Positions 1-32,000 of a stretch of DNA of 32,000 nucleotides are shown here, piece after piece (the stretch's first letter is position 1; each line of letters opens with the position of its first letter). The notes below the pieces were generated by a model. The model was not told where the DNA came from and ran no database searches. It saw only the letters and a program-made list of their open reading frames with translations. This DNA is from Delftia acidovorans NBRC 14950 (GTDB taxonomy: Bacteria; Pseudomonadota; Gammaproteobacteria; Burkholderiales; Burkholderiaceae_C), in NCBI RefSeq assembly GCF_001598795.1, contig NZ_BCZP01000017.1, positions 30,001 through 62,000 on the forward strand, written 5' to 3'. The position numbers were made by a program, and so were the translations under genes.

Positions 1-654
1 GCAGTCCTGTCGGGCTGCACGACGCTCAATGACCCGCCGCCCGTGGACATGCCGTCCACTGCGCCTCCCGTGCTGATGCCGGCCGCGCCCGTGGCGGGCA
101 GCCCTACGGGCAGCCTGTTCAATGCCGCCAGCTACCGTCCCGGTTTCGAGAACCGGCGCGCGCGCCTGGTGGGGGACATGGTGACGGTGCAGATCGTGGA
201 GCGCGTGACGGCCAGCCAGAAGTCGGATTCGGGCCTCAAGCGGTCCAACAAGACCACGGCGGGGATTTCTGCGCTGCCGCTGTTCTCGGGCAATGCGCTG
301 GCCAATCTCAAGGACCGCTCGAACATCGGTTTCAACAACAACAACGACTACACGGGCTCGGGCTCGACGTCGAGCGACAACACGTTCACGGGCGCCATCA
401 GCACGACGGTGGTCGATGTGCTGCCCAACGGCCATCTGGTGATCGCCGGAGAAAAGCAGATCGGCGTGAACCACAACGTGGATGTGCTGCGCTTCACGGG
501 CACGGTGGACCCGCGCACCATGCAGCCCGGCAGCCTGGTCGCATCGACCCAGGTGGCCAATGTGCGCGTGGAATCGCGCAGCCGCGGACAGGCCGGGGAA
601 GCGCAGTCAATTGGCTGGTTGTCCCGGTTCTTTTTGAACGTTATGCCGTTCTGA
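1..654 (+). CDS. flgH: Flagellar L-ring lipoprotein FlgH (5' end truncated by window edge)
   Basis: Frame 1 is open from base 1 and reads AVLSGCTTLND (lipobox LSGC) ahead of the track Met at 43. The body (GDMVTVQIVE, LVIAGEKQIGVN, VLRFTGTVDP) fits the FlgH pattern, and flgI follows directly. Confidence 0.9.
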   Translation, partial: AVLSGCTTLNDPPPVDMPSTAPPVLMPAAPVAGSPTGSLFNAASYRPGFENRRARLVGDMVTVQIVERVTASQKSDSGLKRSNKTTAGISALPLFSGNALANLKDRSNIGFNNNNDYTGSGSTSSDNTFTGAISTTVVDVLPNGHLVIAGEKQIGVNHNVDVLRFTGTVDPRTMQPGSLVASTQVANVRVESRSRGQAGEAQSIGWLSRFFLNVMPF

Positions 655-674
655 TTCTCCGGAGAATGGACAGC

Positions 675-1823
675 ATGAAAGTACTGTCCATGCTCCTGAC
701 ATTGCGCCAAGCGCAGCGCCCCTTCTGGGTTGCAGCCGCCCTCGGCGCCAGCATGCTGACCCTGCCGGCGCATGCAACACGCATCAAAGAGGTCGCTGCC
801 ATCCAGGGCGTGCGCAGCAACCAGTTGACCGGCTACGGTCTGGTGGTCGGCCTCGACGGCACGGGCGACCAGACCACCCAGATGCCCTACACCAAGCAGG
901 CCCTGGCCAATTACCTGGAGCAGATGGGCATCTCGCTGCCCGCCACAGGCAATTCGGGCCAGCTGCAGCTCAAGAACGTGGCGGCCGTGATCGTCACCGC
1001 CGAACTGCCGGCCTTTGCCCAGCCGGGCCAGGCCATCGACGTGGTGGTCTCCTCCGTGGGCAATGCCAAGTCGCTCAAGGGCGGCACCCTGGTGGCCACG
1101 CCGCTGCGCGGCGCCGATGGCGAGATCTATGCGCTGGCCCAGGGCAACCTCGTGGTCGGCGGCGCCGGCGCCTCGGCCGGCGGCTCCAAGGTACAGATCA
1201 ACCACCTGAGCGCCGGCCGCGTGCCGCAGGGCGCCCAGGTCGAGCGCGCCGTTCCCACCCCGATCAATGAAGGCGACAGCATCACGCTGGGCCTGAACGC
1301 CACCGATTTCCAGACCGCCGACAAGGTGGTGCGCGCCATCAACCAGCGCATGGGCCAGGGCGTGGCACAGGCGCTGGACGGGCGCACCGTGCGCGTGTCC
1401 GCGCCCCAGGACCCGGGATCGCGCGTACGCATGATCGCCGAGATCCAGGAGATGCCGATCGAGACCTCCAAGCCCTCGGCCAAGGTCGTGATCAATGCAC
1501 GCACGGGCTCCATCGTGCTCAACCAGGCCGTGACCCTGGGCCCCTGCGCCATCGCCCACGGCAACCTGGCCATCACCATCAGCACCACGCCGGTGATCAG
1601 CCAGCCCGGCGCCTTCTCGCAGGGCCAGACCGTGGTGGCCCAGAAGTCCGACATCCAGATCAAGCAGGAGCCCGGCAACATCATCAATATGCCCGGCTCC
1701 CCGCAATTGACCGACGTGGTGCGCGCACTCAACACGCTGGGCGCCACGCCCCAGGACCTGCTGGCCATCCTGCAGGCCATCAAGGCAGCAGGCGCCCTCA
1801 ACGCCGAACTGGAGGTGATATGA
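675..1823 (+). CDS. flgI: Flagellar P-ring protein FlgI
   Basis: GGAGA at 661-665 suits the ATG at 675 better than the track ATG at 666. The signal peptide ends LPAHA/TRIKE. Conserved FlgI blocks are present: GYGLVVGLDGTGD, LKGGTLVATPLRGADG, AQGNLVVGG, INARTGSIV. The stop overlaps the flgJ start. Confidence 0.93.
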   Translation: MKVLSMLLTLRQAQRPFWVAAALGASMLTLPAHATRIKEVAAIQGVRSNQLTGYGLVVGLDGTGDQTTQMPYTKQALANYLEQMGISLPATGNSGQLQLKNVAAVIVTAELPAFAQPGQAIDVVVSSVGNAKSLKGGTLVATPLRGADGEIYALAQGNLVVGGAGASAGGSKVQINHLSAGRVPQGAQVERAVPTPINEGDSITLGLNATDFQTADKVVRAINQRMGQGVAQALDGRTVRVSAPQDPGSRVRMIAEIQEMPIETSKPSAKVVINARTGSIVLNQAVTLGPCAIAHGNLAITISTTPVISQPGAFSQGQTVVAQKSDIQIKQEPGNIINMPGSPQLTDVVRALNTLGATPQDLLAILQAIKAAGALNAELEVI

Positions 1824-2782
1824 GCATCGCACTTCCCAATGGATCGCAGACTGCGGCCAGCAATGCGCTGGCGGCCGACGCCCGGTCCCTCAACGCACTC
1901 AAATTCGCGGCCGGCGAGAACAGTCCGCAGGCAGCGAAGGAAACCGCCAAGCAGCTGGAATCGCTGTTCATGCGCGAGATGATCAAGAGCATGCGCGAGG
2001 CCACCATGAAGTCCGGCCTGCTCGACAGCGCACAGGGCAACCTCAGCACCGACATGCTGGACCAGCAGCTGTCGGTGGCCATGTCGGGCCAGCCCGGCGG
2101 CCTGTCGGATGCCATCACGCGCCAGCTGGCCCGCACCATGGGCTCGGAAGCCGCCGAGGATGCCGAGATCTCCGTGCCCTCCACACTGAGCATGAGCCGC
2201 ATCGCCTGGCGCAGCACGGCCGGCAGCGCCAATGGCACCACAGCTGCCTGGAGCGGCAGCCGCAGCAGCGCGGCCCAGTCCGTCAACGCCTACGCGCCCG
2301 CGCCCAAGGGCCGTGACAATTTCGTCGCCCACCATGGCGACGCCGCTGCACGCGTGGCGCAGGAAAGCGGCATTCCGGCCGCCTTCATGCTGGGCCAGGC
2401 CGGACACGAGACCGGCTGGGGCAAGAGCGAAATCAAGAATGCCAATGGCAGCAATGCACACAACCTGTTCGGCATCAAGGCCGGCAAGGGCTGGACGGGC
2501 AAGGTCGCCGAGGTCACGACCACCGAATACATCGACGGCGTGGCGCGCAAGGTCACGGCCAAGTTCCGCGCCTACGACTCCTACGAGGAGTCCTTCCGCG
2601 ACTACGCGCGCCTGATCACCAGCAATCCGCGCTACGAGAAAGCCATGGGCAAGACCGACTCGGCCCTGGCCTATGCGACCGAGCTGCAGAAAGCCGGCTA
2701 CGCCACCGATCCCGAATACGCCAGCAAGCTCAGCCGCGCCATCCAGAGCGCCGTGCAGAGCGCGGCACGTGCCCAAGCCTAA
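1820..2782 (+). CDS. flgJ: Flagellar rod assembly protein / peptidoglycan hydrolase FlgJ
   Basis: GGAGG at 1811-1815 and an ATGA overlap with flgI. The N-terminal rod-binding region reads AKQLESLFMREMIKSMREA. The C-terminal glucosaminidase-type domain shows AGHETGWGK, NLFGIKA and GYATDPEYASKL. Confidence 0.92.
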   Translation: MSIALPNGSQTAASNALAADARSLNALKFAAGENSPQAAKETAKQLESLFMREMIKSMREATMKSGLLDSAQGNLSTDMLDQQLSVAMSGQPGGLSDAITRQLARTMGSEAAEDAEISVPSTLSMSRIAWRSTAGSANGTTAAWSGSRSSAAQSVNAYAPAPKGRDNFVAHHGDAAARVAQESGIPAAFMLGQAGHETGWGKSEIKNANGSNAHNLFGIKAGKGWTGKVAEVTTTEYIDGVARKVTAKFRAYDSYEESFRDYARLITSNPRYEKAMGKTDSALAYATELQKAGYATDPEYASKLSRAIQSAVQSAARAQA

Positions 2783-2796
2783 CCAGAGAACACGTC

Positions 2797-4761
2797 ATGA
2801 GCCTTTTGAACGTCGGGTCCCGCGCCCTGATGGCGAACCAGATCGCCCTGCAGACCACAGGCCACAACATCGCCAACGTCAACACGGCCGGATATTCGCG
2901 CCAGAGCGTGGCCTTCCAGACCTCGCCGGGCCAGAACATGGGCAGCGGCTACATCGGCAATGGCGTGGATGTGAACACCATCCTGCGCAACTTCAATGAC
3001 CTGCTCAACCGCCAGGCAGCCACGGCCAGCGCCGTGTCGGCGGCCGACTCGGCACGTGCGCAATCTCTGACGCAAATGCAGGAGGTGTTCAGTGGCGGCA
3101 AGACCGGCCTGGGCGCGGCGATCACCGACATGATGAATTCGTTCGGCGACGTGGCCGGTGCGCCCACCGACCCGTCGGCGCGCCAGGTGGTGCTCACGCG
3201 CATGAACGAACTGGCGGCGCGCTTTCGCTCGGCATCGGCCCAGCTGGACGAGCTGGACTACAGCGCCAAGCAGCAGATGGGCAACGATGTGACCGTGGTC
3301 AACAGCCTGGCCGGCCAGGTAGCCACGCTCAATGCGCAGATCAGCCGCTCCATCGCCTCGGGCCAGACGCCCAACGACCTGCTGGACCAGCGCGACCAGC
3401 TGGTGCGCAACATCAACAAATACGTGCAGACCAGCCAGATCCCTGCGGACGACGGCAGCATCAGCCTGTTCGTGGGCGGCAGCCAGCCGCTGGTGCTGGG
3501 ACCCAATTCCGCACAGCTCACGCTCAAGGAAGCCACCGAGTTCCCGGGCAGCGGCAAGATGGCCCTGTACTTCCAGCAGCCCGGCGGCCAGAACGTGGAA
3601 CTGACGCCCTCCATGCTGGGTGGCGGCGAGATCGCCGGCCTGCTGCAGTTCCAGGGAAGCGACCTGACCGAGGGCCGCAACCTGCTGGGCCGCATGGCCC
3701 TGGCCATTGGCGACTCGCTGAACGAGCAAAACAACCTGGGCCTGACGCTGTCGGGACAAAGCGGCAGCAATCTGTTCAAGCTGTCCATGGTCAGCAACGG
3801 CTCGACCACGGGCGCGCAGTGGACCGGCGCCACCACGCCGACGACCACGGTGGTCGACTCCAGCCAGCTCAAGGCATCCGACTACCAGATCGTCTTCGGC
3901 AGCACGGCGCCAGCAGGCAAGGTCATCCGCCTGTCGGACGGCAAGGTCACGGACTTCACCGACATGACCGACCTGAGCTCCAAGGAGATCGACGGCCTGC
4001 GCTTCGACCTCAAGGCCGAAGGCGTGTCGGGCAACACCGTGCTGTTCCGCCCCATGGCGGCGGGCGCCCACGACATCCAGGCCGCCGTGCACTCGCCCAA
4101 TGACCTGGCCGTGGCCAACCCCGTGGCGGCCAGCATCAAGTCGCTGGGCGATGCGACCCTGCAAATGGGCGGCATCCAGGTCAGTGCCGGCTTCAACCTG
4201 GCAGGCTTTGCCGGCGCCGAGGTGTCGTTCAGCAAGAACGCCACCGGTCAGCTGGAATACACCATCACCCCGGCACCCGCAGGCGGCATTCCCGCCACCG
4301 GCCTCTACACCTCCGGCCAGCCGATACAGCTGGCACCGGGCCTGCAGGTCAAGATCACCGGCACGCCCGCCATCAACGGAACCACCAGCGACAAGGTCAC
4401 GCTGGGCAAGGCCACCGACCCGCAATACGGCACGGCCTATCAGCGCGATGCGGGCAATGCCAGCTCCTTCCTGGCGCTGCGCGACAGCAAGCTCTTCGAT
4501 GGCTCGACCACGCTGAGCGACGGTTTTTCCACCGCCATGGCCCAGGTCGGAACGCGCACGCAGAGCGCGCAGTACGCGGCCAAGCTGTCCGAGACCATTG
4601 CCAAGAACCTGGAGGCGGACCGCACGGCCGTCTCGGGCGTGAACCTCGACGAAGAGGCCGCCAAGCTGCTGCAGTACCAGCAGTCCTACCAGGCATCGGC
4701 CAAGATGCTGCAGGTCGCGCAAAGCATTTTCGACAGCGTTCTGCAGACCGTAGGCCGCTGA
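2797..4761 (+). CDS. flgK: Flagellar hook-associated protein 1 FlgK
   Basis: 654 aa. The N terminus MSLLNVGSRALMANQIALQTTGHNIANVNTAGYSRQ and the C terminus VNLDEEAAKLLQYQQSYQASAKMLQ are typical HAP1 signatures. Confidence 0.95.
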   Translation: MSLLNVGSRALMANQIALQTTGHNIANVNTAGYSRQSVAFQTSPGQNMGSGYIGNGVDVNTILRNFNDLLNRQAATASAVSAADSARAQSLTQMQEVFSGGKTGLGAAITDMMNSFGDVAGAPTDPSARQVVLTRMNELAARFRSASAQLDELDYSAKQQMGNDVTVVNSLAGQVATLNAQISRSIASGQTPNDLLDQRDQLVRNINKYVQTSQIPADDGSISLFVGGSQPLVLGPNSAQLTLKEATEFPGSGKMALYFQQPGGQNVELTPSMLGGGEIAGLLQFQGSDLTEGRNLLGRMALAIGDSLNEQNNLGLTLSGQSGSNLFKLSMVSNGSTTGAQWTGATTPTTTVVDSSQLKASDYQIVFGSTAPAGKVIRLSDGKVTDFTDMTDLSSKEIDGLRFDLKAEGVSGNTVLFRPMAAGAHDIQAAVHSPNDLAVANPVAASIKSLGDATLQMGGIQVSAGFNLAGFAGAEVSFSKNATGQLEYTITPAPAGGIPATGLYTSGQPIQLAPGLQVKITGTPAINGTTSDKVTLGKATDPQYGTAYQRDAGNASSFLALRDSKLFDGSTTLSDGFSTAMAQVGTRTQSAQYAAKLSETIAKNLEADRTAVSGVNLDEEAAKLLQYQQSYQASAKMLQVAQSIFDSVLQTVGR

Positions 4762-4784
4762 ACACCGGACAGGAGCATTCCACC

Positions 4785-6017
4785 ATGAGCATCTCCCGCA
4801 TTGGCACGGCCAACATGTACGAAAGCACCATCAACAACCTGAACTCGCGCAACACGAGTCTGGTGGACCTGATGGAAAAGACCACCTCCGGCAAGCGCGT
4901 GGTGCGCGCCAGCGACGACCCCGTGGCCGCCGCACAGGCCGAACGCGCACTCACGCGCATCTCCCGCTCCGAAAACGACCAGCGCGTGCTGGGCCTGCAG
5001 CGCGATGTGATCGCCCAGGGCGAATCCAAGCTGGGTACGGCCCAGGACGCACTCAAGGACTTCCGCGACAAGATCCTGGCGGCAGGCAACGGCTCCTATG
5101 ACCAAAAGGCCCGTGATGCGCTGGTGCAGGAACTCCAAAGCCTGCGCGACCAGGTCCTGAGCTACGCCAATGCCAAGGACTCCAATGGCATGCCTCTCTT
5201 CCGGGGACTGGGCAGCAAGGAAGACCCCCTGACCAGCGCCACGCCTGGCGCGAGCTCCCAGCTGCAGGCAGGCCAGAGCACAGGCGGCGAGAACGGGCTG
5301 CCGATCGCGCTGGACGGGTTCTCGACCTGGATGAACGTGCCTACGGGCAACGGCGTGTTTTCCGTCTCGCGCCAGTCGGTGGCCGGCAGTTCCGCCTACG
5401 CGAGCCTGGGTACCGTAACGGATCCCAGTCAACTGACCAGTGACACCTACACCATTGCCTTCGTCAAGGACCCGGTCACCAACGCCGTCACCTATAGCAT
5501 CGACGCCTTCAACCCCCTGCCCGCTCCCGGGGGCACCACAACCAACAAGGTTCCCGCCGGTACGGCCTTCCCCGCCGACGGCAAACTCACCGTGGACGGC
5601 ATGTCCGTCGGCATTTCGGGCAACCCGGCCACCGGCGACACCTTCAAGCTGGCGCCCAGCCAGCGCACCGACCTGTTCAGTGTGCTCGACGGCGTGATTT
5701 CCGCAGTCAAGAACGGCGGCACGGACCCTGGCGGCCTGCAGCAAGGGCTGGCACGCGGCCTCAATGAACTCGACGCCGGCATGAGCCGCGTCCAGGCCAT
5801 GCGCAGCTTCGCCGGCGACCAGCTCAACCGCGCCGACCGCCTTGAAGACGACATGAAGAACCAGGCGGACCAGCAGGAAGCAGCGCGTTCGCGGGCCGAA
5901 GACATCGATATGATCAAGGCCCTCTCCGATGTGGACATGCAGAAGGTGGGCATGCAGGCGGCCTTGCAGTCCTATGCCTCGATCCAGAAACTGTCACTGT
6001 TCAACTTCATCAACTGA
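4785..6017 (+). CDS. flgL: Flagellar hook-associated protein 3 FlgL
   Basis: AGGAG at 4771-4775. 410 aa with a flagellin-like N terminus (GKRVVRASDDPVAAAQ) and C terminus (QAALQSYASIQKLSLFNFI). Its position after flgK supports the call. Confidence 0.93.
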   Translation: MSISRIGTANMYESTINNLNSRNTSLVDLMEKTTSGKRVVRASDDPVAAAQAERALTRISRSENDQRVLGLQRDVIAQGESKLGTAQDALKDFRDKILAAGNGSYDQKARDALVQELQSLRDQVLSYANAKDSNGMPLFRGLGSKEDPLTSATPGASSQLQAGQSTGGENGLPIALDGFSTWMNVPTGNGVFSVSRQSVAGSSAYASLGTVTDPSQLTSDTYTIAFVKDPVTNAVTYSIDAFNPLPAPGGTTTNKVPAGTAFPADGKLTVDGMSVGISGNPATGDTFKLAPSQRTDLFSVLDGVISAVKNGGTDPGGLQQGLARGLNELDAGMSRVQAMRSFAGDQLNRADRLEDDMKNQADQQEAARSRAEDIDMIKALSDVDMQKVGMQAALQSYASIQKLSLFNFIN

Positions 6018-6038
6018 TAGCCACCCGCGCATGCATCC

Positions 6039-7331
6039 ATGGTCCAGTCCGTCCTGAGCTCTCTGACCCTCGGCTATAGGCCGCTCTGGAACCAGGCCCG
6101 CCGTCTGGCGGGCGTGCAGCTTTATCTTCACGAGGAACCCGGCGTCCAGGCCGACGTGGCCCACCTGCTGCGCATACTGCGCGAGACCTGGGGCACGCAG
6201 TCGCCGCCGGTGCTGCTGTCCCCCCAATCCCGCCAAGTACTGTGCGACCTGCTGGAGAACGCCTCCAAGGGCAGCCCCTGGATCGAGGTGCGCGGCGACT
6301 GGCTGCAGGACTCCGCCATCTACGACCTGGTGCGCCAGGCCCATGCGCGCGGCCTGATGCTGGTCTGGCGCGGACCGCTGTCCGATGTGCCCGATGCCCA
6401 GGCCGCCCACTGGTTTGCCAGCAGCCTGCTGCACCTGCCGCCCGAAGGCGCTTCGGGCATGCAAAACCAGACAGCGCTTGCGCTGCAACAGGCCGCGCAG
6501 GCAGCCCAGGCACCGACCAAGCTACAGGCCCTGAAGCAGGCCGCCAGGCCTGCACCCACCCTGCCGCCCCTGCAACTGCTGGGCGGCCAGATGTACGAGG
6601 GGCTGGACAGCCTGGCCCTGACCGATCTGTGCCTGGACAGCTTCCATGCGGGCGCCATCGCCGGCTGGCCCGTGGCCGATACGCTGCATGCCCAGCGCCA
6701 TCACGCCGCCCTGCCCAGCCGCGACACCGTGCTCGCACTGATGCGCGCCGTCGATGCCGAGCAATCGATCGAGGCCTTCGAGCAGATCCTGGGCGAGGAC
6801 CCCATCCTGGCCTATCGCTTCATGCTCTACACCAACTCCGCAGCCCTGGGCCTGCGGGGCAATGTGGACTCGCTGCGCCGCGGCCTGGTGATGCTGGGAT
6901 ACGGCACGCTGCAGCGCTGGCTGTCCGACCAGCTGCCCCACGCCTGTACCGAGCCCAGCCTGGTGCCCGTGCGCACCGCCATCCGGCTGCGCGCCAGCCT
7001 GACCGAGCGACTGATCGAGGCCGGCATCAGCCACGACCTGCAGCGCGAGGTCTATCTGCTGGGCCTGCTCTCGCAGCTGGACCAGCTGCTGGGCGAACCC
7101 CTGCCCACCGCGCTGCGCCGCATTCCCGTGTCCGAGCGCGTCTTCGACGCCGCCGTAACGCGCACCGGCCCCTACGCGCCGGCCCTGCTCATGGCCATTG
7201 CGCTGGAGTCCGACGATCCCGCACCGATTCGCCAGCTGCGCGAAGAACACGCCTTCGAGATCGAGGACGTGAACCGCATCCTGCTGCGCATGCTCAGCGA
7301 ACTGCAGGTGCAGCCCGCGCCTGCGGCCTGA
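6039..7331 (+). CDS. Signal-transduction protein with a degenerate EAL-like N-terminal half and a C-terminal HDOD domain
   Basis: 430 aa. The C-terminal half has an HDOD-like stretch: AFEQILGEDPILAYRFMLYTNSAALGLRGNVDSLRRGLVMLGYGTLQRWL. The N terminus LGYRPLWNQARRLAGVQLYLH resembles the start of EAL domains, but the expected E-A/L-L position reads QLY. No convincing RBS. The alternative frame 6242..7408 is Arg/Pro-rich and was rejected. Confidence 0.65.
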   Translation: MVQSVLSSLTLGYRPLWNQARRLAGVQLYLHEEPGVQADVAHLLRILRETWGTQSPPVLLSPQSRQVLCDLLENASKGSPWIEVRGDWLQDSAIYDLVRQAHARGLMLVWRGPLSDVPDAQAAHWFASSLLHLPPEGASGMQNQTALALQQAAQAAQAPTKLQALKQAARPAPTLPPLQLLGGQMYEGLDSLALTDLCLDSFHAGAIAGWPVADTLHAQRHHAALPSRDTVLALMRAVDAEQSIEAFEQILGEDPILAYRFMLYTNSAALGLRGNVDSLRRGLVMLGYGTLQRWLSDQLPHACTEPSLVPVRTAIRLRASLTERLIEAGISHDLQREVYLLGLLSQLDQLLGEPLPTALRRIPVSERVFDAAVTRTGPYAPALLMAIALESDDPAPIRQLREEHAFEIEDVNRILLRMLSELQVQPAPAA

Positions 7332-7393
7332 TCAGTCCACAGCGGCCGGGTGGGAAGCCTCAGCCGCCGCTGGCATCCGCAGATTCCGCCCAT

Positions 7394-7427
7394 AAAAAAA
7401 CCGCCTGAACATCAGGCGGTTTTTTTT
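7394..7427. terminator. Bidirectional rho-independent terminator between the HDOD gene (+) and fliT (-)
   Basis: An A7 run (7394-7400), stem CCGCCTGA (7401-7408), loop ACA, stem TCAGGCGG (7412-7419), then a T8 run (7420-7427). Confidence 0.85.
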
Positions 7428-7475
7428 GTGTCCGGCAGGAAGGCTGCGGATGCAGCTCCTGCCGATCTGCCCTGC

Positions 7476-7775
7476 TCAATGCATGGCGTGGGGCTGGCCG
7501 TCGAACATGTGCTCGAACTGTGCCAGCCAGGGCTCGGCCAGCGTGCGGATCTGGGCATCGTTGCGCAGGATGCGCTGCATGATGCGGGCCTTCTCCTTGC
7601 GCTGATCGGGCGCCAGCGGCTCGTCATGCGACTTGAGCCGCAGCTGCTCGATCAGCACGGCACAAGTGCCCTCGTAGCGCGTCACCCCCTCCCAATCCTT
7701 GTTCTGTGCGGCCTGCAGCATCTTGGCGCTGCTGTCTTCTATGGCACGGTAAAAGTCAATCAATGTCAGCTCCAT
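7476..7775 (-). CDS. fliT: Flagellar export chaperone FliT
   Basis: About 99 aa from the ATG at 7775 (MELTLIDFYRAIEDSSAKMLQAAQNKDWEGV...), 2 nt after the fliS stop TAG (7778-7780). It is a small helical protein in the fliD-fliS-fliT position. The track start at 7820 would overlap fliS. Confidence 0.75.
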   Translation of the reverse strand: MELTLIDFYRAIEDSSAKMLQAAQNKDWEGVTRYEGTCAVLIEQLRLKSHDEPLAPDQRKEKARIMQRILRNDAQIRTLAEPWLAQFEHMFDGQPHAMH

Positions 7776-7777
7776 TT

Positions 7778-8191
7778 CTAGGTCCCGGCAACGGCTGGCG
7801 TGTTGGCGATATCGCGCCAACCATGGGCAATCGGAGCCAGCACATCCTGCGCGCTTTGCAGCAGCGCCGCGTCGTTGCGCAGATTGGCCAGCGTCAGCTG
7901 GGTAATGCTGTAGTCGTAGACGGAAATCAGGTTCTGGGCCAGTTCGCCACCTTCATCGGGATTGACGGAGGCCTTCAGGCCTTCTTCCAGAATGCGAACG
8001 GCCTTGCCGATCTGCACTCCCTTCTCACCGATGTCGCCACGCTGCAGGGCTCCCTTGGCCGCGTTCAGCGATTTTTCAAGCGCGTCGAACAGCAGCTGGA
8101 TCAGCTGGTGGGGCGATGCGCCGTCCACGGAGGACTGGACGCCGACCTGGGCGTAGGCACTTGCAGCACGGCGGTTGAGCGATGTGTACAT
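7778..8191 (-). CDS. fliS: Flagellin-specific chaperone FliS
   Basis: Starts at ATG 8191, preceded by AAGGAAACGAAC on the minus strand. The sequence MYTSLNRRAASAYAQVGVQSSVDGASPHQLIQLLFD...IGKAVRILEEGLKASV...LISVYDY fits the FliS pattern. Confidence 0.9.
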   Translation of the reverse strand: MYTSLNRRAASAYAQVGVQSSVDGASPHQLIQLLFDALEKSLNAAKGALQRGDIGEKGVQIGKAVRILEEGLKASVNPDEGGELAQNLISVYDYSITQLTLANLRNDAALLQSAQDVLAPIAHGWRDIANTPAVAGT

Positions 8192-8291
8192 GTTCGTTTC
8201 CTTGATGTCTTGTTCTTCGGCTGCAATGCTCAAAAATGTAGAGGCATCGAGCATTGGTTACAGAAAACACGTCCGCCGCTCCGCCCTGCCA

Positions 8292-9707
8292 TCATTTATT
8301 CCACTGTGCCACTTGCTGGTTCATGTAAGCGCTCAGCGAGGAATAGCTGCCCATCTTGGCATCCAGGGACGCATATTGCGCACGCAGGCGCTTTTCAAGC
8401 AAATCGGCCTGGTCATTGACCCGGTCCTGGGACTTGCCGTTGTCCTTCTTGAGCGCCTGCAGACTCTTGTTCTTGTTGTCGAAGGTTCCTTCGAACTCCA
8501 GGGCCTTCTTCGTGAAGTCCTTCATGCGCGCAGCAAGGCCTTGCGTATTGGGCTGCCCATCGGTGCCAGCCGAGGCGAACATCTTGCTCATGGACTCAGG
8601 GTCCTTCAGAGCTGCCTCGAACTTGGTCTTGTCACTGGCCGTCGTCCCGAAGGCCAGCTTGCCGCCCTTCTGGATCTGTATGCCCATGTCCGACAGGCGC
8701 TTGAGCGTGTCGGATCCGCCCACGACCGAGCCCGAGAGCACGCTGCGCAGGCTGTTGGTCATGCCCACCGTGGTGGCATCTCCCTGCAGCACGCCAGCCA
8801 CCTTGCTCTCGGCGTCATATTTGGTGGAGCTGCCCAGCGCATCGTTGAGCGCGTTGTAGGCATCCATGAAGGCCTGGATCTTCTTCTTCATGCCCTCCGT
8901 GTCCGAAGACACCGTCACCGTGACGGGCGCTGTGGTCTGCTGGGTCACCGTGATATTGAGTCCAGGCAGGGTCTGCTTGAATTCGTTGGTTGTCGATTGC
9001 ACCGTGATGCCGTTGACATTGATCTCGGCGTTCTGGGCGTACTGCGCCACGGAACCCGTGGTGGCCTTGCCATTGAAGGCCAGGGCCGACAGGCTGGCAT
9101 CTCCACTGGAGCCGACCGTGAAGCCCGCATCCGCACCTGTGCTGCGCGAGCGCAGCACAAGGCGTTCGCCCTGGGCGTCCTTGAGCACCGAAGCCACCAC
9201 GCCGGCGCCCTTGCTGTTGATGGCCTGGACCACGTCCTCCAGCTTGGCGCCCGCCGCGATATCGATATCCAGGGGCGTTCCAGGATTGCTGAATTGGGTT
9301 CCGTCCGCGTTCCAGGAACCCATGGTGATGGTGAGCTTGCCCGCGCCGAACTGCGTGGCCGCAGGCATGATGCCGGTGGCCACCGATTGGCTGCGCGCCA
9401 GCTTGTCCACCGAGATCACCGAAGACCCCGGCAGTGCATTGGCGTCCGTCACCGAAACCGCCACGGCCGTATTGGTCGTGGCAGCATTGGTCAAACGCCA
9501 CGTATCGGCATTGGCCAGCGAAGTGGCCGCGTCCTGAAGCGTGGACATCAGGGACTTGATCTGCCCGAACGTGGATATCTTGGAATCCAGGACAGACGCT
9601 TTTTGCTGAAGCGGAACCAGTGACTGCTTTTGCAGGGCCACCAGTTTGGCGATCATTGTCTCGTCCAGGCCGCTGCCGCTGATGCCAGCTGAACTCAAGG
9701 TGGCCAT
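8292..9707 (-). CDS. fliD: Flagellar filament cap protein FliD
   Basis: The N terminus MATLSSAGISGSGLD is typical of FliD. AAAGGG sits 6 nt upstream of the ATG at 9707, while the track ATG at 9713 has no spacer. The C terminus reads AQYASLDAKMGSYSSLSAYMNQQV. Confidence 0.92.
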   Translation of the reverse strand: MATLSSAGISGSGLDETMIAKLVALQKQSLVPLQQKASVLDSKISTFGQIKSLMSTLQDAATSLANADTWRLTNAATTNTAVAVSVTDANALPGSSVISVDKLARSQSVATGIMPAATQFGAGKLTITMGSWNADGTQFSNPGTPLDIDIAAGAKLEDVVQAINSKGAGVVASVLKDAQGERLVLRSRSTGADAGFTVGSSGDASLSALAFNGKATTGSVAQYAQNAEINVNGITVQSTTNEFKQTLPGLNITVTQQTTAPVTVTVSSDTEGMKKKIQAFMDAYNALNDALGSSTKYDAESKVAGVLQGDATTVGMTNSLRSVLSGSVVGGSDTLKRLSDMGIQIQKGGKLAFGTTASDKTKFEAALKDPESMSKMFASAGTDGQPNTQGLAARMKDFTKKALEFEGTFDNKNKSLQALKKDNGKSQDRVNDQADLLEKRLRAQYASLDAKMGSYSSLSAYMNQQVAQWNK

Positions 9708-9805
9708 GACCATCCCTTTCTAAGTGCAGAACACCTCCGCGCCACAGCGCAGAACGCGTCCTTGCGAACACGCACACCAAATGCCCGAGGGCATTCCCCG
9801 GTATC

Positions 9806-9832
9806 TTATCGACCGGTTGTTCTGGAACCTGA
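9806..9832 (-). promoter_or_regulatory. Candidate FliA (sigma28) promoter for fliDST
   Basis: The minus strand reads TCAGGTTC-N11-GTCGATAA against the enteric consensus TAAAGTTT-N11-GCCGATAA. That is 5/8 in the -35 element (6/8 against the fliC2 variant TAAAGTTC) and 7/8 in the -10 element. It lies about 95 nt upstream of the fliD start. Confidence 0.5.
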
Positions 9833-9866
9833 GGCTTTTCTTGGCCGCGCGCCGCGCAGCCAGGCT

Positions 9867-9883
9867 CAAAAGCCCCGCGGGCT
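9867..9883 (-). terminator. Weak hairpin downstream of fliC1
   Basis: The minus strand reads AGCCC-GCG-GGGCT followed by TTTG, 6 nt after the fliC1 stop. The stem is only 5 bp. Confidence 0.3.
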
Positions 9884-9888
9884 CCCTC

Positions 9889-10767
9889 TTACTGGATCAG
9901 CTTGAGCACCGACTGGGGCAGCTGGTTGGCCTGGGCCACCATGGCTGTGCCAGCCTGCTGCAGGATCTGCGTGCGGCTAAGGTTCGCGGTTTCAGCGGCA
10001 AAGTCGGCGTCCATGATGCGCGAGCGTGCCGCCGATGTATTTTCAGCCGCCACCTGGAGGTTCGAGATCACGGCCTCAAAGCGATTCTGGGCAGCACCAA
10101 AAGTGGCGCGTGTATTGTTGATTTCGTCCAATGCCGTATCGATCGCGGCCATCGACAGGCGTGCGTCACCCGCAGTGCCGGTACCCGAACCGAGCAAGGA
10201 GCCCAGGGACCCGCCCAACGAAGGAGGCGTCGTTCCTGCATTGACTCCCAAACCACCCGGAGTGGAGCCTGTCAAATCCACTGCGGAAATCGTGATCTGA
10301 TTGTCAGGTCCGGTGTTGGCGCCCACCTGGAAGACTGTAGGACTAGAGCTATTCAGCAGGGGACGACCGTTGAAGCTTGTGCTTCCAACGATACGTGCAA
10401 TTTCCTGCGCCAGCTGCTGAAACTCTTTGTCCAGCGAGCCCCGATCGGTGGAGCCGTTGGTGTCGTTGGCAGCTTGAACAGCGAGTTCGCGCATGCGTTG
10501 CAGACTATCGCCGATCTTGCCCAGCGCGCCTTCGGCCGTCTGCGCCATGGAAATGCCGTCGTTGGCATTGCGCATGGCCACATTCATGCCTCGCACCTGA
10601 GCGTTCATGCGCTCGGCGATGGCCAGACCCGCCGCGTCGTCCTTTGCACTGTTGACACGCAGACCCGAAGACAGGCGCTGCATGGTCGTGCTCAGCGACG
10701 ACTGGGACGTGCTGAGATTGCGCTGGGCGTTAAGCGAAACAAGATTGGTGTTGATGATGGATGCCAT
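9889..10767 (-). CDS. fliC: Flagellin, short type (copy 1, 292 aa)
   Basis: The ATG at 10767 has AGGAG 6 nt upstream. The sequence reads [18 protein letters not shown]...[25 protein letters not shown]...[32 protein letters not shown]. The track start at 10818 is an upstream extension. Confidence 0.95.
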   Translation of the reverse strand: MASIINTNLVSLNAQRNLSTSQSSLSTTMQRLSSGLRVNSAKDDAAGLAIAERMNAQVRGMNVAMRNANDGISMAQTAEGALGKIGDSLQRMRELAVQAANDTNGSTDRGSLDKEFQQLAQEIARIVGSTSFNGRPLLNSSSPTVFQVGANTGPDNQITISAVDLTGSTPGGLGVNAGTTPPSLGGSLGSLLGSGTGTAGDARLSMAAIDTALDEINNTRATFGAAQNRFEAVISNLQVAAENTSAARSRIMDADFAAETANLSRTQILQQAGTAMVAQANQLPQSVLKLIQ

Positions 10768-10821
10768 GGGCAGCTCCTCGTTAGGCATGAACAATAGCCA
10801 ACCGTTCGACGACCCCAAGCC

Positions 10822-10847
10822 GCCAGAACGCCAGACAGCACGCCAGA
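10822..10847. repeat. Three direct copies of GCCAGA in the fliC1 leader/promoter region
   Basis: GCCAGA occurs at 10822-10827, 10830-10835 and 10842-10847 (TCTGGC on the coding strand of fliC1). Confidence 0.6.
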
Positions 10848-10975
10848 ACTTCCAGCCCTGCCTATCTGATGTGGACGATTGTGCGGAAAAGCCCCCTCAC
10901 CAAAGCGCCGATAAAGCCCATGATCCGGCGCCAATTCGCCCTTCGAACACCCTCTTGGCCAACCTTTTCGCCCAT

Positions 10976-11002
10976 AAAAAAACCCCAGGCAGATGCCTGG
11001 GG
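10976..11002 (-). terminator. Rho-independent terminator of fliC2
   Basis: On the minus strand: stem CCCCAGGC, loop ATCT, stem GCCTGGGG (11002-10983), followed by T7 (10982-10976). It lies about 50 nt after the fliC2 stop. Confidence 0.85.
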
Positions 11003-11054
11003 CTTGGAGAATTCCGGCCGCCTCCTGCTTGGGAAGGCCACCGGACTCGCACTA

Positions 11055-11906
11055 TCAGCGCAGCAGGGCCAGAACGCCTTGGGGCAGTTGGTTGGCCTGG
11101 GCCACCATCGCTGTACCGGCCTGCTGCAGGATCTGCGCACGGCTCAGGTTGGCTGTTTCCGATGCAAAGTCGGCATCCGTGATGCGGCTGCGGGCCGACG
11201 CGGTGTTTTCGGAAGCCACCTGCAGGTTGGAGATCACTGCATCGAAACGGTTCTGCGAGGCACCGAAGTCAGCGCGCTTGCCGTTGACGGCATCGATGGC
11301 GCTGTCCAGGGCAGTGACTGCCGTCAGGGCCGTGGCGGCCGTGGAACCCAGCGTTGCGCCGGCACCTGTACCCTGAGCCACGGTGCCCATGGCAGACGCC
11401 AGATCGGACGTGGTAATGGAGATCTGGTTGTCGCTTGCCGTGTTGGAGCCGATCTGGAACTGGAATGTGCCGGAATTGCCACCCGAACCCGTCAGCAGCT
11501 CCTGGCCGTTGAACTTGGTGTTCTTGATCACGCGGGCGTTTTCTTCGGCCAGCTGCTTGAATTCCTTGTCCATCGAGCCGCGGTCGGCCGTGCCGTTGGT
11601 GTCGTTGGCCGCCTGGACTGCCAGTTCACGCATACGCTGCAGGTTCTCACCGATCTTGCCCAGCGCGCCTTCTGCGGTCTGCGACAGAGAGATGCCGTCG
11701 TTGGCGTTGCGCACAGCCACGTTCATGCCGCGGACTTGGGCGTTCATGCGTTCGGCGATGGCCAGGCCAGCGGCATCGTCCTTGGCGCTGTTGACGCGCA
11801 GGCCGGAGGACAGGCGTTGCATGGTGGTGGACAGCGAGCTTTGCGAAGCACCCAGGTTGCGTTGGGCGTTCAGCGATTGCACGTTGGTGTTGATAGACAT
11901 GGCCAT
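11055..11906 (-). CDS. fliC: Flagellin, short type (copy 2, 283 aa)
   Basis: AGGAG 8 nt upstream of the ATG at 11906. The sequence reads [18 protein letters not shown]...[25 protein letters not shown]...[32 protein letters not shown]. Confidence 0.96.
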
Positions 11907-12063
11907 GGTGACAACTCCTAGTAAATTCAGTTACGTCGCCGCCACGGTGCCCTCGCTTATCGCAAGGCGGGCGGCGGCGGCCCAATCCAACCATCAGCCG
12001 CTTTCACATCGATTTACGCGGCTTTTGGTGGGCTCAGGACTTTTTGTCCCTCTGCTGAGTTGG

Positions 12064-12090
12064 TTTTCGGAGCTGCCCCGGCGAACTTTA
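12064..12090 (-). promoter_or_regulatory. Candidate FliA (sigma28) promoter for fliC2
   Basis: The minus strand reads TAAAGTTC-N11-TCCGAAAA against TAAAGTTT-N11-GCCGATAA (7/8 and 6/8, exact spacing). This implies a leader of about 150 nt. Confidence 0.6.
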
Positions 12091-12403
12091 GGGGCGTTGC
12101 AAAGATTTTTTGATGCCAGCCTGATACTTTGCCCAGACGCCCCCTCCCGCACCGGCCACAAGATACAGATGCGCCCGCGCCAACTCCAGGGGGCTGCGGC
12201 CAAGCGTGGATGTCCGAGAAGCACGGCACCTGCGGCAGTACACAAAACAAGCCGCACTTTCCTGTCCAGTTCCATCGTTCGCGCCCGAGCGGCTCTGCCA
12301 GAATCCGTCGTATTTCGTGCCTGCATGGGCGAAGCCCACCCAGCCGCCCAAGCGACTTGGCGGCCAAGCCCGGGCACGATGTTTTTCACTAGGAACACCG
12401 TCC

Positions 12404-12628
12404 ATGCCCTCCATTGAACAATTCATCGAAAGCTTTCTGACCGCCGTGGACTTCCAGGAGGCCGTGGAAGTGACGCCAGAGACCGAACTCAAGCGCCTGC
12501 CCGAATGGGACTCGCTGGCCGCACTGGGCGTGATCGTCATGTTCGACGTCGATTTCGGCAAAACCATCACGGGCGACGATCTCAAGAACTGCGCGACCAT
12601 CAACGACCTCTACCAACTGCTGGGCTGA
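12404..12628 (+). CDS. Acyl carrier protein (stand-alone)
   Basis: 74 aa, with AGGAA at 12391-12395. It is small and acidic and carries a phosphopantetheine-attachment context LPEWDSLAALGVIVMFD. The track start at 12206 is an unsupported extension. Confidence 0.85.
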   Translation: MPSIEQFIESFLTAVDFQEAVEVTPETELKRLPEWDSLAALGVIVMFDVDFGKTITGDDLKNCATINDLYQLLG

Positions 12629-12633
12629 ACGAC

Positions 12634-13686
12634 ATGACGCTGTCCACCCTGCACAACGTGCGATTCGCGGGCATGGCCAGCTGCGTGCCACGGCAAGTCG
12701 TACACAACATCAACGACGTCCCCCCCCATCTGCGTTCGGAGCGTGAGCGCCTGGTGCGCAACATCGGCATACTGACACGCAGGGTCTGTCCGAGTTGGCA
12801 GTGCTTTTCGGACCTGGCGTTCGATGCCGCCGAAAAGCTGCTCACCGAGTTGCAATGGGCCCGCGAAGAGGTCGATGCACTGATCGTGGTCACCCAGTCG
12901 CCGGACTACCTGACCCCGGCCACGGCCATCATCTTGCAGGACCGCCTGGGACTGCCGCATGGCACCGTGGCCTTTGATGTCAACCTGGGTTGCTCCGGTT
13001 ATCCGTTCGCGGTGCAGATCCTGGGCTCCATGGTGGCCTCGGGCGTCGTCAAGAAGGGCTTGATCCTGCTGGGAGACCGGTCCAGCTACAAGCACAAGGA
13101 CTCGCTCAAGGACCCGCTGTTCTCCGATGCCGCCACGGCGACAGCGCTGGAATACCAGCCCGGAGCACCCCCCATGCATTTCGACCTGAACAGCGATGGC
13201 AGCGGACACAAGGCCATCATGGTCCCGGTAGGCGGGCATCGCCAGCCCTTTGAACTCGAACATGCGATTGCGCGCAAGGGTGAAGATGGCTTCTGGTACT
13301 CCAACCTGGACCTGGTGCTCGACGGCCCTGCCGTGCTGAGCTTTTCCACGCAGCGTGTCCCGCCCATGGTCGAGCGCCTGATGCAGTACTCCGGCAGGAA
13401 CAAGGAAGAGGTGGACTACTTCATCTTTCACCAGGCCAACCGCATGATCAACGAGACGATACGCAAGAAGCTCGGCCTGCCCGCCGAGAAAGTGCCGTCA
13501 TCCCTGCAGGAGTTCGGCAATACCAGCGGTGCTTCATTGCCGGTCACCATGACCACGCGCCTGCGCGATGCGCTGGCCGAGGGAAAAAAGCGGCTGTTGC
13601 TGTGCGGTTTCGGTGTGGGTCTTTCCTGGGGCGGAGCCATTGTGGAAGTGGAATCTGCCTGCTTTCCTGCACTGGTCGAGGCATGA
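12634..13686 (+). CDS. 3-oxoacyl-ACP synthase III (FabH/KAS III family)
   Basis: 350 aa from the ATG at 12634, 5 nt after the ACP stop. The catalytic triad contexts are VNLGCSGYPFA (Cys), YFIFHQANRMI (His) and EFGNTSGASLP (Asn). Confidence 0.9.
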   Translation: MTLSTLHNVRFAGMASCVPRQVVHNINDVPPHLRSERERLVRNIGILTRRVCPSWQCFSDLAFDAAEKLLTELQWAREEVDALIVVTQSPDYLTPATAIILQDRLGLPHGTVAFDVNLGCSGYPFAVQILGSMVASGVVKKGLILLGDRSSYKHKDSLKDPLFSDAATATALEYQPGAPPMHFDLNSDGSGHKAIMVPVGGHRQPFELEHAIARKGEDGFWYSNLDLVLDGPAVLSFSTQRVPPMVERLMQYSGRNKEEVDYFIFHQANRMINETIRKKLGLPAEKVPSSLQEFGNTSGASLPVTMTTRLRDALAEGKKRLLLCGFGVGLSWGGAIVEVESACFPALVEA

Positions 13687-14444
13687 TGGATCAGGATCCG
13701 TTCTCCCTGGCGGGGAAACGCATTCTGGTCACGGGGGCGTCTTCGGGCATAGGCCGGCAGGTCGCGCTGAGTTGCGCCGACATGGGAGCGCAACTGATCA
13801 TCACCGGACGGGACCCGCAACGCCTGCAAGCCACAGCCGATGAACTGCCCGGCAGCGGCCACTTGGCGGTGATTGCTGATCTTGCACAACCTGTCGATCT
13901 GGCTCGGCTGGTCGAGCAAACTGGCGTGATCAACGGTCTGGTGCATGCTGCCGGCATTTCCAGGCTGGTGCCTTTTCGCATGATCAGCCAGGCGCATCTG
14001 AGCGAGATGTTTGAACACAATACCTATGCTCCGATGATGCTGACCAAGGAGCTACTGGGCAAAAAGCGTGTGGTGGCCGGCGGCTCCATCGTGTTCATTT
14101 CTGCCCTGGCATCACACAGCGGGGCCCAGGCCACAGCAGCCTATGCCGCAAGCAAATCGGCCCTGCTGGGAGCCATGCGTTCACTGGCCATCGAAGTCGC
14201 CAAGCATGGCATACGTGCCAACTGCATCGCACCAGGTTACGTTCGCACCCCCATGCTGAACGGACTGAGCCAAGGCGGTGCCCAGATGGAGCGCCTGATT
14301 GAGCAGACACCGTTGGGCCTGGGCGATCCTCAGGATATAGCCTATGCCGCGGCCTTCCATCTCGCAGATGCCAGCCGCTGGATCACCGGCAACTACTTCA
14401 TCCTGGACGGAGGACTGAGTACCTCAATGGACATCTACGCATGA
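13683..14444 (+). CDS. Short-chain dehydrogenase/reductase, FabG-like (SDR 1)
   Basis: ATGA overlap with the KAS III stop. Motifs [11 protein letters not shown] and YAASK (YxxxK). 253 aa. Confidence 0.88.
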
Positions 14445-15181
14445 GCAGCGCGACCATCTCTCCCTTTTCCATGCAAGGAAAGACAGTGCTGGTCACAGGT
14501 GCCTCTTCAGGCCTGGGCAGGCACATCGCTATCACACTGGCGCGAAGAGGTGCTCGCTTGGTGATCACCGGGCGTGATGCGGACAGGCTGAGGCAATGCC
14601 ATGAAGCTCTGCAAGGCGAAGGCCATGTGCAGATCCTGGCCGACCTGACCCTGTCCAAGGACCGGGACCGCGTGGTCCAGGCCAGCATTGGCATCCATGG
14701 TCTGCTGCACTGCGCAGGACTGCATCAGGCAACCCCTGTCAATGCATTGACCGAAGAGCTCATGACGCGCATGTACCAGATCAATTTCCTGGCTCCTGTG
14801 ATGCTCACCCAGCACCTGCTGCAGGTCGGCGCCGTGGCGCAAAAAGGCTCCATCGTCTTCATGCTAGCCACCGCTGCGCACAGCGGCATGGAGGGACTAG
14901 GCCCTTATGCAGCCATGAAGGCCGGGCTGTGGGGTCTCATCAAATGCCTCGCACTGGAACAGGCTTCTCAGAAAATCCGCGTCAACGGTATCTCACCCGC
15001 AGTCATTGGCACGCCGCCTGCCGAGTCGGGCCAGCAGATCCTGGTGGCAGACAAGGCTCTCCATCCGCTGGGCCATGGCACGCCCGATGACGTTGCCCAT
15101 GCAGCCATCTACCTGCTGTCCGATGCCAGCCGTTGGGTGACAGGAACCAGCCTGATCCTCGATGGCGGAGCAGCGCACTGA
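14441..15181 (+). CDS. Short-chain dehydrogenase/reductase (SDR 2, paralogue of SDR 1)
   Basis: ATGA overlap with SDR 1. Motifs [11 protein letters not shown] and YAAMK. 246 aa. Confidence 0.88.
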
Positions 15182-15822
15182 TGAAAAGGGTCTACATCAT
15201 TGGTGCTGGTGGCTGGGGCCGGGAAGTCCTGGTCCAGATGTGTGATGCGGTCGAGCATGGACAGGACTGGAAGATCGCCGGCTTTCTGGATACACGGCCC
15301 CACATGCTCAACGGCATTGACTGCGGCGTGACCATCGTCGGAAGCCCCCTGACCCACATGCCGCAGCCGGACGAAGCATTCGTCTGCGCCATCGGCCTGC
15401 CACGCCCACGCCAGCAGTTTTCCCAGCCCATACTGGATAAAGGGGGTGAATTCATGCACGTACGCACCCCTTACAACACCGTAGGCTACCTGAGCGTGCG
15501 CGTGCATCTTGGTACAGGCTGCTTCTGGGCGCCACGCGTGCAAGTCAGCCCTGATGTCCACATCGGCGACTTTGCCAACATCCACAGCGGCACCGTGATA
15601 GGTCACGACGTGCATATCGGCAACTATGCGCAGATAGGCGCCATGACCTTCATCGGGGGAGGAGCGCAAATCGGCGACTATGCCATCGTGCATCCGCACG
15701 CCACGATCACGCCAGGCGTCAAAGTTGGCGAAGGCGCGACCGTGGGCGCCGGTTCTGTAGTGCTCAAAAACGTGCCCGCCGGCTCCACCGTGTTCGGCAA
15801 TCCTGCACGCGTGATCTTCTAA
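15181..15822 (+). CDS. Sugar N-acyl/acetyltransferase, PglD/NeuD/VioB-type left-handed beta-helix
   Basis: 213 aa from the ATG at 15181 (TGATG overlap with SDR 2). An N-terminal YIIGAGGWGREV Rossmann-like motif is followed by hexapeptide repeats: VHIGDFANIHSGTVIGHDVHIGNYAQIGAMTFIGGGAQIGDYAIV... Confidence 0.85.
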   Translation: MKRVYIIGAGGWGREVLVQMCDAVEHGQDWKIAGFLDTRPHMLNGIDCGVTIVGSPLTHMPQPDEAFVCAIGLPRPRQQFSQPILDKGGEFMHVRTPYNTVGYLSVRVHLGTGCFWAPRVQVSPDVHIGDFANIHSGTVIGHDVHIGNYAQIGAMTFIGGGAQIGDYAIVHPHATITPGVKVGEGATVGAGSVVLKNVPAGSTVFGNPARVIF

Positions 15823-15849
15823 AAACCCGAAGCCGACAGGAAATCTCTT

Positions 15850-16989
15850 ATGCGCTCGCGCATGCACCCAAAATATTATTTGTCTCAGGAAATCTTCGAG
15901 CGCGAACAGCAAAAGATCTTTCGCAAGGTGTGGCTGTTCGCAGGCCTTGTCTCCCTGTTGCCCAAGAACCATTCTTTCATCACACGCAAGATCGCGGGCA
16001 TTCCCGTAGTCATTCAAAATTTCAACGGAGAGTTGCGCGCTTTCGAGAACATCTGCCTGCACCGCAGCGCACCGTTGCAGCAAGGTTTCACGGGAACACG
16101 TCCGCTGGTGTGCGCTTATCATGCCTGGAGTTATGACAGCCAAGGCCAAGTGAAGAATATCCCGGATTGCGATGCAATCTATCGACTCGATGCCTGCGAA
16201 AGAAAATCCCTGAAATTACGGGAATTTTCTCTCAGGCAGATTGGCGGCCTGCTGTTCATCAATCTGTCATCCGACCCCATGAAGTTCGAGGAGCAGTTCT
16301 CTGCCCAATTCATTGAACTACTGCAAAGCAGTGCCGAATCCTATGACAGCGAAGTCATGATGACCACTTGGCATGCCAAATTCAACTGGAAGCTTGTCTA
16401 TGAGAATCTGCGCGACGTCAACCATGTGAAATACCTCCACGCCAAGAGTCTGGCCAAAGTTGCCAGCTTTCCATTCTCCGCAAAAGACGGAGCATCCATG
16501 GAGAAGATGGAGTTGGACTGCTCTCCAATCGGCCTGCGAAAGGATATGCGCACATTTAGCCATGGAGGAGCGGAAGGTGCGATCGAACCCATTCGCTGGG
16601 TTCCCTGGCTGGACAAGGTGGAGCGCTGGGGCGACACCAATGCCTATTTCAATTGGCTAACCTACCCCAATCTGCACATAGCCAGCGGAAATGGGGGCTA
16701 CTCCTTCACTATTGAACATCACGTGCCTGTGTCCCCGGGCGAGACCGATGTCGAGATTTTCTTCATTGCGGCCCGAAAAAAGGTGTCGTACGCCGATTCA
16801 GCGCAGGTGCTTTTGTCCCAAATGCACTACAGCAAGCAAGTCGTTGGAGAAGATATTGCCATTCTTGAAGCAGTACAGGCCGTCTTGCATGAAAAAGCGC
16901 CCCTTCCCACCCAGGGCGCTTACGAGTATGCCAATCGTCATATCGAGCGTTGGTACACCACCCTGATGGAGACAGACCATGAAATATAG
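15850..16989 (+). CDS. Rieske [2Fe-2S] non-haem iron oxygenase, alpha-subunit type
   Basis: AGGAAA 7 nt upstream. The Rieske motif is CLH-x16-CAYH (codons at about 16054-16122). The mononuclear iron motif D-x2-H-x4-H appears in ENLRDVNHVKYLH. 379 aa. Confidence 0.88.
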   Translation: MRSRMHPKYYLSQEIFEREQQKIFRKVWLFAGLVSLLPKNHSFITRKIAGIPVVIQNFNGELRAFENICLHRSAPLQQGFTGTRPLVCAYHAWSYDSQGQVKNIPDCDAIYRLDACERKSLKLREFSLRQIGGLLFINLSSDPMKFEEQFSAQFIELLQSSAESYDSEVMMTTWHAKFNWKLVYENLRDVNHVKYLHAKSLAKVASFPFSAKDGASMEKMELDCSPIGLRKDMRTFSHGGAEGAIEPIRWVPWLDKVERWGDTNAYFNWLTYPNLHIASGNGGYSFTIEHHVPVSPGETDVEIFFIAARKKVSYADSAQVLLSQMHYSKQVVGEDIAILEAVQAVLHEKAPLPTQGAYEYANRHIERWYTTLMETDHEI

Positions 16990-17605
16990 ATGGATTGTCG
17001 GCTGCGGTGACTTTTTAGATACCGCTTTTCATGCCTGGAAGCAATTCCGCCCCGATGAGCTGATTAAACGAGTCGAGGTCCGGCAAAATGCAGACTACGC
17101 CTTCGATTGCTCCGTGCTCGATACTCTAGACCCAGCTAAAGGTAGTGCCTTCATTGCGTTCAACGAGCGCTTTGGCAACTTTAAGCGCTTGGAGTTGATG
17201 CAGGCAGCCGTTGATCACGGGCTGAACCTGGAGCCGTTCATCAGTCCTATGGCCAACGTGGCCACCGATGTTGTCATCGGCCCCAACAGTTTCATCGGCC
17301 ACAACGCCTGCATTGGCCATGGCAGCCGAATAGACTTCAATACTGTCATCCACAACGGCGTCCAGATTGGCATCCGCAGCACCATCAACGCGTCCTGCTG
17401 GATTGAAAGCGGCGTGCAAGTGGGCGATAACGTAGAGATCGGTGCGCATGGCATTTTACGCATGGGGGCGATGATCAAGAAGGGAATCACAGTGGGGGAG
17501 GGCTGTGAGTTGGGTTGGCCCCGTCTTTATCATGAAGACATCCCCAGCAAAACGGTTTTTGATCTGAGATACGACGAACCAATATACGTTTACCCGGGCA
17601 CATAG
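16979..17605 (+). CDS. Atypical hexapeptide-repeat (LbH) transferase-like protein
   Basis: GGAGA 6 nt upstream, and an 11-nt overlap with the Rieske gene. The C-terminal hexapeptide repeats read VVIGPNSFIGHNACIGHGSRIDFNTVIHNGVQIGIRSTINASCWIESGVQVGDNVEIGAHG. The N terminus WIVGCGDF lacks the GxGGxG motif of LbH 1. Confidence 0.7.
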   Translation: MKYRWIVGCGDFLDTAFHAWKQFRPDELIKRVEVRQNADYAFDCSVLDTLDPAKGSAFIAFNERFGNFKRLELMQAAVDHGLNLEPFISPMANVATDVVIGPNSFIGHNACIGHGSRIDFNTVIHNGVQIGIRSTINASCWIESGVQVGDNVEIGAHGILRMGAMIKKGITVGEGCELGWPRLYHEDIPSKTVFDLRYDEPIYVYPGT

Positions 17606-17620
17606 AAATAGCTTCGCATC

Positions 17621-18841
17621 ATGAAGAAAAATCAAACCCACTCAGATATTCACACTTCCAAGCTGGAGGCAATATTTCTCGAATCAGCAACAGCACTGCG
17701 ATATAATCCACTGCTCGGCATTCCCCAGGACCTTTGCGACATCATTTCCCGGCAAGGTCCATCCGTACGGGTTTTTATTCTGGGCAGCAGAGGATTTTCG
17801 GAAGATATCATCCGAATCTCTCGCCAGGGAAAATTCGTTGTCGAGGCAGTCGTTGATGATTTTCTCTGCCAAAAGGAATCCACGCATCGTGGAATTCCAT
17901 TAATCTCCACCGAAGCCTTTCTTTCCAAAGCCTGCGGGCAGAGTGATGCGGTAGCCATCAACACCTGCGGCCACGACAAGCCGAAGTTCTTCTTCAACCA
18001 TGTGTGCCGTACCAATGGGATTCCACACTTGAGTTTTGAGCAATTCGTCAGAGCATTTGGCATCAGCGGTCTGCTCGATTTCCGGCTCGACGACTGGGGC
18101 CCATATATCGCAGACAACGTCGAAAGATACCAGCAACTGGCCCAGCGCCTGTCGGATGGTTATTCAGTACAAACACTTTATTCGATCCTGAACTACCGGC
18201 TTACCTGCGATCCAAGCCACTACTATGAAATCGAGCGCCCCTATTCAGCACTCTATTTCAGGTCTGGCCTGTTGAGCTTCGGAAAATCGGAAAAGATGGT
18301 GGACTGCGGAGCCTCTGTGGGCGAAGCGCTTATGGGTCTTGCCGAGGTCACCGACGGAGATTTCGCCCATAGCTGGCTGATCGAGCCTGATCGATTCAAC
18401 ATCCAGACGCTGCAGGCTTTGCGCCGCCGTTACGAAGGCTCGGCACTGGCCTCAAGAACCAGCATCCACGGTTGCGGCGTGGGCGAAACCCCATGCAGGG
18501 TTCCCTTCAAGCACGAAGGAGGCCATGGCAGCTCCATCCACGCGGCCGATTCAGCGTGCAGCGAGGAGGACATGATCGACGTGCGCCCGATAGATGAAAT
18601 CATTGACGATGCGCCCAGCTTCATCAAGATGGACGTGGAGGGTGCAGAACTGTCTGCCCTCAAGGGTGCCCGCCAGTCACTGAAGAACCATGCGCCCAAG
18701 CTGGCCATCTCCGCCTACCACCGGACATCCGATCTGCTGGAGATCACGGACTATGTCATGCAGCAGCAGCCCGGATACAAGATAGGACTGCGCCACCACA
18801 CCCATTTCCGCTGGGACACCTGCCTGTACTTCTATTCGTGA
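17621..18841 (+). CDS. FkbM-family SAM-dependent methyltransferase with an extra N-terminal domain of about 200 aa
   Basis: 406 aa. The C-terminal half has FkbM-type blocks MVDCGASVGEA and FIKMDVEGAELSALKGA. The N-terminal half (VRVFILGSRGFSEDII...VVEAVVDDF...GIPLIS) looks Rossmann-like. Confidence 0.8.
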   Translation: MKKNQTHSDIHTSKLEAIFLESATALRYNPLLGIPQDLCDIISRQGPSVRVFILGSRGFSEDIIRISRQGKFVVEAVVDDFLCQKESTHRGIPLISTEAFLSKACGQSDAVAINTCGHDKPKFFFNHVCRTNGIPHLSFEQFVRAFGISGLLDFRLDDWGPYIADNVERYQQLAQRLSDGYSVQTLYSILNYRLTCDPSHYYEIERPYSALYFRSGLLSFGKSEKMVDCGASVGEALMGLAEVTDGDFAHSWLIEPDRFNIQTLQALRRRYEGSALASRTSIHGCGVGETPCRVPFKHEGGHGSSIHAADSACSEEDMIDVRPIDEIIDDAPSFIKMDVEGAELSALKGARQSLKNHAPKLAISAYHRTSDLLEITDYVMQQQPGYKIGLRHHTHFRWDTCLYFYS

Positions 18842-18851
18842 TCAAGGCATT

Positions 18852-18871
18852 CATGCATGGTCACATGCATG
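18852..18871. terminator. Hairpin at the convergent junction (possible bidirectional terminator)
   Basis: Two copies of the self-complementary octamer CATGCATG (18852-18859 and 18864-18871) are separated by GTCA. They lie between the FkbM stop (18841) and the aminotransferase stop (18879). There is no U-tract. Confidence 0.3.
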
Positions 18872-18878
18872 TCCCGCT

Positions 18879-20096
18879 TCAATCAGCCAGCGTGACTGGG
18901 GCTGGCGCGCGCAAAGGTTGGCTTGGACTGGGAGGGCAGTTTCCCTGCAGGCTCTGGGTCACCACGTCGCACAGGCGCTGGCGCTGATCCCGTGTCATGT
19001 CCAGAAAAAACGGCAGGCCCAGCAGCGTCTCTCCCAGTTCACATGCATGGCGTATTTCCAACCGCAGGCACTGTGACTCCAGCACCGGCATCTGTTGCAA
19101 CAGCGGCTGATACCAACGGCGAGTTGCGATGCGGGCTGCCTGGCAGCCCGCCTCTAGTGCTGCGCGCGCGGCCTCCCCCGGCAGGCGTGTGCACAGCAGG
19201 GAAGGCGCCGCCAGGTGACCACCGCTACCCTGTGCTTGCCAGGACAAGCTGTGGCCACTGGCCTCATTCAATGCAGCGATCAGTTCGGCCTGTAACTCGC
19301 GCCTCTGCCTTGCGTGCTCGTCCCAGACTTGCAGCGAAGCCAAGCCGATGGCTGCGTGGTATTCGCTCATCTTGGCGTTACTGCCCATGGAGGCCAGCGT
19401 ACCGACCGGCAATCCTGCAGCGGGATTCAGGTTGATACCGAAATTGGAGAGCTGGCGCACCCTGGCAGCCAAATCCGGGCGCGTTGAAACAATAAGCCCG
19501 CCTTCGCCGGCCGGCAGGCTTTTCGTGGTGTGCAGACTGAAGACCAAGGTACCCTGCGCGCCTTGCAGCCACTGGCTTCCATAGGCAGCAGCTGCATCGA
19601 TGACTACGGGCAATCCGGTTTCCAATTCAAACTGCTGCCATGCCTGCATGTCATAGGGCATACCAAAAGTGGCGACGGGCAACACCGCATCGATGCGCAT
19701 CTGCTTGCAGGCCGCGTGTGCAATGGCAGGGGTCAGCATCCAGCTGGAAGGATCCACATCACCGATCACGGGCACGTGGCCTGCACGGATCACCGCAGTG
19801 GCAGTGGCCACGAAGGTAAAGGACGGCACCAGTACACGGGAACCTCGGGGCAGATCCAGCGCCTGCAGCACCAGCTCCAGCCCCAGAGTGGCATTGGCCA
19901 CCGTCGTCAGAGCATCACTGGGCACAGCAAATCGATGAGCGAACGCCGCCTCCAACTCCTGTACCAACGGGCCAAAGTTGGAATAGTGCCGTGCTGCATG
20001 CATGCGCTCCAACCAAGGCAACAAGGCCTTCGGCGCAGGCATGTCGGGCACCAGAAGCGGAATGGGATCCATGTTCGTGGGTCGATTGAGGTTCAT
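18879..20096 (-). CDS. DegT/DnrJ/EryC1/StrS-family PLP-dependent sugar aminotransferase
   Basis: 405 aa. The PLP-lysine context is FSLHTTKSLPAGEGG. The N-terminal part reads YSNFGPLVQELEAAFA. The ATG at 20096 overlaps the stop of the upstream GT gene (ATGA). An alternative start is Met9 at 20072. Confidence 0.88.
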   Translation of the reverse strand: MNLNRPTNMDPIPLLVPDMPAPKALLPWLERMHAARHYSNFGPLVQELEAAFAHRFAVPSDALTTVANATLGLELVLQALDLPRGSRVLVPSFTFVATATAVIRAGHVPVIGDVDPSSWMLTPAIAHAACKQMRIDAVLPVATFGMPYDMQAWQQFELETGLPVVIDAAAAYGSQWLQGAQGTLVFSLHTTKSLPAGEGGLIVSTRPDLAARVRQLSNFGINLNPAAGLPVGTLASMGSNAKMSEYHAAIGLASLQVWDEHARQRRELQAELIAALNEASGHSLSWQAQGSGGHLAAPSLLCTRLPGEAARAALEAGCQAARIATRRWYQPLLQQMPVLESQCLRLEIRHACELGETLLGLPFFLDMTRDQRQRLCDVVTQSLQGNCPPSPSQPLRAPAPVTLAD

Positions 20097-21745
20097 GCGA
20101 CAGCGTCCGCTTCGGCCAGCAGGGCGTCCAGATCAACGGCCGCACTCAAATTGCGGCGATCCCCGTTCAGCCAGTTGAGCCACATCAGACGGAAGGCCTT
20201 CTCCAGCTCGGCCGTCCGCTCGGGATAGTTCATCAGCACGCTGGCCTCCATGCTGGCGCGCGCGGTCAGTCGCTGTTGGCGCAGACGCTCGGGATCGTTC
20301 ATCAGCTGCAATGCGGCCTGCACATATTCCTGCTCGTTATTGGTGACCTCTCCACCGAAGCCCAGGCCGACAAGGGTTCGTGCCGTCGAGGCGTCAACAC
20401 CCCGCTCGGCATCCAGTGTCACGATGGTCAGCCCCATCCACAGGGCGTGCAACGTAGTGGTGCCACCGGAAACAGGTGATGTATCCAGCGCCACATCGGC
20501 GATATGCCCCAGTTCCATGAAGCGGTCCAGTGGCTGCTGATGCAGCACCGAGACACGATCCAACGGCATGCCAGCGTTTTGCACGCGTGGCAGCATATGG
20601 ATCTGGGCGGCCTCAGGCTCCTGCTCCTTGACCATGATGATCAGCCGTGCGTCCTGGCGCTCGTTCAGTATGCGCGCCCAGACGGACAGCATCTGGTCTG
20701 TAATCTTGGATGAACTATTGAGCGATATCAGCGTGGGATAGCCGTTGCGCAGCATGGGCGGCTCCTCACACAAGGGTGAGTATTCAGGTGGCGCATAGCT
20801 GGCCATGCAACTCAGTTGGAACAGTGCCTCCGAGTAGTAAGGAGCATGGCTGGGGGGAGCGATGCCGGCATCCACCAGACGGTAATCCATGGCCTTCATG
20901 CCCAGAGTGTGCATGTACCCAAGCCAGGTCACTTGCACTGGTGCCGCACGCCGGGCGAACACCTCCATCCGGTGGCCCAGGGTAAAGCCCGACAGGTCCA
21001 CGAGGATGTCGATGCCGTCAGCACGTATCTGGTCAACCAATTGCACCTCGGTCAGATCGGCAACCTCGCGCCAATTCGGCACCAACGCGCGCAACTGCGC
21101 AGTCACCCAATCGGGCTTGCCGCTGGAGTAGACATGGATTTCGACGTTCTCGGGATCATGGTGGGCCAGCACAGGACGCATGAAGAACGCCACCGAGTGC
21201 TCGCGAAAATCCGCCGTCACGTATCCGACCTTGAGACGCTTGCGCGGGTTGCGGTCGCGCCCTGGCAGCGGCGCTGACTTGCGCGTCAGCGGATCAGAAA
21301 AGCGCCTGCCCCAATCAGCGGCCACTTGCAGCGATCGCGCTGAATCGCTGCTGGTGTGCGAATGGATGTAGGCACGCATCATCCAATGCTGCCCATCGTT
21401 CTTTTTGTGCCGACAGGCCTCGTCAATGAGGTCGCAGGCCTGCTCGCGCTGGCCAGTGCTGAACAGCGCAAGGGCCAGCAGGCGCTGCGCATCAGGCATA
21501 CGAGGCTCCATCTCCAGGGCCGCCTGCAGGGCATCAACGGCCTTGTGCCAGATGGCCATGCGCACATAGACAAACCCTATGTGCAGCCACACATGGGCGT
21601 TACGCGGCTCCTGGACCACCAGTTGCGACAGTGCACCCAGCGCCTGTATGAACTGCATTTGCTCGACCATGGCGCGGACACGCGCAAGCTCCTGAGGGAT
21701 GCTGACCGGTGGCGAGGAAGTTTCGGCGAGTACGGAAGAAGGCAT
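20093..21745 (-). CDS. TPR-repeat protein with a C-terminal GT41 (SPINDLY/OGT-like) glycosyltransferase domain
   Basis: 550 aa. The N-terminal TPRs include AHVWLHIGFVYVRMAIWHKAVDALQAALEMEP... The C-terminal blocks are typical of OGT-like bacterial proteins: LKVGYVTADFREHSVAFFMRPVLAHHDPENVEIHVY and GIDILVDLSGFTLGHRMEVFARRAAPVQVTWLGY. Confidence 0.82.
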   Translation of the reverse strand: MPSSVLAETSSPPVSIPQELARVRAMVEQMQFIQALGALSQLVVQEPRNAHVWLHIGFVYVRMAIWHKAVDALQAALEMEPRMPDAQRLLALALFSTGQREQACDLIDEACRHKKNDGQHWMMRAYIHSHTSSDSARSLQVAADWGRRFSDPLTRKSAPLPGRDRNPRKRLKVGYVTADFREHSVAFFMRPVLAHHDPENVEIHVYSSGKPDWVTAQLRALVPNWREVADLTEVQLVDQIRADGIDILVDLSGFTLGHRMEVFARRAAPVQVTWLGYMHTLGMKAMDYRLVDAGIAPPSHAPYYSEALFQLSCMASYAPPEYSPLCEEPPMLRNGYPTLISLNSSSKITDQMLSVWARILNERQDARLIIMVKEQEPEAAQIHMLPRVQNAGMPLDRVSVLHQQPLDRFMELGHIADVALDTSPVSGGTTTLHALWMGLTIVTLDAERGVDASTARTLVGLGFGGEVTNNEQEYVQAALQLMNDPERLRQQRLTARASMEASVLMNYPERTAELEKAFRLMWLNWLNGDRRNLSAAVDLDALLAEADAVA

Positions 21746-22055
21746 GGCTATGGACCAGAGAATGCGCTATGGCACGGCAGGATGGAGCTTTGGCAACTAT
21801 CCACTTTTGCCCGCCGACCAATCCGCTGTTAAGCAGCCTAGTTGCAACGCACAAACAGACACCGTTTCCAGGTGCAGTTGCAGCTTTTGCCACACCATCT
21901 GCAACCGGCCAGACACATCACACCGCCCAGTTGGTCACCCCGAGACACACAAGCCGCTAAGCCACGGCCCCACAGGCAAGCACCTGCTGGAGCTTCGGAA
22001 AGACACAAGCTCTTAACGCTTTTGATCGCCCGCTCTGTCGAGCCGAGTTCTCATC

Positions 22056-23108
22056 TCAGGAATCCGAAGCCGGCATGGGGTGGCGCAGCCTCAGAGCCCG
22101 GGCCTCGTCCAGATTTCCGAGTTGCTCGTGCATCACGGCCAGATTGTGCGCCGCAAGATAGCTGCCCCGCCCCGCCACCCCGCCATGCGGGCCCGCATCC
22201 ACCTCTCCGATCTCCAGGCAGCGTTCCCAGGAAGCCTGAGCCATCGAAAGCCAGTGCTCAACCTGACCATCAAGCTTGGCAATGGCCGCATCCAGCAGGA
22301 CACCGCCCAGAGTGAAAAAGAAATCGGGCGAATCCTGCCATTTCGGCATCTGGGCCTGCGCCAGGGCTAAGCCCTCTTCATGGCGGCCCGCTTGCCCCAG
22401 GCAATAAAGGTGTCTGACGCACAGATCGTGCTCATAGCCACTCGACACTTCAAGTTGCTCCATCGCCACGCCATAGTGTGCGCACGCATTAGAGAAATCC
22501 CTGTTCAGTTCGAAGTCCACGCCCAGTTGGTAGTTGATATAGGCATCACGAGGATTTCTACTCAACTCCTGCAGAAGAAGACGCTGGTTTCTCCCCTGCT
22601 TGCGCGACATCTGCTCAGGCAGATATCCGTCATGCCGAATGACCAGCGGCACCAGCACACGTGGCAGGTCGGACGCGGGCTGTTCATGGACGACCCCTTG
22701 ATAACGCACCCCCCGTGGCAAAAGCCGGGTAATCCGCGAACGGCTCACCGCGCCGGTCACGCCCATTTCGTACAGGCTCTGGACGTCGGCAACCCCGAGT
22801 TGGCGCTCCATCGTCGGCAACCCTGCCAACCACGCGCCACCCTCAACCAGCCATTCATCGGCGTCGAGAACCAGGTTCCAGTTCGCATCCGCCAGATCGA
22901 GGGCCCGGTTGCGGGCAGCGGCGAAATCATCACACCACTCAAAGCGATGCACCTGCGCACCGCAGCTGCGGGCGATCTCCATCGTACGGTCCACGGAGCC
23001 CGTATCCAGCACCAGGACTTCGTCCACGAAGTCTTTGACGCTGTCAATGCAGCGGGCTATTGAGCGTTCTTCATCGCGCGCGATGATGACAAGAGCAGTC
23101 TGGGGCAT
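22056..23108 (-). CDS. Family 2 glycosyltransferase with C-terminal TPR repeats
   Basis: The GT-A signature reads ALVIIARDEERSIARCIDSV...VLVLDTGSVDRT...LVLDADEWL (DxD). The C-terminal TPR-like helices include YINYQLGVDFELNRDFSNACAHY and LAAHNLAVMHEQLGNLDEA. The start is uncertain. The domain boundary favours ATG 23108, which has no clear SD. The ORF remains open to the ATG at 23213. Confidence 0.8.
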   Translation of the reverse strand: MPQTALVIIARDEERSIARCIDSVKDFVDEVLVLDTGSVDRTMEIARSCGAQVHRFEWCDDFAAARNRALDLADANWNLVLDADEWLVEGGAWLAGLPTMERQLGVADVQSLYEMGVTGAVSRSRITRLLPRGVRYQGVVHEQPASDLPRVLVPLVIRHDGYLPEQMSRKQGRNQRLLLQELSRNPRDAYINYQLGVDFELNRDFSNACAHYGVAMEQLEVSSGYEHDLCVRHLYCLGQAGRHEEGLALAQAQMPKWQDSPDFFFTLGGVLLDAAIAKLDGQVEHWLSMAQASWERCLEIGEVDAGPHGGVAGRGSYLAAHNLAVMHEQLGNLDEARALRLRHPMPASDS

Positions 23109-23193
23109 ATGAATGGAAAAGAACGTCGGAGTCAGGCAAATGCTGGCTGCCTCCAGGCCTGCAAGCAGGCCGACCCGTCGATCGCGCAGGGGC

Positions 23194-23213
23194 ATCGACA
23201 TCGAAATCGACAT
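23194..23213. repeat. Direct repeat ATCGACAT-CGAA-ATCGACAT in the GT2/motA divergent region
   Basis: Two exact 8-mers at 23194-23201 and 23206-23213, spaced 12 bp centre to centre. Confidence 0.6.
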
Positions 23214-23348
23214 ATACCCACTAATGTCTTCCCAGATGCCCGCGCCGAAGCTGCGATCTGACCGACGAACACCTGAATTCTCCAGCTTTCATTGCGAAGC
23301 GCGCATGTAGCATGCATGCGTCTGATCGCATCTTCACCGGGTGAACCC

Positions 23349-23375
23349 TACATCCCTGGCCCAAGCTGCCGATCT
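23349..23375 (+). promoter_or_regulatory. Weak FliA (sigma28)-like motif upstream of motA
   Basis: TACA-N15-GCCGATCT against TAAA-N15-GCCGATAA. The -10 element matches 6/8 and the extended -35 element is poor. It lies 64 nt upstream of the motA ATG. Confidence 0.3.
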
Positions 23376-23438
23376 AACAAGCAATCACCCGACTTTTCAG
23401 CCCAACGCCGTCACCGCGCGCGCTCACAATCCACTCCC

Positions 23439-24299
23439 ATGCTTGTCATCATCGGATACATCGTCGCCTTCGGTTGCATCTTCGGCACCTATGTGCTGCA
23501 CGGGGGCAACGTCCAGGTCATTCTCAAGGCCCTGCCCTTCGAGATGGTGACCATCGGCGGCGGCGCCATCGGCGCCTTCATCGTGTGCAACCAGCCCAAG
23601 GTGCTCAAGGCCACGGCCAAGGCCATCCCTGGCGTGATGAAGAGTTCACGCTACACCAAGGCCCGCTTCATGGAGCTGATGGCCTTGCTGTACGAGATTC
23701 TGCAAAAGGCCCGCAAGGAGGGCCTGATGTCCATCGAAAGCGATGTGGAGGCACCCAACGAGTCGCCCATCTTCACCAAGTACCCCGAGCTGCTGGCCGA
23801 CCACCATGTGGTGGAGTTCCTGACCGACTACCTGCGCATGATGGTGTCGGGCAACCTCAACTCCCATGAGATCGAGTCGCTGATGGACAGCGAGATCGAG
23901 GCGCATCACGCCGAAGCGCATGCCCCGGTCAATGCGTTGACCCGCCTGGCCGGCGCCCTGCCCGCCTTCGGGATCATTGCGGCCGTGCTCGGTGTGGTGA
24001 ACACCATGGGCTCGGTGGGCCAGCCGCCTTCCGTGCTGGGCGGCATGATCGCCTCGGCCCTGGTCGGTACCTTCCTGGGCATTTTGCTGGCCTACGCGCT
24101 GGTGGAGCCCATGGCCGGCCTGGTGGAGCAGCGCGCCCAGGATGCCGCCAAGGAACTGGAGTGCATCAAGACCACCTTGCTGGCCAGCATGCAGGGCTAC
24201 AACCCCGCCACGGCCATCGAGTTCGGCCGCAAGGTGCTGTTCTCCACCGAACGTCCCGGGTTCCTTGAACTGGAAACCCACGTCAAGGGCAAGAAGTAA
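23439..24299 (+). CDS. motA: Flagellar stator protein MotA
   Basis: 286 aa from the ATG at 23439 (MLVIIGYIVAFGCIFGTYVLHGG). Conserved C-terminal TM pair: ALPAFGIIAAVLGVV and GTFLGILLAYALVEP. The track start at 23292 is an extension. Confidence 0.93.
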   Translation: MLVIIGYIVAFGCIFGTYVLHGGNVQVILKALPFEMVTIGGGAIGAFIVCNQPKVLKATAKAIPGVMKSSRYTKARFMELMALLYEILQKARKEGLMSIESDVEAPNESPIFTKYPELLADHHVVEFLTDYLRMMVSGNLNSHEIESLMDSEIEAHHAEAHAPVNALTRLAGALPAFGIIAAVLGVVNTMGSVGQPPSVLGGMIASALVGTFLGILLAYALVEPMAGLVEQRAQDAAKELECIKTTLLASMQGYNPATAIEFGRKVLFSTERPGFLELETHVKGKK

Positions 24300-24323
24300 T
24301 CCTGCGTCCAGCAGCGTCAAGCC

Positions 24324-25361
24324 ATGGCAGAGAAAAAGTTACAGCCGATCATCATCAAGCGCGTCAAGAAGACGGCGCATGCACCCCACGGCGGTGCCTG
24401 GAAGATCGCCTATGCCGACTTCGTGACCGCGATGATGGCCTTCTTCCTGCTGATGTGGCTGCTGGGCTCCACGGCCAAGGGTGAGCTGCAGGGCATTGCG
24501 GCGTATTTTTCCTCGCCGCTGAAGGTGGCGATGGCCGGCGGCGACGGTGCAGGCAACAGCTCCAGCGTGATTCCCGGCGGCGGCAACGATCTGGCCAAGG
24601 TGCACGGCCAGGTGCGGCGCTCGGAGGCAGCGGACAGCTCCAACCGGCGCACCAGCGTCGATGCGGGCCGCGCTGACCAGGCCCAGGTGGATTCCAACCG
24701 CATCAAGGCGCTCAAGGCCAAGGTGGACGCAATGATCACCAGCAATGCGCGCCTCAACGAATTCCGCTCGCAGATCCGCACCGACGTGACGCCCGACGGC
24801 CTGCAGATCCAGATCGTGGACGAGCAAAACCGCCCCATGTTCGACAGCGGCAGCGCCATGGTCAAACCCTACATGCGCGACATCCTGCGCGAAGTGGGCG
24901 CGGCCCTGGCGGGCGCGGAAAACCGCATCAGCCTGTCCGGCCATACCGATGCCGCCCCTTACGGCAATGCCGACCGCGGCTACAGCAACTGGGAGCTGTC
25001 CTCCGACCGTGCCAACGCCTCGCGCCGCGAGCTGGTGGCGGCCGGCATGCCGCTGAACCAACTGGCCCGCATCACGGGCCTGGCCAGCAGCGACCTGCTG
25101 CTGCCCGATGATCCGCGTGCCCCGCAGAACCGGCGCATCACCATCACCGTGCTCACGCAGGAGGCTGAAAAGCGCCTGCTGGGCCACCGCGGACCTGTGA
25201 CACGCAACGCCTTGCCGCCCTCATTGGCCGGCGGCAATGGCGGCACGGCGAATGCGGCCACCATCGAATCCGCAACCGGCGAGACCGCTGCGCAGCCCGC
25301 CGCCACCTCGCCTGCAGCTGCCCCGTCTGCGCCCGCGTCACCTGATCGTGTAACAAATTAA
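24324..25361 (+). CDS. motB: Flagellar stator protein MotB
   Basis: The plug/TM region [22 protein letters not shown] contains the conserved Asp. The OmpA-like domain shows [26 protein letters not shown] and NRRITITV. An Ala/Pro-rich tail of about 60 aa follows. Confidence 0.93.
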
Positions 25362-25386
25362 GGTTTGCGCCCGATTCTGCCGAAAA
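25359..25386 (+). promoter_or_regulatory. Candidate FliA (sigma28) promoter for cheYZ
   Basis: TAAGGTTT-N12-GCCGAAAA against TAAAGTTT-N11-GCCGATAA (7/8 and 7/8, spacer one nt longer). The -35 element overlaps the motB stop codon TAA (25359-25361). Confidence 0.5.
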
Positions 25387-25485
25387 GCAGGAAAATTCCC
25401 ACATTGCGCCAAGAAGGTTTCATATTGTTACCATCGCGGCGGATTCTTACCAGTACCGAGCACCTACCGACCGAAAGGGCCTCAC

Positions 25486-25872
25486 GTGGCTAATGCCCTG
25501 CGTTTTTTGATCGTTGACGACTTCTCCACCATGCGGCGCATCGTGCGCAATCTGCTCAAGGAGAGCGGCTTTCCCGAAGCCGATGAAGCCGAAGACGGCG
25601 TCGTGGCACTGCACAAGCTGCGCAACAGCAAGTTTGATTTCGTGGTGACGGACATCAACATGCCCAACATGAACGGCTTCCAGCTGCTCACCGAAATCAA
25701 GCAGGACGACAAACTCAAGCACCTTCCCGTGCTGATGGTGACGGCCGAGGCACGCAAGGAGGACATCGTGGCAGCGGCCCAGGGCGGCGCGGCAGGCTAC
25801 ATCGTCAAGCCCTTCACCAAGGCCACGCTGGAAGAGAAAGTCAACCTGATCCTCAAAAAGCTGGGCCTGTAG
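25486..25872 (+). CDS. cheY: Chemotaxis response regulator CheY
   Basis: GTG start, with AAGGG 7 nt upstream. All CheY active-site contexts are present: [11 protein letters not shown] (acidic pair), [12 protein letters not shown] (phospho-Asp), LMVTAEA (Thr), YIVKPF (Lys). Confidence 0.95.
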
Positions 25873-25882
25873 GGCACGCGCC

Positions 25883-26497
25883 ATGAGCAACCCGGATGTC
25901 CCCGACAGCGTCCACTACAAGGTGGGCGTTCTCACGCGCCAGCTGCATGACTCGCTCAACGAGCTGGGCTATGCGGACCGATTGCGCGGCAGCATGGGAG
26001 AGCTGCCGGACGCGCAAAGCCGCCTTTCCTACATTGCGCGGCTGACCGGAGAAGCCGCCGAGAAGGTTCTGAACCGCGTCGAATTGGCCAAGGTCCAGCA
26101 GGACCGGCTGGCCGAGCGTGTACGCGCCATGCGGGCACAGATGGTCGAGGACCCCGTGGCGGCCGTGGCCAAGGGCCGGGTGATGAACTTCCTGGAGGAA
26201 GTCGAGCAGGGCACGCAGCAGGCCGACGAGCACCTTACCGAGATCATGATGTCCCAGGACTTCCACGATCTCACGGGCCAGGTCATTGCCCGCGTGGTCT
26301 CGCTGGCCGCCGATCTGGAGGACCAGCTGGTGCAGTTGCTCATCCAGACCTCGCCCAACCCGCAGCAGACGGCGCTGGAGCCCCTGGAAAAGCCCAAGGA
26401 GCACCTCGCCGGCCCCGTGGTCGATCCCGAAAAGACGCCCGACGTGGTGACTTCGCAGTCCCAGGTGGACGATCTCCTGGCCAGCCTGGGATTCTGA
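25883..26497 (+). CDS. cheZ: CheY-P phosphatase CheZ
   Basis: 204 aa. The catalytic-Gln context QDFHDLTGQVIARV and the CheY-binding C terminus VDDLLASLGF are present. Confidence 0.93.
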   Translation: MSNPDVPDSVHYKVGVLTRQLHDSLNELGYADRLRGSMGELPDAQSRLSYIARLTGEAAEKVLNRVELAKVQQDRLAERVRAMRAQMVEDPVAAVAKGRVMNFLEEVEQGTQQADEHLTEIMMSQDFHDLTGQVIARVVSLAADLEDQLVQLLIQTSPNPQQTALEPLEKPKEHLAGPVVDPEKTPDVVTSQSQVDDLLASLGF

Positions 26498-26718
26498 TCA
26501 CCCCGGGGGGCGCCCGGCGCCTCCCCTCTCATTGCAGGGCAGCCTCTTTCGCTTGGGCGCAAGGGGCTGACTGCCATCTTCGCGGCGCCCTTGCACCATG
26601 CGGCTGCCGTTCCTCCCCTTGTGCAGACAGCACATAAGCGCCGCTTGAGCCCCGCTTATCGGGGCTTCGCCTGCCTGGCTTGTTCCGACAATGACGCAAA
26701 TCCTTCCGTCATTGCGCC

Positions 26719-27894
26719 ATGGACTCCAGCCAAGACAAAAGCCTTCCCGCCACCGAACGCAAACTGCAGAAAACGCGTTCTGACGGCCAGGGTGCGCGCT
26801 CTCGGGACCTGTCGCACCTGGCCATCCTGGGCACGGGCGCGCTGATGATGCTGATGGGCGCCGAGCCCCTGATCCAGCACCTGCGAATGGCACTGGCCCA
26901 GCAGTTGGCCTTCGACGCGCACACGGCCAAGACGCCGGCCCTGATGATGGAGCGCATGCTGTCCATGGGCAGCCTGGGTCTGAAGATTTCCCTGATCGTT
27001 GCCGCCGTGACCACGGGTGCGGCCCTGGTGTCGGGCATGCTGGCCGGCGGCTGGATCCTGAGCCTCAAGCCCATCCAACCCCAGTTCAACCGCCTCAATC
27101 CGCTGTCGGGCCTGACCAACCTGTTTTCCAAGCAGCAGATGGTGACCGTGGTGAAGATGGTGGTGATGACGGCCATCCTCTCCTTCGTGGCCTGGAAGTT
27201 CCTGAGCGGCCATCTCGCCGAGATCGCCGCCATCTCCTCCCAGCCCTCGGCCATGGCGCTGTCCATGACGGGGCAATGGCTGGCCAGCGGCGTGGCCCTG
27301 CTGCTGCTGGTGGTATTCCTGATGGCCGTGATCGACGTGCCGCTGCAGGCCTACCTGTTCAAGTCGCGCCTGAAGATGAGCCACGAGGAAGTCAAGCAGG
27401 AGCACAAGGAATCCGACGGCAACCCGCAGATCAAGAGCAAGATCCGCCAGAAGCAGCGCGAGATCGCCGACCGCGCCAGCGTCAACGCCGTGCCGCGCGC
27501 CGACTTCGTGGTCACCAACCCGACGCACTATGCCGTGGCCCTGCGCTACGACGAAAAGACCATGGCCGCCCCGCAGGTCATCTCCAAGGGCACGGACCTG
27601 GTGGCGCTGAAGATCCGCGAAGTCGCGGGCGCCCACAAGATCCCGGTGCTCGAATCCCCCATGCTGGCGCGTGCCCTGTACGCACACGCCGATCTGGACC
27701 AGGCCATTCCCGCCGCGCTGTACACGGCCGTGGCCCAGGTCCTGGCCTATGTCTACCGCCTGAAGGCCGCGCTGCGCGGCGAAGGCCCCATGCCTGGCGA
27801 TCTCGGCGAACCCGTCGTGCCCGCCGAACTCGATCCGCACCAGGGCCGCCGCGCGCCAGGCGCCGCCGCGACCACTGAAGGTACTGCTCCATGA
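26719..27894 (+). CDS. flhB: Flagellar type III export protein FlhB
   Basis: 391 aa. N terminus DKSLPATERKLQKTRSDGQGARSRDL, the NPTH autocleavage site (VVTNPTHYAVAL), and an ATGA overlap with flhA. Confidence 0.95.
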   Translation: MDSSQDKSLPATERKLQKTRSDGQGARSRDLSHLAILGTGALMMLMGAEPLIQHLRMALAQQLAFDAHTAKTPALMMERMLSMGSLGLKISLIVAAVTTGAALVSGMLAGGWILSLKPIQPQFNRLNPLSGLTNLFSKQQMVTVVKMVVMTAILSFVAWKFLSGHLAEIAAISSQPSAMALSMTGQWLASGVALLLLVVFLMAVIDVPLQAYLFKSRLKMSHEEVKQEHKESDGNPQIKSKIRQKQREIADRASVNAVPRADFVVTNPTHYAVALRYDEKTMAAPQVISKGTDLVALKIREVAGAHKIPVLESPMLARALYAHADLDQAIPAALYTAVAQVLAYVYRLKAALRGEGPMPGDLGEPVVPAELDPHQGRRAPGAAATTEGTAP

Positions 27895-29990
27895 CGACGA
27901 ATCCGCTCCAATCCCTGCAATCGATGTGGTCGAGCGAGAACGCCAAGTTCGCTCAGGGCCTGATGGCGCCGCTGCTGGTGGTGGCCATCCTGGCGCTGAT
28001 GGTGCTGCCCATTCCGCCGTGGCTGCTGGACACCTTCTTCACGCTGAACATCGCCGTGGCGCTGATGGTGATGATGGTGGCGGCCTACATGATCCGGCCG
28101 CTGGACTTCGCGGCCTTCCCGTCGGTGCTGCTGCTGACCACGCTGATGCGCCTGTCGCTGAACGTGGCCTCCACCCGCGTGGTGCTGCTGGAGGGCCACA
28201 CAGGCCCGGGCGCGGCCGGCGCGGTGATCGAGGCCTTCGGCCACTTTCTGATCGGCGGCAACTTCGCCGTCGGCCTGATCGTGTTCGCCATCCTGGTGGT
28301 GATCAACTTCGTGGTGATCACCAAGGGTGCCGAGCGTATCGCCGAAGTCTCGGCCCGCTTCACCCTGGACGCCATGCCCGGCAAGCAGATGGCCGTGGAC
28401 GCCGACCTGAACGCCGGCCTGATCGACGAAAAGGAAGCCAAGCGCCGCCGCGCCGAGGTGCAGGAAGAGGCCAACTTCTTCGGCTCCATGGACGGTGCCA
28501 GCAAGTTCGTGCGCGGCGACGCGGTCGCCGGCATTCTGATCCTGGTGATCAACATCATCGGCGGCTTCGCCATCGGCATGATCCAGCACGGCCTGTCGGC
28601 CGGCCAGGCCGCCGACAGCTACATCCTGCTGGCCGTGGGCGATGCGCTGGTCGCGCAGATCCCCGGCCTGCTGATCTCGGTGGCCGCGGCCATGGTGATC
28701 TCGCGCGTGGGCAAGGAAACCGACATGGGCCAGCAGATCGCGCAACAGCTGTTCATGTCGCCCAAGGTGCTGGGCATCACGGCCGGCGTGCTGGGCCTGC
28801 TGGGCGTCATTCCGGGCATGCCCCACGTCGTGTTCCTGTGCACGGGCGCGCTGCTGGGCTGGCTGGCCTGGATGCTCTCGCGCCGCCAGCAGGAACGCGC
28901 CTCCCAGCAGACCCAGGCGCCCGCACCCGTGGCCGCGCCCAGCGACGGCGAAGCCACCTGGGACGACCTGCAGCCCGTGGACCTGCTCGGCCTGGAACTG
29001 GGCTACCGCCTGATCACCCTGGTGGACAAGGGCCGCCAGGGCGACCTGCTGACCCGCATCAAGGGCGTGCGCCGCAAGTTCGCCCAGGAAGTGGGCTTTC
29101 TGCCCCCGGCCGTGCATGTGCGCGACAACCTGGAGCTCAAGCCCAGCGCCTACCGCATCACCCTGCGCGGCGTGATGGTGGGCGAGGGCGAGGCCTTCCC
29201 CGGCATGTTCCTGGCCATCAATCCGGGCGGCATCAGCACCCCGCTGATCGGCACCCAGACCACCGACCCGGCCTTCGGCCTGCCCGCCCACTGGATCGAC
29301 GAACGCCAGAAGGAAGCGGCACAAATGGCAGGCTTTACCGTGGTTGATTCGGAAACCGTGATGGCCACCCATTTGTCACACTTGATGCAAGTGCATGCCG
29401 CCAAGCTGATCAGCCGTACCGAGACGCAGCAGTTGGTGGAGCATGTGGCCAAACTGGCTCCCAAGCTGATCGAAGAAGTCATTCCGAAAATGGTGTCCAT
29501 CACGACGTTCCAGAAAGTGCTCCAGCTGCTGCTGGAAGACTCGGTGCACGTGCGTGACATCCGCACCATCATCGAGACGCTGGCCGAGCACTCCTCGACC
29601 ACGCAGGACCCTGTCGAGCTGGCCCGCCGCGTGCGCATTGCGCTGTCGCCGTCCATCGTCCAGCAGATCTACGGCCCGACCCGTGAGCTGAACGTCATCG
29701 CCATCGAGCCCGGACTCGAACGCCTGCTGGTGCAGGCCCTGTCCAACCCCGGCTCCCCCTCACTGGATCCCGGCGTGGCCGAGATCCTCACCCAGAAGGC
29801 GGCCGACATGGCCAACCAGCAAGAAGAGCTGGGCCTGCCTGCCTGCCTGCTGGTTCCCGATTCCATCCGCAATTCCATTGCCCGCCTGGTGCGTCGCGTG
29901 GCGCCGCGTCTGCAGGTTCTCGCCCACAGCGAGATCCCCGAAACGCACACCATCCGCATCGGCTCGATTCTTAAAGGTGCATCCGCATGA
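27891..29990 (+). CDS. flhA: Flagellar type III export gate protein FlhA
   Basis: 699 aa. An N-terminal polytopic region carries the conserved block VVITKGAERIAEVSARFTLDAMPGKQMAVDADL. A C-terminal cytoplasmic domain follows. Confidence 0.96.
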   Translation: MTTNPLQSLQSMWSSENAKFAQGLMAPLLVVAILALMVLPIPPWLLDTFFTLNIAVALMVMMVAAYMIRPLDFAAFPSVLLLTTLMRLSLNVASTRVVLLEGHTGPGAAGAVIEAFGHFLIGGNFAVGLIVFAILVVINFVVITKGAERIAEVSARFTLDAMPGKQMAVDADLNAGLIDEKEAKRRRAEVQEEANFFGSMDGASKFVRGDAVAGILILVINIIGGFAIGMIQHGLSAGQAADSYILLAVGDALVAQIPGLLISVAAAMVISRVGKETDMGQQIAQQLFMSPKVLGITAGVLGLLGVIPGMPHVVFLCTGALLGWLAWMLSRRQQERASQQTQAPAPVAAPSDGEATWDDLQPVDLLGLELGYRLITLVDKGRQGDLLTRIKGVRRKFAQEVGFLPPAVHVRDNLELKPSAYRITLRGVMVGEGEAFPGMFLAINPGGISTPLIGTQTTDPAFGLPAHWIDERQKEAAQMAGFTVVDSETVMATHLSHLMQVHAAKLISRTETQQLVEHVAKLAPKLIEEVIPKMVSITTFQKVLQLLLEDSVHVRDIRTIIETLAEHSSTTQDPVELARRVRIALSPSIVQQIYGPTRELNVIAIEPGLERLLVQALSNPGSPSLDPGVAEILTQKAADMANQQEELGLPACLLVPDSIRNSIARLVRRVAPRLQVLAHSEIPETHTIRIGSILKGASA

Positions 29991-31642
29991 ACATCAAACG
30001 CTTCTACGCCCCCACCTCCCGCGAGGCCCTGGCCAAGGCGCGCATGGCTTTCGGAGCGGGCACCCTGATCCTGTCCAACCGCAACACGCCCGATGGCGTC
30101 GAGGTCATGGCCACGGCCGAGGACACGCTGGAACACAGCAAGGCCGCTGCCAGCAGCACGCCGCTGCAGCAGGCCATCGAGCGCCGCTCTGCAGAGGAAA
30201 CCACGGGCCTGCGCCCGCAGGTGCAGGCCAAGCTGATCCAGGCGCAGACCCAGCCGCGCACGGCGCAGCCGGCACTGCAGGCCGCTCAGGCGGCTCCATC
30301 GCGTGCTTCCCAGGCAACGTCGTCGGCGATTGCGCAGGCCATCTCGCAGGCAGCCTCGCTGTCGGCAGACGGTGCCGAGCCGGCCGGCCTGCGCCAAAGC
30401 GTGCAGGAAGACACCGAACAGCTGGCCATGAGCACCCTGTCCTTCCAGGACTATGTGCGCGAACGCATGCTGCGCCGCCGCCACGAGGCCGGCGTTGACG
30501 AGCCGCTGCCCAGCTTTGCCCAGCGCCGCAGCCTGGGCGACGCCCTGCGCGAAGCACCGGCCGCCGCGCCCACGGCTGCACAGCAGCCGTTCAAGGCACA
30601 GCCCGCGCCTTCCGTGGCCCGCCACAACCCGCTGCGCGCCAGCGCCGAAGCCCCGCTGCGCGAGACCCTGCGCAGCGAGCCCGCACCGACCATGGCCTCC
30701 CAGGCACTGCGCGATGAGCTGCAGTCCGTGCGCGACCTGATCGAAGAGCGCTTCAACACCCTGACCTGGCTGGGCCAGACGCGCCAGAACCCCATCCACG
30801 CCAACCTCACGCACAAGCTGATCCGTGCGGGCTACTCCCCCGTGCTGGCCCGCGCCCTGGTCGAGCACATGCCCCAGGACCTGTCCGCCGGCGACGCCGT
30901 GCGCTGGCTGATGCAGGTGCTGGAACGCAATCTGCGCACCGACGCCGACCAGGCCCCGCTGTACGAGCAAGGCGGCGTCTTCGCCCTGGTGGGCTCCACC
31001 GGCGTGGGCAAGACCACGACCACGGCCAAGCTGGCTGCCCTGTGCGCCGCCAAGTACGGCGCCGCCAGCGTCGGCCTGATCACGCTGGACACCTACCGCG
31101 TCGGTGCCCACGACCAGTTGCGCTCCTACGGCCGCATGCTGGGCGTGGTGGCCCATCTGGCCCATGACCGCGCCGCACTGCAGGACCTGCTGGGCCTGCT
31201 GGCCAACAAGCAGCTGGTGCTGATCGACACCACGGGCGTGGCCCCGCGCGATCCGCGCAAGGACGAGATCCTCGACCTGCTGGACCTGCCCGGCATCCAG
31301 AAACTGCTGGCCGTGAACGCGGCCGGCCAGGGCGATGCGCTGGACGATGTGATGCAGGCCTTCAAGGCGCGCGGCTCCAGCCAGGCCATCCTCACCAAGG
31401 TGGACGAGGCCGTGAAGCTGGGCCCTTCGGTGGACACGCTGATCCGCCACCAGATGCAGCTGCGCGGCGTGACCAACGGCCAGCGCGTGCCCGAAGACTG
31501 GGAACGCGCCGATGCGCAGCAACTGGTGTCCGCCTCCATGCGCGCCGCCACCCGCTCGGCCTTCGATCCCAAGGCGCTGGACCTGGACTTCTTCTTCACC
31601 CCGTCCAGCCCCAGCACGGAAGGCGAGATCCACCATGCTTGA
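29987..31642 (+). CDS. flhF: Flagellar biosynthesis GTPase FlhF (SRP-type)
   Basis: 551 aa, with an ATGA overlap with flhA. GTPase motifs: GSTGVGKTTTTAKLA, DTYRVGA, LIDTTG and TKVDE. There is a long Ala/Gln/Pro-rich N-terminal region. Confidence 0.92.
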   Translation: MNIKRFYAPTSREALAKARMAFGAGTLILSNRNTPDGVEVMATAEDTLEHSKAAASSTPLQQAIERRSAEETTGLRPQVQAKLIQAQTQPRTAQPALQAAQAAPSRASQATSSAIAQAISQAASLSADGAEPAGLRQSVQEDTEQLAMSTLSFQDYVRERMLRRRHEAGVDEPLPSFAQRRSLGDALREAPAAAPTAAQQPFKAQPAPSVARHNPLRASAEAPLRETLRSEPAPTMASQALRDELQSVRDLIEERFNTLTWLGQTRQNPIHANLTHKLIRAGYSPVLARALVEHMPQDLSAGDAVRWLMQVLERNLRTDADQAPLYEQGGVFALVGSTGVGKTTTTAKLAALCAAKYGAASVGLITLDTYRVGAHDQLRSYGRMLGVVAHLAHDRAALQDLLGLLANKQLVLIDTTGVAPRDPRKDEILDLLDLPGIQKLLAVNAAGQGDALDDVMQAFKARGSSQAILTKVDEAVKLGPSVDTLIRHQMQLRGVTNGQRVPEDWERADAQQLVSASMRAATRSAFDPKALDLDFFFTPSSPSTEGEIHHA

Positions 31643-32000
31643 AACCTTCCCCCAGCTGCACCAGGGCCTGGGCCTGCACGGCCAGCCCGGCGCCGCCGCG
31701 CCCATGGGCCTGCGTGTGCTGGCCATGCTGCGCGACACGGCCAACGACCCGCAGGGCCAGGCCGAACAATCCCTGCTGTGGCCGGTCTGTGCCAGCCTGC
31801 AGCGCCTGGGCCTGCCCGTTCTGGTGCTGGACGCCAGCCAGGGCGAGTCCCCGGATGCACCGGGCCTGGCGCAGCTGCTGCAGCAAAGCGCCTGGCAGGC
31901 CCGTACCGGCCTGCACCCCGATCCCCGCCACAGCTCGGTGGCCGTGCTGCCGGCCCGCCAGGGCCTGGATCTGCTGCCCCAACAGGCGCGCCAGGCCGGC
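31635..32000 (+). CDS. FlhG/MinD-position protein, 5' part only, with no recognisable Walker A motif
   Basis: The ATG at 31635 overlaps the flhF stop by 8 nt. The frame stays open to the window end (122 codons, so it is absent from the closed-ORF track). The translation is MLETFPQLHQGLGLHGQPGAAAPMGLRVLAMLRDTANDPQGQAEQSLLWPVCASLQRLGLPVLVLDASQGES... The third-codon position is GC-rich, as in neighbouring genes. Confidence 0.6.
   Translation, partial: MLETFPQLHQGLGLHGQPGAAAPMGLRVLAMLRDTANDPQGQAEQSLLWPVCASLQRLGLPVLVLDASQGESPDAPGLAQLLQQSAWQARTGLHPDPRHSSVAVLPARQGLDLLPQQARQAG

Follow-up and report, generated by a model that had tools for sequence, protein, structure and literature searches.

The 32,000-nucleotide stretch of Delftia acidovorans DNA analysed here (the window) contains 11 intact open reading frames, eight on the plus strand and three on the minus strand, in the interval between fliC and motA. 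The gene order is fliD-fliC-fliC, then this island, then motAB-cheYZ-flhBAF, and the remaining genes of the window (flgHIJKL, fliT, fliS, cheYZ and flhBAF) form a complete flagellar regulon around it. An earlier note on this DNA had listed the 11 genes with their coordinates and domains and had placed two flagellin genes to their left and motA to their right; genes, coordinates and flanks are as claimed, the named domains score above curated Pfam and NCBIfam cut-offs, and catalytic and cofactor motifs are in place. The left neighbours are fliD and two short flagellin genes, fliC1 (9889..10767, minus strand, 292 aa; Flagellin_N 1.7e-46, Flagellin_C 5.9e-27) and fliC2 (11055..11906, minus strand, 283 aa; Flagellin_N 5.1e-45, Flagellin_C 4.1e-25), with a strong terminator hairpin at 10980-11005, 3' of fliC2; the right neighbours are motA and motB. 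Both flagellins are the presumed acceptors. They had been called Ser/Thr-rich; their overall Ser/Thr content of 18-19% is not exceptional, but there is a Gly/Ser/Thr-rich loop at about residues 160-205 of each. A mechanically called frame of fliC1 with a TTG start reaches 10818. We found no paper on Delftia flagellin glycosylation in the literature.

The plus-strand genes are spaced by -11 to +27 bp and make up an eight-gene operon. At its head lies a dedicated ACP of 74 aa (12404..12628, plus strand; PP-binding 24.1 bits, cut-off 20.8), which has a DSL motif at residue 36 and is 65-91% identical across orthologous cassettes. It is followed by KASIII, a FabH/VioS-like condensing enzyme (12634..13686, plus; ACP_syn_III_C 4.6e-27, NF006829 218 bits) with Cys119, His266 and Asn295 in place, and by two short-chain dehydrogenases that both carry TGxxxGxG and YxxxK motifs: SDR1, a FabG/VioR-like ketoreductase (13683..14444, plus; adh_short_C2 7.8e-48) in which these read TGASSGIG and YAASK, and SDR2 (14441..15181, plus; adh_short_C2 2.3e-44), the least conserved member of the cassette at 31-66% identity. 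The next gene (15181..15822, plus) encodes a VioB-like LbH protein with PglD_N and Hexapep domains, a predicted NDP-4-amino-sugar N-acyltransferase of the NeuD/PglB/VioB family (TIGR03570 173 bits, cut-off 160.8). Its top PDB match is VioB (7txp, 3.9e-20, full length) and the next is PerB, both N-acetyltransferases acting on NDP-4-amino-4,6-dideoxyhexoses.

The operon continues with an alpha-only Rieske non-haem-iron oxygenase (15850..16989, plus; Rieske 8.2e-17, Ring_hydroxyl_A 2.5e-15) that has the metal motifs CxH...CxxH and DxxHx4H. Its top PDB matches are Stc2, GbcA and CntA, with alignment limited to the N-terminal 200 aa; orthologues form a clade of at least 54% identity, the next-nearest relatives are at most 35% identical, and no ferredoxin or reductase for the enzyme is encoded nearby. 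Overlapping it by 11 bp is the gene for LbH2 (16979..17605, plus; Hexapep 8.1e-14), a divergent second NeuD/PglD-like acyltransferase that scores 78.5 bits with TIGR03570, under the cut-off, has PerB as its top PDB match (1.7e-6) and is 29% identical to its VioB-like paralogue over the LbH part. In all 16 loci compared, LbH2 comes immediately 3' of the Rieske gene, and the pair may first hydroxylate and then acylate the nucleotide-activated amino-sugar or its N-acyl chain, a chemistry for which we found no description in the literature on bacterial protein glycans. The last gene (17621..18841, plus) encodes a methyltransferase of the FkbM family that is extended by 220 aa at its N-terminus and has a DxGAxxG motif and a Methyltransf_21 domain at residues 228-386 (4.5e-11). 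This protein is 51-55% identical to the copies in loci L087 and L174 and has no orthologue in the conspecific locus L005. The earlier note had taken the long FkbM, the Rieske enzyme and the second LbH protein for peculiarities of this island. That view did not survive: the first has a solved orthologue, PDB 2py6 ('Methyltransferase FkbM'; full-length match, E 1.8e-156), and the other two are fixed in a widespread cassette that usually has an FkbM gene next to it.

On the minus strand, the reading frame of a DegT/DnrJ/EryC1 sugar aminotransferase (18879..20096, minus; PF01041 6.8e-64; PLP-lysine motif SLHTTK, SxHxxK) overlaps by 4 bp, with translational coupling, that of a TPR-GT41 protein (20093..21745, minus; Glyco_transf_41 1.1e-46 plus TPR families), a predicted protein O-glycosyltransferase of the OGT/SPINDLY family. 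DegT shares 63-75% identity with the GT41-adjacent copies of Delftia, Comamonas and Acidovorax, and its closest solved relatives are 3ju7 and ArnB, neither of which fixes the position of amination. The GT41 protein has an N-terminal TPR array (residues 27-130) and a C-terminal catalytic domain (PF13844 159.6 bits, cut-off 25); it aligns throughout with protein O-glycosyltransferases of the OGT and SPINDLY types and matches PDB 5djs (2.8e-73, residues 46-524), then SPINDLY and OGT. Ten related species have a motA-adjacent GT41 of 60-78% identity, DegT accompanies it in 7 of 10 close relatives, and the lineage of the window protein (at least 60% identity) was seen only next to motA and fliC. Inserted between GT41 and motA is a GmaR/SunS-like GT2 (22056..23108, minus; Glycos_transf_2 1.1e-14, SunS family 84 bits) with a DAD motif, whose top PDB match is GmaR (22ao, 4.9e-20, residues 5-182), with SunS next. 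It had been described as a GT2-TPR protein; the GT2 domain stands and the TPR part is marginal (E about 4e-3), the helical C-terminal half giving a weak signal (E 0.004-0.007) and homologues being named TPR-containing GT2. A GT2 at this motA-side position is absent from all 80 species representatives. Four of the six loci examined for its homologues have a TPR-GT41 gene next to the GT2, and such neighbours lie beside fliC again in Delftia tsuruhatensis, Azohydromonas and Malikia.

Compared by blastn with D. acidovorans MMO-42 (L005), the window is 97.6% identical over 23425-32000 versus 67-76% within the island, and the right-hand edge of the hypervariable segment falls at 23425..23438 (no strand), 14 bp 5' of the motA start codon. 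GC3 is 0.63-0.80 in the island versus 0.83-0.90 in the backbone, with a GC dip that starts at the Rieske gene. Conserved flanks, a divergent interior and lower GC3 together amount to the hypervariability typical of glycosylation islands, and quite different gene sets occupy other Delftia and Paracidovorax variants of the island. In line with what the earlier note had stated for the island and its borders, the window holds no integrase or IS ORF, no tRNA and no NDP-sugar nucleotidyltransferase or 4,6-dehydratase; no flanking repeats were found in it either. The note's expectation that fliC would adjoin motA where the island is absent is borne out in 19 of 56 related species, in which the two lie close together with no glycosyltransferase in between. 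On these sequence comparisons, the island is a hypervariable mosaic. Its TPR-GT41/DegT pair is a motA-side anchor across Comamonadaceae, its cassette resembles the copies in Methylobacillus and Pseudomonas more closely than the conspecific copy, and its GmaR-like GT2 is strain-specific.

The cassette comprises ACP, KASIII, two SDRs, the VioB-like acyltransferase, Rieske and LbH2, often with an FkbM-family gene next. Each of the 16 loci that encode a Rieske orthologue contains it in the gene order of the window, and it is 55-82% identical between the window and L085, L086 and L087. The one exception, L096, is without the VioB-like gene and keeps LbH2, so the roles of the two LbH proteins could be reversed. 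Flanks were readable in ten orthologous cassettes, of which seven lie in flagellar loci (the Xanthomonas copy and Pseudomonas flgL-fliC islands among them), one in a pilus locus and two beside flagellin-type transferases; none has the LPS, O-antigen or capsule setting that the earlier note had named as evidence against its proposal. The pilus locus, in a Variovorax MAG, places the cassette with DegT and a TPR-GT41 directly 3' of a type IV pilin gene; this cassette is 57-74% identical to that of the window, and the GT41 belongs to another lineage (33% identity). As two GT2 homologues are also found in non-flagellar settings, specificity for flagellin is not built into the cassette or into the GT2 family. 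The cassette is partnered by VioT-type transferases in Xanthomonas and Pseudomonas and by TPR-GT41 in Comamonadaceae and Methylophilaceae, and it seems to be a portable unit that tailors sugars for different cytoplasmic protein-glycosylation systems.

Islands of this kind are already known from Xanthomonas and Pseudomonas, which makes the Delftia locus a mosaic new example and not a new system. In Xanthomonas oryzae pv. oryzae, gigX1-gigX10 form a ten-gene flagellin glycosylation island (Yu et al. 2018, Mol Plant Pathol 19:579, as cited in PMC8657755 and bioRxiv 10.1101/453373). In the Xanthomonas locus L085, exactly ten genes (DegT, ACP, KASIII, SDR, SDR, VioB-like, Rieske, LbH, FkbM and a large GT) have rpoN2-vemR-fleQ on one side and fliE on the other; by this gene count and position, which are those published for gigX1-gigX10, L085 is probably the gigX island. 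Its seven genes from ACP to LbH2 are syntenic with those of the window at 55-69% identity, whereas the location differs (fleQ-fliE in L085, fliC-motA in the window) and so do the outer genes. The VioA-type DegT of L085 is 29% identical to that of the window (27-30% across L085, L086 and L174, and likewise for the VioA-type DegT of Xanthomonas and Pseudomonas), its FkbM is 26% identical, and where the window has the TPR-GT41 and GmaR-like GT2, L085 has a VioT-type transferase of 1174 aa with tandem GT2 domains. The window has neither a VioT-like ORF (~1170 aa) at the cassette tail nor a VioA-type DegT at its head.

In P. syringae, mutation of vioA, vioB, vioS, vioR, acp and vioM removes or changes the modified viosamine carried by flagellin, and mutant MS identified the sugar donor as dTDP-N-(3-hydroxy-1-oxobutyl)-2-O-methylviosamine (PMC3927599). 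That island and the window have in common an aminotransferase, ACP, KASIII, ketoreductase, VioB-type acyltransferase and methyltransferase; the viosamine-island logic proposed earlier holds, with the VioB-type protein, KASIII, ketoreductase and ACP matched to the P. syringae set. The P. aeruginosa PAK a-type island, orfA-orfN, follows the same enzyme logic, and the type of island differs from strain to strain (PMC3927599). The Rieske oxygenase, second LbH and second SDR of the window are lacking in P. syringae, so the Delftia product is predicted to differ from N-(3-hydroxybutanoyl)-2-O-methyl-viosamine; the methyltransferases also differ (241 aa in P. syringae, a 406-aa FkbM here). P. syringae VioT (1173 aa) adds the sugar onto a rhamnose primer from Fgt1 and Fgt2 (PMC3927599), and no counterparts of vioT, Fgt1 or Fgt2 are present in the 32-kb window.

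Other known systems resemble parts of the island. Acidovorax avenae K1 encodes Fgt, Fmt, Fcs and Fst within its flagellar operon and has glycans that vary by strain (PMC4622738). Like the window, it combines a comamonadacean host and flagellar location with a glycosyltransferase, a sugar transaminase and variable tailoring genes; compared by description, the latter are a methyltransferase and a carbamoyl-phosphate-synthase-like enzyme in K1 and the ACP, KASIII, Rieske and LbH cassette in the window. Paracidovorax and Acidovorax genomes have a motA-adjacent GT41 (63-64%) and DegT (72%) related to those of the window. GmaR, the 637-aa flagellin O-GlcNAc transferase of Listeria monocytogenes, also has a C-terminal anti-repressor domain and so is a bifunctional regulator (PMC9638930). 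It shares with the window GT2 a flagellar-locus gene and an N-terminal GT-A domain followed by a helical region, which gives a weak TPR signal in the Delftia protein, whereas the 350-aa Delftia protein is without the linker and MogR anti-repressor domains and the alignment is confined to the GT domain. In Burkholderia cenocepacia, FlmQ (BCAL0111) is a betaproteobacterial flagellin glycosyltransferase encoded beside fliC (PMC4462625). The Burkholderia sugar-synthesis genes lie away from the transferase and include no Rieske-LbH pair, whereas the window has both together. FlmQ is said to put 4-(3-hydroxybutanoylamino)-4,6-dideoxyglucose directly on flagellin (a finding attributed to Hanuszkiewicz et al. 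2014), by description the type of sugar predicted for the window.

From the gene content, motifs, operon structure, position, synteny and hypervariability described above, we read the locus as a flagellin O-glycosylation island with three modules, with a probability of roughly 0.8; a role in flagellin glycosylation is well supported by comparison. Module 1, the eight-gene operon, would tailor a viosamine-type NDP-4-amino-4,6-dideoxyhexose. KASIII would put an acetoacetyl unit on the dedicated ACP, an SDR would convert it to a 3-hydroxyacyl chain, and the VioB-like LbH enzyme would transfer this chain to the 4-amino group; Rieske would then add a hydroxyl and the coupled LbH2 a further acyl group, with O-methylation by FkbM. 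In module 2, DegT would aminate an NDP-4-keto-6-deoxyhexose, supplied by housekeeping RmlA/RmlB-type enzymes encoded elsewhere in the genome, to the 4-amino sugar, and GT41, its TPR recognizing the protein, would move the finished sugar onto Ser/Thr residues of both short flagellins in the cytoplasm. Module 3, the GmaR-like GT2, would put a second, housekeeping-made sugar on flagellin. We infer aminotransfer, 3-hydroxyacyl synthesis, N-acylation and methylation from family knowledge and from the dTDP-mVio pathway of P. syringae (PMC3927599); what Rieske and LbH2 catalyse, and which sugar each transferase attaches, is speculative. Two unrelated TPR-bearing transferases, GT41 and the GmaR-like GT2, would thereby place two different glycans on the same Delftia flagellins. 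That this, the hydroxylate-acylate step and the portable cassette all hold together is a tentative and on balance doubtful proposition; if true, the Variovorax locus would represent a GT41-type cytoplasmic route to pilin glycosylation.

The island might instead, or in addition, glycosylate another surface or secreted protein, such as a different flagellar protein, a pilin or an adhesin, chosen by the TPRs. The acceptor specificity of a TPR-GT41 is not readable from sequence, GT2 homologues of 51% identity occur outside flagellar loci, and the Variovorax cassette with its DegT and TPR-GT41 sits by a pilin gene. We nevertheless think this unlikely, given that the two flagellins are the sole plausible neighbouring acceptors in the window and that the Variovorax transferase falls outside the motA- and fliC-associated GT41 lineage.

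It is very improbable that the sugar is made for a lipid-linked glycan (O-antigen, capsule, lipid A or core) and that the pathway lies in a flagellar locus incidentally: genes for Wzx, Wzy, Wzz, an ABC exporter and a polyprenyl-phosphate priming transferase are all missing from the island, its two glycosyltransferases are of soluble kinds directed at proteins, and the ten cassettes with readable flanks avoid LPS and capsule loci. Even so, O-antigen clusters commonly contain VioB/PerB-type acyltransferases and DegT aminotransferases, and flagellin sugar and O-antigen synthesis reportedly share precursors in B. cenocepacia. We give almost no credence to a role confined to a small acylated secondary metabolite or signalling lipid, made by ACP, KASIII, SDR, Rieske and FkbM enzymes with no part in glycosylation. 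These classes are typical of natural-product clusters, and the nearest solved relatives of the Rieske enzyme act on small quaternary amines, but an NDP-amino-sugar N-acyltransferase, DegT and a protein glycosyltransferase always accompany the cassette, and MS of P. syringae mutants has the same enzyme classes building a flagellin sugar.

Flagellin glycans affect motility, filament stability and immune and phage recognition, and their islands evolve fast. If the locus does glycosylate flagellin, Delftia, an environmental and opportunistic genus, joins the organisms with such an island, and its assembly would exemplify a vertically kept transferase-aminotransferase anchor combined with exchangeable tailoring cassettes. 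The solved but functionally unannotated structure 2py6 would belong to the same pathway, and a glycan solved in any single organism would provide annotation for hundreds of genomes. Finally, we note that the cassettes of major plant pathogens (Xanthomonas and Pseudomonas) keep the Rieske-LbH pair, as does that of Delftia, and that a protein fragment from X. oryzae groups at an identity of at least 90% with the Rieske orthologue of Xanthomonas.

The eleven open reading frames that an earlier note had placed between the flagellin genes and motA (window 12404-23108) are all present where it put them, and its domain calls pass curated Pfam/NCBIfam thresholds in every one. The plus strand encodes an ACP with a PP-binding domain, a KAS III whose domain scores above the curated cut-off, two classical SDRs, a VioB-like LbH acyltransferase of the NeuD/PglB/VioB family (TIGR03570, 173 bits versus a cut-off of 160.8), a Rieske/Ring_hydroxyl_A oxygenase, a second, divergent LbH protein (LbH2) and a 406-aa FkbM methyltransferase (window 17621-18841). 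On the minus strand lie a DegT aminotransferase, a TPR-GT41 glycosyltransferase and a GT2 glycosyltransferase with a weakly detectable TPR part. Catalytic and cofactor motifs are intact in each gene where they can be checked. The eight plus-strand genes are spaced by -11 to +27 bp, consistent with one operon, and the GT41 and DegT genes share 4 bp. Everything around the island is flagellar, in the order flgHIJKL, a gene for an HDOD protein, fliT, fliS, fliD, fliC, fliC, the island, motAB, cheYZ and flhBAF. Neither a nucleotidyltransferase nor a 4,6-dehydratase was found in the window, as had been proposed for the island. The description of the flagellins as Ser/Thr-rich holds in part: their overall Ser+Thr content is ordinary (18-19 %), but in both proteins, predicted at 292 and 283 aa, a Gly/Ser/Thr-rich loop (about residues 160-205) replaces the outer domains. 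The GT41 protein is also encoded, verbatim, on GCA_000741825.1.

The impression of a novel gene set did not survive comparison. Rieske homologues with 54-86 % identity occur widely in Xanthomonas, Pseudomonas, Methylobacillus, Burkholderia, Variovorax and Comamonas, and the orthologues form a tight clade, with identity falling in a metagenome scan from at least 54 % to at most 35 % without intermediates. Across the 16 loci with a Rieske orthologue that we compared, the window included, LbH2 immediately follows the Rieske gene in every case, overlapping it by ~10 bp in every locus with called genes. A VioB-like gene precedes Rieske in 15 of the 16, ACP-KASIII-SDR-SDR lies upstream wherever the contig extends that far, and an FkbM-family gene usually comes next after the cassette. 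The supposedly unusual genes thus belong to a conserved cassette, and the island is a mosaic of the flagellin-glycosylation-island kind, not a novel gene set. What remains of interest here is the conserved, uncharacterised Rieske-LbH2 chemistry. Some copies vary: LbH2 is broken into two pieces in Ca. Burkholderia verschuerenii, a reduced-genome leaf symbiont (L173 6051-6673), and in a metagenomic contig (L097 1644-2260), where the cassette may be decaying. A Methylobacillus-like metagenomic contig carries, right after LbH2, a second Rieske paralogue 41 % identical to that of the window (L093 11759-12739). In two Delftia relatives (L007 and L009) a distant Rieske gene (26 %) follows the VioB-like gene, succeeded in L007 by a GDSL acylhydrolase.

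Genomic context could be scored in the 10 of these 16 loci with readable flanks, and it bears on whether the cassette serves flagellin or, alternatively, O-antigen or capsule assembly. Seven are flagellar: the window and its conspecific D. acidovorans MMO-42, Xanthomonas (between fleQ and fliE), Pseudomonas sp. ABC1 and P. dryadis (between flgL and fliC), a metagenomic contig with fliD and fliC, and Ca. Burkholderia verschuerenii, where the cassette adjoins fliA and flhF. Two Methylobacillus-type loci adjoin GT41-DegT, one of them also with Maf-like and CMP-sugar genes, and the tenth, from Variovorax, is a type IV pilus locus. None of the ten is an O-antigen or capsule locus, which argues against that alternative, and the comparison supports the earlier functional reading of a probable flagellin glycosylation island. 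In the Variovorax sp. MAG (GCA_017744935.1, L175 5857-14948), the full cassette, 57-74 % identical, occurs with DegT and a 649-aa TPR-GT41 immediately downstream of a gene for type IV pilin, beside pilY1 and pilW. The arrangement points to a cytoplasmic system of the GT41 type for pilin glycosylation; that the same cassette occurs with a GT41 enzyme in a pilus locus is a further point of interest.

Known systems point in the same direction. Between rpoN2-vemR-fleQ and fliE, the Xanthomonas locus (L085) holds exactly ten genes, which encode DegT, ACP, KASIII, two SDRs, a VioB-like protein, Rieske, LbH, FkbM and a 1174-aa tandem-GT2 protein. The flagellin glycosylation island gigX1-gigX10 of X. 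oryzae pv. oryzae (Yu et al. 2018, as cited in PMC8657755, bioRxiv 10.1101/453373) matches it in gene number, regulation and location as reported by the citing papers, from which we infer that the two are equivalent; an X. oryzae fragment also falls into one cluster, at 90 % identity or more, with the Rieske orthologue of Xanthomonas. By way of that equivalence, the cassette would already be tied genetically to flagellin glycosylation in Xanthomonas. The links proposed to gigX, FlmQ and Fgt draw on secondary citations and on position. In P. syringae, the viosamine island (vioA, acp, vioS, vioR, vioB, vioM, vioT) has been shown by mass spectrometry of mutants to provide a pathway leading to dTDP-N-(3-hydroxy-1-oxobutyl)-2-O-methylviosamine on flagellin (PMC3927599); it has the enzyme classes of the window island, except that genes for Rieske, LbH2 and a second SDR are missing from it. 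Our literature search returned nothing that joins Rieske oxygenases to flagellin glycosylation islands, and no paper with both 'Delftia' and flagellin-glycosylation terms.

To place the island among relatives, we mapped the window proteins onto the motA loci of 80 Comamonadaceae species representatives and took counts from the 56 of these that extend 8 kb or more upstream of motA. The synteny question raised earlier, whether fliC lies beside motA where the island is absent, is answered by 19 of the 56, where the 10 kb upstream of motA hold fliC but no GT41 gene. A TPR-GT41 gene is found in 33, ten of which carry the window's GT41 lineage (60-78 % identity), and seven of these ten also have the coupled DegT (63-75 % identity). 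The full acyl-chain/Rieske cassette occurs in just one of the 56, that of MMO-42, whose island is without the FkbM and GT2 genes. MotA is 100 % identical in the two strains, and between a point 14 bp upstream of motA and the window end their DNA is 97.6 % identical, versus 67-76 % within the island. Other relatives carry different tailoring genes. D. tsuruhatensis NBRC 16741 (L006 1-9651) has at the same site a nucleotidyltransferase, a 4,6-dehydratase, a 451-aa RfbH-like DegT, an epimerase/reductase, a GT2 and a PglD-like protein in addition to DegT-GT41, which looks like a self-contained dideoxyhexose-type pathway. A Paracidovorax sp. (L041 364-9853) has a methyltransferase, a radical-SAM/SPASM enzyme, an LbH-MptE (Maf-like) fusion and FkbM upstream of DegT-GT41 and motA. 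In Acidovorax avenae, a flagellar-operon island with a glycosyltransferase and a sugar transaminase sets strain-specific flagellin glycans (PMC4622738); the Paracidovorax locus is not a copy of the Fgt-Fmt-Fcs-Fst island of A. avenae K1, a different variant being present instead.

The contrast in identity between flank and island, together with the differing tailoring genes of relatives, marks the locus as a hypervariable island, anchored by a GT41-DegT pair that is kept by vertical descent beside motA and furnished with exchangeable cassettes. The window cassette is closer to Methylobacillus/Pseudomonas copies (KASIII 81-82 %, VioB-like 69-76 %, Rieske 70 %) than to the conspecific one (72 %, 56 % and 61 %, respectively), which points to horizontal exchange of whole cassettes. 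Origin as a mobile element was considered and rejected: no tRNA or integrase was found in the window, as the note had said of the borders, nor any flanking repeat, and homologous recombination in the conserved flanks is the better explanation for exchange. Values of GC3 are 0.83-0.90 for the flagellar backbone versus 0.63-0.80 for the island, with the minimum (0.63-0.65) in Rieske, LbH2 and FkbM. Overall GC is 0.52-0.54 over these three genes (window 15850-18841), versus ~0.61 in the rest of the island and 0.65-0.70 in the flagellar backbone; the shift begins at the VioB-like/Rieske junction.

The most likely scheme begins with an NDP-4-keto-6-deoxyhexose, made elsewhere, that DegT would transaminate. 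KASIII, ACP and an SDR would make a 3-hydroxyacyl-ACP, and the VioB-like enzyme would N-acylate the 4-amino group; VioB and PerB, the solved structures nearest to it, are both enzymes of 4-amino-4,6-dideoxyhexoses. Rieske might then hydroxylate the sugar or the acyl chain and LbH2 acylate the hydroxylated product, after which FkbM would methylate. GT41, which travels with DegT, would move the finished sugar onto flagellin Ser/Thr, and the GmaR-like GT2 would add a housekeeping sugar. Family knowledge and the P. syringae precedent speak for aminotransfer, 3-hydroxyacyl synthesis, N-acylation and methylation; the Rieske and LbH2 reactions, and which transferase does what, are speculative. The existence of a cassette locus without a VioB-like gene (L096) means that the roles of the two LbH proteins might be reversed. 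The neighbourhood encodes no reductase for the Rieske enzyme. Predicted structures of Rieske (16-sequence alignment, pLDDT 41) and FkbM (single sequence, pLDDT 35) were too poor for fold searches. FkbM matches 'Methyltransferase FkbM' (PDB 2py6, 409 aa) from end to end (E 1.8e-156), so that this pathway step has a solved structure, one that also covers the 220-aa N-terminal extension. The 2py6 structure is a structural-genomics entry from Methylobacillus flagellatus.

The window encodes no VioT-type or Fgt1-type enzyme; its transferases, GT41 and GT2, are two soluble, protein-directed types. Residues 46-524 of GT41 align with the bacterial OGT homologue 5djs (2.8e-73), followed by SPINDLY and OGT. 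The best solved relative of the GT2 domain is GmaR (4.9e-20), the Listeria flagellin O-GlcNAc transferase, followed by SunS, a peptide S-glycosyltransferase. In GmaR the GT domain is followed by TPR, an order that the window GT2, with its weakly detectable TPR part, may share; the C-terminal anti-repressor domain of GmaR is absent from the window protein. This GT2 is missing from the position between GT41 and motA in all 80 Comamonadaceae representatives, and in the window it is a strain-specific insertion. The GT2 and TPR-GT41 pair also lies beside fliC in a D. tsuruhatensis strain, Azohydromonas and Malikia, two of the three without sugar-synthesis genes; two further GT2 homologues have a non-flagellar context. 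The D. tsuruhatensis locus (L088 8001-17062), with motA, a GmaR-like GT2, a 933-aa TPR-GT41, four tandem flagellin genes and no sugar-synthesis genes, represents the island in a minimal form with two transferases. That two unrelated protein glycosyltransferases of the TPR type are paired is itself of continuing interest.

Within the window, an Rfam search and a sigma-28 consensus scan gave no match, sigma-54-like sites are at chance level (5 observed versus 5.4 expected) and sigma-70-like sites are below chance. A 143-aa open reading frame at 7350-7781 (+) is probably not a gene, given its opposite-strand overlap with fliT and fliS, low GC3 (0.63) and lack of a Pfam match. Between the two flagellin genes lies a strong terminator hairpin with an 11-bp stem and T-run (10980-11005, minus strand), so that fliC2 is probably transcribed on its own. 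Finally, the 430-aa HDOD-domain protein encoded between flgL and fliT (6039-7331) may be a signalling or regulatory component.

Follow-up and report, generated by a model that had tools for sequence, protein, structure and literature searches.

The three genes at 15850-18841 of the window, the 32,000-nucleotide stretch analysed here, which is a Delftia acidovorans flagellar locus, are very probably the last three cistrons of an eight-gene operon in a flagellin glycosylation island and would tailor the flagellin sugar. They encode a Rieske oxygenase, an LbH protein and an FkbM methyltransferase, and they form the 3' end of a single syntenic operon that recurs across Beta- and Gammaproteobacteria. 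The low G+C content that sets them apart is mainly a trait of these protein families, expressed in low GC1 and GC2 and accentuated in Comamonadaceae.

An eight-gene operon in a flagellar locus

The operon (12404-18841, forward strand) runs ACP, KASIII, SDR, SDR, PglD/VioB-like, Rieske, LbH and FkbM; from 12628 to 18841, successive genes either overlap or are separated by 1-27 nt. Its first gene (12404..12628) encodes a 74-aa acyl carrier protein, for which the NCBIfam ACP match is weak; at the syntenic position in related loci it is 62-100% identical, and it is annotated as a 74-aa gene in the D. acidovorans locus L081. Next come a KASIII (FabH-like 3-oxoacyl-ACP synthase III; 12634..13686; PF08541 and PF08545), 81% identical to its Methylobacillus orthologue, and two short-chain dehydrogenases that both match PF13561 and PF00106. 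SDR1 (13683..14444), whose start overlaps the KASIII stop, resembles a 3-oxoacyl-ACP reductase, an assignment also based on synteny; SDR2 (14441..15181) shows the greatest divergence between D. acidovorans strains (65% amino acid identity). The fifth gene (15181..15822; PglD_N and Hexapep) encodes a NeuD/PglB/VioB-family sugar N-acyltransferase of the canonical PglD/VioB-like type, which scores 173 bits against TIGR03570, above the cutoff of 160.8, and in which GAGGWG and the catalytic motif IGHD can be read. The three genes of interest follow: a Rieske non-heme iron oxygenase alpha subunit of 379 aa (15850..16989; PF00355 and PF00848), a divergent LbH protein of 208 aa (16979..17605; hexapeptide repeats), whose first 11 nt lie within the end of the Rieske gene, and, as the final gene, a two-domain FkbM-family methyltransferase of 406 aa (17621..18841; PF05050 and TIGR01444). 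These Pfam and NCBIfam matches agree with the identities given to the three genes in a first-pass annotation. No promoter or terminator signal above chance was found within the operon.

Convergent with the operon, on the reverse strand, lies a DegT/VioA-like sugar aminotransferase gene (18879..20096; PF01041, E 7e-64). On the same strand follow a TPR and GT41 glycosyltransferase gene (20093..21745; PF13844 and TPR), a candidate flagellin glycosyltransferase that is 99.6% identical between D. acidovorans strains, and a GT2 glycosyltransferase gene (22056..23213; PF00535) with a weak C-terminal TPR match below Pfam cut-offs and a SunS-family match below cutoff. Two tandem flagellin genes, fliC1 (9889-10767) and fliC2 (11055-11906), occupy 9889..11906 on the reverse strand; they were recognised from their translations, Flagellin_N/C domains were found in their L081 equivalents, and they are the presumed glycosylation targets.

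The order ACP-KASIII-SDR-SDR-PglD-Rieske-LbH, with or without FkbM, is also present in Pseudoxanthomonas, P. dryadis, Oxalicibacterium, Comamonas, X. cucurbitae, Acidovorax, Methylobacillus and X. oryzae. Among 45 metagenome loci gathered with LbH-specific motifs, the Rieske gene was upstream of LbH in all 45 and adjacent to it in 42, usually with an overlap of a few bases. KASIII, upstream of LbH, and ACP were present in 26 of the 26 long loci and PglD in 33 of 42, while an FkbM orthologue was found in only 8 of 45. In four loci (L004, L007, L118 and L134) Rieske and LbH were duplicated as a pair. The constant unit is thus Rieske plus LbH, and the long FkbM is optional.

Composition and origin of the low-GC stretch

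The first-pass annotation had inferred a low G+C content from five hand-counted 60-nt rows (30, 28, 38, 39 and 41 G+C), all of which were exact on recomputation. The computed GC of the 2,992-nt target is 0.530, essentially the lowest of any 3-kb stretch of the window: it ranks 4th lowest among 581 sliding windows (mean 0.624, sd 0.038), whose minimum of 0.529 starts at 15801; the trough spans 15801..18841. In 500-nt windows, GC was 0.48-0.55 over 16001-18500, compared with ~0.59-0.63 in the remaining island and 0.64-0.73 in the flagellar core. The Rieske, LbH and FkbM genes have GC values of 0.518, 0.528 and 0.541 and GC3 values of 0.632, 0.646 and 0.636, respectively; GC3 is 0.69-0.80 in other island genes and 0.82-0.90 in core genes. 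Among the neighbouring enzyme genes, GC1 is roughly 0.63-0.69 and GC2 roughly 0.43-0.50 (lower in the short ACP gene), against 0.55-0.57 and 0.38-0.42 in the three genes. The bulk of the trough thus lies in codon positions 1 and 2, which points to protein composition. Indeed, with their amino acids and the codon usage of the island, the three genes would be expected to have GC values of 0.547, 0.554 and 0.562, from which the observed values deviate with z of -3.7, -2.3 and -2.7; the flanking DegT aminotransferase gene deviates as much (z -3.6). The three genes lie 8 GC points lower than the island, and amino-acid composition accounts for ~6 of these, or roughly three quarters. The deficit had been taken as a foreign signature, a reading that is not supported, since it is mostly compositional and its codon-level part is small and like that of the DegT flank. 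Rieske orthologues were lower in GC than their neighbours in every host examined, by ~1-5 points outside Comamonadaceae and by ~5-13 points within that family. Since a modest synonymous deficit remains (GC3 ~0.64 against 0.69-0.80 in the upstream genes) and Comamonadaceae alleles form deeper troughs (GC 0.47-0.51 in L083), a lower-GC donor lineage may contribute some of the trough.

Comparison of strains and genera bears on the origin of the stretch. Relative to L081, a divergent block extends from ~13700, at the start of SDR1, to ~19500, inside the DegT gene; relative to L087 it extends over ~17500-19500, and in both comparisons the flanks are 98-100% identical. The locus has been repeatedly reshuffled by homologous recombination, at breakpoints (~13.7, ~17.5 and ~19.5 kb) that do not coincide with the trough edges. 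The homologue lists of Rieske, LbH and FkbM name the same genera as one another. The nearest non-Delftia locus of KASIII, PglD and Rieske is that of Methylobacillus, to which the whole KASIII-to-Rieske portion is closest; LbH and FkbM have no clear closest relative outside Delftia, all being 51-64% identical.

It had been proposed that the three genes arrived jointly as a later foreign module in a pre-existing island, the trough being its unameliorated footprint. We consider this very improbable, although the raw GC of the stretch is the window minimum, its GC3 (0.63-0.65) falls below that of the upstream genes, and troughs as deep or deeper affect the same genes in other Comamonadaceae loci (L083, L007 and L005). 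The proposal is contradicted by the synteny, the genes holding the same operon position in distant genera, and by the edges of the stretch, where no repeats, tRNA or mobility genes were found. It also conflicts with the breakpoints, which break the supposed module apart between LbH and FkbM, with the dispensable or replaceable nature of FkbM next to a fixed Rieske-LbH pair, and with the largely compositional deficit. Finally, flanking and trough genes do not differ in their nearest taxonomic neighbours, as KASIII, PglD and Rieske share Methylobacillus as nearest relative. A different history, which we regard as possible but doubtful, is that an old cassette had its Rieske-to-FkbM portion homologously replaced, in Comamonadaceae, from Betaproteobacteria of lower GC, for instance Methylophilaceae or Oxalobacteraceae, in which case the trough would be partly a donor signature. 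The trough genes match their orthologues from Methylobacillus and Oxalicibacterium in GC (0.52-0.54 against 0.53-0.57), the genes upstream have a higher GC in Delftia than in those two genera, block replacement between strains is demonstrated and includes an FkbM-DegT block, and at least four very different alleles or architectures exist within Delftia. Yet KASIII-to-PglD is also nearest to Methylobacillus and has island-level GC, the residual codon-level deviation is small, and for LbH or FkbM no donor above 64% identity was found.

Related glycosylation islands and a proposed pathway

The preferred reading, a flagellin sugar-tailoring operon, agrees with islands already described. PMC8657755 places the X. 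oryzae flagellin-glycosylation genes gigX1-gigX10, whose transcription is under RpoN2/FleQ, in a flagellar cluster centred on rpoN2-fleQ, and cites Yu et al. 2018 (Mol Plant Pathol 19:579) for the GigX1-GigX10 island of X. oryzae pv. oryzae. Just downstream of rpoN2-fleQ, the X. oryzae locus encodes DegT, ACP, KASIII, SDR, SDR, PglD, Rieske (65% identical), LbH (59%) and then a 1165-aa GT; a long FkbM is present as well (P0135, 53%). Like that of Delftia, this cassette lies within the flagellar regulon, and in locus L086 it directly follows fleQ. In the abstract of the X. oryzae study, GigX7 is reportedly a ring-hydroxylating dioxygenase, GigX8 a hypothetical protein and GigX9 a methyltransferase, and each deletion is said to have altered flagellin mobility. 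The X. oryzae locus matches the gigX1-10 island, its position being the published one, and gene order suggests a gene-by-gene equivalence. The two cassettes differ in that the aminotransferase gene is convergent downstream in Delftia and first in the operon in X. oryzae, and in that the glycosyltransferases are TPR-GT41 and GT2 in Delftia and a ~1170-aa double GT2 in X. oryzae.

The a-type flagellin glycosylation island of P. aeruginosa PAK (orfA-orfN) was reportedly described by Arora et al. in PNAS in 2001. Judged from the published gene list, this island contains the same Rieske-LbH pair: island MGI-IV of strain M18, which is 100% P. aeruginosa PAK by BLASTN in an island table (PMC3189399), consecutively encodes an SDR, an acetyltransferase (210 aa), a ring-hydroxylating dioxygenase large subunit (376 aa) and an isoleucine-patch acetyltransferase (206 aa; PMC3189399 supplement), and the PAK island also holds an aminotransferase, ACP and KASIII (PMC3927599 Table 1). 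In PAK, LbH is followed not by the long FkbM but by two hypothetical genes, a CMP-KDO-synthetase-like gene, another methyltransferase and a homocitrate-synthase-like gene. In P. dryadis, the full cassette lies between flgL and fliC, ahead of a double-GT2 gene of 1173 aa; VioT of P. syringae, given as the counterpart of PAK OrfN in PMC3927599, has the same length (1,173 aa). The three genes are thus probable sugar-tailoring genes of an operon known in Xanthomonas oryzae and Pseudomonas aeruginosa. The earlier view that a Rieske oxygenase falls outside described flagellin-glycan pathways stands for the viosamine pathway of P. syringae and for the pseudaminic and legionaminic pathways, and fails for the PAK/M18 pair (PMC3189399) and the X. 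oryzae locus.

The P. syringae viosamine island (vioA, vioB, vioS, vioR, acp, vioM and vioT), whose product is N-(3-hydroxybutanoyl)-2-O-methyl-viosamine on rhamnose-primed flagellin, provides through vioA/B/S/R/M/acp a chemical template for the Delftia pathway (PMC3927599). Both share an aminotransferase, ACP, KASIII, reductase, VioB-type N-acyltransferase and O-methyltransferase; the P. syringae island lacks a Rieske gene, a second LbH and a second SDR, and its methyltransferase (241 aa) is not an FkbM. With these extra genes, the Delftia product should be a further oxidised or acylated derivative. By analogy, the three genes likely act late, tailoring a flagellin sugar of the N-acyl-viosamine type; the substrates and order of the Rieske, LbH and FkbM steps are inferred. 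The aminotransferase would yield an NDP-4-amino-4,6-dideoxyhexose, a viosamine-type sugar, ACP, KASIII and the SDR(s) would supply 3-oxo- or 3-hydroxy-butyryl-ACP, and the canonical PglD/VioB-like enzyme would N-acylate the sugar. The Rieske enzyme would then hydroxylate the acyl chain or the sugar with electrons from a reductase encoded elsewhere, the translationally coupled LbH might acylate or otherwise process the product, and FkbM might methylate the LbH/Rieske product while still nucleotide-bound, after which glycosyltransferases would transfer the glycan to flagellin.

The three candidate tailoring proteins

As previously noted, the Rieske motifs are complete (C69-L-H71, 16 residues, C88-A-Y-H91; D189-x2-H192-x4-H197), and they are invariant across 15 homologues. 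The protein is an alpha subunit without a beta subunit and belongs to no NCBIfam equivalog. Its closest solved relatives (E ~1e-24) are 7yls, 9o71, Stc2 (3vca) and CntA (6y9c). With 7yls, 9o71 and the alpha-only Rieske monooxygenases, namely carnitine monooxygenase CntA, GbcA (4qup) and stachydrine demethylase Stc2, it shares the two-domain fold, the metal motifs and the missing beta subunit. However, the match to this group reaches only ~100 bits (GbcA equivalog score 99.5 against a cutoff of 670), and the Delftia enzyme differs in its sugar-tailoring rather than catabolic context and in having no dedicated adjacent reductase gene. No ferredoxin or reductase gene was found in the window or within 10 kb in the Methylobacillus, P. 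dryadis, X. oryzae and Delftia loci, which bears out the reported absence of a nearby electron-transfer partner. CMP-Neu5Ac hydroxylase (CMAH), an enzyme with a Rieske cluster, acts on a nucleotide-activated sugar and hydroxylates its N-acyl group. A reaction of this type is proposed here, by analogy only: the CMAH catalytic domain differs, and homology extends at most to the Rieske domain.

The LbH protein had been called atypical, rightly so: its N-terminus (MKYRWIVGCGDFLD) has no GAGGWG, the motif present in the paralogue encoded at 15181-15822, and it scores 78.5 bits against TIGR03570, below the cutoff of 160.8. In hhalign, it matches the PglD paralogue family with 98.8% probability, the catalytic His position being unconserved; no His is invariant in its family, and the one that serves catalysis in PglD/PerB/LpxD-type enzymes is absent. 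In the model (pLDDT 76), a beta-helix follows an N-terminal alpha/beta domain. LbH is a diverged relative of NeuD/PglD that has lost the canonical catalytic histidine, and for want of that residue and of any invariant His its acyltransferase activity is not assured. A catalytic base is not needed by every LbH N-acyltransferase: QdtC and WlbB, for example, do without one. LbH might instead be a non-catalytic trimeric partner of a trimeric alpha-only Rieske enzyme, for example presenting an NDP-sugar or acyl-ACP, which we judge improbable. The adjacency and start-stop overlap in 42 of 45 loci, the co-duplication as a pair, and the loss of both the catalytic His and the GxGGxG motif speak for such a role, as does the fact that Rieske-oxygenase and LbH folds are both typically trimers. 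On the other hand, the strongly conserved pocket-like motifs (FDERFGNFKR, SCWxE, CELGWP and DxRY) are equally compatible with catalysis, and a tblastn search of two Myxococcota loci (L008 and L009) yielded no paralogue of the PglD type, leaving LbH as the sole LbH-type acyltransferase candidate beside KASIII and ACP.

In FkbM, PF05050 covers residues 228-386 of 406 and the PF05050/TIGR01444 region begins at 226; the extra N-terminal alpha/beta domain seen earlier is present. Its suggested resemblance to the PglD/NeuD N-terminal domain finds weak support: strands and helices follow a similar order, and FkbM and PglD have an xVVDDF...G.P(I/L)IST motif in common, whereas the Pfam PglD_N match (E 0.083) is below threshold and hhalign of FkbM 49-97 with PglD 2-55 gives a probability of only 4.5%. 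The domain looks like a nucleotide-sugar-binding domain. The FkbM model (pLDDT 92) superimposes on PDB 2PY6 from Methylobacillus flagellatus KT over 394 columns and both domains (TM 0.89/0.96), at 53% identity; 2PY6 is thus a solved orthologue. This structural-genomics FkbM methyltransferase was reportedly deposited without a function assignment, and the genomic context described here suggests one, flagellin-sugar tailoring.

Composition of the low-GC stretch

In the window, flgH-flgL form the upstream end of the layout and are followed by a 430-aa ORF (6039-7331) that separates flgL from fliT, and then, on the minus strand, by fliT, fliS, fliD and two short flagellin genes, fliC1 (9889-10767) and fliC2 (11055-11906). 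The plus-strand operon comes next and encodes an ACP (12404-12628), a KASIII (12634-13686), SDR1 (13683-14444), SDR2 (14441-15181), a canonical NeuD/PglB/VioB-type acyltransferase (the PglD paralogue, 15181-15822), a Rieske oxygenase (15850-16989), a divergent left-handed beta-helix protein (LbH, 16979-17605) and a long FkbM methyltransferase (17621-18841). Convergent with it, 3' of FkbM, lie the DegT aminotransferase, TPR-GT41 and GT2 genes (GT2 at 22056-23213, minus strand), after which the flagellar genes resume with motAB, cheYZ and flhBAF. From G+C counted by hand in single 60-nt rows, the first-pass annotation had proposed that the Rieske, LbH and FkbM genes were a later, foreign three-gene insertion. 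All of these counts were exact on recount, and a computed sliding-window profile confirms that the low GC of the stretch is real: in 500-nt windows, GC is 0.48-0.55 across 16001-18500, against ~0.59-0.63 in the rest of the island and 0.64-0.73 in the core. The 2,992-nt target, with a GC of 0.530, ranks fourth lowest of 581 sliding windows, the minimum beginning at 15801.

The deficit sits mainly in codon positions 1 and 2, with GC1 of 0.55-0.57 and GC2 of 0.38-0.42 in the three genes, where the enzyme genes beside them have ~0.63-0.69 and 0.43-0.50. We calculated the GC that each gene would have if its amino acids were encoded with the synonymous codon usage of the island. Expected and observed values were 0.547 and 0.518 for Rieske (z -3.7), 0.554 and 0.528 for LbH (z -2.3), 0.562 and 0.541 for FkbM (z -2.7), and 0.645 and 0.617 for DegT (z -3.6), which flanks the trough and lies outside it. 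Protein composition therefore accounts for ~6 of the ~8 GC points by which the three genes fall short of the island, and the leftover codon-level shift hardly stands out, since the DegT flank deviates alike. In every other host compared, the Rieske gene was also lower in GC than its operon neighbours. The gap was ~1-5 points in Pseudoxanthomonas, P. dryadis, Oxalicibacterium, Pseudacidovorax, X. cucurbitae, Methylobacillus and the Myxococcota MAGs, and ~5-13 points in the Comamonadaceae loci (the window and comparison loci L081, L083, L005 and L007); this Comamonadaceae-specific excess persists and is in part unexplained.

The genes from fliT to the flagellins (7476-11906) have an island-like, reduced GC3 of 0.70-0.81, against 0.82-0.90 in the core, so that the atypical stretch begins at ~7.4 kb, ahead of the glycosylation genes; of the two flagellin genes, fliC1 has the lower GC3 (0.70, against 0.79 in fliC2). 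The 430-aa ORF has a core-like GC3 of 0.87, one weak precomputed HDOD match and zero NCBIfam matches, and a 39%-identical copy adjoins a GT41 gene in Pseudacidovorax (L004).

Linkage, synteny and strain mosaicism

Real as the trough is, we do not read it as the trace of a foreign three-gene insertion. Between 12628 and 18841, neighbouring genes overlap or leave gaps of 1-27 nt, with an 11-nt overlap between the end of Rieske and the start of LbH. We found neither direct nor inverted repeats flanking the three genes beyond chance, and no IS or integrase at their borders; such repeats as occur near the trough are either short and due to chance or stem from the hexapeptide similarity of PglD and LbH. 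Scans for sigma-70 promoters and terminators stayed at or below chance level, and a sigma-54 promoter pattern gave 58 matches where 57 were expected by chance. The proposed insertion is contradicted by this packing and by the missing scars, as well as by a synteny shared among hosts and by breakpoints that lie elsewhere.

The Rieske, LbH and FkbM proteins of the window match Delftia acidovorans entries at 100% identity, and their homologue lists cover the same genera (Xanthomonas, Methylobacillus, Oxalicibacterium/Massilia, Variovorax/Acidovorax, Pseudomonas and Delftia). When the window proteins were compared by tblastn with loci fetched through Rieske, the order ACP-KASIII-SDR-SDR-PglD-Rieske-LbH(-FkbM) recurred in at least seven host groups; the hosts among the matches listed are Pseudoxanthomonas, P. 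dryadis, Oxalicibacterium, Comamonas, X. cucurbitae, Acidovorax and Methylobacillus, the last being the closest non-Delftia relative among those matches (KASIII 81%, PglD 76% and Rieske 70% identical). A profile scan of genome contigs with the Rieske alignment was dominated by distant Rieske proteins, 10 of the 80 listed loci being relevant, and LbH lay 3' of Rieske in 10/10 close Rieske loci among the matches listed. LbH-specific peptide motifs fetched a further 69 metagenome loci, in which we counted over those with enough sequence. Rieske was encoded 5' of LbH on the same strand in all 45 and directly adjacent to it in 42, with a typical overlap of 7 nt between the ends of the two tblastn matches. 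KASIII and ACP preceded LbH in 26/26 loci and PglD did so in 33/42, while LbH was followed by an orthologue of the long FkbM in 8 of 45, by a different FkbM-type enzyme in 21 and by neither in 16. The Rieske-LbH pair is also duplicated together in L004, L007, L118 and L134. We regard Rieske-LbH as a biochemically uncharacterised, strictly linked tailoring unit of acyl-amino-sugar pathways, and this pair, narrower than the module first proposed, is the useful remainder of that observation.

The unit is also found in Myxococcota polysaccharide gene clusters. Two Myxococcota MAGs have a reduced KASIII/Rieske-LbH-FkbM/ACP set adjoining a Wzx-like flippase, a GT2 and a PMT_2 protein, and the module is therefore not confined to flagellar loci. 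In these Myxococcota/Deltaproteobacteria MAGs, KASIII, Rieske, LbH, FkbM and ACP lie at L008 1-6717 and L009 960-7849, with the PMT_2 protein in L008. In Methylobacillus arboreus (L156, 3723-21143), the cassette has no flagellar genes within 10 kb and is flanked upstream by thiS, thiG and mltA and downstream by further GT2 genes, CTP_transf_3, a 2-hydroxyacid dehydrogenase, an SDR and an MptE-like gene. Several loci contain an additional Rieske paralogue (32-41% identical), in many cases accompanied by a further LbH (25-30%): L004 (14022-15757, minus strand), L007 (8207-9951), L118, L134, L100 and L105. In some of them it again lies directly 3' of a PglD-like gene.

Among close strains, we did not see the three genes exchanged as one unit, the breakpoints falling at ~13700, ~17500 and ~19500, off the trough edges. 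Against D. acidovorans L081, a divergent block extends from ~13700 to ~19500 (65-93% nucleotide identity) between flanks that are 98-100% identical, with amino acid identities of 74% for SDR1, 65% for SDR2, 87% for PglD, 86% for Rieske, 79% for LbH, 84% for FkbM and 91% for DegT. Against metagenome contig L087, divergence is limited to ~17500-19500, covering FkbM and the 3' part of DegT; one breakpoint therefore falls exactly between LbH and FkbM. Outside the divergent stretches of the two comparisons, identity is 97-100%. As judged from these alignments, the strain differences are homologous block replacements and D. acidovorans strains are mosaic within the island. Other Delftia alleles are more divergent still (Rieske 61-74% identity). 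L085 (11190-13454) has the order PglD-Rieske-class I methyltransferase-160-aa ORF-LbH and lacks the long FkbM, and L083 has an extra 934-aa TPR-GT41 between fliC and ACP (3391-6195) and a 641-aa MptE/Maf-like gene (13041-14966). The locus resembles a hypervariable surface-glycan locus more than an island given one extra module. In L083, LbH is an intact 208-codon ORF (11130-11756) missed by the source annotation, which called an opposite-strand 80-aa ORF.

Predicted properties of the three proteins

The Rieske protein matches PF00355 (61 bits, cutoff 20.3) and PF00848 (57 bits, cutoff 24.9). The Rieske and iron-site motifs are as the first-pass annotation described them, and the [2Fe-2S] ligands C69-L-H71 and C88-A-Y-H91 as well as D189, H192 and H197 of the catalytic domain are invariant in 15 homologues; the iron carboxylate ligand would be E334/D335, which aligns to the 'DD' of 7yls. 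The closest solved structures are 7yls, 9o71, Stc2, CntA and a GbcA-like demethylase (E ~1e-24), mainly over the first 200 residues. We rejected assignment as a quaternary-amine monooxygenase of the GbcA/CntA/Stc2 type, the score with the GbcA model NF058607, 99.5 bits, falling far short of its 670-bit cutoff and covering the N-terminal 200 residues only. The protein lies far under every NCBIfam equivalog cutoff and has relatives 59-86% identical across ~120 listed clusters; by these matches we place it in an uncharacterised subfamily as an alpha-only enzyme. As noted before, no ferredoxin or reductase partner is encoded nearby: there is none in the window and none within 10 kb in six related loci.

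LbH does lack the N-terminal GxGGxG, GCGDFL standing where the paralogue has GAGGWG. It is not a canonical PglD, scoring 78.5 bits with TIGR03570 against a cutoff of 160.8, while the paralogue at 15181-15822 scores 173. A comparison with hhalign related LbH to the family of the PglD paralogue with 98.8% probability over residues 50-192, and the PDB entries closest to LbH in sequence are LpxD, PerB, the PglB acetyltransferase domain and QdtC. The predicted structure alternates strands and helices over residues 2-79 before entering the beta-helix; its top Foldseek match, the PglB acetyltransferase 4m99, is non-significant (E 0.74). Alignment and model together place LbH in the NeuD/PglD lineage as a diverged protein with an alpha/beta N-terminal domain and a left-handed beta-helix. 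The paralogue's IGHD aligns to IGIRST in LbH, in a variable column, and no His is invariant among 36 homologues. The family has invariant motifs of its own, FDERFGNFKR, SCWxE, CELGWP and DxRY.

FkbM exceeds the cutoffs of PF05050 (43.6, cutoff 22.7) and TIGR01444 (60.5, cutoff 37.7), and its 406-aa architecture is kept in >100 clusters. Its model (pLDDT 92) resembles SAM methyltransferases and superposes on PDB 2PY6 from Methylobacillus flagellatus (53% identity, TM 0.89/0.96); the "extended FkbM" is therefore a solved fold without assigned function, an orphan structure to which the Rieske-LbH cassette lends functional context. The N-terminal extension is present as first described, with strands at 50-54, 73-78, 92-95 and 110-114 and helices between them. 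Its suggested likeness to the PglD/NeuD N-terminal domain is at most tentative: the pattern xVVDDF...G.P(I/L)IST is common to both, but the matches of this domain (residues ~49-140) to PglD_N (PF17836) are sub-threshold. The shared pattern would be in keeping with a methyltransferase to which an NDP-sugar binds.

Known flagellin glycosylation islands and a possible reaction

The viosamine island of P. syringae (vioA, vioB, vioS, vioR, acp, vioM, vioT) makes N-(3-hydroxybutanoyl)-2-O-methyl-viosamine, and each of the seven genes has a counterpart in the PAK island of P. aeruginosa (PMC3927599). The P. syringae island is without a Rieske; relative to it, the Delftia extras are SDR2, Rieske and LbH. 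We took the PAK gene content from P. aeruginosa M18, whose island MGI-IV is listed as 100% P. aeruginosa PAK by BLASTN in a published table of islands (PMC3189399). Its gene list contains the PglD-Rieske-LbH core, as in Delftia (PMC3189399). GigX content came from a review and from the X. oryzae locus L086; PMC8657755, citing Yu et al. 2018, describes X. oryzae gigX1-gigX10 as flagellin-glycosylation genes transcribed under RpoN2/FleQ. Directly 3' of rpoN2-fleQ, L086 encodes DegT, ACP, KASIII, SDR, SDR, PglD, Rieske and LbH, its Rieske and LbH being 65% and 59% identical to those of the window. At the place expected for FkbM stands an IS1595 copy, followed by a 1165-aa glycosyltransferase, and tblastn found no FkbM remnant at this site. 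The IS1595-family transposase (10700-11665, CP143562) occupies the ninth position of the ten-gene island. In the abstract of Yu et al., GigX7 is reportedly a ring-hydroxylating dioxygenase, GigX8 a hypothetical protein and GigX9 a methyltransferase, and each deletion is said to have altered flagellin glycosylation.

Since both the M18/PAK list and L086 include it, the Rieske oxygenase is already part of described flagellin glycosylation islands. The first-pass view that a Rieske oxygenase lies outside the described viosamine, pseudaminic and legionaminic flagellin-glycan pathways holds for these, but not for the M18/PAK and X. oryzae islands. Among the papers searched for Rieske or dioxygenase with flagellin glycosylation, the M18 paper was the one specific match, and none assigned the enzyme a reaction. 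Compared with L086, the M18/PAK list, P. dryadis and Methylobacillus, the window has ACP-KASIII-SDR(-SDR)-PglD-Rieske-LbH with an aminotransferase and glycosyltransferases inside a flagellar cluster. Judged by gene content and order, the Delftia locus belongs to the known GigX/PAK-type flagellin glycosylation cassette as a new, strongly mosaic member, and is a further, highly polymorphic case of a cassette already known from the genetics of X. oryzae and P. aeruginosa.

Rieske and LbH are paired, syntenic and set in a common context in the loci themselves; the substrates and the order of steps are read by analogy, and we propose them tentatively, as a scheme that may well prove wrong. By analogy with P. 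syringae, the aminotransferase would yield an NDP-4-amino-4,6-dideoxyhexose and ACP, KASIII and the SDR(s) a C4 3-oxo- or 3-hydroxy-acyl group, which the canonical PglD/VioB enzyme would join to the amino sugar. Rieske might then hydroxylate the N-acyl chain or the sugar with a reductase encoded elsewhere, the coupled LbH might acylate or otherwise process the function so made, and FkbM might methylate the nucleotide-bound intermediate before glycosyltransferases modify FliC. It is conceivable, though we would not call it probable, that Rieske and the His-less LbH form an obligate, translationally coupled pair acting on the N-acyl group of an NDP-amino sugar or on its acyl-ACP precursor, that this is the chemistry behind the PAK, Xanthomonas and Delftia flagellin glycans, and that LbH is a new base-independent acyltransferase or a substrate-presenting partner. 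To our knowledge, such a substrate class is so far undemonstrated for Ring_hydroxyl_A-type Rieske oxygenases. LbH could instead serve the Rieske trimer as a trimeric partner with no catalysis of its own; the variable column at the catalytic His and the strict pairing are compatible with such a role. We consider this unlikely, and less probable than the scheme above.

Flagellin glycans influence motility, phage and immune recognition and plant-pathogen specificity. The reaction of the Rieske-LbH pair would, once solved, help define the modifications on PAK-type and Xanthomonas flagellin glycans. The GT2 at 22056-23213 (minus strand) matches the SunS family of peptide S-glycosyltransferases below the cutoff (E 6e-24), resembles TPR repeats weakly at its C-terminus, and may be a candidate protein-directed glycosyltransferase.
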